Assembly: GCA_016178135.1 (NCBI GenBank)
Contig: JACOTW010000003.1
Location: forward strand, 472-64,471
Length of the DNA stretch: 64,000 bases
Source: Candidatus Saccharimonadota bacterium
Lineage (GTDB): Bacteria > Patescibacteriota > Saccharimonadia > Saccharimonadales > JACOTW01
Reading direction: 5' to 3'
Made by a program: the position numbers and the translations under genes. Below are positions 1 through 64,000 of the stretch, piece by piece. Each line of letters starts with the position of its first letter. Position 1 is the stretch's first letter. Below the pieces are notes generated by a model that was not told the origin of the DNA, did not search any database, and worked only from the letters and a program-made list of their open reading frames with translations.

Positions 1-13
1 GTCAAAGTTTCAA

Positions 14-571
14 GTGGCCGAAGAACTGGCCGCATTGATGGTGTTTTGTTGGCAGCTCGCCCCATCAACAGGCGACCTGAAAATTAATAATCAAAGTGAA
101 CGTGAAATTGCTCAATTAGTCGTAAAGAGCCTGCATGAACAAGCATCAAATGACAGCGACACGGCGCAAATACAATATTCTTGGGCTACGAAGAATGTTA
201 TGCGGACATTAGGTATGGCGATTGTAGCACTTCAAGACAAGGATTATGCGACTAGGGATTTTACGGTCAATTTCAATTCTTTGCTTCACGCGAGCGGTTC
301 AGCCAAGCCAGGAGGCAAGGGGATGATAAGGGGCTCTAATGACGACGAGCACCTACGTAAAATTAACCAATTAGCAGCATGCAAGGGTTGTAGTCCGGAG
401 ATGTTTCAACCGGAAACCGAAGCCTCGCCTATAATAGAAGAAGCAAAAAAAGTATGTAGTGGGTGTGGCGTAAGAGATGATTGCCTGGATTATGCAATTT
501 CACATAATGCAACGGGTATTTGGGGTGGTACAACCGATCAGGAAAGAAAAAACTTGGCAAAAAAACACTAA
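14..571 (+). CDS. WhiB-like (Wbl) Fe-S transcription factor with ~110-aa N-terminal extension; possibly 5'-partial at window edge
   Basis: C-terminus CKGC..(n)..CSGCGVRDDCLDYA...GIWGGTTDQER matches the 4-Cys + G[VI]WGG signature of WhiB family. Confidence 0.65.
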   Translation: MAEELAALMVFCWQLAPSTGDLKINNQSEREIAQLVVKSLHEQASNDSDTAQIQYSWATKNVMRTLGMAIVALQDKDYATRDFTVNFNSLLHASGSAKPGGKGMIRGSNDDEHLRKINQLAACKGCSPEMFQPETEASPIIEEAKKVCSGCGVRDDCLDYAISHNATGIWGGTTDQERKNLAKKH

Positions 572-572
572 A

Positions 573-700
573 TAGGACTTACGCACTTTCTTACCACACC
601 AGACTTAACCTATGTGGCTACAAACGGCCCATGTTCTCTCGGTGTAGCTATGGCTACCCCTCCAGAACCTGAACCGTTTTCGCTCACCCAGCTACACTTT
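573..700. repeat. Degenerate copy of the window-wide MITE-like palindromic repeat (variant subfamily, same as 11376-11520)
   Basis: taggacttacgcac...ggctacaaac...tctcggtgtagctatggctacc...gttttcgctc; aligns by eye with canonical copies and with 11376-11520. Confidence 0.6.
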
Positions 701-704
701 GGCA

Positions 705-733
705 TTGGCAACAAAGTGCGAAAGTCCTATAAA
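705..733 (+). promoter_or_regulatory. Recurring promoter-like box TTGGCA-17nt-TATAAA (core AAAGTGCGAAAGTCCTATA) upstream of leuS
   Basis: Same AAAGTGCGAAAGT(C/T)CTATA(T/A)AA box recurs at ~10897, ~36270(-), ~36411, ~45558; sigma70-like spacing here. Confidence 0.5.
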
Positions 734-771
734 AATAAGTTTACCATGTGATAAGGTGTTATTTGTAAACT

Positions 772-3708
772 ATGAAACGTTATAATCCTAAAGAAATCGA
801 GCCAAAGTGGCAAAAAGTTTGGGAAGATCGAAAGATCTATCAAGCCTCTGAAGATCCAGCTAAGCCTAAACGCTATGTGTTGGAATATTTTCCGTACCCC
901 AGTGGTGCGGCCATGCACGTTGGGCATGTACGCAATTACACCATAGGTGACGTTGTGGCACGTTTTTACCGGATGCGTGGCTACAATGTTATGCATCCGA
1001 TGGGTTGGGATGCATTTGGACTGCCCGCCGAAAATTACGCCATTAAAAACAACATTAGCCCCCAGCAAGCGATAGCCGAGAACACTACCAGGTTTAAGCA
1101 ACAGCTTATGCGGATGGGTTTTAGCTATGATTGGTCGCGCGAAATCAATAGCTCTGACCCCAGTTATTATAAGTGGACGCAGTGGTTTTTCAAGCTGTTG
1201 TTCGATCGCGGGCTGGCGTACCAAAAAGAATCTCCCCAGTGGTGGTGCGAAACGGACAAAACGGTATTGGCAAACGAGCAGGTAGAATCCGGCAAGTGCT
1301 GGCGTTGCGGCAATGAAGTGACCAAAAAATCTCTCAAACAATGGTTTTTCAAGATTACAGATTACGCCGATAGATTAGTAGAAGATTTGGAAGATTTGGA
1401 TTGGTCAGATGCGATCAAATCCATGCAACACAATTGGGTTGGACGGAGCAAGGGTGCCGAGATCACTTTTGCAGTAGAAACTAGCAAGCAGAAAACAGCA
1501 AAGGAAGAAAAAATCATCGTCTTTACGACTCGGGCCGATACTTTGTTTGGGGCAACCTTCATGGTACTAGCCCCCGAGCACCCATTGGTGATGAAAATTG
1601 CGAAAGATTCGCAAAAATCAGAGGTGGAAAAGTACGTTAAACAGGCCCAGGTAAAGAGCGACATTGAACGGCAAGACACTGACCGCGAGAAAACAGGTGT
1701 ATTTACCGGTGCTTATGCAATTAACCCCGCCAACAACGAGAAGATTCCAATCTGGATAGCAGACTATGTATTGTACGGTTACGGTACAGGGGCCATCATG
1801 GCTGTGCCGGCTCATGATGAACGTGACTTTGAGTTCGCCGTGAAGTTTGATCTTCCGATCCGACAGGTATTTATGGAGTCGGGAGATGACCCGGTCAATC
1901 CACCGCAAGAAAAATTCAAGATGATCAAACGCAAAACAGTTGTTGTCCACCTGAGAGATCGTTCATCCGGCAAGTATGCGTTGCTTAATTGGCACGGGAC
2001 ATTAGAGGGTATCACAACGGCGATAATGGGAGGTATTGATGAGGGCGAGACGGCAGAAAATGCCGCGCTGAGGGAGATATCAGAAGAAGCAGGGATACAT
2101 AATGCCAAGATTGTAAAAACTGCCAGATGGATAAGCGCAGCCACCTACTGTGCATCGCACAAACAAGTAAATAGAAAATCAATTTCTACGGCTGTCTTAG
2201 CAGAAGTCGATAACTTGTCAAAACAGACCGAGGTAGCTGATTATGAAAAAAAGACCCATACCCTCATCTGGGTTACAGGTGATGCCGTAGAAGAATCGCT
2301 AATACCGATTAACCAAAAGCAAATCTGGAGTTATTTACAAAACGAGACCGCACTAACAGGTGAAGGTGAAGTCATTAACTCAGGAGAGTATGATGGTCTA
2401 TTGACATCAGATATGCGGGAAAAGATCGTGGCTGATTTGGCCAAGAAAAAAGTCGGCAAGGAAGTCGTCAATTACAAAATGCGCGATTGGCTCATTAGTC
2501 GGCAACGGTATTGGGGGGCACCAATTCCTATCATTCATTGCCCTAAAGATGGTGCCGTGGCGGTGCCAGACGATCAGTTACCGGTGGAACTGCCAGAGGT
2601 CAAGAGCTATCAGCCGACTGGCGAGGGGGCTAGCGTGCTGGCTGGCGTGGAGGAATGGGTCAATACAACTTGTCCTAAATGTGGCGAACCAGCCAAAAGA
2701 GAAACAGACACCATGGACGGTTTTGCTTGCTCCAGCTGGTATTTCCTGCGTTTTGCCGATCCGCATAATGATGTAGAGCCATTTAGCCCCCAAAAAGCCA
2801 AGTTTTGGTTGCCGGTAGATGATTACATCGGTGGAGCCGAACACGCCGTGATGCATTTGCTGTATGCTCGTATGTGGACCAAGGTTATGTATGATGCTGG
2901 ACTTGTAGAATTCAAAGAACCGTTTACGGCACTCCGCAACCAAGGTATGATTTTAGCTCCTGATGGTCAAAAGATGAGCAAGTCCAAGGGTAATACTATT
3001 GAGCCAGATGAGTTATTAGATCAAGGTTATGGTGCGGATTCGGTGCGTCTCATGGAACTTTTTATAGGCCCATGGGATCAATCAGCAGCCTGGAGCGTTA
3101 AAGGTTTGGGCGGTACGTATCGTTTTTTGAATCGTGTGTGGACTATCTGTCAAGAGCATATGACAGAAGTTACTAAGCTAGAAACTGAAGATCAAACTCA
3201 AAAAGTAGAAAATCAGGATATTAGCAAAGAATTGCGACGGGCTGTTCATCAGGCAATTAAGCGGGTTAGTGTAGACTTGCACGATATGGGCTTCAATACG
3301 TCTATAGCTACGCTTATGGAATTGACTAACGAGCTATATAAACTTAAAAGAAGCTATCCGGTAGGTTCGGCTGAATGGCACGATGCTTTAAGTATTTTGT
3401 TGCAATTGTTGGCACCGTTCGCACCCCACATTACCGAGGAATTATGGCAACAGTTAGGTGGACAAACATCGATACATACCAGCTCGTGGCCATTATGGGA
3501 CGATGCCCTGTTGGTGAATAACATCATGAAAATTATTGTGCAGATCAATGGTAAGTTACGGGCTGAAATCCATATTGCCACTGGTGCAAGTGAGATACAA
3601 GTTCTAGATACCGCTAAGGCTAACGAACGAGTAGCAAGCTATCTTCAGGATCACAAAATCAAGAAATCTATATATGTACCAAATAGACTAGTGAATTTTG
3701 TAGTCTAG
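772..3708 (+). CDS. leuS: Leucyl-tRNA synthetase, 978 aa, carrying an extra Nudix-fold insertion
   Basis: N-terminal HMGH class-I motif region (PYPSGAAMHVGHVRNYTIGDV), KMSKS (QKMSKSKGN), overall LeuRS architecture. Confidence 0.95.
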   Translation: MKRYNPKEIEPKWQKVWEDRKIYQASEDPAKPKRYVLEYFPYPSGAAMHVGHVRNYTIGDVVARFYRMRGYNVMHPMGWDAFGLPAENYAIKNNISPQQAIAENTTRFKQQLMRMGFSYDWSREINSSDPSYYKWTQWFFKLLFDRGLAYQKESPQWWCETDKTVLANEQVESGKCWRCGNEVTKKSLKQWFFKITDYADRLVEDLEDLDWSDAIKSMQHNWVGRSKGAEITFAVETSKQKTAKEEKIIVFTTRADTLFGATFMVLAPEHPLVMKIAKDSQKSEVEKYVKQAQVKSDIERQDTDREKTGVFTGAYAINPANNEKIPIWIADYVLYGYGTGAIMAVPAHDERDFEFAVKFDLPIRQVFMESGDDPVNPPQEKFKMIKRKTVVVHLRDRSSGKYALLNWHGTLEGITTAIMGGIDEGETAENAALREISEEAGIHNAKIVKTARWISAATYCASHKQVNRKSISTAVLAEVDNLSKQTEVADYEKKTHTLIWVTGDAVEESLIPINQKQIWSYLQNETALTGEGEVINSGEYDGLLTSDMREKIVADLAKKKVGKEVVNYKMRDWLISRQRYWGAPIPIIHCPKDGAVAVPDDQLPVELPEVKSYQPTGEGASVLAGVEEWVNTTCPKCGEPAKRETDTMDGFACSSWYFLRFADPHNDVEPFSPQKAKFWLPVDDYIGGAEHAVMHLLYARMWTKVMYDAGLVEFKEPFTALRNQGMILAPDGQKMSKSKGNTIEPDELLDQGYGADSVRLMELFIGPWDQSAAWSVKGLGGTYRFLNRVWTICQEHMTEVTKLETEDQTQKVENQDISKELRRAVHQAIKRVSVDLHDMGFNTSIATLMELTNELYKLKRSYPVGSAEWHDALSILLQLLAPFAPHITEELWQQLGGQTSIHTSSWPLWDDALLVNNIMKIIVQINGKLRAEIHIATGASEIQVLDTAKANERVASYLQDHKIKKSIYVPNRLVNFVV
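1867..2400 (+). other. Nudix hydrolase domain inserted in-frame inside leuS (after the CP1/editing region AHDERDFEFAVKFDLPIRQV)
   Basis: Perfect Nudix box GGIDEGETAENAALREISEEAGI (GX5EX7REUXEEXGU); segment ~130 aa longer than the equivalent E. coli LeuRS linker. Confidence 0.7.
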
Positions 3709-3796
3709 TTCAGTAATTTTGTCGTTCTGGAGTTCTGGTTGAGTTTTTGGTCAAAATCAGCTAAACTTATCCTAAGTATATAGGAGTATTGTTTTC

Positions 3797-3940
3797 ATGG
3801 GTAAACCAAAAAAACGCACTAGCCCCCGCCGAACAGGTATGCGCCGTAGTCATTTAGTACTGGAATTGGCTCGTGCGGTTAATGCCAAATCACCAGTAAA
3901 AGTTCGCACCACTAAACGCGAAACAGGCAAAAATATATAG
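3797..3940 (+). CDS. rpmF: 50S ribosomal protein L32 (47 aa), missed by ORF track
   Basis: MGKPKKRTSPRRTGMRRSHLVL: RRxxMRRSH motif typical of L32; AGGAG RBS at 3783-3787. Confidence 0.7.
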   Translation: MGKPKKRTSPRRTGMRRSHLVLELARAVNAKSPVKVRTTKRETGKNI

Positions 3941-3999
3941 TTTCTAAGTTTGAAAATACTATATACTGGTAGTAGTTACTAAAAGAAAGACTTAACAAC

Positions 4000-4473
4000 G
4001 TGGCATCTAATCGTCATCTTGGCCGTATAATTGCACTTCAGACGCTCTATGAACAGGATTTTCGCAGTGAATGCGAAGATAAGGGCTTTAATCTGGTCGC
4101 GGTGCTTGAACGCAATATTGGCAGGTATCGTGATATGCTTGACGGTGGTGATTTTACTGAAAGTCTGGTTAATGGTGTCAACGCGAAAGAAGTCGAATTA
4201 AATAAGTTGCTTAAGCCCATAGCCCCAGAAAGACCAATTGATCAGATTGCTCGCATGGACCTTATAGTATTGCACATTGGCGTTTACGAACTTCTATACG
4301 AACAAGGTACACCGCCAAAAGTGGTTATTAATGAGGCAGTTGAGCTGGCAAAATCTTTTGGCGGAGATAATTCTTCAAAATTTATCAACGGCGTATTAGG
4401 TACGCTGCTAAAACAAATAGAAGCCACTAAATCTACACCCAAATCAGTTAAAATTAAGAAAGACAATAAATGA
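4000..4473 (+). CDS. nusB: Transcription antitermination factor NusB
   Basis: IALQTLYE..., C-terminal [13 protein letters not shown] motif typical of NusB. Confidence 0.85.
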
Positions 4474-4486
4474 ACACTAATACTCT

Positions 4487-4646
4487 ACTGGACTTACGCA
4501 AAGCTCCCTCATCCCCAGACCAACTAACCTCGGCTACAAACAGTTTTTCCTCTCTCGATGTACCTTCAGGTACCTCTCCTTCAGATAAAACTGTTTTCGC
4601 TCGAGCTGATTCGCCCTGGGAACGGGGGATTTTGCATAAGTCCAGT
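4487..4646. repeat. MITE-like palindromic repeat, canonical copy (orientation B)
   Basis: ctggacttacgcaaagctccc..ccccagaccaac...ctctcgatgtaccttcaggtacctctccttcag...gctcgagctga..cctgggaacggg..ttttgcataagtccagt; terminal inverted repeats and central hairpin. Confidence 0.9.
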
Positions 4647-4735
4647 TTAGAATCATATAAACTGGATCAGATTCGACACACTATTCATAATACATATTAC
4701 GCAAGACACTCTAGGCAAGCGCTCGAGGTACAATC

Positions 4736-5233
4736 ATGAAACGACCAAAGCCAATCCAAGGTTTTAAAAAATTTGTTACTGACCGTAAACCAGTAATTAA
4801 CGAGGTAGTTCGTGAACCAACCGCCGGTGGAGTGATTTTTAGACATAATGATAAAAATGAAATCGAAATTCTACTTATTCAAGATGCCAGAAATCGCTGG
4901 ACCATTCCAAAAGGTCATATTGAAGAAGGCGAATCAGCGAAGCAGACTGCTGAAAGGGAAATTCGCGAAGAGACAGGCTTGGAGGAAGTGAAGATTTTGA
5001 GCTGGCTTGGTAAAATTAATTTTCGCTACCGTCGTCAACAAAGCCTGGTGCTTATGACAACCGAAATTTTTCTAGTAAAGGCTCTTAACAGGACCGATAA
5101 AATAAAGCCTGAAGATTGGATGAACGATATTAAATGGTTCACGGCAACCGAGGCGCTTGATAAAATTGAATATGATGATATAGGCAAGTTGATGTTGTTA
5201 GGACTAAAAAAGATTAGACAGGACAAGTTTTAA
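4736..5233 (+). CDS. Nudix hydrolase (MutT family)
   Basis: Nudix box GHIEEGESAKQTAEREIREETGL. Confidence 0.85.
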   Translation: MKRPKPIQGFKKFVTDRKPVINEVVREPTAGGVIFRHNDKNEIEILLIQDARNRWTIPKGHIEEGESAKQTAEREIREETGLEEVKILSWLGKINFRYRRQQSLVLMTTEIFLVKALNRTDKIKPEDWMNDIKWFTATEALDKIEYDDIGKLMLLGLKKIRQDKF

Positions 5234-5234
5234 G

Positions 5235-5930
5235 ATGCAAGAAGCTTCCGTGTACTTAGCCTTTGCCAGAGACAAACTGGGAGTTACTTTTAATAATATT
5301 GAACTTTTGATTACGGCTTTTACGCACCGATCTTATGTCAATGAGCATCGTAAAACGGTTAAAGAGCATAATGAACGTTTGGAGTTTTTGGGTGATGCCG
5401 TACTCGAGCTGGTGGTTACGGAATATCTTTTTAATAATTTTATTGATCCAGAAGGTACACTTACGAATTGGCGCAGTGCGCTTGTTCGTACGGAGAGTAT
5501 TAGTGCTGCCGCTACTCGTCATGAGTTCGAGCCATTACTGCGCCTAAGTCGTGGTGAAAAAAGGGGTACATCACGTGCTCGAGCACAAATCCTAGCCAAT
5601 TGTTACGAATCCGTTATTGGAGCCATTTATATTGATCAGGGTTATGAGGCGGCGAAACGGTTTATAAAAGATAGTCTGTTGACGACATTCAAAGACATAC
5701 TAGAGACTGGTTCATGGATGGATCCAAAGTCTCATTTGCAAGAATTAGCTCAAAGCCAAGAAAATGCCACGCCAGTTTATAAGGTGCTTGAAGAAGAGGG
5801 GCCTGATCACGAGAAATTGTTTTCAGTTGGTGTATATGTTGATGGTAAGCTAAAGGGCGAGGGCCAAGGCCCCAGTAAACAAGCGGGGCAGGTTGCCGCC
5901 GCCGAAGCCGCCCTATTGACTTATAAATAA
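5235..5930 (+). CDS. rnc: Ribonuclease III
   Basis: RNase III signature ERLEFLGDAVLELVV plus C-terminal dsRBD-like region. Confidence 0.9.
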   Translation: MQEASVYLAFARDKLGVTFNNIELLITAFTHRSYVNEHRKTVKEHNERLEFLGDAVLELVVTEYLFNNFIDPEGTLTNWRSALVRTESISAAATRHEFEPLLRLSRGEKRGTSRARAQILANCYESVIGAIYIDQGYEAAKRFIKDSLLTTFKDILETGSWMDPKSHLQELAQSQENATPVYKVLEEEGPDHEKLFSVGVYVDGKLKGEGQGPSKQAGQVAAAEAALLTYK

Positions 5931-5961
5931 ACATTTTGATGCACGCCTCCGGCTCGCTTGA

Positions 5962-5991
5962 GACCTACTTTTACCAGCAGCAGTAAAAGTA
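5962..5991 (+). terminator. Stem-loop (cctacttttac/gtaaaagtagg) just after rnc; weak T-run, so terminator role uncertain
   Basis: 10-11 bp inverted repeat with 9-nt loop 30 nt downstream of rnc stop. Confidence 0.3.
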
Positions 5992-6206
5992 GGCAAAAAT
6001 GCCGCAGCTGCCGTCAGTTCTTGATGACTTCACAGTCAAAGCGCACAATGCTCGGAGAACTCACCATTTCTTTTATTACTTTAAGATGAGAAATAGCTTA
6101 ACAACTCCTCGCATCTAATTGTGCTTTTGACATTCAGGCTTCAGGAACTTACGGATGCTGGGGGAGGCCATGGAATGCGCTCCTGCTGAGCGCGCATTAG
6201 TAATTA

Positions 6207-6365
6207 ACTCGACTTACGCAAAACTCCTCCATCCCCAGATCGAATTCTATCGGCTGCAAACAGTTTTTCTGTCCTCGATGTAGCCACAGCTACCTCTCCG
6301 CCAGATAAAACTGTTTTCGCTCGAGATAATTCACTCTGAGAACGGACGATTTTGCGTAAGTCGAG
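6207..6365. repeat. MITE-like palindromic repeat (orientation B, 'ctcgac/gatcgaattctatcggctgcaaacag' subfamily)
   Basis: actcgacttacgcaaaactcctccatccccagatcgaa...gatgtagccacagctacctc...ctgagaacggacgattttgcgtaagtcgagt. Confidence 0.9.
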
Positions 6366-6372
6366 TTAATAC

Positions 6373-7218
6373 TTATTTCATTAATAACAGCCCAATCAGG
6401 GCAATGAGACAACCAAGTATTTTGCGCTTTATGTGGTCTCGCTCGTTTAACCAGAGGGCTGCGGCCCCAAAAATAACCACAATCTTGAAAGTTGTAACTG
6501 CCGAAACAATACTCAAGTTGCCCACAATATTTAATAGCGTTACCCAGGAGATGGCTTGTAAAAACTTTAATCCGCCAGTCACCAGGGTATCTTTTCGGTT
6601 GTAAGTGGAATGGCTGCGAGTCAACAAGGTTATAAATCCCAACCCCAAGCATTGTGACCACCAGCTCAACAAGGTTCCTGCAGTAAAACCGGTTGTTTTC
6701 ATAAGTGCGCGCTCAGCGCTCAAAAGTATTCCAAGCAGAACTCCACTTGCCAACATCATTAAAAAGTATTTATCAAACTTGAAACGGCCAAGCTGGTGGT
6801 TTTTGGATACAATAATAACAGATGCAAGTAGTAGAGTCGTTCCAATGACTTGCAAAGGCGTTAGACCTTCACCTAGGAATAGCGTAGCAATGATAATGGT
6901 AACTGGCGTGTAGATATTGACAATTATGTTGGTCACAGTGGCATCTACGTGTCGCTGAGCAGTGTAGTTGGTAATAAAGTACGCTGAACCAGCACCCGCG
7001 CAAGTCAAAGCTAATAAAACCAAATGGGCCGTGTTGCCATGAATCCGAAAAGGCGAGAATAATGGCAACATCAAGCCGAGAACGGCAATTATAAGAGTGG
7101 TATGAAATGCAAAGGAAATTTGGTTGTCCTGTTCGCGTTTGGTTGCCAGCCAGCGCCTTTGCAACGGAGAAGCCGAAGCGGCAACAAAATAAAAAAGGTA
7201 GGCGAACAGAGTCATCAT
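6373..7218 (-). CDS. EamA/DMT-superfamily membrane transporter (10-TM)
   Basis: Two-repeat hydrophobic architecture; LFLGEGLTPLQVIGTTLLLASVII-type EamA helix motifs. Confidence 0.55.
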   Translation of the reverse strand: MMTLFAYLFYFVAASASPLQRRWLATKREQDNQISFAFHTTLIIAVLGLMLPLFSPFRIHGNTAHLVLLALTCAGAGSAYFITNYTAQRHVDATVTNIIVNIYTPVTIIIATLFLGEGLTPLQVIGTTLLLASVIIVSKNHQLGRFKFDKYFLMMLASGVLLGILLSAERALMKTTGFTAGTLLSWWSQCLGLGFITLLTRSHSTYNRKDTLVTGGLKFLQAISWVTLLNIVGNLSIVSAVTTFKIVVIFGAAALWLNERDHIKRKILGCLIALIGLLLMK

Positions 7219-7231
7219 ATGAGCTTAGTAT

Positions 7232-7391
7232 ACTGGACCTGTCGCAAAATCGCCCGTTCCCAGGCTAAATCAGCTCGAGCTGGGAGTAGTTTGACCGAAG
7301 GAGAGGTAGCCATAGCTACATCGAGAGAAGACAGACCACTATCAGTCGATACCAGTTGGTCTGGGGATGGGGGAGCTTTGCATAAGTCCAG
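7232..7391. repeat. MITE-like palindromic repeat (orientation A), abutting the start of the 6373-7218 gene
   Basis: actggacctgtcgcaaaatcgcccgttcccaggc...ctgaaggagaggtagccatagctacatcgagagaag...ctggggatgggggagctttgcataagtccag. Confidence 0.9.
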
Positions 7392-7434
7392 CTGACATTG
7401 CGGGATAACTTGTGGGCTTTTTTGGGATTTTTTG

Positions 7435-7463
7435 TTGACAACAGGGGTGATTATCTGTAGAAT
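7435..7463 (+). promoter_or_regulatory. Sigma70-like promoter for rpsP: TTGACA-17-TAGAAT
   Basis: ttgaca acaggggtgattatctg tagaat ~40 nt upstream of rpsP ATG; RBS gggaaggaaa. Confidence 0.55.
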
Positions 7464-7504
7464 TACTTGGTTATCAATTAATTTTTAACAGGGAAGGAAA
7501 TTGA

Positions 7505-7942
7505 ATGTTAGTCATTCGTATGCAGCGTACTGGCCGTAAGGGTTACGCTCAATTCCGCGTTGTAGTCCAAGACTCGCGCCGGACCCCTACTAGTGGGCGG
7601 GTTGTAGCTTTGCTCGGAAGTCTTAATCCGCACACTAAACAGGCAATTATCAATAAAGAAAAAGCCGTTTTTTATATGGAACATGGTGCTCAGCCTTCAG
7701 ATAGAGTTGTTCAGCTTTTTCAGGCAGAGGGCATAAAATTGCCCGAATGGGTTAAGGCTGCAACTATCAAAAAACGTGAAATTCGTAACTCTGAAAAATT
7801 ACGCAAAAATCGTCCAGCCGAACCGGAAAAAGAGACCTCTAGTGATCAGTCAGCTAATAAATCGGAAGAAGTTAAATCAGACGCTGTTGAGATTGAAGCC
7901 GAAGATCAATCTACCGATACACCAGCTTCCAAACCCGAATAG
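7505..7942 (+). CDS. rpsP: 30S ribosomal protein S16 with acidic/Lys-rich C-terminal extension
   Basis: MLVIRMQRTGRKGYAQFRVVVQDSRRTPTSGRVVALLGSLNP matches S16 N-terminus. Confidence 0.9.
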   Translation: MLVIRMQRTGRKGYAQFRVVVQDSRRTPTSGRVVALLGSLNPHTKQAIINKEKAVFYMEHGAQPSDRVVQLFQAEGIKLPEWVKAATIKKREIRNSEKLRKNRPAEPEKETSSDQSANKSEEVKSDAVEIEAEDQSTDTPASKPE

Positions 7943-7972
7943 CCCACAATCATCATTCCACCATTCCAGCAT

Positions 7973-7997
7973 CATTCCAGGGGTACCCCCTGGAATG
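7973..7997. other. Perfect 11-bp-stem hairpin CATTCCAGGGG-TAC-CCCCTGGAATG immediately after rpsP
   Basis: Exact inverted repeat read directly; no downstream T-run. Confidence 0.5.
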
Positions 7998-8024
7998 ATG
8001 TAATGGTTGTGGTATGAAGTCTTA

Positions 8025-8065
8025 CTGGACCTGTCGCAAAACTCCCTCGTTCCCAGAGTGATTTT
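8025..8065. repeat. Solo terminal fragment of the MITE family
   Basis: tactggacctgtcgcaaaactccctcgttcccagag then breaks off. Confidence 0.6.
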
Positions 8066-8069
8066 ATAT

Positions 8070-8404
8070 TGACTGGACCTGTCGCAAAGCTCCCCCATCC
8101 CCAGACCAACTAATCTCGGCTGGTAGCGGTCTGTCTTCTCTCGATGTAGCAAAGAGCTAATTAACATCTATCTATCGGCTAAAATCTTCAGGTCTGCCAC
8201 TTTTATTCTGTTTTTTGTTTTCGGTTCGTACCGATAGGTACGACCAAAAGCCAAGAAAACAGAATAAAAATCATGCCAGCTGCTAAAGATTCGCTATCAA
8301 CGGATAGATGTTAATTAGCTCTAAGGCTACCTCTCCTTCAGGCAAACCATTCCCAAATCGAGCTGATTTAGCCTGGGAACGGGCGATTTTGCGACAGGTC
8401 CAGT
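8070..8404. repeat. MITE-like repeat (orientation B) interrupted by a nested ~170-bp palindromic insertion in its central loop
   Basis: Left part 8070-8150 and right part 8321-8404 together reconstitute a canonical copy (…gatgtagc | … | aaggctacctctccttcag…). Confidence 0.85.
8151..8320. repeat. Nested palindromic element with perfect 18-bp terminal inverted repeats (agctaattaacatctatc / gatagatgttaattagct) and imperfect long internal hairpin
   Basis: Terminal IRs exact; internal ttttattctgtttt...aaaacagaataaaa arms. Confidence 0.75.
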
Positions 8405-8447
8405 TGAGGCCAATAAATTAAAGAGACAATTTTGCATTATAACGTAC

Positions 8448-8479
8448 TTGACCAAAACCCTCGGGGGGGGGGGTAAACT
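8448..8479 (+). promoter_or_regulatory. Putative promoter with 11-G homopolymeric tract (8463-8473) between -35-like TTGACC and -10-like TAAACT: candidate slipped-strand phase-variation switch
   Basis: ttgacc aaaaccctc G11 t aaactc; spacer 20 nt as written, would be optimal (17) with G8; ~45 nt upstream of ATG 8519. Confidence 0.4.
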
Positions 8480-8518
8480 CACATATAAAGGATAAGCATA
8501 AAAAGGAATACATAGCTC

Positions 8519-10135
8519 ATGGCACGACTTCCCACTCCTGGTTCAGATAATGGTACATGGGGAGACATCCTTAATGGCTACCTCAGATCCTCCCATAATG
8601 AAGATGGTACTCTCAAGTCTGGGGTAGTTGGCGTAGGCCAACTACAAGACAACTCAGTTACCATCGCGAAACTAGACACCAGTACCAAAGCCTCACTAAT
8701 AAAGGCCGACAATGCCCTAAGTACCACAACAGCTGACGCGGATTACCTTAAGAAAATGGATGCTAGTACGACCTATGTTCCGCGGAACATCGACGGTGAG
8801 CTTGAGCTGATTTTGACCGGCAAGAACCGCACGACGTCAGCGGGTGACGAGGCGGTGCTACGCGGCAGTGATGTCGCCTCTGCGGTGCTGGACCTGTCGT
8901 CCAAGACCGGCACGGACGAAGCTCTCGGTTCGGCCTATGAGGCGGTTTCGTTCACCGTCCCTGCCGGTATCACTACGTTTGGTAGCGTGCGGCTGCGGAT
9001 CAAAAAGACCGGCACTATCGCCGACACTGGGACCTACGTGCAGGCAGCACTACACGCGGACAACGCTGGCAAGCCCGGCGCTGCGGTCGGTCTGAACAAC
9101 GCCGTGCAGCGGATCTATGGCGGACAGATCGAGACGACTTACACCGACTGCGAGTTCCTGCTAAGACTGACTGTTGCGACTCCCGGTACCCGTATGTGGG
9201 TTGTGTTGACCGTGGTGGTCAGTGGCGGCGGCACCCTCAGCATGGACAGCACTGTCGGAGTGGCATCGAGTGGCAATCTCGCCGAGAGTGCCGACGCGGT
9301 GACATGGACAAACAAAGACGTAGACGCCTACGTGCAGGTGTACGGGCAGAACGTTGCCGGAATCCAAGGTAACTCGACCAACTATGTAGCAATTCGTGGC
9401 GACTCAACCAACTACTTCGGCGGCTACTTCACTAGCAAACGCGGGACCGGCGTTTACGGCTTCTCGAACAACCACCGGGGTGTCGAGGGCAGTAGCGACC
9501 ATGGCCCGGCTGGGTATTTCGATAGCCGTGGCGGCTACGGTGTCGAGGCGGTTAGCACCAATAGCATCGCCGTCTACGGCAAGGCCGCTGGCGGCGGCGT
9601 GAAGGGTGAGAGTCCGTCGGCCTTCCCGGCGGTTCTGGGTGACAACATACTGAGCGGTCCGGGCGTGCAGGGCAAGACCGTCACGGGCATTGCCGGGCTG
9701 TTCGAGCAGTCGGGGTCTACGACCGCCGCCGTGTTGGTGTCAAAGCTCGGCACGGGCGCGACTGGCAACATGTGGGAGGGTCGCAACAGTGGCAGCACCC
9801 GTCGCGTGTCGTTCGACGTGAACGGGAATCTAAGCTTCGTTAGCAACGGCACGATCACCGCCGAGACTGGCTATCTACTACTCCAATGCTCGCAGACAAC
9901 TCAGGACATCTACTTCGGAGCAACGGGCGACACCGGCACGGTGCAGGCTCGCCGGTCAATAACGATGAGCGACGCGAAGAACCTTATTCTCGGCACTGGG
10001 ACCGGCACGAAAATCGGCACTGCGACGACGCAGAAGCTCGGCTTCTACAACGCGACGCCCATCGTGCAGCAGCCTAGGCCGACGGATGCGGCCAGTATCA
10101 TCACGCTTCTAACTACGCTCGGATTGTGCGCGTGA
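8519..10135 (+). CDS. Glycine-rich beta-repeat surface / phage-tail-fibre-like protein; chimeric base composition (low-GC 5' ~280 nt, GC-rich remainder)
   Basis: Repeated G-x-Y-G / YGxSxxxxGVEG units, no TM helices; abrupt rise in G+C from ~8800 through 10260 visible by eye. Confidence 0.45.
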   Translation: MARLPTPGSDNGTWGDILNGYLRSSHNEDGTLKSGVVGVGQLQDNSVTIAKLDTSTKASLIKADNALSTTTADADYLKKMDASTTYVPRNIDGELELILTGKNRTTSAGDEAVLRGSDVASAVLDLSSKTGTDEALGSAYEAVSFTVPAGITTFGSVRLRIKKTGTIADTGTYVQAALHADNAGKPGAAVGLNNAVQRIYGGQIETTYTDCEFLLRLTVATPGTRMWVVLTVVVSGGGTLSMDSTVGVASSGNLAESADAVTWTNKDVDAYVQVYGQNVAGIQGNSTNYVAIRGDSTNYFGGYFTSKRGTGVYGFSNNHRGVEGSSDHGPAGYFDSRGGYGVEAVSTNSIAVYGKAAGGGVKGESPSAFPAVLGDNILSGPGVQGKTVTGIAGLFEQSGSTTAAVLVSKLGTGATGNMWEGRNSGSTRRVSFDVNGNLSFVSNGTITAETGYLLLQCSQTTQDIYFGATGDTGTVQARRSITMSDAKNLILGTGTGTKIGTATTQKLGFYNATPIVQQPRPTDAASIITLLTTLGLCA

Positions 10136-10372
10136 ACACCGCTGCCCTCCTAGCGCTGATCGCCGAGCTGTACGACCGACTCATGGCATCAGAGGCTCGC
10201 GTCCGCGAGCTGGAAGAAAAACTCGTCGTTCGCTCCCAGGATGCCGACCAAACTAGCAACTAGTCGGCACCTATCCTCACTGTACGTTGCCGGAAAATTC
10301 CCACTAACAATGCGACAAAGCTGACACAAAAGTAGCGACACCCGTATACTTTCGTTTAGGTTACTAAACTAA

Positions 10373-10699
10373 ATGAAAGGAGTGTCGCTAATGCGTACAC
10401 TAACACAGTACGAAGTAGCTTGGAATATGCACCAGGCTGGCTCAACTATTGAGCAAATAACTAAGGTGGTAAGCAAGCACCGGGCCACTGTTTACCGTTG
10501 GTTAAAACAAATCAATCTGGCCGGCATCCGTAAGTTCCTTCGTCGTAAAGAAACCTGCAAGATCCGACGACCCAAAGCCCAAACTCCCGAGACAACCATC
10601 CAGAAGATCGTTGACATCCGTAATGAGTTCGGTTGGTGCGGAGCCAAGATACGCAAAGAACTAAAAGAAAACCACGGCATTAGTCTCGCCCTAAATTAA
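10373..10699 (+). mobile_element. Truncated IS481/IS3-type transposase N-terminal (HTH) fragment; IS remnant
   Basis: HRATVYRWLKQ...RRPKAQTPETTIQKIVDIRNEFGWCGAKIRKELKENHGISL resembles the HTH + 'RRPxxSPxxTP...I..LR....G...I...L' leader of IS481-family transposases; catalytic DDE part absent. Confidence 0.5.
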
Positions 10700-10888
10700 A
10701 AGGGTCTCACCCTTAACATCACCCTTAACAGGGAAGAATTTTGGTGATTAGTGCCAAATCAGTTAGAAGACAGTCTTCTACAGGAGTCTTTTAGTGTCAT
10801 ATATCAGCTAACTGATACTTTATTGTTTCTGTCTAGGAAACATTATTCATGAGCTAACGAATACTATTTGGGAAAGATTTTATATGAG

Positions 10889-10921
10889 CTAAGTCGTGTT
10901 GCTGTGAAAAAGTGCGAAAGT
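10889..10921 (+). promoter_or_regulatory. Recurring AAAAGTGCGAAAGTCCTATATAAT promoter-like box upstream of KH-protein gene
   Basis: Identical core to boxes at 705-733, 36399-36433, 45548-45583. Confidence 0.5.
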
Positions 10922-10966
10922 CCTATATAATAGTTTCTACAGCCAGTAATTGAGGAGTATCAAATC

Positions 10967-11374
10967 ATGAATAGTACCATAGACCAACAGTTCATAGAAT
11001 TTATTGTTAAATCACTTGTCAACAAGCCAGATGCTGTAAGTGTTGAGCGTCGTATTGACGAGAAGGGTGTATTGCTTGAACTTACCGTTGATCCTGAAGA
11101 CCTTGGCCGAGTAATCGGAAAGCGCGGGGCGACTGCTCAAAGTCTGCGAACTCTGCTCCGAGCTCTTGGCACCAAGAATGACGCACGTTACAACCTAAAA
11201 ATTGTTGATAATGGTGAACAACCCGTAGCAACATTACCATCTGATCAAGGTACGCCATCCCCCGTGAGCAATAATGATGAAGACGTGGATGTTGCTGAAG
11301 ATGATACAGATCAAAACAGTGTTGTAAGTAAAACCCGAAAAGAACTTGATGATCTGGACGACTTAGATATATAA
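10967..11374 (+). CDS. KH-domain RNA-binding protein (YlqC/UPF0109-like) of the rpsP-trmD operon, with acidic C-terminal tail
   Basis: VERRIDEKGVLLELTVDPEDLGRVIGKRGATAQSLRTLL KH-fold GxxG motif; conserved position between rpsP and trmD. Confidence 0.75.
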   Translation: MNSTIDQQFIEFIVKSLVNKPDAVSVERRIDEKGVLLELTVDPEDLGRVIGKRGATAQSLRTLLRALGTKNDARYNLKIVDNGEQPVATLPSDQGTPSPVSNNDEDVDVAEDDTDQNSVVSKTRKELDDLDDLDI

Positions 11375-11375
11375 T

Positions 11376-11520
11376 AGGACTTACGCACTTTTTCACACCA
11401 CCCCAGACCAATCCTACAGGGCTGTAAACTGTTTATCTACTGTCAGTGTAGCTATGGTTGCCACTCCAGAAGCTCAACAGTTTTCGCTCCAAGTAGGATT
11501 ACTCTGGAATTGGCGACAAA
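11376..11520. repeat. Degenerate MITE copy (variant subfamily, cf. 573-700) ending in a diverged promoter-box-like terminus
   Basis: taggacttacgcactttttcacaccaccccagaccaa...gtgtagctatggttgccactcc...cagttttcgctccaag...ctggaattggcgacaaagt. Confidence 0.6.
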
Positions 11521-11623
11521 GTACAAATAGTTACTACATTATCAGCCGCAACCTTCGGTTAAAAAACAAAAATAGTATGGGCTCATGCGAGCGATTCGTA
11601 AGAATCGGAGCCTTATGTGACAC

Positions 11624-11657
11624 AAAAACCCTGGTAACTCCAGGGTTTTTGTGTTTT
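11624..11657. terminator. Rho-independent terminator-like hairpin, palindromic with T-runs on both strands
   Basis: aaaaaccctgg-taact-ccagggttttt gtgtttt. Confidence 0.65.
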
Positions 11658-11668
11658 AATAGACCCTT

Positions 11669-12313
11669 ATGAAGATTCAGATCATCTCTTTGTTTCCAGA
11701 GATATTTAAACCAATTTTGAGTACTAGTATGCTTCGGAAAGCTCAGCAAAAGGGTCTAGTTGAGTTTTCTTATATTGATTTGCGGGATTACGGGATCGGA
11801 CCACGAAAAACCGTTGATGATACGCCTTACGGTGGTGGCGATGGCATGTTACTAATGATAGAACCCCTTGTCGGTGCGATTGAGGCGGCTAGGGTCAACG
11901 ACCCTGACGCTATGGTCATCTTACCTACTCCACGTGGCAAATTGTATAAGCAGTCTGATGCCAAGCGACTTGCTGCTAATGAAAAAGGCTTAATACTGGT
12001 TTGTCCCCGTTACGAAGGCTACGACGAGCGAGTTACTAATTGGGTTGACCAGCAATATTGCATAGGCAATTACATTCTAACTGGTGGTGAATTGCCGGCC
12101 ATGATAATCATTGATAGCGTGGTTCGTTTAATTCCTGGTGTACTGGGGGGAGAGTTTTCGGCTGAAGTTGAGTCTTTCCAGCAAGACGATAAAAGTATTG
12201 AATTTCCACAGTACACCCGCCCAGAGGATTTCAAGGGCATGAAGGTACCGAAAATCTTACTAAGCGGAAATCATACAAATATTCAGCAATGGCGGGACAA
12301 GCACGGAGTTTAA
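11669..12313 (+). CDS. trmD: tRNA (guanine37-N1)-methyltransferase
   Basis: MKIQIISLFPEIF..., GYDERV, SPOUT-fold TrmD motifs. Confidence 0.9.
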   Translation: MKIQIISLFPEIFKPILSTSMLRKAQQKGLVEFSYIDLRDYGIGPRKTVDDTPYGGGDGMLLMIEPLVGAIEAARVNDPDAMVILPTPRGKLYKQSDAKRLAANEKGLILVCPRYEGYDERVTNWVDQQYCIGNYILTGGELPAMIIIDSVVRLIPGVLGGEFSAEVESFQQDDKSIEFPQYTRPEDFKGMKVPKILLSGNHTNIQQWRDKHGV

Positions 12314-12314
12314 C

Positions 12315-12941
12315 ATGGGAGAAGTTATACAATTGCCACAACGACATGCGACCACCAAAGAATGGGGGGCTATCCAAGATGGTGCGAACATGGTTACTGA
12401 TTATCTCGAAGAACCCCGGATACAGTTAGTCTTGCCAAGTTCGGGGTATTCTATGCGACGTGTCAATGATATTGACGATCAACTTTATGCGCCAGGGCGT
12501 GAGGGAGTCAAGGATTTCGCCACGGGCTTTAGGGAGGTTATACGATTAGATCGTGATATATCTGTACGATCAGGAGTTGCATACGGCGCGTATTATGCGG
12601 GGAAATTGGTCCTGCCGAATGTTCTTATGCCTTTTGATCAGCCAAATGAGGAATTTGAAAATTTAGTGAAGGTTGTTTCACGGCAATGTCCAGAACCTGA
12701 CTTTCCGGTAATCGCCGAGGCTATAACAACAAGAGCGGCAGCAACACTTACCTTGCTGGCATTGTGGAGTAAGTTTAAATTCTCACAAGACGAACGCTCC
12801 TCATTAACGGGTCGTATATTGGCAGGCAAATTTCCTCCGGCAGAGCCAAACATAGCATCTGCTTTTAAGAATCGCCTGCCCGAAACAAAACTATTGCCTT
12901 TATTGAAAAAACCAATTCCTACTCGTCTCAATAGAGTATAA
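12315..12941 (+). CDS. Hypothetical protein (208 aa), translationally coupled to trmD
   Basis: Long ORF, 1-nt gap from trmD stop; no recognisable motif. Confidence 0.4.
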   Translation: MGEVIQLPQRHATTKEWGAIQDGANMVTDYLEEPRIQLVLPSSGYSMRRVNDIDDQLYAPGREGVKDFATGFREVIRLDRDISVRSGVAYGAYYAGKLVLPNVLMPFDQPNEEFENLVKVVSRQCPEPDFPVIAEAITTRAAATLTLLALWSKFKFSQDERSSLTGRILAGKFPPAEPNIASAFKNRLPETKLLPLLKKPIPTRLNRV

Positions 12942-12950
12942 TGATACTGT

Positions 12951-13111
12951 ACTGGACCTGTCGCAAAATCGCCCGTTCCCAGGGCAAATCAGCTCTAGTT
13001 TATAGTGGTTTGACTGAAGGAGAGGTAGCTTTAGCTACATCGAGAGAAGACAGACCGCTACCAGCCGAGATTAATTGGTCTGGGGATGGGGGAGCTTTGG
13101 GTAAGTCCAGT
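12951..13111. repeat. MITE-like palindromic repeat (orientation A)
   Basis: actggacctgtcgcaaaatcgcccgttcccagggcaaatcagctc...gtagctttagctac...ctggggatgggggagctttgggtaagtccagt. Confidence 0.9.
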
Positions 13112-13187
13112 GTAAGCTTAACAATTTTCGCTTCAAGCAGAATTACTCTGGAATTGGCGACAAAGTGTGAAGATAAAAGGGGGTAGC

Positions 13188-13577
13188 ATGTTTAGAATCA
13201 AACCGGTTTACGCGCATTGTGATTTGCCGTGCGGTGTTTATGATCCGGCGCAGGCTCGAATTGAGGCGCAGAGTGTATTGGCAATTCAGGAAAAATACGA
13301 AGGGTTGGATGCAGATAATAAAACGCGCGCTATAATTATCAAAGAACAGCGTGCCGAACTTGTCAAACATCATTTGTGGGTTTTATGGACTGATTATTTC
13401 AAGCCGGAGCATTTGGGTAAATATCCAGATCTACACGATAAATTTTGGAAAGCTACTAAGCAAGCCGGGGAATGTAAGCATCACAATGAACCGGTCGAGG
13501 GTAAAAAACTTTTGGAGATGATTGATGAAATTGCCGAAATTTTTTGGGCAACCAAAAAAACCGTTAATCATACGTAG
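13188..13577 (+). CDS. sodN: Nickel-containing superoxide dismutase precursor (NiSOD) with short N-terminal leader
   Basis: Leader MFRIKPVYA then HCDLPCGVYDPAQARIEAQ nickel-hook motif; rest closely resembles Streptomyces NiSOD (IKEQRAEL.KHH..VLW.DYFKP). Confidence 0.9.
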   Translation: MFRIKPVYAHCDLPCGVYDPAQARIEAQSVLAIQEKYEGLDADNKTRAIIIKEQRAELVKHHLWVLWTDYFKPEHLGKYPDLHDKFWKATKQAGECKHHNEPVEGKKLLEMIDEIAEIFWATKKTVNHT

Positions 13578-13851
13578 AGTGCATGGTCACAGTATGATTC
13601 CCGTCCTGCCTCCAGATACTCTGGTATGGGGGTGGATGTGGTTTAGGAGCCTAAAAACTGGCGATGTTGTGATGTTTGAACACGCCAATAAAGAAAAAAT
13701 TAAACGTATAGATCACTTTGAGGACGATAAACTGTACTTACTTGGCGATCACTTAGAAACTAGTACTGATAGCCGGCATTTTGGCTTGCTTGACAGAAGC
13801 GCGGTAAAAGCTAAAATATTTTGGCCACGTGTGGGACCGATCAACCGTTAG
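13522..13851 (+). CDS. sodX: NiSOD maturation peptidase SodX (S26 signal-peptidase family); start codon uncertain (overlaps sodN 3' end)
   Basis: GHSMIPVL catalytic-Ser motif, GDVVMF, small S26-like size, immediately downstream of sodN. Confidence 0.7.
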   Translation: MMKLPKFFGQPKKPLIIRRVHGHSMIPVLPPDTLVWGWMWFRSLKTGDVVMFEHANKEKIKRIDHFEDDKLYLLGDHLETSTDSRHFGLLDRSAVKAKIFWPRVGPINR

Positions 13852-13858
13852 TTTTGTT

Positions 13859-14015
13859 CGACTTACCCAAAGCTCCCCCATCCCCAGACCAACTAATCTC
13901 AAGCGGTAGCGGTCTGCCTTCTCTCGATGTAGCTATGGCTACCTCTCCTTCAGTCAAACCACTATCAGCTCGAGCTGATTTGCCTTGGGAGCGGATGATT
14001 TTGTGTTAGTCCAGT
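13859..14015. repeat. MITE-like palindromic repeat (orientation B; inverted relative to 12951-13111)
   Basis: cgacttacccaaagctcccccatccccagaccaactaatctc...gatgtagctatggctacctc...ccttgggagcggatgattttgtgttagtccagt. Confidence 0.9.
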
Positions 14016-15229
14016 TTAGTGTCTAGAAATACAGAATTTGCTAGATTATCAGCACATTGAGGACAACTTTCTTCCTCGTCATCTTCCGATAGCCAACGCT
14101 TAGTGGCGATAAGCCAGGGTTGAAAGTCATGATAAGCGATGAGATCAGCCAACCGCCGTAAAATCCAGCCAATTTTTCCATAAAGTCTAATATTTCCCCA
14201 GAGAACAGCGGCCCAATACTTGCCTACCGGAGTTATATAAATAGGTTTTTTGGCCACATAAGGCAGGGGTAATTTTTTGTCGGCTAGTCGTATTAAATTG
14301 TTGGTAACTGTTACGGCATCGTGCAGGGCGGTTTGTGCCATACCGGAATATGGAGTGTCGGCGCTATCACCTATCACATAGATACCTGGCTCGGCTTGCA
14401 AATATTGGTCAACACGAACCTTTTTATTGCTCGCTAGCTGAAACTGATTTTCGGTAAAGAATGGATTGTTGGCTACGCCAGCGGTCCAAATGACCGTGTG
14501 GCTACGGATGGGTTTACTATTGATTATTAACGAATCTATGGTTTGGGCTTGAGCAGGTGTTTTGAGGTATAGTTTGATGCCGAGTTTGCGGAGTCGCCGC
14601 GTAACCTTGGCAGACAAATCCTTTGGCAGGTTTGGCAATAGTCTTGGCGCGGCCTCGACAAGGTCAATATGAAATTCTCGAGGCTTCAGGCCATGCCTTA
14701 TGCATATTTGCTTTAAATAGGCTGGTAAAGCGCCGGCTAGTTCTACACCAGTTGGTCCGCCGCCAATAATTACGTAACTAAGATCTGGTCGGTGGTCATC
14801 GAACAATTGTTTGTGTAGATGATTTTTTATCTCCTCTGCCTCCTCTAACGATTTCATACTATAGGATAGTTCGCTAAGTCCATTGATTCCGAAATAATTT
14901 GTTACCAATCCGATGCTTAAAATCAAAGCATCATATGAAAAGATTTGTCCGTTTTTTGTTTTCAGGCTATGGATTTTTCGGTCAATCAATACGACTTTAT
15001 CGCGAACAATAGTGATGCGTTTTTCATTGAATACTTCCGCAAGCGGAATACTAGAAATTTTGCGCTTACCACCAGTAGCTGTGCGATAAAGAGCTGGATG
15101 GAAGTCAAAACTATCGCTATCGCTGATTAGGGTTATGTGAAAGCGACCATCTTCCGCAAGGCGCAGAGCGGATTTTACTCCGCCAAAACCTCCCCCAACT
15201 ATTACTATTTGATGTTTTTTACTGTTCAT
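14006..15229 (-). CDS. ndh: Type II NADH:quinone oxidoreductase (NDH-2); the longer ORF-track extension to 15469 reads through an upstream repeat
   Basis: MNSKKHQIVIVGGGFGG first dinucleotide-binding motif at the proposed start, second GGGPTGVE motif, NDH-2 length ~407 aa. Confidence 0.75.
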   Translation of the reverse strand: MNSKKHQIVIVGGGFGGVKSALRLAEDGRFHITLISDSDSFDFHPALYRTATGGKRKISSIPLAEVFNEKRITIVRDKVVLIDRKIHSLKTKNGQIFSYDALILSIGLVTNYFGINGLSELSYSMKSLEEAEEIKNHLHKQLFDDHRPDLSYVIIGGGPTGVELAGALPAYLKQICIRHGLKPREFHIDLVEAAPRLLPNLPKDLSAKVTRRLRKLGIKLYLKTPAQAQTIDSLIINSKPIRSHTVIWTAGVANNPFFTENQFQLASNKKVRVDQYLQAEPGIYVIGDSADTPYSGMAQTALHDAVTVTNNLIRLADKKLPLPYVAKKPIYITPVGKYWAAVLWGNIRLYGKIGWILRRLADLIAYHDFQPWLIATKRWLSEDDEEESCPQCADNLANSVFLDTKLD

Positions 15230-15304
15230 GATGCTTGTGGTTGATATATGATAAGTGTACAGGTTTGGTCTATGTTTTGCCAGCTTCTGTATGTAATTGG
15301 CATA

Positions 15305-15453
15305 TAGTCCCCGCAAAACAAATTCGTGGGTTTTTGAAGCAATGATCTTTGAGCCAAAAACTGACTTTTCCGAGAGAGACATATCCTTAGATACGTTGAA
15401 CGAGGAAAGGCGGTTTTGGGCCAAAGAGGGTGATTCGAAAAGGCGATATAATA
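15305..15453 (+). repeat. Second repeat family (~150 bp), near-identical copy at 60059-60205; encodes a shared stop-free N-terminal leader MIFEPKTDFS(E/Q)RDISLDTLNEERRFWAKEGDSK
   Basis: tagtccccgcaaaacaaattcgtgggtttttgaagcaatgatctttgagccaaaaactgacttttcc.agagagacatatccttagatacgttgaacgaggaaaggcggttttgggccaaagagggtgattcgaaaag almost identical at both loci. Confidence 0.85.
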
Positions 15454-15470
15454 ACGCAAACGACTCCATT

Positions 15471-16196
15471 ATGCGCGTCAGAAGTGTTAATTATGATGAT
15501 GGCCAGCCAAATGGTTTTATAGTTGAAATAATGCTTGAAAAGCAAGGTCAATCGTCACCAAAGTCAGAGGTGATTATTAATACTGGACATAGCGGACATA
15601 TTTTATTCAATGATATGAATAATCTGTTCGCAGCTAGGGAAATAGCTCGAGACTTATGGCTTGGCAATGGTTCTGAAATTGACCCTGAAATTAGCGACAT
15701 GGCTAGTTATTTATTGGTAGGTATTAACGATATCTTAAACGATCCTAAGATGGCATATGCTACAGATAAAAAGATTGATAATTACGAATATTTGGCAGAT
15801 TGTGCTATGCAATTAATGAATAATGAAGATCGTCCATCGCTTACAATATTATCTATCGAATACGTAAAGAAATTGTCAAACGGCGACATAATCACAATTA
15901 ACAAAAGCGAGGTTCTAGAGGACTATATGGAGCCGGACGACACTAATGACACTAATGACCGACCTGCATACCAGATTAGTTTAATTAAACATCTACATAA
16001 AACAAGGTATGATTACATGAAAAATATGGCTGGTAAGCGCTTGTTGTATGTAACAGGTACTGAACCTGTGAATTGGGGGGAAGATTTGTTCGAAAGCGGT
16101 GTTGCTGACACGGTATTATCTGATTTATATGATCCTACCCCAAGAACTCATGACGTTATGATGTTGTTGGGTGCCCTAAATGAGGTGTCGCTGTAG
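15471..16196 (+). CDS. Hypothetical acidic protein; true start uncertain (ORF is open from 15297 through the family-2 repeat)
   Basis: ORF continuity; no motif recognised. Confidence 0.35.
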   Translation: MRVRSVNYDDGQPNGFIVEIMLEKQGQSSPKSEVIINTGHSGHILFNDMNNLFAAREIARDLWLGNGSEIDPEISDMASYLLVGINDILNDPKMAYATDKKIDNYEYLADCAMQLMNNEDRPSLTILSIEYVKKLSNGDIITINKSEVLEDYMEPDDTNDTNDRPAYQISLIKHLHKTRYDYMKNMAGKRLLYVTGTEPVNWGEDLFESGVADTVLSDLYDPTPRTHDVMMLLGALNEVSL

Positions 16197-16240
16197 ATAT
16201 TATCGTTAATCTTCTGCCACCATGTTAAAATATTCATAAC

Positions 16241-17893
16241 ATGTCAAATATAAAAATTAAGCTAACGAAAATTCTTGATGGAGATGTATATGAAAATCGT
16301 CGAATACGGGACGATTATAGTCATGATGCCAGTATGTTTGAGCTTTTGCCCGACCTAGTAATTGCCCCAAAAACCAGTCAAGATATTAAAAATCTGGTTA
16401 AGTTTGTGTCTACGCATAAACCAGAACTGCCCGAATTATCCATAACTGCACGAGGTGCCGGTACGGACATGAGCGGCGGCGCCATCAATAACTCGATAAT
16501 TATCGATATGAAAAAATATTTTAATAACATAGGTGAAGTTACATACGAAACAGCTCAAGTCCAGCCCGGCGTTTACTATCGTGATTTTGAATCCGAAACG
16601 CTCAAATACGGCGCACTTTTGCCACCATTTCCAGCTAGCCGTGATTTGTGTACCGTTGGTGGCATGGTTGCTAATAATTCTGGTGGTGAAAAATCTTTGC
16701 AATATGGTAAAACCGAAAAATTCGTACTTGAACTAAAAGTAATTTTTGCTGACGGCAATGAATATATAGTAAAGCCTATTTCCGAGCCCGAACTACGTAA
16801 AAAAATGCTTCAACAGGATTTTGAAGGCAAGATTTATCGTGATATTTTTCAAATAGTGGATGACAATTATGACGCGATAAAAGCCGCTAGACCAAAAGTT
16901 AGCAAAGACTCCACAGGTTATCATTTATGGAATGTATGGGATAGAAAAACGGGTGTTTTTGACTTGAATCAATTAATAATCGGTTCGCAAGGTACATTGG
17001 GTATAGTGACGGATATAAAATTCCGGCTAGTGCCAGCACCTAAAAACTCTGGTACTTTAGTAGTTTTTTTAAGGGATATTGATCAGCTAGGCGATATTAT
17101 TAATCGGGTCATGAAGTATCAGCCGGCAGCTTTCGAGGGTTTTGATAATTACACCTTAATGCTTAGCTTCGTGCTGTTTTACTATTTCAATAAAACATTA
17201 GGCTGGTGGGGCACTATTAAGCTTGGCATTCAATTGATACCTGATGCATTGAAGCTGTTTAGGGGCATTCCAAAAATGGTTTTACTTATTGAATTTAATG
17301 GCGATACTCGGGAAGAGGTTGCGGCCAAAGTTCGAGCCTGCCATAAGGGGCTTGGTAAATATGGTAAAAAAGCCATGTTTGAAGAAGATAATACTGCTGC
17401 CAAGGCTCGAAAATTCTGGATAATGCGCCGCGAGAGTTTTAATTTGCTGCGCCAAAAAGTCAAAGACAAGCACACGGCACCGTTCATAGATGATCTGGTG
17501 GTTAATCCTGAACATTTACCGCGTTTTTTGCCTGAATTGCGAGCAATTTTAAAGCGTTATAAATTATTAGCTACGATTGCCGGGCATATGGGCGACGGTA
17601 ATTTTCATGTTATTCCACTAATGAAAATTGAAGATACAATGGAGCGCATTAAGATAGTACCAGCCATGCGTGAAGTTAATGAACTGGTCCTAAAATATGG
17701 CGGTAGTTTAAGCGGTGAACACAATGATGGCATGACTAGGGGGCCATGGCTAAATCAGATGTATGGACCTACGGTAATGGGCTATTTCGTTGCCGTCAAA
17801 CAAATTTTTGATCCACAAAATATTTTTAATCCACACAAAAAAACTGATGCTGATTGGGATTACAGTGCATCTAAAATCCGAAGTCATTTTTAA
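16241..17893 (+). CDS. FAD-linked oxidase (GlcD/D-lactate dehydrogenase-like; FAD_binding_4 + C-terminal oxidase domain)
   Basis: LSITARGAGTDMSGGAINNSIIIDM FAD-binding PCMH-type motif. Confidence 0.7.
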   Translation: MSNIKIKLTKILDGDVYENRRIRDDYSHDASMFELLPDLVIAPKTSQDIKNLVKFVSTHKPELPELSITARGAGTDMSGGAINNSIIIDMKKYFNNIGEVTYETAQVQPGVYYRDFESETLKYGALLPPFPASRDLCTVGGMVANNSGGEKSLQYGKTEKFVLELKVIFADGNEYIVKPISEPELRKKMLQQDFEGKIYRDIFQIVDDNYDAIKAARPKVSKDSTGYHLWNVWDRKTGVFDLNQLIIGSQGTLGIVTDIKFRLVPAPKNSGTLVVFLRDIDQLGDIINRVMKYQPAAFEGFDNYTLMLSFVLFYYFNKTLGWWGTIKLGIQLIPDALKLFRGIPKMVLLIEFNGDTREEVAAKVRACHKGLGKYGKKAMFEEDNTAAKARKFWIMRRESFNLLRQKVKDKHTAPFIDDLVVNPEHLPRFLPELRAILKRYKLLATIAGHMGDGNFHVIPLMKIEDTMERIKIVPAMREVNELVLKYGGSLSGEHNDGMTRGPWLNQMYGPTVMGYFVAVKQIFDPQNIFNPHKKTDADWDYSASKIRSHF

Positions 17894-17904
17894 TTATTTA
17901 CGTA

Positions 17905-18816
17905 CTAGGGCAACCATTTATCAAGCGAAATCAAGATAGAAAACAATACATTGACTATTAAGGATAGGTTAAACATACGACGAGCCCAGGCGATATTATC
18001 AGTAGCCTTGAATCCAGCCAGCGCAAAACGTAGCCAAAAAGTACTTACTAGGGTCATAATTATTAGATAAGTATAGCCAGCGTAGCCGAATATCGTTAAT
18101 CCACTTGAAGCTACGAAAAATGCCAGAATATAATAAAATATTTGTTTTTTGGCCTCTAAAATACCATTTTTTACGGTTAAGATTGGCAATTTGGCTGCGA
18201 CATAATCCTCTCTGCGGTAGATACCAATAGAGTAAAAGTGCGGCATTTGCCAGCAAACTAAAATGACGAACAGTAAAAAAGCCCCCCCGTCGAAGCGGTT
18301 AGTAACGGCTACGTATCCGGCGACTAAAGGTGCAGCGCCTGCCAGGCTGCCTATAACTGTACTGTGTATGGAGCGTCGCTTACTAATACCATAAGCAATC
18401 AAATATACTACAACCCCAAAAATACCCATGACGACGGTTCGCCAATTAGTAAATGAAGCCAAAATAATAAACCCCGATAAGCCCAAAAAGGTAGCAAATA
18501 TTAGAGCATTAACCGCGGGAATTGCGCCTGTTACTAGTGGTCGTTTTTTTGTTCTGGACATTTTTTTGTCTACGTCGCGATCTATGTAATTGTTAAAGAC
18601 GCAGCTTGACGCTATAACCAACGCAGTACCGGACAGGACTGCGGCCAGTAGCCCCCAATTAACATTGCCGCGAGCGGCTAGTAAAAAGCCGGCCGTGGCG
18701 GTAATTAGGTTGCCCCGAACAATACCTGGTTTGGTTAATTCATAATAGGACTTAAAATCCATTTTCTTAATGACGGTATATTCCTTCCTCTTTTTGTATA
18801 AATTTTTCAGTTTCAT
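17905..18816 (-). CDS. ctaB: Protoheme IX farnesyltransferase (heme O synthase, UbiA family)
   Basis: NNYIDRDVDKKMSRTKKRPLVTG prenyltransferase motif; position downstream of cyoABCD. Confidence 0.85.
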   Translation of the reverse strand: MKLKNLYKKRKEYTVIKKMDFKSYYELTKPGIVRGNLITATAGFLLAARGNVNWGLLAAVLSGTALVIASSCVFNNYIDRDVDKKMSRTKKRPLVTGAIPAVNALIFATFLGLSGFIILASFTNWRTVVMGIFGVVVYLIAYGISKRRSIHSTVIGSLAGAAPLVAGYVAVTNRFDGGAFLLFVILVCWQMPHFYSIGIYRREDYVAAKLPILTVKNGILEAKKQIFYYILAFFVASSGLTIFGYAGYTYLIIMTLVSTFWLRFALAGFKATDNIAWARRMFNLSLIVNVLFSILISLDKWLP

Positions 18817-19129
18817 CCGGGGACATTTGTCTATAATTTAGGTTATTCATAATCCACAACGAACCAAATACTAGGACGATAACAACTAGCCCGGCGAATA
18901 AAAAGGCCATCAAATTCCAGCGTGGCTTGGATTCTTGACCAAGATTCAGGAAGAATATTAATTGTACGAATAATTGAATGATTGCTAGGAAGATTATAGC
19001 TGCCTTAATAACTCCATGGGTGCCAAAAGTGTGTGCCGATAGGACGTGGTGATTAACCAGCCAATAGGCCAATGAAGTTAGAACGATAGAAGCTATATAT
19101 CCGATTAAACTCGACTTACCCAAAATCAT
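18767..19129 (-). CDS. cyoD: Quinol oxidase subunit IV (CyoD/QoxD-like); proposed ATG lies inside a MITE copy, longer ORF to 19297 is MITE read-through
   Basis: ~110-aa 3-TM protein following cyoC; ATGATTTTGGGTAAGTCGAG start is the MITE terminus. Confidence 0.6.
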   Translation of the reverse strand: MILGKSSLIGYIASIVLTSLAYWLVNHHVLSAHTFGTHGVIKAAIIFLAIIQLFVQLIFFLNLGQESKPRWNLMAFLFAGLVVIVLVFGSLWIMNNLNYRQMSPDETEKFIQKEEGIYRH

Positions 19130-19263
19130 CCGCTCCCAGAGTGAATTATCTCGAGCGAAAACTGTTTTGTCTGAAGGAGAGGTAGCCCTAGTTGCATCGA
19201 CAGAAGAAAAACTGTTTGCAGCCGATAGAATTCGATCTGGGGATGAAGGAGTTTTGGGTAAGT
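19110..19263. repeat. MITE-like palindromic repeat (orientation A) overlapping the 5' end of cyoD
   Basis: actcgacttacccaaaatcatccgctcccagagtgaattatctcgagcgaaaactgtttt...gtagccctagttgc...gatctggggatgaaggagttttgggtaagtt. Confidence 0.85.
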
Positions 19264-19298
19264 TGATTTTGTAGGGCTTGGATGAACGGCTAGACATA

Positions 19299-19868
19299 CT
19301 AGAGAACTCCCATTAGATAAACCATTGTAAATATAAAAATCCAGACAATATCCAAAAAGTGCCAGAACATACTAAAGGCAGTTAAGCGTCTGTTGGTTGA
19401 TGATATTATGCCGCGTTGATAAATTTGTGCCATCAAAACAGTGGCCCAAATCAAGCCGATTGTAATGTGTAAGCCGTGTGTTCCTACCAGAGTAAAGAAG
19501 GCCGACAAAAAGCCACTACGCTGCCAGCCATATCCTTCGCTAATAAGTTTTGAAAATTCACTTATTTCTAACCCCAAAAAGGTTAAACCGAGTAAAGAGG
19601 TAGTCATCAGCCAAAGGAGTACTCTAGCACTATTACCACGTCGCGCCGCCAATATCATGAGGCTACTAGTGAAACTGCTGGTTAATAAGATTATTGTCTC
19701 GCTCAATACAAACGGCAATTTGAAAATATCATTTCCAGACGGCCCACCGTAAGTGTTATTTCTAAGGACTGCAAAAGTAGCGAACAGGCTGGCGAACAAC
19801 ACACAGTCAGTCATTAAGTAAATCCAAAATCCAAAAGTTGATCTATCATCTGACTTGTGCTGAATCAT
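19299..19868 (-). CDS. cyoC: Cytochrome bo3-type quinol oxidase subunit III
   Basis: 5-TM heme-copper oxidase subunit III pattern ([21 protein letters not shown]...). Confidence 0.85.
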
Positions 19869-21895
19869 GCGTGTTCCTTACTTTCGTTTATCATGATCTC
19901 AGCGACTGTTATGGTTAGCTCTGTATCGTCATCAGACAGGCGCTGGATCAGGCATATCAACCCGCCAATAAAGCCAACAGCCGCCAACCACCAGATATGC
20001 CAAATAATACTAAAACCAGCCACCAGACTAAAACCAGCCACAAACAAACCCGCACCGGTATTTTTAGGCAATTTAATATCTTTATATTGTGGTTTTTGAT
20101 CGTTGTCGGCAGTTTTTTTCATCGCCCAAAAGGCATCGCGTTCATTAACTTTGGGTATAACGGCAAAATTGTAGAATGGTGGTGGTGAAGTAGTTGACCA
20201 TTCCAGGGTACGACCATCCCACGGGTCGCCTGTTTTATCAAATTCACGTTTTCCAACCAGAGAATCCAGTTTGATTAAAATTGTTCGTCCAACTGAACGT
20301 AACAGTGGTTTATTCCAGGTGGTTTGCAAATCAAAGACACTGACAATAATTTGCAATATTTGCAGCCCTACGCCAATTATTATACACAGCCCGCCAATGG
20401 CCGACACGATAAATAAAGATTGCCAACCTAACGTTGCGTCATAATGATCAAGGCGCCTGGTGGCTCCCATTAAACCAAGAACGTAGAGTGGCATAAAGGC
20501 TAGTAGGAAGCCAATAATCCAAAACCAAAAAGCTAATCGTCCAACGCGTTCATTTAGAATAATTCCAGTAAACTTTGGAAACCAATAAGCCAGACCAGCA
20601 AAAAAACCAAACAAAACACCGCCGATAATCATATTATGAAAATGAGCTACCAGAAATAGACTATTATGAACCTGGAAATCAATGGCTGGCACGGACATCA
20701 AGACGCCAGTTGCGCCACCAATAGTAAAAGTCATCACGAAGCCTAAAAACCATAACATAGGCGTAGTAAATCGAATCCGACCACGGAACATAGTAAACAA
20801 CCAGTTAAATATCTTGACGCCAGTTGGAATGGCTATAATCATTGTCATAATGCCAAAGAACGCATTGACATCAGCTCCGGCACCCATGGTAAAGAAATGG
20901 TGAACCCAGACAATAAACGACAAAAAAGTAATCCCGCCTAGTGCTCCGACCATTGACTTATAACCAAATAATCTTTTACTGGAAAAAGTAGCCACAACCT
21001 CTGAAAATATACCAAACGCTGGCAAGACCAGAATATAAACTTCCGGATGTCCCCAGGCCCATATCAAATTAATATACATCATGGCATTACCGCCCCCGCC
21101 AGACGTGAAAAAATGCATGCCCAATAAGCGATCTAGTGATAGCATGGCAAGCGTGGCTGTTAAGATTGGAAAAGCAAATAGGACCAGCATCATACTGCCT
21201 AGGACGCTCCATATAAAGATGGGCATTTTCATTAGTGTCATGCCTGGCGCGCGTAGTTTGATGATCGTGACTAAGAAATTAATGCCAGACATCAAGCTAC
21301 CTATACCGGCAATTTGCAGGCTCCATATCCAATAATCCACACCTACACCTGGACTGAAGTCTATACCAGATAAAGGTGGGTAGGCCAGCCAGCCAGCGGC
21401 TGAAAATTCACCAACAACTAACGAAGAGTTTATTAGTAATATACCAGCAATGTATAACCAAAAACTAAGTGAATTGAGGAATGGAAAAGCTACATCACGA
21501 GAGCCAATTTGCAAGGGTACGATCAGGTTAAGTAGCCCAAACATAAAACCCATGGCAACAAAGAAGATCATTATTGTTCCGTGTGCCGAGAAAACTTGCT
21601 GAAAAGTATCAGTACTAATTATGCCATGCGATCCGCCCACCGATGTTGCTTGCTGAATTCGCATCATGGCCGCGTCAGCCGCACCACGGAGTAGCATGAG
21701 TGTAGCGGCAATGATATACATTACACCAATACGTTTCGGATCTAGTGATGTTAGCCATTCTCTCCAAAGCCATTTCCACTTTTTGAAATATGTTAGTAGT
21801 ACAATAATGGCCAAAATTGATAATAAGCCGCCGATTATACCGCCAGTTGTGATTGGATCATGTTTGAAGGCCTCTAAAGTTAATCTTCCAAACAT
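19865..21895 (-). CDS. cyoB: Cytochrome bo3-type quinol oxidase subunit I (heme-copper oxidase catalytic subunit)
   Basis: [30 protein letters not shown] and His ligand motifs of HCO subunit I. Confidence 0.95.
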
Positions 21896-21898
21896 TGC

Positions 21899-22792
21899 CT
21901 ACATACTCCCGTCATTTGATGAGTTTAATTTATGGGTATGTGGTCCAAATTTGTTTATAACTGATTGATATAGGTTGTCATTAAGTAACGAATATGACGT
22001 AACTGGGTTGTTTAGACTTGGTGTGGCCAAGTGGGCGTAGGCATTCATGTCTAAACGCTGCCTTGTTTGTTGGCTATCCGCTACCCACCTTTCAAAATCA
22101 TCCAATGAAGATGCTTGAGCGGTAAAATTCATGCTGGCGTGACCCATACCGCTTAAATTTGCTGAAACGCCTCGAAAAGTACCGATTTGAGTAGCCAAAA
22201 GATGCAATCTTGTTGACATCCCACTCATTGCGTATATTTGCCCACCTAATTCTGGAATCCAAAAAGAATTCATCGGAGCATCGGCAGTTAGTTCAAAATT
22301 TAGTGGTGTGTCTACCGGAAATCGGACTTGGTTGATAGTTGCTATGCCCTGTTCAGGATAAATAAATAGCCATTTCCACTGCAGGGCAACAACCTGAATA
22401 GTTAAAGGTTTTTTGTTAACCGATATGGCTCGCATTGGATCCAGGTCATGGGAGCTACGCCACGTTACAACTGATAGGATCAAAATAACAATCAGCGGAA
22501 TGCCCCACCAAGCCACCTCCAGATACCTGTTATTATCCCACTCCGGAGAATATTTGGCATTTTTGTTAGAAGCCCTGTAATGCCATGTAATGCCTATGGT
22601 GAGCAAGAAAACTGGCGCAATCACGAACAAGCTTAACAGAACAGCAAACATTATTAATTGGCGTTGTTCAAATGCGATAAAGCCTTTTGGGGATAGCACA
22701 GATATATTGTTGCCACCAAGCATAAAAACGCCACCAATGATAACGGTCATGGCTAATAATATAAAAACGGGCAGTTTATGACCCTGGCGCAT
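21899..22792 (-). CDS. cyoA: Cytochrome bo3-type quinol oxidase subunit II
   Basis: N-terminal 2-TM + cupredoxin-like domain, operon position upstream of cyoB. Confidence 0.85.
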   Translation of the reverse strand: MRQGHKLPVFILLAMTVIIGGVFMLGGNNISVLSPKGFIAFEQRQLIMFAVLLSLFVIAPVFLLTIGITWHYRASNKNAKYSPEWDNNRYLEVAWWGIPLIVILILSVVTWRSSHDLDPMRAISVNKKPLTIQVVALQWKWLFIYPEQGIATINQVRFPVDTPLNFELTADAPMNSFWIPELGGQIYAMSGMSTRLHLLATQIGTFRGVSANLSGMGHASMNFTAQASSLDDFERWVADSQQTRQRLDMNAYAHLATPSLNNPVTSYSLLNDNLYQSVINKFGPHTHKLNSSNDGSM

Positions 22793-22894
22793 CCCTCACC
22801 CCAATCTATGGTTATTCCTACACAAGCTTATATGATTGATAACGAGTTGGCAATCAGCAGGTTCGGGGTTTAAAGCACAGGGATTGGTCGGCGA

Positions 22895-24346
22895 ATGGAT
22901 TTTATTCGTGTAAGTCCGGTAAACTATCAATACATGAAAGTTACGATCGTTACATGCTACAAAGATCCTGATTATGTACGGGCTCGTACTTTGCGTGCGG
23001 GCTTGGCTGCCAATGCGGGAGTTGAGATGACTATCGTAAAAAACAAACATAAAAATATCTTGCGCTATCCAGAGACTATTATCCGACTAGTCATTGACCG
23101 CATTAACAATAGACCAGATGCTTATATCTTGACGTTTCGCGGTTACGAAATATTGCCTTTTTTACAGCTAATCGCTTGGTCAAAACCAATTATATTTGAT
23201 GAATTTATCAATCCGTTGGAATGGTTGGCGGAGCCACGGCACGAAAAATGGGTAGGGCTGATTCCTAAAAAGGCCCTGAAGAAGTTTTACGTCGCTTTGC
23301 TTGGGCGTTGTCGTTTTATCCTGGCTGATACTCAAGCGCACGCCGATTACAGCGTCAAATTAAGCGGTCAGCAAACAAATGTACTGGACTCACCCAAAAC
23401 CCCTCGTTCCCAGGGCGAATCAGCTCGAGCGAAAACAGTTTTATCTGAAGGAGAGGTAGCCTTAGCTACATCGAGAGAAGAAAAACCGTTTGTAGCCGAT
23501 AGAATTCGATCTGGGGATGAGGGAGTTTTCGACAGGTCCAGTAAATACTGGGCAATACCTGTCGGTACTGACGAGACGGTTTTTGATTATAAACTGGACT
23601 TACGCAAAATCGCCCGTTCCCAGGGCAAATCAGTTCGAGTTGGAAGTGGTTTTACCGAAGGAGAGGTAGCCATATCTACATTGAAAGAAGGCAGACCACT
23701 ACCAGCCGAGATTAGTTGGTCTGGGGATGGGGGAGTTTTGCGTAAGTCCAGTAAAGTTCGGGTTTTAGAAAAATACTTCCAAGTATTTTATTACGGCAAC
23801 ATGTTACCCCTTCATGGACTGGAATATGTTTTGGAAGCGGCTGTTTTATTGAAAAATAATCAAAACATAAAGTTTTTGATCGTTGGGGGCAACAGTAGAA
23901 CAGTTAAAATGATAAAAAACGCGCAACAACAAGGAGCAAAAATTAAGTATCAGAACTGGATTCCATTTGAAGAATTACCAAAAGTTATTGCCACTTCTAG
24001 TTTATGTTTAGGCGGGCCATTTGGTAAAACAAATCAAGCACAAAAAGTAATTACAGGTAAAACTTACCAGTTTTTAGCCAGCGGTGCGGCTACGTTGATT
24101 GGCAATACAGAAGCCAGTGCTTTGTTTATTGATAAGAAAAATAGCTTAGTTGTGCCGCTAGCCGATCCGCTAGCTCTAGCTACGACCATTGATTGGGCTT
24201 ATCAGCACCGGCAACAACTTCCGGCAATTGGTCAAGCCGGCAACAGGCTTTATCAGGAAAACTTTTCGGTGCGTATTATTACTGGCGAATTGTCAGCTAT
24301 TTTGACCAAACTTGCTTCTGGCATGAGTAATAATCGCCATCACTAA
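22895..24346 (+). CDS. GT-B glycosyltransferase (GT4-like) whose inter-domain region carries two in-frame MITE insertions
   Basis: C-terminal GT1/GT4-type domain (…FLASGAATLIGNTEAS…VPLADP…); ORF stays open across 23383-23752. Confidence 0.55.
   Translation: MDFIRVSPVNYQYMKVTIVTCYKDPDYVRARTLRAGLAANAGVEMTIVKNKHKNILRYPETIIRLVIDRINNRPDAYILTFRGYEILPFLQLIAWSKPIIFDEFINPLEWLAEPRHEKWVGLIPKKALKKFYVALLGRCRFILADTQAHADYSVKLSGQQTNVLDSPKTPRSQGESARAKTVLSEGEVALATSREEKPFVADRIRSGDEGVFDRSSKYWAIPVGTDETVFDYKLDLRKIARSQGKSVRVGSGFTEGEVAISTLKEGRPLPAEISWSGDGGVLRKSSKVRVLEKYFQVFYYGNMLPLHGLEYVLEAAVLLKNNQNIKFLIVGGNSRTVKMIKNAQQQGAKIKYQNWIPFEELPKVIATSSLCLGGPFGKTNQAQKVITGKTYQFLASGAATLIGNTEASALFIDKKNSLVVPLADPLALATTIDWAYQHRQQLPAIGQAGNRLYQENFSVRIITGELSAILTKLASGMSNNRHH
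23383..23542. repeat. MITE-like repeat (orientation A) inserted in-frame in the glycosyltransferase ORF
   Basis: actggactcacccaaaacccctcgttcccagggcgaatcagctcgagcgaaaacagtttt...gtagccttagctac...ctggggatgagggagttttcgacaggtccagt. Confidence 0.9.
23593..23752. repeat. MITE-like repeat (orientation A), second tandem in-frame copy in the same ORF
   Basis: actggacttacgcaaaatcgcccgttcccagggcaaatcagttcgag...gtagccatatctac...ctggggatgggggagttttgcgtaagtccagt. Confidence 0.9.
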
Positions 24347-25486
24347 CAGTAGTCCTAGTAATATTAAGTAGATTCCGCGGTCGAGTATATTGGCGGCGAC
24401 TATGGTGTCGCTGTTGATGTGGTGCGAGCGTTGCGAGAAAAATAAAAATGATTCGCGAAACCCTAGAGCTCCTGGGGTTAACGAAACGAACAAAGCAAAG
24501 TTAGCAGCTCCTGTATATGTCAAAACTTGGGAAAAAGAAACCGACACATTAGTAGCACGAATCTCAAAAAAATAGATAGTTGCCACAAGACTTATTTGTA
24601 ATAGTGTGAAAAGTGCTAATTTACTTGCCAGAATACCTTTTTTAGAAATTGTCATTGTTTTACTCGACCCACCCAAAACCTCCCCACCCCCAGATGGAAT
24701 TCTGTCGGTTGCGAACAGTTTTTCTTCTCTAGATGTAGCTAAGGCTACCTCTCTTTCAGACAAAACAGTTTTCGCTCGAACTGATTCACTCTGGGAATGG
24801 ACGATTTTGTGTGAGTCGAGGTTGTTTTTCTTAAAATAAAACAAAACTCCAAAGATGCCTGCCCCAAATATTAACAAAAATAGTACACTGTGCCATGAAG
24901 ATTGACTACCAAAAAATAGAAATGAGGCACTAATAAAGGCAAAAAAAGCGTAATAAAGTAAAGTTGCTCCAGAGTAGGCTTTTAGACTAACGCCATGTTG
25001 TTTTTTTAAATAAACCGCCCGAAACCCGGGCCCGCTCTGTAGTGGTCCAAAAAAATTGACTATCGATGAGTAAATAGTCAGCAACGAGTTTTCTTTTAGA
25101 GACAACTTAACTCCACAAAGCCTAAGAATCGTATCGTAGACAAGAATTAGCGATGCAATTGTTAATACATACAAACCGAGTATTAATATCAGGGTACCTA
25201 CGTTTATTTGTCGTAATTGATCAATAACGCCTGAATGAGTTTTGAGATAGTAAAAAAAAGTTCCCAAAGTTAGAGCTAGGACACTAATACCAAGAAAACG
25301 TTTTAACCATCCTATACTCGACTTACTCAAAATCCCTCCATCCCCAGATCGAGTTCTATCGGCTGCAAACAGTTTTTTCTTTCTAGATGTACCTTCAGGT
25401 ACCTCCCCTTCAGATGAGACAGTTTTCGCTCGAGCTAATTCACTCTGGGAACGGACGATTTTGCGTAAGTTGAGTATAACCACCAA
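24293..25486 (-). CDS. Polytopic membrane protein (lysyl-PG-synthase-TM/flippase-like, UPF0104-type) with two in-frame MITE insertions; start uncertain
   Basis: Multiple TM helices, ...SLTPGALGFRE... motif; ORF continuous through repeats 24662-24820 and 25316-25475. Confidence 0.4.
   Translation of the reverse strand: MVVILNLRKIVRSQSELARAKTVSSEGEVPEGTSRKKKLFAADRTRSGDGGILSKSSIGWLKRFLGISVLALTLGTFFYYLKTHSGVIDQLRQINVGTLILILGLYVLTIASLILVYDTILRLCGVKLSLKENSLLTIYSSIVNFFGPLQSGPGFRAVYLKKQHGVSLKAYSGATLLYYAFFAFISASFLFFGSQSSWHSVLFLLIFGAGIFGVLFYFKKNNLDSHKIVHSQSESVRAKTVLSEREVALATSREEKLFATDRIPSGGGEVLGGSSKTMTISKKGILASKLALFTLLQISLVATIYFFEIRATNVSVSFSQVLTYTGAANFALFVSLTPGALGFRESFLFFSQRSHHINSDTIVAANILDRGIYLILLGLLLVMAIITHARSKFGQNS
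24662..24820. repeat. MITE-like repeat (orientation B) in-frame inside membrane-protein ORF
   Basis: actcgacccacccaaaacctccccacccccagatggaattctgtcggttgcgaacag...gatgtagctaaggctacctc...ctgggaatggacgattttgtgtgagtcgag. Confidence 0.85.
25316..25475. repeat. MITE-like repeat (orientation B) at the 5' end of the 24293-25486 ORF
   Basis: actcgacttactcaaaatccctccatccccagatcgagttctatcggctgcaaacag...gatgtaccttcaggtacctc...ctgggaacggacgattttgcgtaagttgagt. Confidence 0.9.
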
Positions 25487-25537
25487 CCTACATTAACATA
25501 ATTTACATGCTCCAGTGTGTTAGTGTGATTTAATAAG

Positions 25538-27367
25538 ATGATGTTGAAGCAGCAGGAGAAAAAACGTGAAATTATTGATGTTGTCGCACGACTGTTGAGC
25601 TCGCGAAAATTTTTCTATATAACGATTGTTTTTTTTGTTTTTCAGGCAGCCTGGATAGCTTTGTCCGGACTTTATCCTATGGCTTTTGATGAGAATACTC
25701 ATCTTGGAATTATCAGGATATATGCTAATCATCTTTCACCTTTTTGGTCGAGACAGCCGGAAGGTACTGTTGTGTTAGGGGCTATTACTCGCGATCCCTC
25801 GTATTTTTACCATTACATTATGAGTTTTCCGTATAGGCTGATTGATGATGTTTTTCGCACGGAAATGTCCCAAGTGTTGGTACTTAGATTTATTAGTATA
25901 GTCTTTTTTGTTTGTGGCCTATTGCTTTATCGTCGGGTTCTCAAATACAGCAAAGCATCAGATCTAACTGTCAATGTCGTAATGGCGCTTTTGGTATTAA
26001 CGCCGGTTGTGCCATTTTTGGCTGCTCAAATCAATTACGACAATTTGATATTTGCACTTTGCGGACTGATTATCTTGCTAACATTGCAAATATCGGAAAG
26101 ACTTAACTGGACTTACGCGAAATCGCTCGTTCCTGGGGATAATCAGCTCGAGCGAGAACAGTCTCATCTGAAAGAGAAGCGCGTAAAGGTGCATCGAAAG
26201 AGAGAAAACTGTTTGCAGCCGAGGTTAGTCGGTCTGGGGATGAGGGAGCTTGCGACAGATCCAGTTGAACAGGGTCAAATTGACGCCAAACGAATCCTAT
26301 TGGTAATTATAGTTGGCTTGTTTGCCAGTATTGTGAAATATGCGTTTTTGCCAATTTTTATTGCAGTTTTAGTATGGTTAAGTTTTGATTTGAAGAAATA
26401 TGGTGGTGGTGCGATATTTAGACTGTTTGTGAATTCTTTTCGGAAGATTGTATGGCCAGTCAAAACCATACTTGTCATATTATTGATTATTGGAGCCGGA
26501 TTATTTACGGAACGCTACGGCATAAATACGCTACGCTACCATACGCCCACACCGGAATGCGACCAAGTTCTAAGTATTGAACAGTGCTTAGAATACGGAC
26601 CGTGGAGACGAAATTATCTCACCCATCAAGACAAAATCAACGGAAAACTTACTGTCAATAATGCTAGTGACCCTATTTCTTATACACTCAAAACATGGGC
26701 TGAAACAATGGTTTATAAATTGTTTTTTGTGAGTAATGGGCCGGCGAGTCAGTTTTGGATTGGTAATCCACTACCTGTACCGCTTGCTTTAGCCACGGGG
26801 TTTGGGATTGTTGGGGTTCTCTTGGCTTTGTGCTGGCAGAGAGAGTTACGCAAAAAATATAAACTGGGTCTTTTTGGTTTATTGACGGGTGTTTATGTAA
26901 TGGTTTTATGGGGTCAGAATTACATGGATTTTTTGCATATTGGTTATCCGTTTGCTATACAAGGACGATATTTGCTACCTATTTTGCCATTCGTATATCT
27001 TATATTAGTTCTAGCTATGAAGGCTCAACGACACACGAGTTTCGCACTTAGCCATTGCCCCAGATCACACCTGAACGGCTACAAACTTCCATCCCTCACT
27101 CAGCATAACTACAGTTATGCCTCCCTCGGATTAAAAGTTTTCGCTTGTTCAGTTGCAACCTGGCATCAACGGCTAAGTGCGAAACTCGTGCGACAGCTAA
27201 AAATAGGATTGGCGGTTACGATTTTGTTTATTTTGTTTATTCAGGGCGGTGGTCTGGTAACTTATATTGTTCGGAGTGACCAAACATGGTATTGGCCCAA
27301 TCAAACGATCGTGAATATCAATGATACCGCCCGCAAAATTCTTAAAACGTTTATTATTGGTTCTTGA
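25538..27367 (+). CDS. Large polytopic membrane protein, possible GT-C-fold glycosyltransferase (Pmt/ArnT-like); carries in-frame repeat insertions
   Basis: >12 predicted TM helices; first-loop AFDENTH (DE-type motif); adjacency to GT2 Ppm-like gene. Confidence 0.35.
   Translation: MMLKQQEKKREIIDVVARLLSSRKFFYITIVFFVFQAAWIALSGLYPMAFDENTHLGIIRIYANHLSPFWSRQPEGTVVLGAITRDPSYFYHYIMSFPYRLIDDVFRTEMSQVLVLRFISIVFFVCGLLLYRRVLKYSKASDLTVNVVMALLVLTPVVPFLAAQINYDNLIFALCGLIILLTLQISERLNWTYAKSLVPGDNQLEREQSHLKEKRVKVHRKRENCLQPRLVGLGMRELATDPVEQGQIDAKRILLVIIVGLFASIVKYAFLPIFIAVLVWLSFDLKKYGGGAIFRLFVNSFRKIVWPVKTILVILLIIGAGLFTERYGINTLRYHTPTPECDQVLSIEQCLEYGPWRRNYLTHQDKINGKLTVNNASDPISYTLKTWAETMVYKLFFVSNGPASQFWIGNPLPVPLALATGFGIVGVLLALCWQRELRKKYKLGLFGLLTGVYVMVLWGQNYMDFLHIGYPFAIQGRYLLPILPFVYLILVLAMKAQRHTSFALSHCPRSHLNGYKLPSLTQHNYSYASLGLKVFACSVATWHQRLSAKLVRQLKIGLAVTILFILFIQGGGLVTYIVRSDQTWYWPNQTIVNINDTARKILKTFIIGS
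26105..26265. repeat. MITE-like repeat (orientation A, diverged) in-frame inside membrane-protein ORF (read in a third frame)
   Basis: actggacttacgcgaaatcgctcgttcctggggataatcagctcgagcgagaacagtctc...ggtctggggatgagggagcttgcgacagatccagt. Confidence 0.85.
27034..27190. repeat. Variant palindromic element with 24-bp perfect terminal IR (cacgagtttcgcacttagccattg / caatggctaagtgcgaaactcgtg) and MITE-like core; in-frame in the same ORF
   Basis: IR read directly; core ggctacaaac...aaaagttttcgct resembles MITE interior; the right arm recurs inside the mosaic copy at 45301-45452. Confidence 0.7.
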
Positions 27368-28298
27368 GGTATGATCGTTTGGCGAGTTCCAATTGGTCTT
27401 CGGCAAGAATTCGGTTGGTTCTGGTGAGATCTGCCAAGACTCCTAGTACAAATGCCAAAAAAGCCCCAATCAATAATATGGCACCAAGAACTAATGATTG
27501 CAGATGGCTACCTGGTCGACTATCAATCATAAACCATACGTAACGAATGAATGGAATAAGTCCCAGGGCTAACAGTGTGCCACCTAGACTAAGGAACACT
27601 GCATACGGCCTATACATTGTGTAGGCTCGAATGATTGCCATCGCGGACTGAAAGACGTGCTCCCGCGTAGACTTAAACAGACGTGATTCGCGAGTTTTCG
27701 GATTGGTCGTAATAGGTATGGAGGTGATTGCCAGCTGTTTATTGCCGGCTTGAATTATGGTCTCCATGCAGTAGCTGAATCTTGTTATGGTGTTGAGTTT
27801 TATAATTGCTTCGCGTGAATATGCTCTAAAGCCGCTGGCAGCATCGGGTATGTCAGTTCCGGCAGCAATGTTGACGATTCGACTCCCCAGTTTTTGTAAG
27901 ATTTTTTTAAAAGGCGAAAAATGTGCAATGCGATCTGTTTGGCGATTTGCTACGACGATATCTGCTCGTCCTTCGATAATTGGTTGTATAAGGTTTCCGA
28001 TTTCGCCACTTGGGTATTGGTTGTCCCCATCGGTGTTAACCACGATATCTGCGCCCATTTCCAAGGCTTTTAGAACGCCATCGTGAAATGATTGTCCAAG
28101 TCCCATATTGCGCGTGTGCCGTACAAAGTGGTTGATGCCTAGTTGCCGAGCAACCTTGATGGTGTCATCAGTTGAGCCGTCATCAATAATCAATATTTCA
28201 ATTGTATCAATTCCTGCGATTTTTTTAGGTATGTCGTGCAGAACAAGCGACAGTGTTTTTGCCTCATTAAGACAGGGAATTTGAATAACTAATTTCAT
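27354..28298 (-). CDS. GT2 glycosyltransferase, polyprenol-phosphate mannose/glucose synthase-like (DPM1/Ppm1-type) with C-terminal TM helices
   Basis: IPCLNEAKTL...IIDDGSTDDT...VNTDGDNQYP motifs (DxD, GT-A fold). Confidence 0.75.
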   Translation of the reverse strand: MKLVIQIPCLNEAKTLSLVLHDIPKKIAGIDTIEILIIDDGSTDDTIKVARQLGINHFVRHTRNMGLGQSFHDGVLKALEMGADIVVNTDGDNQYPSGEIGNLIQPIIEGRADIVVANRQTDRIAHFSPFKKILQKLGSRIVNIAAGTDIPDAASGFRAYSREAIIKLNTITRFSYCMETIIQAGNKQLAITSIPITTNPKTRESRLFKSTREHVFQSAMAIIRAYTMYRPYAVFLSLGGTLLALGLIPFIRYVWFMIDSRPGSHLQSLVLGAILLIGAFLAFVLGVLADLTRTNRILAEDQLELAKRSYLKNQ

Positions 28299-28336
28299 TT
28301 ATAACTTTCTTTGGAGTGATGTACTCGATCTGGTTT

Positions 28337-28410
28337 GGCTTCGGGACTAGGATTCGAACCTAGATTGCTGGGACCAGAACCCAGTGTCCTACCGTTAGAC
28401 GATCCCGAAT
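28337..28410 (-). tRNA. tRNA-Gln (anticodon CUG), CCA encoded
   Basis: Reverse complement folds as cloverleaf: acceptor ttcggga/tcccgaa, D gtct/ggac, anticodon stem ctggg/cccag with loop ttCTGgt, T-arm ctagg-ttcgaat-cctag, discriminator G, CCA. Confidence 0.85.
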
Positions 28411-28413
28411 GAT

Positions 28414-28624
28414 TCATTCGACCTAAAAACTCCTCCATACCTAGACCGAATCCCATCGGTTATACCGGACTGACGAAAAACTCCCCCATCCCCAGACCAA
28501 CTAATCTCGGCTGATAGCGGTCTGTCTTCTCTCGATGTAGCTAAGGCTACCTCTCCTTCAGTCAAACCACTCCCAACTCGAGCTGATTTGCCCTGGGAAC
28601 GGGCGATTTTGCGACAGGTCCAGT
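28414..28624. repeat. Partial MITE fragment (28414-28469) followed by full MITE-like copy (orientation B, 28470-28624)
   Basis: …aaaaactcccccatccccagaccaactaatctcggctgatagcggtctg…gatgtagctaaggctacctc…cctgggaacgggcgattttgcgacaggtccagt. Confidence 0.9.
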
Positions 28625-28686
28625 ATAAACAATTTATCTTACATGGAAACTATTATTCCCCATTGTCGAAGATTTTAACAGATTAG

Positions 28687-29865
28687 CTAAAACAAGTCTA
28701 AGCCGTTTATTTCTGGGGGTAAAAAACCTTCGGGGTGTTTGAAGCCGGCTTTCCATTTAGTACCTTTGCCATAGCCCAGATCTTTCATGAGTTGGGTAGG
28801 TGCGTTGCGGAGATGAATTGGTACAGGAAGGTTGGGGTAATTTTTGGCGGTCTCTATGGCTTTATACATGGCGTTAGCTACGGCTCGTGACTTTTCACAT
28901 TTAGCAAGTACGGTAGCGCAGTGAAACAGATTGAATTGACATTCCGGCAAGCCAGTGCGTTCGACTGCCAAAAAAGTTGAAACAGCCAGATTCAAGGCTG
29001 CCGGTGCGGCAATACCGATGTCTTCGCTGGCGAAAATTACCATGCGTCTAGCGATAAATTTTGGATCTTCACCAGCTTGTATCATTCGTGCCATGTAGTA
29101 AAGGGCGGCATTAGGGTCATTGCCACGCAATGATTTTATAAAGGCACTGATTATGTTGTAGTGATTTTCTCCTTGCTTGTCATAGTCTGGAGCGCGCTTC
29201 TGAGCGGCCATAACTACTACTTCTGGTGTAATTGTGCCGTTGGTTAAACTTAATGCTAGCTCCAGATTGCCTAGGGCAATGCGGGCATCGCCACCCGATA
29301 GCTCGGCTATTAGATCAATACTGCGAATGGGTAAGCGTTTGGCAGTGATTTTTTCTGTCTTGGTGGCTTGTTTGATGATTTTAATAATTTCGGTTTTATC
29401 CAGAGGGTTTAATACTAGTACGCGCGAGCGACTAAGTAATGGTGCGATAACCTCGAAGCTGGGATTTTCAGTTGTTGCACCGATTAGTATTATGGTACCA
29501 GTTTCTACATGGGGTAAAAAGGCATCTTGTTGGGTTTTGTTGAAGCGATGAATCTCATCTACGAATAAAATAGTGCGTATACCCAGCCGCTGATTTTGTT
29601 GAGCACGATCAATAACCTTTGTTATGTCAGCTTTGCCGGAGGTTACGGCACTAAGTTCGGTGAATTCGACATCCAGCTCATTGGCCAGTATGCGAGCCAG
29701 GGTGGTTTTGCCAGAGCCAGGCGGTCCCCAGAGAATCAGGCTTGCGGGCTTATTTTTGGTAATAATTTCATGAACTATAGCCCCAGGAGCCAATAAGTGC
29801 TCCTGGCCGACCATCTGCTTTAATTTATCCGGCCGCATTCGTTCGGCCAACGGTCTTCTGTCCAC
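28687..29865 (-). CDS. rarA: Replication-associated recombination protein A (AAA+ ATPase RarA/MgsA)
   Basis: Walker A GPPGSGKTT, Walker B ILFVDEIHRFNK, sensor/arginine-finger region, C-terminal MgsA helical domain. Confidence 0.9.
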   Translation of the reverse strand: MDRRPLAERMRPDKLKQMVGQEHLLAPGAIVHEIITKNKPASLILWGPPGSGKTTLARILANELDVEFTELSAVTSGKADITKVIDRAQQNQRLGIRTILFVDEIHRFNKTQQDAFLPHVETGTIILIGATTENPSFEVIAPLLSRSRVLVLNPLDKTEIIKIIKQATKTEKITAKRLPIRSIDLIAELSGGDARIALGNLELALSLTNGTITPEVVVMAAQKRAPDYDKQGENHYNIISAFIKSLRGNDPNAALYYMARMIQAGEDPKFIARRMVIFASEDIGIAAPAALNLAVSTFLAVERTGLPECQFNLFHCATVLAKCEKSRAVANAMYKAIETAKNYPNLPVPIHLRNAPTQLMKDLGYGKGTKWKAGFKHPEGFLPPEINGLDLF

Positions 29866-29908
29866 CCTAACAGTATACCGGTTTTACTTAATACAACTAA
29901 AGTCCTGT

Positions 29909-30121
29909 CTACTCACCACCTTTTTGGACATAACCCTTCACAAACTCTTCAGCATTTTCTTCTAGTACTTCATCAATCTCATCCAGTAAACCGTCAAGTT
30001 CTTCTTTAATACCGGCACCCTTTGTGGCTGTTTCACCAACGCTATGCACTTGGTCTTCATTGGTTTCCTCTTCTCTACGGCGCTCTGGTGTTGGTACTCG
30101 TTTTTGTATACGTTCTGCCAT
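29909..30121 (-). CDS. pup: Prokaryotic ubiquitin-like protein Pup homolog (70 aa) ending in GGE
   Basis: C-terminal LLDEIDEVLEENAEEFVKGYVQKGGE aligns almost residue-for-residue with mycobacterial Pup (LLDEIDDVLEENAEDFVRAYVQKGGQ); strong RBS GGGAGG. Confidence 0.8.
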   Translation of the reverse strand: MAERIQKRVPTPERRREEETNEDQVHSVGETATKGAGIKEELDGLLDEIDEVLEENAEEFVKGYVQKGGE

Positions 30122-30248
30122 AGTTTGAGCCTCCCTTATGTTTATGAATCCAAAACCAGTATAACACCAGTTTCACACTTTTTCATTTGCCCGCGATTGG
30201 CAACGCGCATGTATAATACATAATATATATAAAAAAAAGGGGGGACAT

Positions 30249-30881
30249 GTGGCTGACCTAAAAGTAACCAAAACAGGAGTTAATTCAAAAATGATACAAA
30301 TTGGTAGCAAGAAATTGATGCTGGCATCACTAGTATTAATCTTGACTATAGCGATTGGTGGTGGTGCCTACTGGTGGCGTGATAAACAGGCCAAAGACGA
30401 TCGAGCTAAAAATGATAATGAAATTGTACAATTGCGACAAAAAGTGGCCAACCTAGAAAAACAACTAATTGATTCTAAGGCTAAATTGGCTACGGAGAAG
30501 CCAGTCGTTACAAATACAGCCCTTAATCAGGCCATGATAGACAATGTCAAAGCCGTTTTTGCTACCGGTAACACGCAGCCACTGGAGGGTTACATGACCG
30601 CCAAAGTAACGGTTATTATTGCTGCTTCAGAGGGTTTGGGTGAGCGTACTGCAGCGCAAGCGACCGCCGACATCACGTCCTATGTAGGTGGTGCCACTGA
30701 TGCTTGGAATTTTTCATTGCCGACAGCTACTATTAACGCCTACAAGAGTGGTGATTACGGCCAGTATTTTCCAGATGGTGCGTTGGTAGGTAAGTCAAAC
30801 AACATGGTTATTTCGTTTACGTTTAACGATGTGGGTAAAATTAGTACGGTTTTTATGACTAATAGTGCGCAACTTCTTTAA
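30249..30881 (+). CDS. Hypothetical membrane-anchored protein (single N-terminal TM, coiled-coil, extracytoplasmic domain); likelier start ATG 30291
   Basis: Hydrophobic LMLASLVLILTIAIGGGAYWW segment; RBS caggag before 30291. Confidence 0.4.
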   Translation: MADLKVTKTGVNSKMIQIGSKKLMLASLVLILTIAIGGGAYWWRDKQAKDDRAKNDNEIVQLRQKVANLEKQLIDSKAKLATEKPVVTNTALNQAMIDNVKAVFATGNTQPLEGYMTAKVTVIIAASEGLGERTAAQATADITSYVGGATDAWNFSLPTATINAYKSGDYGQYFPDGALVGKSNNMVISFTFNDVGKISTVFMTNSAQLL

Positions 30882-31259
30882 ATGATAAATATTGATGACC
30901 GGCAGTTTGAAGAATTCATAAATCAGGCAATGGACGAGTTGCCACGACAGTATATAGAGAAGCTGGACAATGTTGCTATTATTTATGAAGATGAGCCCAC
31001 TACTGAACAGCGACAGAAATTGCGTTTACGTTGTGATCAGGATTTATACGGCTTGTATGAAGGTATCCCCCTGACCAGACGTGGCGTTGGCTATAATCTG
31101 GTACTGCCAGATAAGATCACAATCTTCAAAAAAGCCATCTTGATGAGTGCCCATGACTTGCATCAGGTCAAAGCCCAAGTTAAACATACGTTGTGGCATG
31201 AAATCGCCCATTATTATGGTCTGGATCATGCTAGAATTCATTATTTGGAGCAAAAGTGA
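30882..31259 (+). CDS. Small HExxH zinc-metalloprotease-like protein (minimal MMP-like/COG3824-type)
   Basis: HEIAHYYGLDH motif near C-terminus. Confidence 0.45.
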   Translation: MINIDDRQFEEFINQAMDELPRQYIEKLDNVAIIYEDEPTTEQRQKLRLRCDQDLYGLYEGIPLTRRGVGYNLVLPDKITIFKKAILMSAHDLHQVKAQVKHTLWHEIAHYYGLDHARIHYLEQK

Positions 31260-31345
31260 TGGAGCAAAAGTGACACAAATCCTTAATTTGCTCATATAGC
31301 CATTCATCATGGAAACTTTTGTACTTTATAATAATTAGCGAGTAA

Positions 31346-31457
31346 ACTGGATTTGTCGCAAAATCGCTTGTTCCCAGAGCGAAAGTTCTATTTTATCTGA
31401 AGGTACATCGACCTGTTTGTCAGTTTGGGGATGATGGAATTTTGCGACAGGTCCAGT
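31346..31457. repeat. Shortened (~112 bp) MITE derivative (orientation A)
   Basis: actggatttgtcgcaaaatcgcttgttcccagagcgaaagttc...gtttggggatgatggaattttgcgacaggtccagt. Confidence 0.8.
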
Positions 31458-32251
31458 ACAATGTTCACAGTAATAGAAAGGCCTTCAAATTGGCAGATTA
31501 CAGACATGTTATTTTCTTTTCACTAGTTGGCGGAGTTTTTTCGTTAATCGGTGGAATTATATTATTGAGCAAAGAAAAATACGCCCAAGCATTAGCAAAA
31601 TACGCTACGCCGTTTGCGGCGGGGGCGTTATTGGCAGCTGTATTTTTGGATCTTATCAAAGAAGGTTTACAGGAATCCAATGCCAATACGGTGCTGACTT
31701 CGGCGTTGATTGGAATAGTAGTATTCTTTTTTGCGGAGCGGTTTTTGCATTGGTTTCACCACCATCATCAGCACGATGGCGCACCCGATGCCAGCGTTTC
31801 TTTGATAATTATTGGCGATACACTTCATAATGCGCTAGATGGGATAGCTATCGCGGCGGCATTTTTGGTCAGTATCCCAACTGGAATTGTTACGACATTT
31901 GCGGTGGCGGCCCATGAAATACCGCAGGAAATTGGTGATTTTGGCTTGTTATTACACAAGGGGCTGTCCCGAAAACGAGTGCTACTTGTCAATGTCTTGA
32001 GTGCCTTAGCAACTACCATGGCTGCCGTGCTGACGTTTTGGCTGGGCAGTGCTGACAGATTGCCGATAGGTGTTCTATTGGGACTGAGCGCCGGTCTATT
32101 GCTATACATTGCCATGAGCGATATTATCCCTGAAATCCATGAGCGATCAGACAACCAAAGACTGTTCGAGTGGCAACCGATTTTGCTCATGATTGGGGCA
32201 CTGGTTGTGGCCGTTTGCATCAATTTGGCACAACGATTTATTTCTGGATAG
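31442..32251 (+). CDS. ZIP-family divalent metal transporter (ZupT-like); start uncertain (possible TTG at 31442 or 31484)
   Basis: His-rich loop HHHHQHDG, HNALDG and HEIPQEIGDF ZIP signature helices. Confidence 0.75.
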   Translation: MRQVQYNVHSNRKAFKLADYRHVIFFSLVGGVFSLIGGIILLSKEKYAQALAKYATPFAAGALLAAVFLDLIKEGLQESNANTVLTSALIGIVVFFFAERFLHWFHHHHQHDGAPDASVSLIIIGDTLHNALDGIAIAAAFLVSIPTGIVTTFAVAAHEIPQEIGDFGLLLHKGLSRKRVLLVNVLSALATTMAAVLTFWLGSADRLPIGVLLGLSAGLLLYIAMSDIIPEIHERSDNQRLFEWQPILLMIGALVVAVCINLAQRFISG

Positions 32252-32266
32252 AGTACAATATTGTAG

Positions 32267-33343
32267 ATGATTGTAGTGGTTATTATTTTGGGGGTTTTGA
32301 ATGTGGGGTTATTGCTGTTTTTGATTGCTAAAAAGTCAAATGCTTCTGAAAGTGGTTCGGCGCAAATGCTCAAGGCTGATCTGACAGAGCTCAATAAAGG
32401 AGTTTTGGAATTAAAGGATTCTCTGAACGATAAAATTAGCGACAAGTTGGATAAAAGCCAAAAGCACATTAGTGATAGTATCCAGCGCCAGTTCGAACAA
32501 TCGGCCAAAATTATCACCGATATATCCGGTCGTTTGACTAAACTGGACGAGACAAACAAGCGGGTTGTAGATGTGGCGGATGAGCTAAAGAGCCTCCAAA
32601 ATGTGCTTCAAAATCCCAAACAGCGAGGAGTTTTGGGGGAGTTTTATCTAAAGCAAATACTCGAAAATATGTTACCGCCGGGGACTTTCGAATTGCAATA
32701 TCGCTTGGCGGAAGGGCTGGTGGTGGATGCCGTGATCAAGCTAGATGATAAGTTTTTGCCGATAGACAGCAAGTTTTCATTGGAAAATTACAACCGTTTA
32801 GTAGAAGCTAAGCCCGCCGAGCGTCCAGCGCTGGAAAAATTATTCAAAGAAGATCTCAAAAAACGTATTGATGAAACCGCCAAATATATTTTGCCCAAAA
32901 AAGGCACGCTGGAACAGGCGTTGATGTTTATCCCTAGCGAGGCAATTTATTATGATTTGTTGGCCAATAAGGTTGGAGTAGGTGGCGTGAACGGCCGGGA
33001 TTTGATGCATTATGCCGCCGTAGACAAGCGCGTAACGGTGGTTGGCCCGAGTACGTTATCCGCCATGTTGCAGATTGTTTCCCAGGGATTAAATAGTCTG
33101 GAAATTCAAAAAGACACCGAGCTCATCCGCAATAACGTCGAGCAATTGGGCAAACACCTTAAAAATGTCGACGGCTATTTTATCAGACTAGGCAATTCAC
33201 TCGGCGCGACTGTCGGGCATTTCAATAGCGCCCATAAAGAACTAGGCAAAGTCGATAAAGACGTGATAAAGATCAGTGGTGGCACAACACAAGTCGAACC
33301 CATTTTACTTGACCGACCAACTGTCGGGGAGGACATAGACTGA
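32267..33343 (+). CDS. rmuC: DNA recombination protein RmuC
   Basis: N-terminal TM + coiled-coil, RmuC core (…QRGVLGEFYLKQILENMLPPGTFELQY…). Confidence 0.8.
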   Translation: MIVVVIILGVLNVGLLLFLIAKKSNASESGSAQMLKADLTELNKGVLELKDSLNDKISDKLDKSQKHISDSIQRQFEQSAKIITDISGRLTKLDETNKRVVDVADELKSLQNVLQNPKQRGVLGEFYLKQILENMLPPGTFELQYRLAEGLVVDAVIKLDDKFLPIDSKFSLENYNRLVEAKPAERPALEKLFKEDLKKRIDETAKYILPKKGTLEQALMFIPSEAIYYDLLANKVGVGGVNGRDLMHYAAVDKRVTVVGPSTLSAMLQIVSQGLNSLEIQKDTELIRNNVEQLGKHLKNVDGYFIRLGNSLGATVGHFNSAHKELGKVDKDVIKISGGTTQVEPILLDRPTVGEDID

Positions 33344-33933
33344 TGAAAAACTGGACTATTGAAAAAGCATATCCGTACGTATTGCTCGTCACTGGGTTTT
33401 TGGGGCTAGTTGCTTCATTCATCCTGACCTATGACAAAATCATGATCCTGAAAGACCCTAATTTCATCCCTGACTGCAATATTAATCCAATTTTCAGCTG
33501 TGGTTCGGTCATGAGCAAGCCACAAGCTGAAGTATTCGGCATGCCCAACACGCTATTTGGGATAATCGCATTTAGCGTAATTGTAACCATAGCGGTCGCA
33601 ATGTTGTTCGGCGCAAAGTTTAAGCCGCTATTTTGGAAACTGCTTTTCGCTGGAACTTTGGCGGGGCTTGCTGGCGTTATCTATCTATTTTTCCAGGGGA
33701 TATACCGTATAAATGCCATTTGTCCTTATTGCGCTATGACCTGGGTCGTGGTCGTGGCGTTAGTCGTTTATACGTTTGTCTGGAATATAAAGCAAAAATA
33801 CATGACAGTGCCAAAAACTTTTGAGCAGTCGGCCAAGTTTGTTGTCCAAAACCACATCGGTGTCCTTGTGGTTATATATCTAATAATTCTTGGTTTAGTA
33901 TTGCAGCATTTTTGGTGGTATTTTGGTAGCTAG
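33343..33933 (+). CDS. Vitamin K epoxide reductase (VKOR) family membrane protein
   Basis: Loop cysteine pair CNINPIFSC and active-site CPYC in TM helix; ~5 TM helices. Confidence 0.7.
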   Translation: MKNWTIEKAYPYVLLVTGFLGLVASFILTYDKIMILKDPNFIPDCNINPIFSCGSVMSKPQAEVFGMPNTLFGIIAFSVIVTIAVAMLFGAKFKPLFWKLLFAGTLAGLAGVIYLFFQGIYRINAICPYCAMTWVVVVALVVYTFVWNIKQKYMTVPKTFEQSAKFVVQNHIGVLVVIYLIILGLVLQHFWWYFGS

Positions 33934-35270
33934 CCTTTGGTGCGCAATAGGTCAATTGCCAGGGCGGCGGTCCAGGAGAAGTTTTGAACGCCATCAGCAG
34001 TACCGGTTAGAGGATCAAAGTATTCGCTAAAACCCGATTTGGCCACTAGCTCAATGGTAGATTCTTGTAAGGCGGCAGCGTGATCTTTGAACCCCATACG
34101 GTTTAAGCCATCAATAATAAGCCAGTTGGTATTAATCCATGTCGGTCCCTGCCAGTAGGCCCCAGAATTAAACCAGGTAGAATTTATGGGTACACTTGGC
34201 ACCGGAAAGGCGGGTCCAAACAGATGTTGATTTTCTAACATTTTAACAAGGGTGTTGGCGCGTTCCTGGCTGATAGTACCTGCATACAAAGGTATTAACG
34301 CAGCTATACTGGGCTCTTTTAGCATTGTGTGCGTAACAAAATTTCGTGAATAATACTGGCTACTGTACGGATCCCATAGCTGTTCCAGGGCGGCTTCTGT
34401 TTTTTGCATTGAATCTAATAATTCATGAGGTAAATCAAATCGTATAGTTTTAGCCATATGCACTAAATGCTGGTTGGCCCTAATGAAAATACAGTTGAAA
34501 GTTAGATCTTCTATAGCGAATAAAGAGTGAGTTAGGACACGGCTAATATCGTAACGTTTACGTCTAAGTCGTCGTTGTGTGCTGTATAGGGCTAGTGCGT
34601 CTATTGTGTCCAGTCGTTGTTCGGCTGGTACATAATGAGTATCGCGCCGGAACATAGTTATCAAGAATTCGAGATGTAATTTCTTTATCAGAGTAATCCA
34701 GCCCGCCATTTGATGGTCATGCAGTTCGCTCATCCATGGTGGTGTATTATCAAGACCGGTTTCCCATGGGTGGATTTGTAATGCCAGACCTTCATTATGC
34801 GGATCGCGCTCTTTATACAGCCACTGGTGATGCTTGATCAGTGCTGGTAACACAGTCCTATACCAAGTACGTCGTTCTGGTAGGCTTAGTTTTTTACCGA
34901 TTTGTACAGCTGCTTCTGCTAAAACTGGTGGCTGGGTGATACCACTAGTATTGACGTCATCTGGTGAATATGGACTTAGCCAGCCACGCCAGATATTTTT
35001 GTCTCGAGCATGAACTTGATCGCTCAAAATATTATGCGGGATCATTCCGTTGCTCCATTGGCCACGTAACAGGCTTAATAACTCGGTTTTTGCTCGTTCA
35101 ACATCTAAATGACGTAATCCTATAGCTACAAAACAACTATCCCATAACCATTGATGAGGATAAAGGCCTTTGGCAGGTACAGTATAAGAACCCTGATCGT
35201 TCATTTCCAGTACTGTTTTAGCGGCTTCCAAGATAGTAGTTGATTTGGTATCCGACGATTGGTTTTTCAT
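33930..35270 (-). CDS. (alpha/alpha)6-barrel glycoside hydrolase (GH63/mannosyl- or glucosylglycerate-hydrolase-like, debranching-type)
   Basis: YPHQWLWDSCF…, IHPWETGLDNTPPW, C-terminal GFSEYFDPLTG…WTAALAIDLL motifs typical of six-hairpin glycosidases. Confidence 0.5.
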   Translation of the reverse strand: MKNQSSDTKSTTILEAAKTVLEMNDQGSYTVPAKGLYPHQWLWDSCFVAIGLRHLDVERAKTELLSLLRGQWSNGMIPHNILSDQVHARDKNIWRGWLSPYSPDDVNTSGITQPPVLAEAAVQIGKKLSLPERRTWYRTVLPALIKHHQWLYKERDPHNEGLALQIHPWETGLDNTPPWMSELHDHQMAGWITLIKKLHLEFLITMFRRDTHYVPAEQRLDTIDALALYSTQRRLRRKRYDISRVLTHSLFAIEDLTFNCIFIRANQHLVHMAKTIRFDLPHELLDSMQKTEAALEQLWDPYSSQYYSRNFVTHTMLKEPSIAALIPLYAGTISQERANTLVKMLENQHLFGPAFPVPSVPINSTWFNSGAYWQGPTWINTNWLIIDGLNRMGFKDHAAALQESTIELVAKSGFSEYFDPLTGTADGVQNFSWTAALAIDLLRTKG

Positions 35271-35295
35271 ACTATACAGTATACCGGACTTATGT

Positions 35296-35793
35296 TTAGC
35301 GATAATTGGTAAAGCTTAATGGGAAATTAAAATCTTTGGATTTAATTAATTGCATGATGGCCTGAAGCTCATCTTTGCTGTTGCTGGTGACTCGAACAGT
35401 GTCGCCCTGAATCAAGGGTTTTGCTTTTGGAAAATTGTCGCGAAGCAAGACAGTCAGCTGTTTAGCCTTTTCCCGATCAAGTCCTTGAATAAACGGCACT
35501 TCTTTGGTAGTTTTTAGATTAGATTCGACAGATTCCTTGGATGTGTCCAAAACTTTTTGATTCTGTTCGCGAGCAGCTAGTTTCTTGCGAATAATGTCTA
35601 GGATAGCATCAATTTGCCACTCGCCGCTACCAGTTACTTTGAGTCCGCTTTTAGCATCATTAAGCCATTCAATTGCCGCAGGAGTACCCTTAAAATCATA
35701 ACGACTATCCATCTCTCGCTTAGTCTGGTCAAAGACGTTGTTCATCTCTGCTTTATCATATTCACTAACTATATCAAAAGAAAAATTCGTCAT
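35296..35793 (-). CDS. yajQ: YajQ-family nucleotide-binding protein (UPF0234)
   Basis: FSFDIVSEYDKAEMNNVFDQTKREMDSRYDFKG matches YajQ N-terminus. Confidence 0.85.
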   Translation of the reverse strand: MTNFSFDIVSEYDKAEMNNVFDQTKREMDSRYDFKGTPAAIEWLNDAKSGLKVTGSGEWQIDAILDIIRKKLAAREQNQKVLDTSKESVESNLKTTKEVPFIQGLDREKAKQLTVLLRDNFPKAKPLIQGDTVRVTSNSKDELQAIMQLIKSKDFNFPLSFTNYR

Positions 35794-35796
35794 AGT

Positions 35797-36258
35797 TTAG
35801 GATAATTTAAGGGGTATCCCTTCCTTCTTAGCGATTGCTTGCGCCCAATTGACAATCGCTTGAAGCTTGTTTTGCATTTCGCGGAGTTCTATTTCGGTAA
35901 TATTCGGCAGTCTTTTTTCAATTTCTAGCAATCGGTCTAAAATTTCTTTGATATCATTGGTTTGGGCTTTTTGTTCGTTAGCTATATGGTCTACGGTTAT
36001 CTTCAGTTTGGTATACTGCCTCTCCAATCCGGCAATACGATTTACTAAACTGCCAACATTACCCTCTATATTTCCCATTCTAGTTTCCAACCCATCCATC
36101 CGACCATCCAACCCATCCATCCGATCTTCAAGTTTGCCCATGCGATTATCTAAACGGATAAAACCATCACTGGTCATCTGCATACTTTCTTGCAGAAGCT
36201 CCAGAATGTCATCGTTTGTTACAGGTTTTTGAGGCATAGCAACTATATTATAAGTCAT
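35797..36258 (-). CDS. Hypothetical coiled-coil protein with RMDGLxGRMDGLETRMGNIEG repeats; start at MTYNIV
   Basis: ORF with promoter-box copy (36266-36290, minus strand) ~8 nt upstream of ATG. Confidence 0.4.
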   Translation of the reverse strand: MTYNIVAMPQKPVTNDDILELLQESMQMTSDGFIRLDNRMGKLEDRMDGLDGRMDGLETRMGNIEGNVGSLVNRIAGLERQYTKLKITVDHIANEQKAQTNDIKEILDRLLEIEKRLPNITEIELREMQNKLQAIVNWAQAIAKKEGIPLKLS

Positions 36259-36295
36259 TCGGTTGCTATATAGAACTTTCGCACTTTTACGTCGC

Positions 36296-36376
36296 AACAG
36301 ACCACAGCTGACTGACTGCAAACTGTCTGTATTCTCTCGATGTACCTACGGGTACCCTTCAAGAATCCAAACAGTT
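36296..36376. repeat. Degenerate central fragment of the MITE family
   Basis: gctgcaaactgtctgtattctctcgatgtacctacgggtacccttcaagaatccaaacagttttcgt. Confidence 0.6.
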
Positions 36377-36398
36377 TTCGTACCAATCATCTGTACTC

Positions 36399-36433
36399 TG
36401 TTATCAATGCAAAAGTGCGAAAGTCCTATATAA
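36399..36433 (+). promoter_or_regulatory. Recurring CTGTTATCaATGcAAAAGTGCGAAAGTCCTATATAAT promoter-like box upstream of pheS (very short leader)
   Basis: Same box as 45548-45583 over ~35 nt; TATAAT ends 11 nt before pheS ATG. Confidence 0.5.
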
Positions 36434-36443
36434 TACATACCAA

Positions 36444-37481
36444 ATGAGTTATCAGAATAATAAAATTACGGAAGTTGCCGAGGCACTAAAAAAACGCTTT
36501 GAGGAGCTTCAGATAAAATCTGACATCTTAAAAGCTATTGAGCTCAAAGCTCTGTACGCAGAAATACCTAGTCTGGCCGCAGAAGAACGGGCGATGTTTG
36601 GTAAAGAGATCAATGACCTAAAAGCAGAGCTAGAGGACATGGTGGCAGCTCATAAAAATCAAGCAGAAGAGCTACCGTCAATTGATGTCACGGCACCATT
36701 TGACACTAATCTATCCCCAGAGAAGCGGCCAGCATTACTTGGTCCAGAGCTGGGTAGCAAACACCCCTTGATGACTGAAATGGAACTGGTTTTGGACATC
36801 TTCTATCGCATGGGCTTCAATGCTATAGAATCACGCCAGTTAGATGATGATTTTCACATGTTTGGTAGTCTAAATTTCCCAGAAGGTCATCCAGCACGCG
36901 ATGACTACGATACATTTATGACAACCGAAGGCCTGATTGCCCCCGCTCATACAAGCACTATGCAGAACCGTGTGCTCAAAAAATACATTGGAAATCTAGA
37001 AAAGGACGGCCCGATTGCTGTTATTATTCCTGGTCGAGTATTTAGGAACGAAGATCTTGATGCTCGCCACGAGCATACCTTTTATCAGCTCGAAGGTGTT
37101 TATGTAGGCAAAGGTATCCATGCCGGGAACCTAATCGCGACTCTCAAAACATTTCTGCAAGAGTATTACCAGAAAGAACTAGATGTAAAAACCCAACCGT
37201 TTTACTTTCCATTTACAGAGCCAAGTTTTGAATTTGCGCTTAGTTGTCCATTTTGTGACAAAAAAGGCTGCCATGTATGTAGCTACAGCGGCTGGATTGA
37301 GCTACTCGGCTGCGGCATGATTCACCCGAACGTGCTGAAGATGGCCGGCATCGACCCTAACACCTACACCGGATTTGCCTGGGGTTGTGGTATCGACCGA
37401 TTGGTGATGATGAAATATGACATCGAAGATATCCGGCACTTTGAGTCCGGCAAGTTAGAATTCCTGAGGCAATTCTCATGA
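36444..37481 (+). CDS. pheS: Phenylalanyl-tRNA synthetase alpha subunit
   Basis: Class II motifs (FRNEDLDARHEHTFYQLEG, FTEPSFEF, GFAWGCGIDRLVM). Confidence 0.95.
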   Translation: MSYQNNKITEVAEALKKRFEELQIKSDILKAIELKALYAEIPSLAAEERAMFGKEINDLKAELEDMVAAHKNQAEELPSIDVTAPFDTNLSPEKRPALLGPELGSKHPLMTEMELVLDIFYRMGFNAIESRQLDDDFHMFGSLNFPEGHPARDDYDTFMTTEGLIAPAHTSTMQNRVLKKYIGNLEKDGPIAVIIPGRVFRNEDLDARHEHTFYQLEGVYVGKGIHAGNLIATLKTFLQEYYQKELDVKTQPFYFPFTEPSFEFALSCPFCDKKGCHVCSYSGWIELLGCGMIHPNVLKMAGIDPNTYTGFAWGCGIDRLVMMKYDIEDIRHFESGKLEFLRQFS

Positions 37482-37819
37482 AAATTGTTGATAAAATTTC
37501 AGTAACTGAGCTTAAGGAAATGGCTAAGAAGATGGATGGCAATATAGTAAAAGCCGACATAGACATAGTCAGGAAAATAGTGATTGTTGATATGCCTATG
37601 CACTTTGAAGGTGAGCAAGAGTTGCTGGAGCAGGGCTCAAAGCAAAAAGATATTTGGGGCATTAACCTGGTACCGGCACAGTATGGATCGGACGGGTTTA
37701 TTCTGTTTGACTCCATGATAAACATCAAAGTTCATCATAATAACCCTTCGATGGATATTAAATCAGCAGAAATCCGGTCGCAAATAAAAGCTATTATTGA
37801 CGAGGTGACCCATGAGTAA
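37478..37819 (+). CDS. Hypothetical protein (113 aa) inserted between pheS and pheT
   Basis: ATGA overlap with pheS stop. Confidence 0.4.
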   Translation: MKIVDKISVTELKEMAKKMDGNIVKADIDIVRKIVIVDMPMHFEGEQELLEQGSKQKDIWGINLVPAQYGSDGFILFDSMINIKVHHNNPSMDIKSAEIRSQIKAIIDEVTHE

Positions 37820-38126
37820 TTACCATACGCAGGCGTTAGCCAACGCCGATATCTTCACTATTATGGGCTCTATTTATGCAGAAGTAGCACGCTATGATTC
37901 GGCAATTGCCGCTAACCGGCCCCAGCAAGCTGTGCAAGCTATCGAGAGGGCACGGGAAATTATTGACTTTTCTCAATCTTTGGGGCAAATAACTAGCGCA
38001 CAAAAACAAGAGGTCAAGACTTTTAGCAATGTTTTGGCAAAGCGGACAGCCAAGAGCTATAAAACAAATCTTGACGATTATTTACTACCTTTTGCCGTAG
38101 CAGCAAGAATGAGGCAATTCAAATGA
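37812..38126 (+). CDS. Hypothetical helical protein (104 aa)
   Basis: Overlapping start/stop with neighbours. Confidence 0.4.
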   Translation: MSNYHTQALANADIFTIMGSIYAEVARYDSAIAANRPQQAVQAIERAREIIDFSQSLGQITSAQKQEVKTFSNVLAKRTAKSYKTNLDDYLLPFAVAARMRQFK

Positions 38127-38560
38127 ACAGGTATGACTATATGATTGCCGGTAGATGGCGAAATCATGAGAACATACGCCCACTTCTGGAGGGATTGCGC
38201 AAAGCCGGCAAGAAAGTCTACTGCTTTTTAGACAATGCTTACGACGGTAATGGGGTCTTTATAGACAAAACTGGTAATGGCGTTGAGGATTTTATGACAA
38301 AGCTTGAGACCACAGAAGATTGGCAGACTAACTCTACTTTTCGTAAGATTTATGAGAATGATATGAACGGGCTACAAGAATCCAAAGAATTTATTTTAGT
38401 TTTTCCGGCTGGGTTGGCGGCACATATGGAGCTTGGTGTAGCATTTGGCGGGGGCAAAAAATGTTACGGGATTGGAGAGCCCGAGAAGTACGAAACTTTA
38501 TATCTAATGTTTGACAAGATTTTCCCTGATTCAAAATCATTCTTGGAGTATGCCAAATGA
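38123..38560 (+). CDS. Hypothetical Rossmann-like protein, possibly nucleoside 2-deoxyribosyltransferase-like
   Basis: YDYMIAGRWRNHEN…VFPAG…ELGVAFGGGKK pattern; weak. Confidence 0.3.
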   Translation: MNRYDYMIAGRWRNHENIRPLLEGLRKAGKKVYCFLDNAYDGNGVFIDKTGNGVEDFMTKLETTEDWQTNSTFRKIYENDMNGLQESKEFILVFPAGLAAHMELGVAFGGGKKCYGIGEPEKYETLYLMFDKIFPDSKSFLEYAK

Positions 38561-41073
38561 AAATATCTTTGAATTGGGTTAAGGAATACACCAGGGTTGA
38601 TTTGTCAGTCGATGAGCTGGTGAAGAAAATTGGGGCACAGCTGGGTGCGGTTGAGGAAGTCATAGACCTCGGTAAAAAATACCAGGGAATTGTTATAGCC
38701 AAAGTCATCACGTGTGAAAAGCATCCCAATGCTGACAAACTGAGCGTCTGTACTATTGACGACGGGGGTATTACACCCAATGTCAAGAGGGATGAAAACG
38801 GCCATGTGGAAGTAGTTTGTGGAGCGCCAAATGTGGCCGCGGGGCAGACCGTTGCGTGGCTGCCGCCTGGCACAACCGTACCGAGTACGCACGACAAAGA
38901 ACCGTTTGTGCTGGAGGCCCGTGAGCTACGCGGCGTGATCAGTAATGGCATGATCGCCAGCGCCCACGAACTGGCGATTAGTGATGACCATAACGGTATT
39001 GTAGTTTTGAATGACGAGCTGAAGCCTGGCAGTAGTTTTGTGGAAGCATTCAAGCTGAACGATTACATCATCGACATAGAAAACAAGATGTTCACTCACC
39101 GGCCTGACTTGTTTGGTCAGCTTGGAGTAGCTCGAGAAATTGCTGGAATTACCCACCAACAATTCAAATCCCCTAACTGGTATGTCAATGTTTTACAAAA
39201 TGTTTTGAATCAAGACGGCCAGATTATTCCGTTAGAGGTCAAAAACACCTTACCAGAATTAGTCTCACGTTTTATGGCGGTGGCTGTAAGCAATATAGAG
39301 GTAAAACCAAGCCCTATTTGGTTACAGAGCTACTTAAGCCGAGTCGGAATTCGGCCAATTAATAACGTCGTAGATATTACCAACTACATCATGATGGAAA
39401 CGGCTCAACCGCTTCATGCCTATGACGCCGACAAGCTGCGACAAGTAGCAAGTAGCAAGGATCAAGTGGCAAAACTGGAAACCAGAAAGTCGCGAAAGGG
39501 CGAAAAGTTACGCTTACTTGGTGGCAAAGAAATAGAATTCGAAGACGATTCGACTATTGTCATCACGTCTGGTGATGTGCCAGTTGGCATCGGCGGAGTG
39601 ATGGGCGGGGCAGACACCGAGGTGGATGAAAATAGCAAGAATATTGTGCTGGAATGTGCCAATTTCGACATGTACTCTATACGGCGCACAGCTATGAGAT
39701 ACGGTTTGTTTACCGATGCTGTCACTAGGTTCAACAAGGGCCAGTCACCCCTGCAAAATGATAGAGTATTGGCCAAGACTGTTAGCATGCTTTGTGAACT
39801 AGCTGGTGGCAAGATTGCCAGTACCGTTCAAGATGTAAACAATGGCCTACCATCACCTAAATCCGTAGCGGTTGACGCGCAGTTTATTAACTCTCGTCTT
39901 GGCCTTAACCTAGATGGCAATGAAATGGCTAGTTTGCTGCGAAACGTTGAGTTTGAAGTAGAGATACGCAATACAACTGCCGGAGCCGGACTTGATGTTA
40001 TTGCACCTTTCTGGCGCACTGATATTGAGATTCCTGAGGATATTGTTGAAGAAATTGGCCGGCTGTATGGCTACGACCATTTGCCGGTAGTCTTGCCAGT
40101 AAGGAGTATCACGCCCCCTAAGCGCGACGAGCTGCTAGACCTCAAAGCCAAAATCCGCGATGTCCTAAGTACGGCTGGCGCGAACGAAGTGCTCACCTAT
40201 AACTTTGTCCATGGGGACTTGATGAGTAAAGTGGGGCAGGACCGATCGCATGCTTTTGAGCTTAGTAATGCGCTTAGTCCGGATTTACAGTATTTTCGTA
40301 CAGGCTTGACATCAAGTTTGCTTGATAAGGTTCATCCAAACATCAAAGCTGGTTTCGATAAACTTGCAATCTTTGAGCTAAATAAAGTTCATTACAAAGA
40401 TGAATGGGAGCCTGATGAGCCAGATATACCGCTGGAGGATAATCACCTAGCTTTAGTTGTCGCATATGATGTTAAGAGTCAGCCAAGTGGCGCTCCGTAT
40501 TATCACGCCCGTAAATACCTGGACCAAGTAGCGCGGGGGTTTGTTAATAGCCTGGTGCCACTTGAGAAATTTGACTTAAGCAAAGACGAATGGGGTCGAC
40601 AGCTGACGGCGCCCTACGAGCCAAAACGCTCAGCGGTTATTGTTAAAGATGACCAGATATGGGGTGTTGTTGGTGAATTTAAGTCGTCTGTGCGTAGAGC
40701 CCTGAAACTACCAGCTTATATTGCTGGTCTAGAGATAAATCTCGGTGTTGCGGCGGTCTATAAGCCCAAATATCGTCCCTTATCGCGTTTCCCTAAAGTC
40801 GAACAAGACATCACGCTCAAAGTCCCAAGCGAAGTGGCACACGGTGAAGTCGCCACTTTGCTTGAGAGCGAACTCGTTACTCGGAAAAATCTAGTATATG
40901 AACTCGTGCCACTAGATATTTATCAGTCCGAGAAAGACCCGGGTCACAAAAACCTGACATTCCGCCTAATAATTGCTTCATACGAAAAAACTATGGTAGC
41001 CCCTGAAGTCAATGGTTTGCTAGATGAAATGGCAGGCTTAGCTAAAGATAAATTGGGTGCGGAGCGAATTTAA
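38557..41073 (+). CDS. pheT: Phenylalanyl-tRNA synthetase beta subunit
   Basis: tRNA-binding N-domain, B3/4, B5, class-II-like core, FDX-like C-terminal domain; 838 aa. Confidence 0.95.
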   Translation: MKISLNWVKEYTRVDLSVDELVKKIGAQLGAVEEVIDLGKKYQGIVIAKVITCEKHPNADKLSVCTIDDGGITPNVKRDENGHVEVVCGAPNVAAGQTVAWLPPGTTVPSTHDKEPFVLEARELRGVISNGMIASAHELAISDDHNGIVVLNDELKPGSSFVEAFKLNDYIIDIENKMFTHRPDLFGQLGVAREIAGITHQQFKSPNWYVNVLQNVLNQDGQIIPLEVKNTLPELVSRFMAVAVSNIEVKPSPIWLQSYLSRVGIRPINNVVDITNYIMMETAQPLHAYDADKLRQVASSKDQVAKLETRKSRKGEKLRLLGGKEIEFEDDSTIVITSGDVPVGIGGVMGGADTEVDENSKNIVLECANFDMYSIRRTAMRYGLFTDAVTRFNKGQSPLQNDRVLAKTVSMLCELAGGKIASTVQDVNNGLPSPKSVAVDAQFINSRLGLNLDGNEMASLLRNVEFEVEIRNTTAGAGLDVIAPFWRTDIEIPEDIVEEIGRLYGYDHLPVVLPVRSITPPKRDELLDLKAKIRDVLSTAGANEVLTYNFVHGDLMSKVGQDRSHAFELSNALSPDLQYFRTGLTSSLLDKVHPNIKAGFDKLAIFELNKVHYKDEWEPDEPDIPLEDNHLALVVAYDVKSQPSGAPYYHARKYLDQVARGFVNSLVPLEKFDLSKDEWGRQLTAPYEPKRSAVIVKDDQIWGVVGEFKSSVRRALKLPAYIAGLEINLGVAAVYKPKYRPLSRFPKVEQDITLKVPSEVAHGEVATLLESELVTRKNLVYELVPLDIYQSEKDPGHKNLTFRLIIASYEKTMVAPEVNGLLDEMAGLAKDKLGAERI

Positions 41074-41076
41074 TCC

Positions 41077-42912
41077 ATGAAGTTATTCAAGAAATTTATC
41101 AGCGCCTTGGCGCTGTGCTTGTTAGTTGGCCTTAGCTTGTCTTCGGTGGTATATGGCGATACCAACGCATTCATGATCACTAATTTTTCTGCTGATTACT
41201 ACCTGTCTAAAGATGATCCCCAGGGTAGCATGCGTGTGGTTGAGCAATTGGACGTTAATTTTACAGATAATAATCACGGCATACTTAGGGCTATACCAAA
41301 CAGCTACAAGGGTCAATATCTAAAACTACACATCAATAATGTATCCTCTAAAACTGGCGCACCCAGTGACTTTACGACCTACGGGCAGAATGGCAACACG
41401 GTTTTAAAAATAGGCGACCCCGACAGAACTGTTACTGGGGTCCAGCAGTACACCATAGATTACACTGTCCAGAATGTAATTACTTTTTACAATGACCATG
41501 ATGAGCTGTACTGGGATATAAATGGCGATCAGTGGGGGCAATCTTTTCTGGGTGTTACCGCCAATTTTCATTTGCCAAGTGGCTTGGAGGTAAAAGGTCA
41601 AAAATGCTTTGCTCCTGATTTAGATGGGACAGACAATGCTTGCTCCATAACAAATAGTTCCGACAAGGTAACAACAAGAACATACGGTAGTTTGGGACCC
41701 AGAAAGACACTGACTGTAGTTTTGGCCTTCCCTAGAGGTTATTTCGTCGCTCCGACCTTCAAAGATAAATTAGTTGATTTTCTAAATGGTTTCTGGAAAA
41801 TTGGCGCGCTACCGCTATTTACCCTGATTGTTGGTCTTGTTCTCTGGTTAAAGTTTGGGCGAGATGCTAAAGGCAGGGGCGTAATAATTGCAGAATATGA
41901 TGCTCCAGACGGTCTAAGCCCGCTTGAAGTTGGGGCTATTGCAGATTTTAAGGTAGATAATCGCGATATTTCTGCCACCGTGATAGATCTAGCCATCAGA
42001 AAGTATATTCGAATTATCGAAGAAGACAAAAAAAGTATATTCAAGAAAAATAAAAAATATTCGTTCGAGTTGATGGAGGATATACCGGACTCGCATAAAA
42101 TTGACAACCTAAAACCTCACGAATTAACTTTGCTACAAGGCATTTTTATTGACTTTGATACTATTGCACTAGCCGGCAAAAATGGTTACATGGCAAAAGG
42201 TCTGGCGGTTGGCCTAGATAGCTTAAAAACGAAGTTTTATATCACAGTCAAGAACATTCGTGATGATGTAGGCAAAAACCTAAAAACCAACGGATATTTT
42301 GCCTGGAATTCCGTCAAGTATGCCTCCATTATAGGAGGCTATTCTATATTTTCATATATTATGGCTGGGATAATTTTGTCGCAGTTATTTTCAAATTTCG
42401 AAAGCCTGGGCTTAGTTGTCGGACCGGGGTTGATCCTTAGTGTCACTATGATGATCGTTATAATAATTATATTCGTAAAAATAATGCCCAGCAGAACGTC
42501 CAAGGGCGTCCAGGTCAAAGAACATGCCGAAGGTCTTAAGCTGTATTTAGAGACTGCCGAAAAAGACCGTTTAGCCATGTTACAGTCTCCAGATGCACCC
42601 TATGCTGCAAAATCTTCCGATCCAAAACGAACTGTAGAACTTTTTGAAAAACTTTTACCATACGCCATAGTATTGGGGGTGGAAAAGCAGTGGGCCAAAC
42701 AATTCGAATCTATCTACACGACACCACCGGATTGGTATAGCGGTAACTGGACTACATTTAATGCCGTTTATCTGACTTCTAGTTTAAGTACTAGTATATC
42801 GGCAATGGGCGCCAATTTTAGCTCTCCCAGCAGTTCGGGAAGTAGTGGTTTTTCGGGCGGTGGCGGTTTTTCGGGTGGCGGAGGTGGTGGCGGTGGCGGT
42901 GGCGGTTGGTAG
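41077..42912 (+). CDS. DUF2207-type membrane protein with signal peptide, extracytoplasmic domain, TM helices and C-terminal Gly-rich tail ending GGW
   Basis: C-terminal SSGSSGFSGGGGFSGGGGGGGGGGGW tail characteristic of DUF2207 family. Confidence 0.6.
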   Translation: MKLFKKFISALALCLLVGLSLSSVVYGDTNAFMITNFSADYYLSKDDPQGSMRVVEQLDVNFTDNNHGILRAIPNSYKGQYLKLHINNVSSKTGAPSDFTTYGQNGNTVLKIGDPDRTVTGVQQYTIDYTVQNVITFYNDHDELYWDINGDQWGQSFLGVTANFHLPSGLEVKGQKCFAPDLDGTDNACSITNSSDKVTTRTYGSLGPRKTLTVVLAFPRGYFVAPTFKDKLVDFLNGFWKIGALPLFTLIVGLVLWLKFGRDAKGRGVIIAEYDAPDGLSPLEVGAIADFKVDNRDISATVIDLAIRKYIRIIEEDKKSIFKKNKKYSFELMEDIPDSHKIDNLKPHELTLLQGIFIDFDTIALAGKNGYMAKGLAVGLDSLKTKFYITVKNIRDDVGKNLKTNGYFAWNSVKYASIIGGYSIFSYIMAGIILSQLFSNFESLGLVVGPGLILSVTMMIVIIIIFVKIMPSRTSKGVQVKEHAEGLKLYLETAEKDRLAMLQSPDAPYAAKSSDPKRTVELFEKLLPYAIVLGVEKQWAKQFESIYTTPPDWYSGNWTTFNAVYLTSSLSTSISAMGANFSSPSSSGSSGFSGGGGFSGGGGGGGGGGGW

Positions 42913-42946
42913 CGCAAATTATCGATAGCGTGGTAATCTTTTACTG

Positions 42947-44722
42947 ATGAAGTATCTTTGGAGGATAATTAAATTTACCAGTTCGCTGAAGCGATACTAT
43001 TTGGCTATTTCCGTTATGACTATTTTGCTGGCGATTATGAGTCAACTCGTGCCGCTATTTACCAAGGCTGCTATTGATCAAGTAACTAAAAACGGTGGTC
43101 AAACAAACGTAGGCTTGGTTGCCCTCTACGCTTTTTTAATATTCTTAACAGATATTGGTCAATCGTTGTTCTCTAATATTAGTGGCTATTGGGGTGATAT
43201 TTTATCAGTCAAACTAAGGCAGTTTATGAGTAATAAATATTATGAACATTTGCTAAGTTTGCCACAGCGTTATTTTGACACTGAACTGACAGGTACGATT
43301 ATTAATCGTATGAATCGAGGCATTCAGGATATCAGTGACTTTATCCAGGTGTTTAGTAATAATTTTTTGCAGTTTATATTTAGTACTATTTTTACATTGG
43401 CGATCGTAGCTTACTATGCTTGGCCCGTAGCTCTTATGCTGGCGATGCTTTACCCTATATTTATTTGGATGACTGCCAAAACCAGCCATAAATGGCAGTT
43501 TTATCAAAGAAAAATCAACCAAGATATTGATATAGCTAGTGGTCGGTTCGCGGAAAGTATCGGACAGGTCAGGGTCGTAAAGAGTTTTATCCAAGAAGCC
43601 AGGGAGCTGAAGTTTTTTGATCAACAATTTCGTAAGGCTACGAAAACCGTTACTCCGCAGAGTCGTTACTGGCATGAGCGTGATAATCTACGCCGTACCA
43701 TATTGTCAGTAATCTTTTTCTTTGTATTTGTGTTTATTTTTGTGGAAACGGCTCGCGGTCGGTATAGCGTCGGTACCATGGTTTTGCTTATACAGTATTC
43801 TATGCTCATACGCATACCAATCTTTAGTATTAGCTTTTTAGTTGATCGTACCCAGCGAGCAGTAGCTAATAGTAAGGAGTATTTCGAGGTCATGGAACAG
43901 CAGCCGGATTTCACTGACAAACCAGGTGCAATGAAGCTGAAAGTTAAAGAAGGCCGGATTGATTTTGATAACGTTTCATTCAGCTATGACCTTAAACAGC
44001 CAGTCCTTAAAAATATAAATCTTGCTATTGCGCCGGATACAAAAGTTGCGTTAGTTGGTGAAAGCGGTGAAGGTAAAACAACCTTGACGAACCTATTATT
44101 GCGTTTTTACGAGCCAGAAAAAGGTCAGATACTTATAGATGATCAAAATATTAATGATGTTACTCAAGCCAGTTTACGTCAGCAAATCGGTGTTGTTTTT
44201 CAGGATTCAGCATTATTCAGCGGTACTATAAAGGAAAATATTTGTTATGCTAAGCCGAGCGTAACGGATGATCAGCTTCTTGCTGCTGCTAAAGCGGCTA
44301 ATGCTCATGAGTTTATTGAAAAATTACCGAACGGTTATGACACAGAGATTGGTGAACGCGGACTTAAACTGTCAGGTGGTCAAAAACAACGCATAGCTAT
44401 TGCACGTGCAATACTGAAAGACGCGCCAATATTAGTGCTGGATGAAGCAACCAGTAGTCTTGATAGTAAAAGCGAAAATATGGTTCAGCAGGCATTGGAA
44501 CGTCTCATGCGTGGACGCACCACTATCATTATTGCGCATCGGTTGAGCACTATTCAGAACGTAGATCAAATTATTACTATTAGAAATGGATGTATTGATG
44601 AAGTTGGTACGCCTAGTAAGCTTGCCCATAGCGGCGGAATCTACGATCAATTATTAAAATTACAACATGGGCAAACAGAGACAACCAAGAAGAAGCTTAA
44701 AGAGTTTGAAATTGCTGCCTAA
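42947..44722 (+). CDS. ABC exporter, fused permease/ATPase (MsbA-like)
   Basis: 6-TM N-domain; Walker A GESGEGKTT, signature LSGGQKQRIAIARA, Walker B ILVLDEATS. Confidence 0.9.
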   Translation: MKYLWRIIKFTSSLKRYYLAISVMTILLAIMSQLVPLFTKAAIDQVTKNGGQTNVGLVALYAFLIFLTDIGQSLFSNISGYWGDILSVKLRQFMSNKYYEHLLSLPQRYFDTELTGTIINRMNRGIQDISDFIQVFSNNFLQFIFSTIFTLAIVAYYAWPVALMLAMLYPIFIWMTAKTSHKWQFYQRKINQDIDIASGRFAESIGQVRVVKSFIQEARELKFFDQQFRKATKTVTPQSRYWHERDNLRRTILSVIFFFVFVFIFVETARGRYSVGTMVLLIQYSMLIRIPIFSISFLVDRTQRAVANSKEYFEVMEQQPDFTDKPGAMKLKVKEGRIDFDNVSFSYDLKQPVLKNINLAIAPDTKVALVGESGEGKTTLTNLLLRFYEPEKGQILIDDQNINDVTQASLRQQIGVVFQDSALFSGTIKENICYAKPSVTDDQLLAAAKAANAHEFIEKLPNGYDTEIGERGLKLSGGQKQRIAIARAILKDAPILVLDEATSSLDSKSENMVQQALERLMRGRTTIIIAHRLSTIQNVDQIITIRNGCIDEVGTPSKLAHSGGIYDQLLKLQHGQTETTKKKLKEFEIAA

Positions 44723-44756
44723 ATCCAGTACACTGGGACTATCTAGAAAGGGTTAG

Positions 44757-45293
44757 ATGGCAAAAACAAAACCATATGAACGTATTTTTGCGTTGACCGC
44801 TGCCTTAGTTTTTTTGACTACCACAGTCGCGATTAGTTTAGTGGTGGTGTGGCAGGCAAGACAAGATAACAAAGACAGCCAAACGGCTATTTCACAACAA
44901 GGGTCATTAAAGGAGGCTAAATTGGAAGGCACTAAATTAGCAGGCTTCACGCCGATAGACAAGGTAGAACAATTACAAATTTCTGATTTGCAGGTAGGCA
45001 CTGGAGCAGAAGTCAAAGAGGGTGCCACGGTAACGGCGCACTACACCGGAGCGTTAGCCAAAAACGGTACTATTTTTCAAAGCTCGCACGATGGCGCTAA
45101 TCAGCCAGTAGAATTTCCTTTGAATGGCGTAATTGCTGGCTGGACAAAGGGAGTGCCCGGCATGAAAGTAGGTGGCACGCGACGCTTAATTATTCCGGCC
45201 AGTTTAGCTTACGGAGAAAGTTCACCATCGGCAAATATCCCCCCAAACTCCGACCTAGTTTTTGATATAGAATTAACTGCGATCAAAAATTAA
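44757..45293 (+). CDS. FKBP-type peptidyl-prolyl cis-trans isomerase with N-terminal membrane anchor
   Basis: VTAHYTGALAKNGTIFQSSHD…GWTKGVPGMKVGGTRRLIIPASLAYGE FKBP motifs. Confidence 0.85.
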   Translation: MAKTKPYERIFALTAALVFLTTTVAISLVVVWQARQDNKDSQTAISQQGSLKEAKLEGTKLAGFTPIDKVEQLQISDLQVGTGAEVKEGATVTAHYTGALAKNGTIFQSSHDGANQPVEFPLNGVIAGWTKGVPGMKVGGTRRLIIPASLAYGESSPSANIPPNSDLVFDIELTAIKN

Positions 45294-45300
45294 AATTACG

Positions 45301-45452
45301 GAGATTCTATACTCGACTTACCCAAAATTGTCCGTTTCCAGAGTGAATTATCTCGAGCGAAAACTGTTTTCGCTCATCCAGCTGGAACCAAGGCATCAAT
45401 GGCTAAGTGCGAAACTCGTGTCCGGGAACGGGCGATTTTGCGTAAGTCCAGT
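45301..45452. repeat. Mosaic MITE copy: A-type left arm, B-type right arm, core replaced by the 27034-type IR segment
   Basis: actcgacttacccaaaattgtccgtttccagagtgaattatctcgagcgaaaactgttttcgctc…caatggctaagtgcgaaactcgtg…ccgggaacgggcgattttgcgtaagtccagt. Confidence 0.8.
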
Positions 45453-45547
45453 AAATACAAAAACACAACATGTAGCGTATTGCATAAGTATCAAAACGCT
45501 ATACAATAAGTCTTGCAAGCTTTTTTATAGGGCTTACGCATTACCCT

Positions 45548-45583
45548 GTTATCTATGTAAAAGTGCGAAAGTTCTATATAAAA
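45548..45583 (+). promoter_or_regulatory. Recurring CTGTTATCtATGtAAAAGTGCGAAAGTTCTATATAAA promoter-like box upstream of glutaredoxin-like gene
   Basis: Near-identical to 36399-36433 box. Confidence 0.5.
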
Positions 45584-45627
45584 AATTAACAAACAACGTA
45601 AAAGTATCAAAAGAAAGGGTAAATATC

Positions 45628-45876
45628 ATGGTTAAAAATATCACAGTTTTCACTACTAACACTTGCGCCTACTGTGGCATGGTTAAGAAGTGGCTTGGTG
45701 CCAAAGGCTTTACTTATGAGGAAGTTAATCTAGATCAAAACCCCGATCGACAACAAGAAGCGTTTGAAATGAGTGGTGCTTTGTCTGTACCAGTAACCAT
45801 AATAACAAAACATGACGATAGCCGTGAAGTAGTCATAGGTTACAATTTGGCCAAACTAGCTCCCGCAATAGCCTAA
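45628..45876 (+). CDS. Glutaredoxin-like protein (NrdH/Grx family, CxxC = CAYC)
   Basis: ITVFTTNTCAYCGMVKKWL thioredoxin-fold N-terminus; RBS aaagggtaa; the ORF-track start 45328 is upstream read-through. Confidence 0.75.
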   Translation: MVKNITVFTTNTCAYCGMVKKWLGAKGFTYEEVNLDQNPDRQQEAFEMSGALSVPVTIITKHDDSREVVIGYNLAKLAPAIA

Positions 45877-45881
45877 GATTT

Positions 45882-46829
45882 ATGAATGAAACTGAAATAC
45901 ACGATGTAGTTATAGTTGGGGCTGGTCCAGCGGCTTTATCGGCGGCGATTTACACGACACGTGAGGATATAGATACGGTATTGTTTGAAAAAGGTGTTAT
46001 TGGCGGTTTGGCCGCAGTTACCGATTGGATTGATAATTATCCTGGCTTTCCAAAAGGTATTGCCGGACTAGAATTGGCGGATGGTCTACGCGAACAAGCC
46101 GAGAGATTCGGTGCGGATATTCGCCTTGGAGAGGTTACAAAAATTATTAACAAGGGGGAGTATAAACAGCTAAATACAACCGAGGGCGAAATTAAAGCCA
46201 GGGCGGTTCTCATAGCTACAGGTAGTGACTACAAGAAGCTAGGCATTCCTGGAGAGCAAGAATATTATGCCCGTGGCGTTCACTATTGCGCAACTTGTGA
46301 CGGCGCTTTTTATCGCGATAAAAAATTAGTTGTAGTGGGCGGTGGTAACTCGGCCGTTCAAGAAGCAATGTTTTTGACTAAATTTGCCAGCCACATTGAT
46401 TTATTAGTTCGTGGTCCAGAGATGCGCGCCAGCGAGATTTTGCAGCATGAACTGAAAAAACAAAAAGATAAAATAACCGTACACTTAAATATTACGACTG
46501 ATCAAATAATTGGAGTTGACGGCAAGGTAGTTAAGGTTATTGGTACAAATATTAAAAGCAATCAACAAATAGAATTTTCAACGGACGGTGTTTTTGTATT
46601 TATTGGTCTTTTGCCGAATACGGCATTCTTGAAAGATTCCAAAATTGAGCTTGATCAAATAGGTATGGTCAAAACCAATTCCGATCTAGAAACTGCCGTG
46701 CCTGGTGTTTTTGCCGCTGGCGATGTGCGTTCTGGTGCAACTATGCAAATAGCAAGCGCCACTGGTGAGGGCGCCACAGCGGCTCTGATAATCCGCAAAT
46801 ACCTAGAAGGTAAAACAGTCGAGCAATAA
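45882..46829 (+). CDS. trxB: Thioredoxin-disulfide reductase
   Basis: GAGPAALSAAIY FAD motif, redox-active CATCDG, NADPH GGGNSAVQEA motif. Confidence 0.9.
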   Translation: MNETEIHDVVIVGAGPAALSAAIYTTREDIDTVLFEKGVIGGLAAVTDWIDNYPGFPKGIAGLELADGLREQAERFGADIRLGEVTKIINKGEYKQLNTTEGEIKARAVLIATGSDYKKLGIPGEQEYYARGVHYCATCDGAFYRDKKLVVVGGGNSAVQEAMFLTKFASHIDLLVRGPEMRASEILQHELKKQKDKITVHLNITTDQIIGVDGKVVKVIGTNIKSNQQIEFSTDGVFVFIGLLPNTAFLKDSKIELDQIGMVKTNSDLETAVPGVFAAGDVRSGATMQIASATGEGATAALIIRKYLEGKTVEQ

Positions 46830-46835
46830 ACGCTC

Positions 46836-46946
46836 GTACCTAGACTCTCAAGGGCGCTCTTTCACCTATGAAATTACTTGCTTATGGCAGGTAATTTCAA
46901 GGGAAGCGCTTGCCGACCCTTTCGAGTTCTAGGTACTCACCTTATT
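46836..46946. other. Nested long-range hairpins between convergent trxB and FNR-like genes (possible bidirectional terminator / structured RNA)
   Basis: Outer arms gtacctagactctcaagggcgct / agcgcttgccgaccctttcgagttctaggtac; inner gaaattacttgc-ttat-ggcaggtaatttc. Confidence 0.45.
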
Positions 46947-46949
46947 CGA

Positions 46950-47663
46950 TTATATGGATGGGTAGCCGGGGAAGTAGTCGGTGACGAGCCGACTGTTTGA
47001 GACGCCCTTTTCCTGAAGTTCGTCCACAAAAGTTTCGGTCATTGGTTCCGGGCCAGAGATAAATATTAGGCAGCCAGGCAGCTTTTTGGCATAGCTCAGA
47101 ATATTCTGAGTTGTAAGTCGCCTACCCACCACAGGAGTGAATTCTAACCCATATTTTACAAATAAATCCTGAAAGGCAAGTTCCTCAGGTTCATTGACAG
47201 CGTAAACAAGATGAATTTTGCGTTTTTCACTTGTGTCGGACAGCCATTTTACTATGCTGTGAAATGGCGTGATGCCAATACCACCAGCAATAAAAAGTAA
47301 GGGTATGGTTTTGTCTTTTGGTAGCACGAAATCGCCCATTGGGTCAGCCAGATTTAGCGTGGCGCCAGGCTTCAGCGAAGAGAGAGCCTTTTTGAAGCTG
47401 CTACCGTTTTCACTGGCAAATTTTGTGGTGATGCTTACCATGTCATCGGTTGGCGAAGAAGAGATGGTGAACCACCGTTTGTCACCGCGCTGGTCTACTT
47501 TTTCGTGCGACAAATGTATCTGAGTATATTGACCAGCTATATGCTTAGGGTGACGATCCTCTGGCTTGAACCAAAACGTCTTGATATTTTTTGCAGTTGA
47601 TTCTGCGTGGTCGAACATCACTCTCATCAGGAGTATAGTGTACAACACATAATGGCTAACCAA
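46950..47663 (-). CDS. Ferredoxin/flavodoxin-NAD(P)+ reductase-like oxidoreductase (FAD-binding + NAD-binding domains)
   Basis: RWFTISSSP (RxYS FAD motif), GGIGITPFHSIV NAD(P)-binding motif. Confidence 0.65.
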   Translation of the reverse strand: MVSHYVLYTILLMRVMFDHAESTAKNIKTFWFKPEDRHPKHIAGQYTQIHLSHEKVDQRGDKRWFTISSSPTDDMVSITTKFASENGSSFKKALSSLKPGATLNLADPMGDFVLPKDKTIPLLFIAGGIGITPFHSIVKWLSDTSEKRKIHLVYAVNEPEELAFQDLFVKYGLEFTPVVGRRLTTQNILSYAKKLPGCLIFISGPEPMTETFVDELQEKGVSNSRLVTDYFPGYPSI

Positions 47664-47755
47664 GCTGGATTGGCATAATGCCGCCAGTTATCGCTCGCTT
47701 AAGCTCGTAAAAGCAGCCAGGAAAGACCTAGACTGGATTTTATTAGAAAAATATG

Positions 47756-47783
47756 TTGACGTATAGTAAAAATCATGTATAAT
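47756..47783 (+). promoter_or_regulatory. Sigma70-like promoter TTGACG-16-TATAAT upstream of 47853 gene
   Basis: ttgacg tatagtaaaaatcatg tataat; RBS aaaggag before ATG 47853. Confidence 0.55.
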
Positions 47784-47852
47784 ATATTTTGATAAACCTG
47801 GGAAGCAAATATAACTAGGTTTTGGGCGGTTCGTAATAAAGGAGTTTCTTAG

Positions 47853-48656
47853 ATGACAATTAGCGGCTTACTAAATAAACCACAAACACCCGAAGGTCAA
47901 CTATACTTGGCCGGTACTCCTGATATTGCCGAAGCAATAGGCGTCACACTAGACGCCTACCGTGAACTTGGCTATACACCAAATGTAGATGACGCAACCC
48001 GAACCATGACTGAGGATTTTAACAGTAATGTCAAACTTGGCTACAATGGCCGATTGTTTGTGCCAGCACCCCAGGAAGTTAGCTTTGATCAATTGCTTGC
48101 CGCAGCTGAAGGCAAGCGTCCAAAAAACGTCCAGCCTATCTACAGGTACGCGAATCTTTGGACACCTGGCACTGAGCCCATGAGCTACACCGATGAAGAC
48201 CTAAACCAAGCTCCCATTGAAACAGTTGGTCGCATAGCATTGTTTAATGCAGACACTAACACCGGCCTAGACCCAATTTTGCACCACCCAGACACTCCAT
48301 ATGACTATAAACATGCCAAACTAGGCGAAGCAACCCAACTACAAAAAATCACCAAAGATATAGCGGAGTTCGAAGCAAAGCATACTGGCTATAATCTTTT
48401 GAGCCTAGACCACCGCGACTTTGCGTTGCTGGCCTTGATGGACCGCATTAGAGGTGTCAAGAAAGTTAAACTTGAGGATCAGATTCTTAGTAAAGGCATT
48501 ATGCGAACTGATAAACTAGGCCGAAGGTCTGTGGACGGCGGCTCGGTTGTCGGCGACGTGTACTCGTACGTCGGTCGGCTGGACTTGCGCGAGTCGAGTG
48601 GCGGCGCGTATCCGTACACTGGCGTCGGTCTCTCGGCGGAGCCAACTAAAGTTTAG
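47853..48656 (+). CDS. Hypothetical protein (267 aa) whose last ~45 codons are sharply GC-rich
   Basis: Intact ORF with good promoter/RBS; compositional jump at ~48520-48650 (gccgaaggtctgtggacggcggctcggttgtcggcgacg…). Confidence 0.45.
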   Translation: MTISGLLNKPQTPEGQLYLAGTPDIAEAIGVTLDAYRELGYTPNVDDATRTMTEDFNSNVKLGYNGRLFVPAPQEVSFDQLLAAAEGKRPKNVQPIYRYANLWTPGTEPMSYTDEDLNQAPIETVGRIALFNADTNTGLDPILHHPDTPYDYKHAKLGEATQLQKITKDIAEFEAKHTGYNLLSLDHRDFALLALMDRIRGVKKVKLEDQILSKGIMRTDKLGRRSVDGGSVVGDVYSYVGRLDLRESSGGAYPYTGVGLSAEPTKV

Positions 48657-48836
48657 GCTTTAGCTTTTGTAATTCTTTTTCTCTTTTCTTTTTTTATGTA
48701 GCGTAGTATAAGGTTTGTCCTTTGTATTGCCGCATACGGCGGTAGTTGGTGGGTCAGTTCTGTTGATAACCGGTAATTCATGCATGGTACAATTATGGCA
48801 TACCACTGGAAAATGTATAATGCAGGAGGAGAAAAT

Positions 48837-49370
48837 ATGACAGATTTTAATAAGGTTTTAGATGCGGGCGATGTGGTGAACGGGGTTATAAATACTGTTA
48901 TTGAGATCCCCAAATGGTCAACACTGAAAATTGAATGGAATCGTGAACTGGCTATTTTTGAGCTAGACAGGGTGGAACCGAGTATTTTTGCTAAGCCTAC
49001 TAATTATGGTTTTATCCCGCAAACGTTGGACGAAGATGGTGATGAACTGGATACGTTGGTACTCACTAACGATCCTATACCCACAGGTGTTTACTTGAAA
49101 GCCAAAGTTATTGGCGTTTTGAAGTTTGAAGATGATAGCGAAATGGATCACAAGATTGTATGTGTGCCAGCCGATGATCGAAACACCGACGATGCTATAA
49201 AAACATTTGATGATCTACATGATCGCTGGAAGCAAAAAATCGAACATCACTTTACTCATTACAAAGACCTCAAAAAACCCGATAGTACCAAAGTCCTAGG
49301 ATGGGGTGATGCCAATGATGCCACAAAAATCATCAATGAATGCATCGAGCGTTACAAACAAGGAGTCTAG
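48837..49370 (+). CDS. ppa: Inorganic pyrophosphatase (family I)
   Basis: IEIPKWS…KIEW…DGDELDTLVL…DHKIV family-I PPase motifs; RBS aggagga. Confidence 0.85.
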   Translation: MTDFNKVLDAGDVVNGVINTVIEIPKWSTLKIEWNRELAIFELDRVEPSIFAKPTNYGFIPQTLDEDGDELDTLVLTNDPIPTGVYLKAKVIGVLKFEDDSEMDHKIVCVPADDRNTDDAIKTFDDLHDRWKQKIEHHFTHYKDLKKPDSTKVLGWGDANDATKIINECIERYKQGV

Positions 49371-49374
49371 TACC

Positions 49375-49794
49375 GTGAAGGGTGCCCATGTAGTCGTCAA
49401 GATGCTACTACGAAACACTGGAGGCAACATTCTGCTTTTGCGTCGCAGTGCTACTGATACGCGTCGGTCCTTGGAGTGGGATTTACCTGGCGGGATGGTA
49501 GAAGAAGGTGAAGATTTCGTAACTGGGGTTGTACGAGAAACCAAGGAGGAGACCGGGTTAACAGTCCAAGCGAATACTGTACGCCTGGTGTATACGCATA
49601 CAGCTATGCGGGATTCTGGCAATGTTTGCTGGTTATTTTTTGTATGTTCGGGTAACACAACAGATGTAACAATTAGCTATGAGCATGATCAAGCAAAATG
49701 GGTTACCCTTCTGGAAGGCATAGAAATGATCAAGTATGATCTGCAAAGAAACTTTCTAATATATTTGAAGGATAATAAGTTGTTGGTCGAATAG
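49375..49794 (+). CDS. Nudix hydrolase (GTG start proposed)
   Basis: Nudix box GGMVEEGEDFVTGVVRETKEETGL. Confidence 0.75.
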   Translation: MKGAHVVVKMLLRNTGGNILLLRRSATDTRRSLEWDLPGGMVEEGEDFVTGVVRETKEETGLTVQANTVRLVYTHTAMRDSGNVCWLFFVCSGNTTDVTISYEHDQAKWVTLLEGIEMIKYDLQRNFLIYLKDNKLLVE

Positions 49795-49869
49795 TTGTTG
49801 CACTAAGGTAATTAACCCCGTACAATAATATTTGATTATGCTAATACTTAAACAGGGTGGGCAGAACAG

Positions 49870-50901
49870 ATGAAAACAAGAATTGCAATAAATGGGTTTG
49901 GTCGTATCGGCCGTATGGCTTTTAGGATAGGTTTTGAGCGCACAGACCTGGATATAGTGGGCATAAATGATTTAACGGATACAAAAACCCTTGTTCATCT
50001 CTTAAAACATGACACTAACTATGGTGAATATGATCACAAACTAGATTTTGACGATAAAAATATCATTGTTGATGGTAAAAAAATTCCAGTTTTTGCCGAA
50101 AAAGATCCCAGCATGTTGCCCTGGAAGGATCTAAAAGTAGACGTGGTTATTGAATCTACGGGGCGTTTTACGACTGGCGAAGCTGCCAGCGCGCACATAA
50201 AAGCGGGGGCCAAAAAAGTGGTCATTTCCGCGCCAGCTAAGGGCGAAGACGTTCAAACGCTAGTTATTGGCGCGAATGAAGACAAGCTAAGCGAAGCTGG
50301 CGATATCATTAGTAATGCCAGCTGCACAACCAATAGCGTGGCTGCGGTCATGGATATTATGGACCAGGAATTTGGAGTTGAAAAAGCTATGTTAACTACC
50401 GTGCATAGCTATACGGCTAGTCAGTCGTTGCAGGACGGTCCGGGTAAGGATTTAAGGGAAGCTCGTGCTGCGGCACAGAACATAGTTCCGACAACTACTG
50501 GTGCAGCCATTGCCGTTGCCCTAACAGTCCCTTCTCTTAAGAATAAGTTTGATGGTATGAGCGTACGTGTTCCAACTTCAGTAGTTAGTCTTAGTGATGT
50601 TACTATGTTGCTTAAGCGTAATACGACCAAGGAAGAAATCAACCAGTTATTTAAGAAGTTAGTCAAAGAGCCTTTTTATATGGGCATATTAAATGTTACT
50701 GAAGAGCCGTTGGTGAGTAGTGATTTTGTCGGCAGTAGCTACTCTGGTATAGTCGATTTGCTTTTAACGAACGTTGTGGCTGGCAATTTAGCCAAGGTCG
50801 TGGTCTGGTATGACAATGAGTGGGGTTATAGTAATCGACTAGTAGAACAAGTGGCTGACGTAGGTAAATATTTGCATGGGCAAGAACAAGCAAAAGAATA
50901 A
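49870..50901 (+). CDS. gap: Glyceraldehyde-3-phosphate dehydrogenase
   Basis: INGFGRIGR NAD motif, ASCTTN catalytic Cys region. Confidence 0.95.
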   Translation: MKTRIAINGFGRIGRMAFRIGFERTDLDIVGINDLTDTKTLVHLLKHDTNYGEYDHKLDFDDKNIIVDGKKIPVFAEKDPSMLPWKDLKVDVVIESTGRFTTGEAASAHIKAGAKKVVISAPAKGEDVQTLVIGANEDKLSEAGDIISNASCTTNSVAAVMDIMDQEFGVEKAMLTTVHSYTASQSLQDGPGKDLREARAAAQNIVPTTTGAAIAVALTVPSLKNKFDGMSVRVPTSVVSLSDVTMLLKRNTTKEEINQLFKKLVKEPFYMGILNVTEEPLVSSDFVGSSYSGIVDLLLTNVVAGNLAKVVVWYDNEWGYSNRLVEQVADVGKYLHGQEQAKE

Positions 50902-50949
50902 TTACCATACAAAACACGCTGTTAATTATCTATTTTCAGGGATTTATTC

Positions 50950-51393
50950 ATGAAAATCTTTATTGGTACCGATCATAATGGCTATAATTTGCGGGATGAC
51001 TTGGTAAGGCATCTTAAGCAAGCTGGTCATGAAGTAATAGATGATGGTGATAGCAACATAGACTCTAATGATGATTTTCCGATTTTTGCTGGCAAAGTTG
51101 CGGCTAACTTACTAGCTAGCGATGATCCTGACGCACGAGGTATTCTAATTTGCGGCAGTGGACAGGGTATGTGTATGGCCGCCAATCGTTTCAAGGGAAT
51201 TCGTGCGGCTTTGTTGTATGATCGTGAATCGGCTAAATCATCCAGGAATGATGATGATAGCAATGTAGCTTGCCTGCCATCGCGAGCACTTGAAAATAAG
51301 AAAGCATTGGAAATTATTGATATTTGGCTTAGTACACCATTTGCGGCTGCTAGTCGTTTTATGCGACGCATAAAAGAAATGGACGAGCTATAG
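50950..51393 (+). CDS. rpiB: Ribose-5-phosphate isomerase B (RpiB/LacAB family)
   Basis: MKIFIGTDHNGYNLRDDL…ILICGSGQGMCMAANRFKGIRAAL. Confidence 0.85.
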   Translation: MKIFIGTDHNGYNLRDDLVRHLKQAGHEVIDDGDSNIDSNDDFPIFAGKVAANLLASDDPDARGILICGSGQGMCMAANRFKGIRAALLYDRESAKSSRNDDDSNVACLPSRALENKKALEIIDIWLSTPFAAASRFMRRIKEMDEL

Positions 51394-51405
51394 TATGATT
51401 GGTGT

Positions 51406-52896
51406 ATGACGGTTATATGTTCAACAGTTCTAGCCAAAGAGCCGGATGATTTTAGAGAGCAAATGGAGCGAATTGCTACATTTGCCGAGCGTATTCAGAT
51501 TGATTTAACTGATGGTTTGTTTGCTGGTCCCAAATCAATTGATATAGATAAGGTTTGGTGGCCACATGGCGTAAAGGCCGATCTTCATCTGATGTATCAT
51601 AGGCCGGACTTGTTCATGGATAAAATAATAAAGCTTAGACCACACATGGTAATCGTTCATTCTGAAGCCGAGGGTGATTTGATTAAAATGGCTCAAAAAT
51701 TACAATCTCAAGATATTAAGTTTGGTCTGGCCTTGCTAAAAGATACGGAACCGGAAACCATTAAACCAATATTAGATAACATAGATCATGTTTTAATTTT
51801 TTCTGGCAATCTGGGTCATTTTGGAGGACACACGGATTTTAGTTTATTGAAAAAAGTCAAACGGCTTAAGAACTGGAAGCCGGAACTAGAAATTGGCTGG
51901 GACGGTGGTATTACAGATAAGAATGCTCAAAAACTTATTGATGGTGGCATTGACGTACTGAATGTTGGTGGATTTATTCAAAACAATTCCAGTCCAGAGA
52001 ATGCTTATGCTACACTAAAGACGATAGTTGGAACAGATATGAAACAAAAACTAACCATTGAAGAGCTTGAACTAAAAGCCAACGCAATCCGCGAAGACAT
52101 CATTAAGATGTTAGAAGCGGCAGGCAGTGGCCATAGTGCTGGACCTTTGGGCTTGGCTGATATTTTTACGGCTTTATATTTTGATGTCATGAAATATGAT
52201 CCAAAAAGACCTGATTGGAATGACCGAGATATTTTATTATTAAGCAATGGCCACTGCGTGCCAGTGCAGTACGCAACTATGGCGCATGCTGGTTACTTTG
52301 ATCGCAAGGAGCTGATGACACTGCGGAAGTTCGGGTCAAGATTGCAGGGTCATCCCGAACGAGAGAAATTGCCTGGACTAGAAAATACCAGCGGGCCGCT
52401 GGGTTGCGGATTGAGCCAAGCTGCTGGAATGGCATTGGCAATGCGTATGAATAAGGATCATCACCGCTGGATTTATGTGGTAATGGGTGATGGCGAGCAG
52501 GATGAGGGCAATGTTTGGGAAGCTGCCATGTTGGCCGCCAAATACAAACTGAACAACATTATTGCTATTACTGACAGAAACAACATTCAAATTGATGGAC
52601 CGACCGAAACAGTGATGCCGTTAGAAGATTTGAAAGCAAAATGGGAAGCCTTTGGTTGGCACGTTATAGAGATAGATGGTAACAATATAGATGCCGTGAT
52701 TGATGCCTGCGCTATGGGCCGGGCAATCGTAGAGAAGCCAGTGATGATTATTGCCCATACTATTCCTGGCAAAGGCGTGGATTTTATGGAATATGATTTT
52801 CATTGGCATGGCTCTCCGCCAAATCACGAACAAGCCGTGAAGGCTTTGCATGAAATTCGAACATTACAAGGCAAGATAAGGAGCGAGCATGAATAG
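51406..52896 (+). CDS. Fusion: ribulose-phosphate 3-epimerase-like TIM barrel (N-terminal ~200 aa) + transketolase N-terminal (TPP/PP-binding) half
   Basis: N-part: IQIDLTDGLFAGP…HLMYHRP…VIVHSEA…GWDGGI (Rpe-like); C-part: GSGHSAGPLGLADIFTAL…GHPE…GPLGCGLSQAAGMALA…GDGEQDEGNVWEA (TK N-half). Confidence 0.7.
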   Translation: MTVICSTVLAKEPDDFREQMERIATFAERIQIDLTDGLFAGPKSIDIDKVWWPHGVKADLHLMYHRPDLFMDKIIKLRPHMVIVHSEAEGDLIKMAQKLQSQDIKFGLALLKDTEPETIKPILDNIDHVLIFSGNLGHFGGHTDFSLLKKVKRLKNWKPELEIGWDGGITDKNAQKLIDGGIDVLNVGGFIQNNSSPENAYATLKTIVGTDMKQKLTIEELELKANAIREDIIKMLEAAGSGHSAGPLGLADIFTALYFDVMKYDPKRPDWNDRDILLLSNGHCVPVQYATMAHAGYFDRKELMTLRKFGSRLQGHPEREKLPGLENTSGPLGCGLSQAAGMALAMRMNKDHHRWIYVVMGDGEQDEGNVWEAAMLAAKYKLNNIIAITDRNNIQIDGPTETVMPLEDLKAKWEAFGWHVIEIDGNNIDAVIDACAMGRAIVEKPVMIIAHTIPGKGVDFMEYDFHWHGSPPNHEQAVKALHEIRTLQGKIRSEHE

Positions 52897-53884
52897 CGTC
52901 GTACATTTAATACCAGATACTCTTGCTAATGATATAATTTCTGAGCCAATTAGGAAGGGTTTTGGACGCGGATTATTAGCAGCTGGCAAATTAGATGAAA
53001 ATGTCGTGGCAGCTTGTGCTGACTTGGTTGAATCTACCCAAATTAGTTTGTTTGCCAATGAATTTCCTGAACGTTTTGTAGAAATTGGTGTGGCTGAACA
53101 AAACCTGGTGACGGTTGGTTCCGGTTTGGCAGCCATGGGTAAGATACCGTTTGTAAGTAGCTATGCTGCATTTAGTCCTGGTAGAAATTGGGAACAAATT
53201 AGAACAACAATTTGTCTTAATAATCGACCTGTTAAAATTGTTGGTTCACATGCCGGCATATCCGTTGGACCAGATGGTGCAACTCACCAAATGCTGGAAG
53301 ATATTGCCTTGATGCGTAGTTTGCCTAATATGGTGGTGATTGCTCCTGGCGATAGTGTGGAGTCCGAAAAAGCCACCCTAGCCATGGCTAAAGATAAGCG
53401 GCCTAATTATTTGCGCTTAGCTCGCGAAGCTTCACCTGTATTTACTACTAAAGATACGCCGTTTGAAATTGGTCGGGCATACGTTTTTGAGCCAGGTAAT
53501 GACGTAACAATAATCGCCACGGGCGTAATGACTTACCATGCGTTAGTGGCTGCCCAAAAAATATTTAAAGATGGTATAGACGTGGAAGTAATCCATTGCC
53601 CAACCATCAAGCCACTAGATACAGAGACAATTTTAAAAAGTGTTCGTAAAACTGGTGCAGTTGTAACTTGTGAAGAAGCGCAAATAAATGGCGGACTTGG
53701 TGGTGCCGTGGCTGAACTATTAGGCGAAGAATATCCGGTGCCACTGAAACGGATTGGCATAAAAGATCATTTTGGCGAATCAGGTAACGCGGCAGAACTG
53801 ATGGAGCATTTTGGTTTGACCGCTACTCATATAGCATTGGCAGCGCATGAAATTATTGAGAAAAAAGGAGCAAAACATGGATAA
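52889..53884 (+). CDS. Transketolase C-terminal half (pyrimidine-binding + C-terminal domains); split transketolase
   Basis: …VGSHAGISVGPDGATHQMLEDIALMRSLPNMVVIAPGD… Pyr-domain motifs; overlaps upstream gene by 8 nt. Confidence 0.85.
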   Translation: MNSVVHLIPDTLANDIISEPIRKGFGRGLLAAGKLDENVVAACADLVESTQISLFANEFPERFVEIGVAEQNLVTVGSGLAAMGKIPFVSSYAAFSPGRNWEQIRTTICLNNRPVKIVGSHAGISVGPDGATHQMLEDIALMRSLPNMVVIAPGDSVESEKATLAMAKDKRPNYLRLAREASPVFTTKDTPFEIGRAYVFEPGNDVTIIATGVMTYHALVAAQKIFKDGIDVEVIHCPTIKPLDTETILKSVRKTGAVVTCEEAQINGGLGGAVAELLGEEYPVPLKRIGIKDHFGESGNAAELMEHFGLTATHIALAAHEIIEKKGAKHG

Positions 53885-54908
53885 ACATAAGCTTGGAGAA
53901 ACGGCTAAATATTTAGCAAGTAAGGGTATACTGGCTGCTGATGAAAGTAACGCTAGCTGCCAAAAGCGTTTTGATGCTGTTGGAATAGAGTGTACAGAAG
54001 AGAATCGACGACTGTATCGACAGATATTGATAACTTCACCCCAGGCCAAAGAATCTTTAAGCGGTATAATTTTTTTTGACGAAACTTTTTGGCAAAAAAC
54101 CAACGAAGGTAAACCTTTTAGGGAATTCGTAGAAGAACAAGGGATTTTGCCTGGAATTAAAGTTGATGAAGGGCTTGTAGATTTGCCAGGTTTTGATGGC
54201 GAGAAAATCAGCAAGGGGCTTGATACTCTACCAGAAAGAATTAGTAAATATGCTGAAGCTGGTGCCAAGTTTGCTAAATGGCGTTCGGTAATTACCATTA
54301 GCGAAGCAATACCGACGCAAGAGTGTATTGGCGCGAACGTTTATGTACTGGCAAGATACGCGCGAATTTGTCAGGACGCCGGTATAGTCCCCATGGTAGA
54401 GCCAGAAATATTGTTTGACGGAACGCATTCAATTGAGAATTGCCAAGAGGTTATGATACGTACATTAGATGCTCTGTTTTACACTATGCGGGCTTTTCGC
54501 GTACATTTACCCGGTGCGATACTAAAAACCAGCATGATCTTGCCCGGTAAAGATTCTGGTAAACCCATTGACTATGTTGATGTTGCCGAGCGAACCGTCA
54601 AAGTTTTGCATGAACATGTGCCTGATGAACTTGGCGGTGTAGTATTTCTAAGTGGCGGGCAAACGTCTGACGATGCTTTTGCTAATCTTAGCCAAATTGT
54701 CCAAAAAGGTCCACATCCTTGGGGTATTACTTTTTCCTATTCTCGAGCTTTGCAAGACCCAGTCCTGCAAGCCTGGGCGCAGCATAGTACTACTGATCCG
54801 TCAGAACTGTTTGCCGAGCAACTTAAAAAGGCTTCGGTAGCTCATGCGGGAAAATTTAAGGCAACTAAAAAAGATGAAAGTTTCGTAAGCCATAGTCAGG
54901 ATTTATAA
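53877..54908 (+). CDS. fba: Fructose-bisphosphate aldolase, class I (eukaryotic-type glycolytic family)
   Basis: GILAADESNASCQKRFDAVGIECTEENRRLYRQ matches class-I FBA N-terminus; Schiff-base Lys region present. Confidence 0.75.
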   Translation: MDKHKLGETAKYLASKGILAADESNASCQKRFDAVGIECTEENRRLYRQILITSPQAKESLSGIIFFDETFWQKTNEGKPFREFVEEQGILPGIKVDEGLVDLPGFDGEKISKGLDTLPERISKYAEAGAKFAKWRSVITISEAIPTQECIGANVYVLARYARICQDAGIVPMVEPEILFDGTHSIENCQEVMIRTLDALFYTMRAFRVHLPGAILKTSMILPGKDSGKPIDYVDVAERTVKVLHEHVPDELGGVVFLSGGQTSDDAFANLSQIVQKGPHPWGITFSYSRALQDPVLQAWAQHSTTDPSELFAEQLKKASVAHAGKFKATKKDESFVSHSQDL

Positions 54909-55876
54909 TGTCAGATTTTATGCCAAAAATTATCTGTATAGGTGCGGCAGTTCAGGATGTTTTTTTACGGGGCAAAATCTTCTTGCCCCAACATGAGGCA
55001 GATGGTGATGTTGAAGAATTCAAACTTGGCTCTAAAAACGAAGTGGAAGAAGTCATATTTAGTACCGGCGGCGGCGCCACTAATGCTGCGGTTACGTTTG
55101 CACGCCAAGGTTTCCGGTCTTATTACATGGGAAAGGTTGGCACCGATATCGCTGGTACGGCGGTGCTTGACGCTCTTAGCAAGGATCAGGTAGATACTTC
55201 TATGACATCTGTCGTACAGGATACCGGAACGGGCTATTCGGTATTATTGCTTGCTCCAAGTGGCGAGCGGACTATTTTAACTTATCGTGGTGCCTCAACC
55301 CATTATGGAATACAGACGCAAGATTTTCATAATATAGAACCTGACTGGATTTATTTGAGCTCTTTGGATGGCAATTTCGCTGCGATGGAAGTTATTTTTG
55401 AATATGCTAACCAGCACAATATTAAGATCGCCATGAATCCAGGCACAAAAGAGCTTGAACAAGCTGATAGGTTGCGCCAATTTTTACCACAATTAACGGT
55501 TTTGAGCGTTAACAAAGAAGAGGCCAAGACACTTTTTTCAGGCAACACACTGATTGATCTGGTCAAAGCGGCTAATGCGATTGTGCCATATGTAATCGTA
55601 ACTGACGGACCCAGTGGCGAGGCGGCTGGTGATGGGGTCAAGATTATAACAGGGGGCATATATGAAGATGTACCGGTTATCGACAGGACTGGCGCCGGCG
55701 ATGCTTTTAGTAGTGGATTCGTGGCTATGATAGCAAGTGGCGAGTCGCTCGAACAGGCCGTACGTTTTGCTTGTGCCAATTCCACAGGAGTAGTCAGTGC
55801 AATAGGTGCCAAGACAGGTATTTTGCATAAAGGCGTACAACTCCACGATATGCCACTACAATCGGAAAATATCTAG
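54908..55876 (+). CDS. PfkB-family carbohydrate kinase (ribokinase/phosphofructokinase-B type)
   Basis: C-terminal DRTGAGDAFSSGF anion-hole/ATP motif; N-terminal GAAVQDVF. Confidence 0.75.
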   Translation: MSDFMPKIICIGAAVQDVFLRGKIFLPQHEADGDVEEFKLGSKNEVEEVIFSTGGGATNAAVTFARQGFRSYYMGKVGTDIAGTAVLDALSKDQVDTSMTSVVQDTGTGYSVLLLAPSGERTILTYRGASTHYGIQTQDFHNIEPDWIYLSSLDGNFAAMEVIFEYANQHNIKIAMNPGTKELEQADRLRQFLPQLTVLSVNKEEAKTLFSGNTLIDLVKAANAIVPYVIVTDGPSGEAAGDGVKIITGGIYEDVPVIDRTGAGDAFSSGFVAMIASGESLEQAVRFACANSTGVVSAIGAKTGILHKGVQLHDMPLQSENI

Positions 55877-55925
55877 TCTTATAGGCATAAGCGTGATAAA
55901 TTAAGGGTGGGTATAAAAAGTAAAT

Positions 55926-57182
55926 ATGTCGAAACATTTGAGTGAATTACTGGGCGCAACGGAGCCAATGTTTACCATTGCCCTCAAACAACTTGAGCAG
56001 GCAAGTGGTAATTTTAGCGTGGATGTTCGTTTAACGGCTGAAATTATTGGCAAAGTACACCTAAAAACTCGTGAACTTGGGCTTGATCCAAAAGATACTA
56101 CCGGCAAAGAGCTGTACCAAGCCTTATTAAATCTTGTTGAAAAACACGATGAGTTTTTGGTAAAAAGAATTGGCGGTACAAATCCAAGGGATGTGCAAGA
56201 TCTTATACCAAGAATGAAGAAGGCTATAGAAGAACTTGACGTTCCCAAAAAAGCTTGGGTCATAAAGCATAGCGTAGCTAAGCAATTATTAAAAAATATG
56301 CCACCTAGAACAGTCATGAGACACCTCGGTTATCGTTCAGTAGACTCTATGTTAAAACGCGAGAATCTGGCCGAAATATATGGCAGCCTAAGGTTCGCTG
56401 AAAGTCCGGAATGGCTTAATAAATTTATCCAAACATATAAAAAACTTAAACCGAGTGATTTTGAAACTCGTGAAATCGAGTTTGTGCAACTTGGTTCCGA
56501 GCGGTGGGGCAAACTAACAGCTGCTTTTACTCACAAAAAACTACATAACATTACTCACCTAAAAGAATTAGGCGTTATCTTGCTTTTGCCGATGCCGATG
56601 GTCGAATTGCGGGGCTTGACTATCTTCGCCTTCCCACTACTCATCCATTACATTAATGAGATTCGTCTCTATAGTACATTTTTTAAGTTTAAACAGGTTA
56701 AATCAAATTTTTCAGAGATTTTGATAGATACTCTTATAGCCGATCCGGGTAACCATACCATAATGGCTGGTCAGCAAGTTCATTGGCGAGTTATTCAGCG
56801 TTATTTTGCCCGTCTGGAAAATGAATATCATCCAGAGATTTTTGAACCACACGTACAACCAGAAGATCTTCATTGGCGCAAAGCAGAGGAAGTGCTATTC
56901 AAAATGGAGCCAGCACTACACTTTTGGTATGACATGGATTATGTGGCTGTTATGCATGCCGGGCGTCCGTTGCCTATAAGTCTACTGGATATAGCCGCGG
57001 ACTTTATAAACGACAAGCCTTACGAACAAAGAGCAATCTATCATTTTCGTGATTCGTTATGGAATGAAATATTCGTTCGCTATATGGGTCAAAAAACGCT
57101 GGAAAATCAAATTCTTAGACAGTTAGATAATGAAATGATTGCTCCAGAATCCATTGCTACCAGCTTGAGGTTTCAAAAATGA
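55926..57182 (+). CDS. Hypothetical protein (418 aa), operonic with downstream LOG-family gene
   Basis: ORF with ATGA overlap to 57179 gene; no motif recognised. Confidence 0.4.
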   Translation: MSKHLSELLGATEPMFTIALKQLEQASGNFSVDVRLTAEIIGKVHLKTRELGLDPKDTTGKELYQALLNLVEKHDEFLVKRIGGTNPRDVQDLIPRMKKAIEELDVPKKAWVIKHSVAKQLLKNMPPRTVMRHLGYRSVDSMLKRENLAEIYGSLRFAESPEWLNKFIQTYKKLKPSDFETREIEFVQLGSERWGKLTAAFTHKKLHNITHLKELGVILLLPMPMVELRGLTIFAFPLLIHYINEIRLYSTFFKFKQVKSNFSEILIDTLIADPGNHTIMAGQQVHWRVIQRYFARLENEYHPEIFEPHVQPEDLHWRKAEEVLFKMEPALHFWYDMDYVAVMHAGRPLPISLLDIAADFINDKPYEQRAIYHFRDSLWNEIFVRYMGQKTLENQILRQLDNEMIAPESIATSLRFQK

Positions 57183-57823
57183 GCCCGGAAATGCCCGGTC
57201 GCAAACACGTTATGCAATATTCCATTTGTGTTTCTGGGGCGCACAACGGGGAGACAGTCGAGAAATCAGCACTGTTAGCGGAGCGACTAGGAGAGGCAAT
57301 TGCTAAGAGAGGGCATATTTTGACAACAGGGGCAACCGTCGGGTTGCCGTATCACGCGGCTACAGGCGCCAAAAAAGCCAATGGCATAAGTATAGGTTTC
57401 TCGCCAGCTGGAAGTTTGCGGGAGCACTTGCGCAAATACCGTCTACCATATCATTGTTTTGATTTTATAAATTTTACCGGACTGAAATATGTTGGACGCG
57501 ACCTGTATCTAGTCCAATCCAGTGACGCCGTAATAACAGTCGGCGGTGGATTCGGTAGTTTGCACGAATTTACATCGGCCCTGGAATCAGGTAAGCCCTG
57601 CGGAATATTAATGGGTAGTGGCGGTACGGCCGACCTGATACCGCAGTTAATGGAAATACTGGAACCTCCGCAAAAAAACCTGGTTATTTATTCTGACAAC
57701 CCAGAAGATCTAGTCAATAAAATAATAACCATATTGAATAAAAATTACACAGACATAAGAGATCAGATTGCCCATGACGAGCACTGGTTCTTAGACACAA
57801 ACGCCAAGCAAACCAAGGGCTAA
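57179..57823 (+). CDS. LOG/TIGR00725-family Rossmann-fold nucleotide-binding protein
   Basis: VGGGFGSLHEFTSAL (PGGxGTxxE-like LOG motif), GATVGLPY. Confidence 0.55.
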   Translation: MSPEMPGRKHVMQYSICVSGAHNGETVEKSALLAERLGEAIAKRGHILTTGATVGLPYHAATGAKKANGISIGFSPAGSLREHLRKYRLPYHCFDFINFTGLKYVGRDLYLVQSSDAVITVGGGFGSLHEFTSALESGKPCGILMGSGGTADLIPQLMEILEPPQKNLVIYSDNPEDLVNKIITILNKNYTDIRDQIAHDEHWFLDTNAKQTKG

Positions 57824-57956
57824 CTTTTAGTACTTACTTCAGCTTAGGCACTCCCGCCGAACTATAGACTGCCATTGGGTGCGACCCAATAGTATCAATA
57901 TCAGTAATATGGGGTAATTTTTGTTGGGGGAGGTGAAACGAGTGTATGATTAGTAA

Positions 57957-59921
57957 ATGAGTCGATTTAGTCTTGAGTCAGATTATCAGCCTACCGGTGA
58001 TCAACCGGTAGCTATTGCTAAATTGACAAAAAATCTTGAGAAAGACGTTAAAGAGCAGGTTTTGTTAGGGGTTACGGGTTCGGGGAAAACATTTTCTATG
58101 GCCAATGTGATTCAGAACGTACAAAAACCAACACTTGTACTTAGTCATAATAAAACCTTAGCAGCGCAGTTGTATGGTGAATTTAAACGTTTCTTTCCAA
58201 ACAATGCGGTGCATTATTTTGTGAGCTATTTTGACTACTATCAGCCTGAAGCCTACATTGCCCGCTCTGATACTTTCATAGAAAAGGATTCTCAAATTAA
58301 CGAAGAAATAGATCGCTTACGGCACGCGGCAACCGATGCCCTATTAAGCCGAAAGGATGTAATAATTGTTGCTAGTGTGAGCTGTATTTATGGTATTGGC
58401 TCGGTTGAGGATTATGATAATCTTGCGGTTAATTTGAAACGAGGAGAGAGGCGCATTCGAGATAAGCTTCTTAGGCAACTTACAGACATACAGTATCGAC
58501 GCAACGATGTAGATTTTCATCGAGGCGTGTTTAGGGTACGAGGAGATGTAGTTGATGTTTTTCCGGCAGGCGAGGAAGTGGCGTATAGAATTGAATTCTT
58601 TGGTGAAGAAATTGATAAAATTACCAAAATCGATCCACTAACCGGTGAAATTATAGCCAACATTGACACGTTCAAAATATTTCCAAGTTCGCACTACGTT
58701 ACACCCCAAGAAAAATTAAAAATGGCTTTAGGTAAAATTGAACGCGAGCTTGACGAAAGGTTAAATTTGTTTAAGCAGACCGGTAAGTTGCTTGAAGCTC
58801 AACGGCTGGAACAACGTACTCGTTTTGACTTGGAAATGATGGAAGAAACTGGTTTTGTGAAAGGAATTGAAAATTATAGTCGCTATCTGACAAATCGTGA
58901 GCCTGGCGAGCAACCAGCCACTTTGTTGGACTATTTTCCGGATGATTTCTTGATGTTTGTTGACGAATCACACATGACCATTCCACAGATTCGTGGAATG
59001 TACAACGGCGATCGGGCACGCAAGGAAGTGTTAGTGGAGCATGGTTTTCGCCTCCCCAGCGCGCTGGATAATCGCCCGTTAACATTTACAGAATTCGAAA
59101 AGCACATAAATCAAGTCGTGTATGTGAGCGCAACGCCCGCACAGTATGAAATATCCCGTAGTCCAGAACCAGTTCAGCAGGTTATTAGACCGACTTGGTT
59201 GGTCGATCCGAAGATTGAAGTCCGGGCAATTGATGGGCAAATTGATGATTTAATTGGTGAAATTAGGGCAACGGTCGCCAAGCATCAACGTGTTTTGGTT
59301 ACGACTCTGACCAAAAGAATGTCCGAGGACTTGACCGAATATCTCAAGGAATTAAACATCAAAGTTACTTATTTGCACAGTGATGTGGATACGCTGGACC
59401 GGACTGACATTTTGCGTGATTTACGATTGGGGGTCTATGACGTGGTGGTTGGTATCAATTTGTTACGCGAAGGTTTGGACTTGCCAGAAGTTAGCTTGGT
59501 GGCGATTTTGGATGCTGACAAAGAAGGCTTTTTGCGAAGCGAGCAGGCACTTATACAAACAGTAGGCAGGGCGGCTAGACATCTTGATGGCAGAGTAATT
59601 ATGTACGCCGACCATATAACTGGCAGTATGCAGCGGACCCTGGATGAGACAGATCGTCGTCGTGCAATACAGCTTGCCTACAATAAGACTCACAATATTA
59701 CACCCACTGGCATATCTAAAACTGTAGAAAAAGGTATGCGACCAGATCTGCCAGAAGAAGCCAAAACAGCAAAACTTAACCTCAATAAAATTCCAAAAGA
59801 CGAGTACAAACATTTGATCAAAGACCTAACCGCCCAAATGGAACTGGCCTCCGCCAACCTAGAATTCGAAAAAGCCGCCGAACTCCGCGACATCATTGAG
59901 GATATCAAAAACAAATCTTAA
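57957..59921 (+). CDS. uvrB: Excinuclease ABC subunit B
   Basis: Walker [10 protein letters not shown], helicase motifs, beta-hairpin region, C-terminal UvrC-interaction coiled coil (…[12 protein letters not shown]…). Confidence 0.95.
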
Positions 59922-60058
59922 AACCGTGGATTTTCTAATGCCAGATTCACTCTTACGATATCAATGCCCGAATGTACTTAGTTAGACCTTGATGATTGTA
60001 ACCCAACAGGTTTTTCTGGACGACGTCTATATTGGACGTACCGTAAAAAGAAGGTATA

Positions 60059-60205
60059 GTCCCCGCAAAACAAATTCGTGGGTTTTTGAAGCAATGATCT
60101 TTGAGCCAAAAACTGACTTTTCCCAGAGAGACATATCCTTAGATACGTTGAACGAGGAAAGGCGGTTTTGGGCCAAAGAGGGTGATTCGAAAAGTGCGGT
60201 TTTTC
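60059..60205 (+). repeat. Second copy of repeat family 2 (see 15305-15453), forming the 5' region/N-terminal leader of hicB
   Basis: ~97% identity by eye to 15305-15453. Confidence 0.85.
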
Positions 60206-60408
60206 AGGAAGAAATCGCAGGAGGATTTTCGGTATGGGTGCCTGATTTGCCTGGTTGTGCATCTCAAGGCGAAACTTTAGAAGAAGCACTCAAAAATATT
60301 AAGGAAGCCATAGAGCTTTACCTGGAAGATAGCCCAGCCACCGAAGACGCGACCGACTATAACTATAGACGTCAGTTCGTGGTGCCCGTCAGACTAGCAC
60401 ATGCCTAA
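60094..60408 (+). CDS. hicB: HicB-family antitoxin (type II TA); start uncertain, ATG 60094 lies within repeat family 2
   Basis: …GGFSVWVPDLPGCASQGETLEEALKNIKEAIELYLED… HicB/UPF0150 core. Confidence 0.7.
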   Translation: MIFEPKTDFSQRDISLDTLNEERRFWAKEGDSKSAVFQEEIAGGFSVWVPDLPGCASQGETLEEALKNIKEAIELYLEDSPATEDATDYNYRRQFVVPVRLAHA

Positions 60409-60625
60409 ACTACCTCAAGTATCCGCAGCCGACTTAACGCATGCGTTTCGTAAGATGGGTTTTGTGAAAATCGGACAAAAAGGTAGCCACATTAAAATGC
60501 GTGACACACATGGACGAACAGCGATTATCCCCAACCATAAGAGTATTAAGCCCGGTACACTGAAGAAGGGTATATTAAACCCACTTGGCATTACTGTAGA
60601 GGAACTTATAAAACATTTAAAGTAA
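60401..60625 (+). CDS. hicA: HicA-family mRNA interferase toxin
   Basis: …LTHAFRKMGFVKIGQKGSHIKMRDTHGRTAIIPNHKSIKPGTLKKGILNPLGITVEELIKHLK matches HicA (YcfA-like dsRBD fold); overlaps hicB by 8 nt. Confidence 0.8.
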   Translation: MPKLPQVSAADLTHAFRKMGFVKIGQKGSHIKMRDTHGRTAIIPNHKSIKPGTLKKGILNPLGITVEELIKHLK

Positions 60626-60815
60626 TACCGTGGTGTAATCCTATTCGCAACCTATAGCAATCCCAAAACAAAACACACATTTTGAGACGTGCCTTGACGG
60701 CCCAAAATTGTCATTCCTCATTCACAGTATCTACCGATATGCTTTGTCGCAAAACAGTCATTTTTAGTCTACCTAGGGCTCATCTAAATTTCGTCATTTC
60801 GTTATGGGATGGCTA

Positions 60816-60882
60816 TAACCGCCCAAATGGAACTAGCCTCCGCCAACCTAGAATTCGAAAAAGCCGCCGAACTCCGCGACAT
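60816..60882 (+). repeat. 67-bp direct repeat duplicating the uvrB 3' end (59827-59893; 1 mismatch), bounding the hicBA cassette; continues as a diverged alternative UvrB C-terminus (…RDIVTDIKSKL*)
   Basis: taaccgcccaaatggaact(g/a)gcctccgccaacctagaattcgaaaaagccgccgaactccgcgacat present at both positions. Confidence 0.85.
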
Positions 60883-60942
60883 TGTGACAGACATAAAATC
60901 CAAACTCTAAAAGGTATCTTGGTAGACACTTATTATATAGGC

Positions 60943-61102
60943 TGGACCTGTCGCAAAACTCCTCCATCCCCAGATCGAATTATATCGGCTGCAAACAGTT
61001 TTTCTTCTCTCAATGTAGCTACGGCTACCTCTCCGCCAGATAAAACTGTTTTCGCTCGAGATAATTCACTCTGGGAACGGACGATTTTGCGACAGGTCCA
61101 GT
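60943..61102. repeat. MITE-like palindromic repeat (orientation B)
   Basis: ctggacctgtcgcaaaactcctccatccccagatcgaattatatcggctgcaaacag…caatgtagctacggctacctc…ctgggaacggacgattttgcgacaggtccagt. Confidence 0.9.
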
Positions 61103-61185
61103 AGACATATCAGATCGAATTATATATCGGGTATACTTACGGAATTTCGGAAGTCCTGTACAGCTCTGTTATACTAGGAGAACGT

Positions 61186-61479
61186 ATGGCGAAATTGTCT
61201 AAAGATGATGTATTAAAATTGGCTCGATTGGCTCGCTTGCAGTTAAGTGATGGCGAGGTTGATCAGTTTAGACAAGAAATTGAGGCGATATTAGGCTATG
61301 TTGAACAGCTTGGGGAGGTAGATTTGACTGACTTTGAGCCGACCAATCAAGTAACGGGGCTGACAAATGTTATGAGACCGGATGTAATTAAAAACTATGG
61401 GGTGACTCCCAGAGAGTTGCTGAAGAATGCTCCAGCTACTCAGGAGGGTCATATCAAAGTCAGAAGGATGCTGACTTGA
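61186..61479 (+). CDS. gatC: Asp-tRNA(Asn)/Glu-tRNA(Gln) amidotransferase subunit C
   Basis: LSKDDVLKLARLARLQLSDGEVDQF…LGYVEQL GatC pattern; ATGA overlap with gatA. Confidence 0.85.
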   Translation: MAKLSKDDVLKLARLARLQLSDGEVDQFRQEIEAILGYVEQLGEVDLTDFEPTNQVTGLTNVMRPDVIKNYGVTPRELLKNAPATQEGHIKVRRMLT

Positions 61480-62906
61480 GCCAGTGGCAATCGATTACTA
61501 AGCTAGCAAATGACGTTCAATCTGGCAGGACCAGCGCGAGTGCCTTGGTTGATCAGGCGCTTCAGACAATTGAAGACAAAAAAGAGTTTAACGCCGTAAT
61601 TGTGTCGATTACCGAGCGCGCAAGAGAGCGCGCCAAAAATATTGATAATCGGGTAACCAATGGTGAAACAATTGGCAGACTAGCTGGCGTTCCGTTTATT
61701 GCCAAAGATAATTTTTTGACATTTGGTTCAGACACTACCGCTGCCAGTAATATACTAAAAGGTTTCAAGGCTCCTTATCAGTCGACCGCCATTGAAAGAT
61801 TGGAAGCGGAAGGGGCGATTTGCGTTGCCAAGGCTAATCTGGACGCTTTCGCGCATGGCTCATCAACCGAAAATAGTGATTTTATGACGACCAAAAATCC
61901 TCATGATCCTACCCGTGTGCCCGGCGGCTCTTCTGGTGGATCGGCGGCGGCGGTTATTTTAGATATGGCGCCATTCGCCCTCGGCACGGACACCGGTGGC
62001 TCTATCCGTTTGCCAGCGTCCTTTTGTGGTGCCGTTGGCTATAAGCCAACTTACGGTTTGGTTTCACGTAGCGGTGTTGTGGCTATGGCGAGTAGCACGG
62101 ACGTGATTGGGCCATTGACTCGGACGGTAGAGGATGCGGCTCTGGTTTTGGATGTCATGGCCGGTAAAGATGCCTTAGATTCAACCACGATTGATCGTGA
62201 TCCGACCAGTTACCAAACATCTACTACCAACTACAAATTGGCTAATGCCAAAATCGGTGTTATTCGTGAATATATGGCCGAGGGGCTTGATCCTGGCGTA
62301 AAAAAACAAATTGAAAACGCTATTGAAAAACTGAAAGTTGCCGGAGCTACAGTTAGTGAAATCAGTCTGCCATCACTTCCACTGGCGTTAGCTTGTTATT
62401 ACATAATCATGCCGGCAGAAGTTAGTAGTAACTTGTCGCGCTATGATGGTCAGCGTTATGGATTTTCACACCCCAAAGCAACGTCTTTAGACGATAGTTA
62501 TAATTGGTCTAGAACAGAGGGGTTTGGCAGAGAAGCCAAGCGACGGATTATGATCGGTACTTATGTTTTAAGTAGTGGCTATTACGATGCTTACTATAAA
62601 AAAGCTCAACAACTACGCACTAAGCTGATTGACGAGTTTAGCCAGGCTTTTCGTACGGTTGATTTTATGATTGGCCCAACAGCGCCTACACCTGCGTTTG
62701 AGATCGGGCAAAATATTAGCGATCCGCTCAAAATGTACCTAACGGATATTATGACGGTCGCCGCTAATTTAGTAGGTCTACCAGCAATCAGTATTCCGAT
62801 TGGCCAGATTGATGGTTTACCGATTGGGTTGCAACTTATGGCTGCCCAAAATAAAGATCGGCATTTACTTGGACTAGCTAAAGCAACTGAAGGGATTTTG
62901 AGTTGA
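61476..62906 (+). CDS. gatA: Asp-tRNA(Asn)/Glu-tRNA(Gln) amidotransferase subunit A (amidase signature family)
   Basis: GGSSGGSAAAV amidase signature, Ser-cisSer-Lys triad region. Confidence 0.9.
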   Translation: MSQWQSITKLANDVQSGRTSASALVDQALQTIEDKKEFNAVIVSITERARERAKNIDNRVTNGETIGRLAGVPFIAKDNFLTFGSDTTAASNILKGFKAPYQSTAIERLEAEGAICVAKANLDAFAHGSSTENSDFMTTKNPHDPTRVPGGSSGGSAAAVILDMAPFALGTDTGGSIRLPASFCGAVGYKPTYGLVSRSGVVAMASSTDVIGPLTRTVEDAALVLDVMAGKDALDSTTIDRDPTSYQTSTTNYKLANAKIGVIREYMAEGLDPGVKKQIENAIEKLKVAGATVSEISLPSLPLALACYYIIMPAEVSSNLSRYDGQRYGFSHPKATSLDDSYNWSRTEGFGREAKRRIMIGTYVLSSGYYDAYYKKAQQLRTKLIDEFSQAFRTVDFMIGPTAPTPAFEIGQNISDPLKMYLTDIMTVAANLVGLPAISIPIGQIDGLPIGLQLMAAQNKDRHLLGLAKATEGILS

Positions 62907-63343
62907 ATACAGGAGTTTTAATTATGATTGCTACAGGAGGCGTTTTATTGTTTATTGGCGGATTGTTGATATTGCGACGTATGCCCAAAAAACTGAAACC
63001 GGAATATTTTACTGCAAACTGGCGAGAGCTTCAATCACTATGCGGTGATAGAGCTACTTGGCCACTGGCGCTCTTAGATGCTGATAAGTTACTCGATACA
63101 GCACTAAAGCGTCGACGATTTAAAGGTAAAAGTATGGGTGAGCGTATGGTTTCCGCGCAACGAGTTTTGACGGAAAACGACAGTGCTTGGTATGCCCACA
63201 ATCTAGTAAAAAAAATTGTCGCACGGCCCAATGCTAAATTATTGAAAAGAGATGTAAAACTTGCACTTATGGGTTTCAGACGAGCCTTAAGAGATTTGGG
63301 AGCACTACCAAATGAACACGAGGTAAAAAATGAAAAGTTCTAA
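62903..63343 (+). CDS. Hypothetical N-terminally membrane-anchored protein inserted between gatA and gatB
   Basis: ATGA overlap with gatA; TM segment GVLIMIATGGVLLFIGGLLIL. Confidence 0.4.
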   Translation: MNTGVLIMIATGGVLLFIGGLLILRRMPKKLKPEYFTANWRELQSLCGDRATWPLALLDADKLLDTALKRRRFKGKSMGERMVSAQRVLTENDSAWYAHNLVKKIVARPNAKLLKRDVKLALMGFRRALRDLGALPNEHEVKNEKF

Positions 63344-63361
63344 TGGGACCTGGAGAACTAA

Positions 63362-64000
63362 ATGATTTCAGACAAAGTGCAAAAACAATACACTCCAACC
63401 ATTGGGATTGAGTGCCATGTTCAACTTAAAACTAAAACTAAACTGTTTTCGGCGGCCGGCAATGACGCGCGAGAAGCGCTACCTAATACTTTGATAAGTC
63501 ATATTGATCTTGGTATGCCGGGTGCATTACCGGTTTTAAATGAAAAAGCCGTTGAACTGGGGATGAGGGCTGCTTTTGCACTAAATACAAAACCGCAGAA
63601 ATTAAGCACTTTTGATCGTAAACATTATTTTTATCCTGATTTGCCTACGGGTTATCAGATAACTCAATTTTATAATCCGATAATCAAAGGCGGTCATGTC
63701 ATAGTCAATGTAGATGGCAAGGAAATTAAGGTTAATATACACGAGGCCCATTTGGAGGCAGATGCTGGTAAAAGCATTCATCCGACCGGAAAAGACTATA
63801 GTTTAATAGACCTTAATCGTGTTGGTACGCCACTACTTGAGATTGTCTCCGAGCCTGACATGCATAGTGCCTTAGAGGCCAAGGCTTATGCCAAAGAACT
63901 TTATCTGCTTATGCGTTATGCCGAGGTGTCTGATGCTAATTTGTTTTATGGCAACATGCGTTTTGATGTAAACGTATCTATTAGTACTGATACCAATAAA
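63362..64000 (+). CDS. gatB: Asp-tRNA(Asn)/Glu-tRNA(Gln) amidotransferase subunit B, 3'-truncated by window end
   Basis: MISDKVQKQYTPTIGIECHVQLKTKTKLFS… GatB N-terminus; frame open to 64000 (not in ORF track because no stop). Confidence 0.85.
   Translation, partial: MISDKVQKQYTPTIGIECHVQLKTKTKLFSAAGNDAREALPNTLISHIDLGMPGALPVLNEKAVELGMRAAFALNTKPQKLSTFDRKHYFYPDLPTGYQITQFYNPIIKGGHVIVNVDGKEIKVNIHEAHLEADAGKSIHPTGKDYSLIDLNRVGTPLLEIVSEPDMHSALEAKAYAKELYLLMRYAEVSDANLFYGNMRFDVNVSISTDTNK

Follow-up and report, generated by a model that had tools for sequence, protein, structure and literature searches.

The uvrB end is duplicated around a hicB-hicA insert

Directly downstream of uvrB in the stretch of Saccharibacteria (TM7) DNA analysed here (64,000 nucleotides, referred to as the window) lies an insert of approximately 1 kb, which carries hicB and hicA and is flanked by two copies of the uvrB end (Table 1). 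The uvrB gene is intact; its product contains the Pfam domains UvrB_inter, UvrB, Helicase_C and UVR (residues 620-652), the last nine residues being encoded in the tail of the proximal copy. The distal copy lies inside an ORF of 33 amino acids (60809-60910) for which no Shine-Dalgarno sequence is visible.

Table 1. Features at the uvrB-gatC junction, in window coordinates.
Feature	Position	Strand	Description
uvrB	57957-59921	+	654 aa, intact; PRK05298/uvrb NCBIfam equivalogs, 1060/1033 bits, full length
Proximal repeat copy	59827-59923	+	Core 59827-59893, tail 59894-59923 (IIEDIKNKS*), stop codon 59919-59921
Left non-coding spacer	59924-60054		Unique; a promoter-like site (60033-60060, promoter scan) has its -35 half here
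Family-2 MITE-like element	60055-60194	+	99% identical to 15303-15442; right end removed by a 119-bp deletion
hicB (antitoxin, 104-aa fusion)	60094-60408	+	Pfam HicB_lk_antitox (PF15919), 1.7e-11, 44.7 bits against a cutoff of 27
hicA (toxin)	60401-60625	+	74 aa; Pfam HicA_toxin (PF07927), 2.7e-13, 50 bits against a cutoff of 27
Right non-coding spacer	60626-60815		Contains, at 60699-60765, part of a family-2 element in inverted, degenerate form
Distal repeat copy	60816-60912	+	Core 60816-60882, tail 60883-60912 (IVTDIKSKL*); displaced uvrB end
Family-1 MITE-like repeat	60942-61101		Terminal inverted repeats of 17 nt match perfectly (CTGGACCTGTCGCAAAA); located after the distal copy and before gatC
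gatC	61186-61479	+	Pfam GatC, 3.3e-21; conserved downstream neighbour on the far side of the insertion spot

The two copies form a direct repeat of 97 nt, made up of the last 95 nt of uvrB and two further nucleotides, and are 86% identical. The initial annotation had described a 67-bp duplication of the uvrB end with one mismatch, and this was borne out as the core of the longer repeat: 66 of the first 67 nt are identical, the sole mismatch (G at 59846, A at 60835) being a synonymous change in a Leu codon. When the uvrB end was used as a BLAST query, the 67-mer matched the DNA downstream of uvrB with E = 6e-31. Our translation also agrees with the diverged second C-terminus given there (RDIVTDIKSKL*), and the family-2 repeat, hicB and hicA were all verified to lie between the two copies.

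Thirteen of the 14 mismatches fall within the last 30 nt (hypergeometric P = 2.9e-7), where the proximal and distal tails are only about 57% identical, and in both copies the homology stops at the stop codon (+2 nt). Ten of the 13 tail differences are located in four naturally variable codons, and the other three are synonymous and lie in conserved codons; the position of the stop is kept, and the conserved residues D, I, D, I, K and K are retained, three of them via these synonymous changes. Synonymous differences thus affect one of 22 core codons, versus three of the seven conserved tail codons. Tails of both types have close natural counterparts: a UvrB ending in ...DIIEDIKKKS, found in P0225, nearly matches the proximal tail, and the distal-type ending ...DIITDIKSKL, from which the window's distal tail is one residue off, is present in P0148 and P0230. 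Similarity was tried as a means of telling which tail is native, and the two proved equally distant from those of the relatives.

Since the tails differ in the way that functional UvrB ends of different lineages do, one of the two gene ends was supplied by foreign DNA. The near-identity of the core, in a stretch where synonymous-codon identity across species is only 0.40-0.48, points to recombination or gene conversion, and the switch in identity exactly where the homology drops fits the same processes. A local tandem duplication of the host uvrB end at the time of hicBA insertion, followed by neutral decay of the distal tail, is highly improbable: the copies in a second clade (see below) do seem to have been almost identical when they arose, but here the mismatches are packed into the last 30 nt, and the coding pattern of the differences and the natural-like distal tail are unlike those of a decaying pseudogene.

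The insert carries a toxin-antitoxin module and a MITE-like element

HicB and HicA were the only proteins of the insert with a family match, and only about 320 nt of its DNA is neither MITE nor toxin-antitoxin. Nothing significant was found when the spacers were compared to uvrB and gatC, and the left spacer has no match except in the sister-strain contig L002. A search of Rfam matched no RNA family to the insert or its surroundings, the sole match in the window being a tRNA-Gln.

HicA toxins act by cleaving mRNA and are neutralised by HicB. Both families are present, with the two genes overlapping by 8 nt and the GSH motif visible in the HicA sequence, and the lengths of 74 and 81 aa (the latter for the ancestral HicB) are typical of a short Patescibacterial family; all 214 HicA homologues are about 74 aa long, the closest being 75-85% identical. 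The module differs from others in that the antitoxin gene comes first and, in the window strain, is an N-terminal fusion with no promoter of its own. Compared to the sister strain, a 119-bp deletion has removed the start and promoter of hicB and fused it in frame to an ORF of the family-2 repeat, which contributes the ATG (60094) and 34 residues; HicB follows from its residue 12 on, with HicB-homologous DNA starting at approximately 60196. The fused protein is identical to NCBI protein MBI1856951.1 (104 aa), and the ancestral HicB with its own start was found in L001 and L096. No DNA-binding domain was matched by Pfam in this short HicB. A 39-nt repeat beside hicB in L096 was considered as a further gene-end duplication and rejected, as it is a short multi-copy motif.

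Judged by its sequence, the locus would now behave as an ordinary chromosomal HicAB addiction/defence module with predicted toxin-antitoxin activity, and not as an element on the move. The in-frame rescue of hicB after the deletion is only suggestive of a functional toxin-antitoxin pair.

A complete copy of the family-2 element, 166 nt long with terminal inverted repeats of about 26 nt, is present at L001 9537-9702, and the copies at 15303-15442 and at L001 19094-19237 are 97-100% identical. Being short, of non-coding size, bounded by inverted repeats and present in multiple near-identical copies, the family may be classed as MITE-like. Short-read contigs break within the family-1 repeat, and the Logan contigs that carry gatC start inside it.

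The arrangement is not an assembly artefact

The same arrangement is present in GCA_040960765.1 (on a 654-kb contig), in addition to the window's own 114.9-kb contig, and in a third NCBI assembly according to the cluster table. Logan contigs from SRR25508618 (3 samples), SRR12113416 and SRR25508619 all end at window position 59876. At this base the last 31-mer that occurs only once ahead of the common core comes to its end, and an assembler with k = 31 must break there if two copies are present; in all, contigs from at least five runs, independent of the assemblies, end at the base expected for two copies. Taken together, the three assemblies and the breaks at the predicted base indicate that the duplication is not an artefact and looks fixed. 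The concern, voiced when the locus was first annotated, that the second copy might disappear on re-inspection is therefore settled: an artefact, for which only the general risk of metagenome-assembled genomes speaks, has a negligible probability against two long contigs that span the arrangement (a third per the cluster table) and the consistent break at 59876.

At the contig level, no empty-site allele, attP or excision product was seen in at least five runs and both haplotypes. Among 5.8 billion proteins, the best match to a UvrB of the same species with an alternative tail was only 86% identical; a same-species empty site is therefore absent from this collection. The cassette appears to be fixed in every sampled population. 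A SNP-poor zone around it was considered as a sign of a recent sweep and discarded, as stretches of 3-6 kb with no SNPs between the two strains are found elsewhere too.

The insertion is a derived state

The uvrB-gatC synteny is kept in 67 of 80 relatives, and in 15 relatives the two genes are separated by a spacer of only 26-113 bp; with insert and MITE subtracted, that of the window would measure about 115 nt. None of the 80 other Saccharibacteria species compared, from a group for which GTDB alone has at least 597 uvrB loci, carries hicBA between these genes. Given the conserved synteny and the short spacers, the arrangement is derived; the duplication, absent from the other species, is not the ancestral state that the initial annotation had asked about. 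In this phylum, cargo is often found directly downstream of uvrB.

Exact 32-mers of the core are also shared by uvrB genes whose overall identity is only about 71%, which makes homologous pairing between lineages feasible. Synonymous-codon identity in the last 30 codons of uvrB is 0.40-0.48 across 81 relatives, which is not above the rest of the gene, and a nucleotide-level constraint on the uvrB end, as expected for a conserved attB or an embedded promoter, was accordingly rejected. The metagenome matches to core 32-mers (n = 6) were also examined as candidates for attP. Four of them are ordinary distant uvrB genes, and those in L083 and L086 match, by coincidence, uvrC of a high-GC organism at its UVR motif. 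No donor lineage was found in which a uvrB ending in ...GACATCATTGAGGATATCAAAAACAAATCTTAA is followed by the left spacer AACCGTGGATTTTCTAATGCC.

Among approximately 800 gene ends in 1.16 Mb of Saccharibacterial loci, a data set centred on uvrB, only uvrB ends were duplicated; gene-end duplication as a general habit of these genomes is not supported by this weak test.

A second duplication of the uvrB end encloses a retroelement

In the L018 clade, a complete diversity-generating retroelement (DGR), and nothing else, is enclosed within a duplicated uvrB end. Its predicted components are a reverse transcriptase (RVT_1, 1.2e-15), the accessory protein Avd (bAvd, 2.6e-11) and a VR/TR pair of 117 nt that is 81% identical, with mismatches, by inspection, mainly at TR adenines. 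No recombinase was found among the genes called around the inserts of this clade. The copies look to have been almost identical at the time of insertion, and the distal one has been held at 31/33 identity with neutral sites saturated; the insertion is an independent, ancient event at the same gene end in another clade. Displaced gene ends may be co-opted, in this case as a promoter/5' leader of bAvd or as a micro-ORF.

A second, independent duplication around a different cargo supports a preference for the uvrB end. The two cases do not point to one att core, as both the extents of the repeats (about 46 nt in the DGR clade, 97 nt in the window) and their identity blocks (-20 to -1 and -95 to -29, respectively) differ.

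An integrase-made island is a possible alternative

No remnant of an integrase, a transposase or another mobile-element gene was detected in the insert, in the main ORFs of the 64-kb window (ORFs of at least ~145 aa in the stretches without NCBI gene calls) or among the genes that NCBI calls in the adjoining 6.6 kb. The earlier remark that the window holds no integrase is thus valid for the main ORFs checked, and the look-up of a cognate recombinase was also blank in those 6.6 kb. A second copy of the cassette, which the initial annotation had suggested looking for, was not present in any collection searched. Neither was a phage, plasmid or viral relative, and the repeat core was unmatched in viral contigs. 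A phage or plasmid origin was rejected: the best viral HicA is 48% identical, and the sole DNA matches, in phages and plasmids of Helicobacter, are to a HicB motif of 78 nt. The locus had originally been read as the site-specific insertion of a small mobile cassette. The insertion, and the foreign origin of one gene end, are supported; "site-specific" and "mobile" are not borne out by what was found, namely no recombinase in the stretches screened, no second copy in the collections searched and no sign of an empty allele or of excision.

One explanation that we consider possible, if somewhat doubtful, is that a tyrosine or serine recombinase used an attP mimicking the uvrB 3' end, and that attL and attR were left around an addictive hicBA module. 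The incoming DNA, an integrative element or else a small, non-autonomous cassette acted on in trans, would either have lost its recombinase gene by deletion or never have carried one. The anatomy is classic for such events (a direct repeat of a gene 3' end, one copy within the target gene, a replacement end and an abrupt outer edge), and the uvrB end was struck twice independently. Against this, there is no recombinase gene or pseudogene in any of the stretches screened, the gene calls of the DGR inserts included; no excision product was seen at the contig level; a related element is absent from the viral, phage and plasmid collections; the insert has little DNA besides MITE and toxin-antitoxin; the repeats of the two events have no common att core; and a 66/67 core beside a tail of about 57% identity would still require later gene conversion.

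Staphylococcal SCC-like cassettes also lie at the 3' end of a conserved gene, rlmH (orfX), flanked by direct repeats that include the gene end, and some have no ccr. Their repeats are short, defined integration sites served by known Ccr recombinases, and we know of no equivalent system for Saccharibacteria. Similar in size and anatomy are the CIMEs of streptococci, inserted at the 3' ends of fda, rpsI, rpmG or tRNA-Lys and classically 1.2-13 kb long, which likewise are small, bear only cargo between direct repeats at the end of a housekeeping gene and have no integrase or transfer genes (PMC7563491); this precedent favours the integrase explanation, in which the locus would be a CIME-like remnant. 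The window insert, too, keeps att-like repeats and has no recombination or transfer genes. CIMEs, however, are decayed ICEs or IMEs that share att sites with a living ICE or IME and are often found in tandem with it, whereas no parent element, cognate integrase or tandem partner was identified for the insert. Its repeat is also longer (67 nt identical, save for the mismatch given above, with homology over 97 nt) and shows a mosaic pattern suggestive of homologous recombination. From Photorhabdus, lone type II toxin-antitoxin "islets" between core genes, with no mobile-element genes, have been described, and the study proposes that they are leftovers after erosion of a carrier and that recombination between homologous core genes on either side spreads them (PMC13617665); the erosion model also lends support to the integrase explanation. 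The window's hicBA resembles these islets in being a lone module in a small spot. The passages of PMC13617665 consulted do not describe a duplicated gene end, and the window scar differs in keeping the junctions of the original event.

A single crossover through the conserved uvrB end is tentatively preferred

The explanation to which we give tentative preference, at somewhat less than even confidence, is a single-crossover insertion through the conserved uvrB end, driven by homologous (RecA-type) pairing and now a fixed scar; homologous recombination is only slightly ahead of an unlinked integrase. In the ancestor, gatC would have lain within approximately 100 bp downstream of uvrB. The donor DNA would have come from another Saccharibacterium in which a hicB-hicA module adjoined the 3' end of its own uvrB, and one Campbell-type crossover with the host uvrB, within the conserved coding stretch of the UVR motif, would have put a foreign tail on the working gene, hicBA behind it, and the host's original last 95 nt further downstream, where they form a dead copy. 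The pairing, located in the 67-nt core, may either have made the crossover itself or have homogenised the cores later by gene conversion, in both cases with no local integrase. Later, a family-2 MITE would have inserted upstream of hicB and a family-1 MITE before gatC. In the window strain, the 119-bp deletion, probably mediated by microhomology, would have taken the hicB promoter and its first 11 codons and survived via the in-frame fusion to the MITE-borne ORF, such that the antitoxin is still made. We infer the single crossover, the role of homology, the donor and the order of the later events from the features described above.

Campbell-type insertion-duplication needs only a single homology region, as one crossover duplicates the homologous segment on either side of the insert. 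The end of the homology at the stop codon (+2 nt) is what one would expect had the cargo been located just behind the donor uvrB, and the equally clean cargo of the independent DGR event counts for this reading. Several points speak against it. A direct repeat of a housekeeping gene 3' end around an insert is a textbook mark of a tyrosine recombinase; the distal copy starts abruptly on its left (60816), which is most simply explained as the boundary of an attP; a circular or "ends-in" donor molecule is required for a single homologous crossover; no donor lineage was found; and the restriction of duplications to uvrB ends, in the uvrB-centred set of about 800 gene ends, fits a site preference.

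Another explanation is a one-sided homologous recombination with an illegitimate join (homology-facilitated illegitimate recombination, HFIR) after DNA uptake, of which Saccharibacteria would be capable. A linear donor, consisting of the 3' part of the donor uvrB followed by hicBA, would have been anchored in uvrB with its far end joined at -95, leaving the host's last 95 nt behind the cargo. HFIR would account for both the stop of the homology at the stop codon and the abrupt start of the distal copy, does not require a recombinase, and suits the small, clean cargo of two events. We nevertheless regard it as quite unlikely: reported HFIR events yield deletions and not duplications, no clear microhomology was found at 60815/60816, and, as the proximal core would be donor DNA, the donor must have been near-identical in the core yet strongly diverged one nucleotide further on. 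HFIR is documented in naturally transformable bacteria (see, e.g., PMC6382021). Both HFIR and Campbell-type insertions differ from the window case in being laboratory or experimentally selected events.

An additional scenario, which we hold to be unlikely, is that the duplicated uvrB end is itself a mobility device, i.e., an integrase-free cassette system that uses host RecA. If so, cargo would loop out and re-insert, or enter "ends-in", wherever uvrB keeps a 30-nt match, and each insertion would leave the recipient's own tail as the distal copy. To our knowledge, very few mobile elements are known in the phylum, and we know of no natural case in which the conserved 3' end of a gene is used together with a foreign replacement tail.

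Implications for module gain in Saccharibacteria

The window locus is a real insertion scar of a known general kind; if it is a one-off, it would be an ordinary, well-documented example of a toxin-antitoxin islet. Saccharibacteria and other Patescibacteria have tiny genomes; how they acquire modules for defence or addiction has, as far as we know, not been described. For one such gain, the two junctions are preserved here to the exact base, and the older gain of the DGR provides a second example. The deletion that removed the hicB promoter, seen solely in a version whose in-frame fusion maintains translation of the antitoxin, would illustrate how addiction constrains evolution. Together, the two cases pose a testable question: whether modules enter these genomes by way of an unknown uvrB-aimed integrase or by homologous recombination, via a conserved coding patch, after DNA uptake.

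Organization of the uvrB locus

The source organism is a member of Candidatus Saccharibacteria (TM7); the window, part of a 114.9-kb NCBI contig encoding MBI1856950 to MBI1856952, is 99.5% identical to JBFOMR010000010.1 of GCA_040960765.1 (L001, the sister strain). The 3' end of uvrB (95 nt + 2; 59827-59923) recurs at 60816-60912, and the insert between the two copies carries hicB and hicA. Over the first 67 nt (the core) the copies agree at 66 positions, the sole difference being a synonymous Leu codon, and 13 of the 14 mismatches fall within the last 30 nt (the tail; hypergeometric P = 2.9e-7). The duplicated uvrB end described in the initial annotation was thus confirmed, as was its diverged second C-terminus, RDIVTDIKSKL*, which is a UvrB-type end.

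Features of the uvrB region and other mapped elements (window coordinates unless stated)
Feature	Position	Strand	Remarks
uvrB	57957-59921	+	full length; NCBIfam equivalog, 1060 bits
Left spacer between copies			131 nt, first part of insert; unique sequence
Family-2 repeat in insert			140 nt, after left spacer; 99% identity to 15303-15442
hicB			after family-2 repeat in insert; Pfam HicB_lk_antitox
hicA			after hicB, 8-nt overlap with hicB; Pfam HicA_toxin
Right spacer of insert			190 nt, after hicA; contains degenerate inverted family-2 fragment
Family-1 MITE-like repeat			160 nt, beyond distal copy; perfect 17-nt terminal inverted repeats
gatC, then gatA			downstream of the family-1 repeat that follows distal copy
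Family-1 copies 1-7	4475-4656, 6195-6376, 7226-7391, 12945-13110, 13844-14025, 19102-19267, 23376-23541
Family-1 copies 8-13	23586-23751, 24650-24831, 25304-25485, 26099-26264, 28452-28633, 60930-61111
Separate NUDIX gene	4736-5233
hicBA of L098	5757-6225 (L098)		between SLOG gene and uvrB; flanking gaps 36 nt and 42 nt

The arrangement was found on two long NCBI contigs, and a third is indicated by a cluster table. Logan short-read contigs with identical upstream genes (SRR25508618, one contig recurring in 3 samples; SRR12113416; SRR25508619) all end at 59876, and both strain haplotypes are present among them. All 31-mers from 59847 on, just beyond the single mismatch, are common to both cores and the last unique 31-mer ends at 59876, so that a k=31 graph must branch there if the sample has both copies and the same mismatch. 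These contig ends and the long NCBI contigs effectively exclude an assembly artefact, a possibility raised in the initial annotation; the duplicated structure is real and looks fixed. No empty-site allele was found, the 90% cluster of the window UvrB has one member, and the alternative tail was not on any UvrB C-terminus more than 86% identical.

Comparison with relatives

The comparison with related genomes, as initially proposed, covered 80 other Saccharibacteria species (one genome each; UvrB 67-85% identical). In 67 of the 80 uvrB is followed by gatC; spacer lengths run from 26 bp to 5.4 kb, with 15 species at 113 bp or below, and hicBA lies between the two genes in none of the 80. Once insert and MITE are subtracted, the window spacer measures ~115 nt. 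The hicBA insert is derived. Occupied spacers of relatives hold unrelated genes, e.g. alpha/beta hydrolases, a DEAD-box helicase and membrane proteins, and the spot is therefore variable over long timescales; no integrase-like protein was seen among the listed spacer ORFs, which were inspected by eye.

The distal tail (D I V T D I K S K L *) was read codon by codon alongside the proximal one. Both retain the conserved D, I, D, I, K and K and the stop, three of these via synonymous changes, and the remaining 10 nucleotide differences are confined to four positions that vary in natural UvrB proteins. Natural UvrB ends that differ in one residue from the proximal tail (P0225) or the distal tail (P0148, P0230) also exist. 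Because the conserved residues and stop were kept and such near-identical natural ends exist, both tails are taken to have evolved within working uvrB genes of different lineages. Local duplication followed by decay is ruled out by these coding-type differences. Synonymous codon identity across species is 0.40-0.48 in this region; given the tail divergence, synonymous differences would be expected at roughly half of the 22 core codons and one was observed, implying that the core was homogenised by recombination, either at insertion or by later gene conversion. The uniform tract ends at the point of homology collapse.

Recombinase search and origin of the cargo

No integrase, transposase or relaxase was detected in the insert, the main ORFs of the 64 kb or the gene calls of 6.6 kb beyond (NCBI gene calls and Pfam for 22-43 kb and 50-70 kb; Pfam on larger ORFs elsewhere); for the main ORFs, the earlier statement that the window lacks an integrase therefore holds. 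The repeat core does not occur in viral contigs, the best viral HicA match has 48% identity, and the sole match in phage and plasmid collections was a 78-nt HicB motif in Helicobacter. HicA homologues at 75-85% identity are common in Patescibacteria, their DNA similarity (~77%) being confined to the coding region and their contexts different. A related hicBA (HicA 79% identical) is located upstream of uvrB in L098, a syntenic Saccharibacterium (JGI Ga0395691_000037), with no duplication of at least 30 nt around it; the gaps leave no room for one. An unrelated high-GC organism shares an exact 33-mer of the core, within its uvrC UVR motif (L083 9688-9719; L086 699-730); this 33-mer was rejected as an att site, since the match is coincidental at the codon level, though liable to mislead searches for such sites.

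Strain difference at hicB and other elements

The sister strain and a 777-nt sister-type contig (L002) have 119 extra bases directly 5' of hicB (window 60196-60199 vs L001 9677-9795), a presence/absence polymorphism between strains 99.5% identical. They contain the family-2 right inverted repeat and a box resembling a promoter, AAAAGTGCACAAGTCCTATATAATA, together with the native hicB start (MKKSKMIHEYQ...). Since relatives such as L096 share it, the 81-aa HicB is the ancestral form. In the window strain the 119 bases are lost and hicB is joined in frame to an ORF starting within the family-2 repeat; the resulting 104-aa protein is the one annotated by NCBI. The deletion removes the promoter box and first 11 codons, yet the fusion stays in frame, which is consistent with selection for continued antitoxin expression. 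SNPs between the strains are very patchy (window 27314-33550 vs L100; a 6.2-kb SNP-free block against a mean spacing of ~100-200 nt), as is typical of a recombining population.

The family-2 copy at 15303-15442 provides the start codon and first ~33 codons of a 284-aa ORF (15345-16196; cf. L001 19094-19237) that is unrelated to hicB and has no Pfam match. These are the same codons as those fused to hicB in the window; the mobile repeat therefore donates translation starts to different genes. Family-1, a 160-180-nt MITE-like palindromic repeat (terminal inverted repeat CTGGACCTGTCGCAAAA), matched no Rfam family; it has at least 13 copies in 64 kb, in both orientations, an unusually high density for a ~1-Mb-class genome, and short-read assemblies break at it. 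A box, AAAGTGCGAAAGTCCTATATAAT, recurs upstream of several genes (695-739, 10891-10935, 36394-36438, 45542-45586; L001 9735-9760), including 5' of hicB in the sister strain, and looks like a lineage-specific promoter motif. The leucyl-tRNA synthetase (772-3708) has a NUDIX domain inserted just past its editing domain (residues 392-506, Pfam 1.8e-08). Also noteworthy for a Saccharibacterium are a haem-copper oxidase cluster at 17905-22792 (COX1, COX3 and COX4 from window Pfam scans, COX2 from sister-strain gene calls, and a UbiA prenyltransferase) and a gene for Pup, the prokaryotic ubiquitin-like protein, in the sister-strain gene calls (L100 7643-7855, ~29.9 kb in the window).

A second event at the uvrB end

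In L018, a relative whose UvrB is 80% identical, the end of that genome's uvrB recurs as a 42-nt copy 2.6 kb downstream. The insert there consists solely of a complete diversity-generating retroelement (DGR), with its RVT_1 reverse transcriptase beginning 5 nt past the uvrB stop, a target gene carrying a VR, a TR with mismatches mainly at adenines, and bAvd on the opposite strand. Reverse transcriptase homologues in L105 (96%), L102 (85%) and L103 (71% identity) occupy the corresponding place, in each case between uvrB and the gatC region, and the second uvrB-end copy persists just past bAvd in L018, L105 and L103 (almost erased in L102); the DGR insertion is therefore ancient and vertically inherited. 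Its repeat (~46 nt) is shorter than the window's, with the identity block at the gene's extreme end, so the two events do not define one att core. Across the 1.16 Mb of loci retrieved, no other two-copy direct repeat covers a gene 3' end.

Within the displaced end of the DGR clade, the terminal 33 nt, GACCTTATTAATGACATTAAAGCnAAAATGTAA, agree at 31/33 positions between L105 and L103 (L018 10538-10585; L105 4757-4803; L103 9531-9573; alignment A1 columns 54-86), whereas identity at uvrB four-fold degenerate sites is only 0.37 (saturated) and the DNA directly beyond the copy is unalignable, so the displaced end is under nucleotide-level selection. It immediately precedes bAvd, which is transcribed divergently, and this suggests that it acts as that gene's promoter or leader; it also forms an intact 19-aa ORF in three of the four lineages. 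An in-frame ATG lies 2-4 codons 5' of the displaced end in both independent events (window 60809-60910, a 33-aa ORF spanning the whole UVR motif; L018 10526-10585, 19 aa), with no Shine-Dalgarno visible, and may be due to chance.

Possible mechanism

The locus is very probably the scar of a single insertion event that brought a foreign replacement tail. All models require that the incoming DNA bears a uvrB end, and one reciprocal crossover between it and the host gene would yield the observed structure. Tentatively, at slightly under an even chance, we favor a crossover or conversion event across the UVR-motif core, driven by homology: core and tail form a mosaic, homology ends at the stop codon, the two cargos are clean of MGE debris, no excision signal is seen, and exact 32-mers are common to distant lineages. 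An unlinked or lost integrase, leaving a remnant like a cis-mobilizable element (CIME), is a somewhat less probable alternative. It gains weight from the fact that the anatomy is classic, the outer edge abrupt, and the same gene end used repeatedly. One-sided recombination with an illegitimate join is improbable. The site-specific insertion of a mobile cassette with a replacement gene end, proposed initially, is partly supported: insertion (hicBA in 0/80 relatives) and replacement end (two natural-type tails) stood, and site-specificity and mobility are conjectural, with no recombinase in the ORFs checked, no empty allele and no viral relative found.

Nothing relevant on uvrB as an integration site was found in the literature searched. 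Recombinase-less SCC-like cassettes occur at rlmH; they are among the nearest described systems, and the window locus works like them. It likewise resembles the CIMEs that streptococci carry at the fda, rpsI and rpmG 3' ends (PMC7563491), also among the nearest, but unlike for them no ICE or IME from which it might derive was identified. A further near parallel, which works likewise, is the toxin-antitoxin islet model, in which carriers erode and the islets are spread via homologous recombination within the core genes that flank them (PMC13617665). Recurrence at uvrB and the conserved displaced end in the DGR clade add a little to the interest of the locus.
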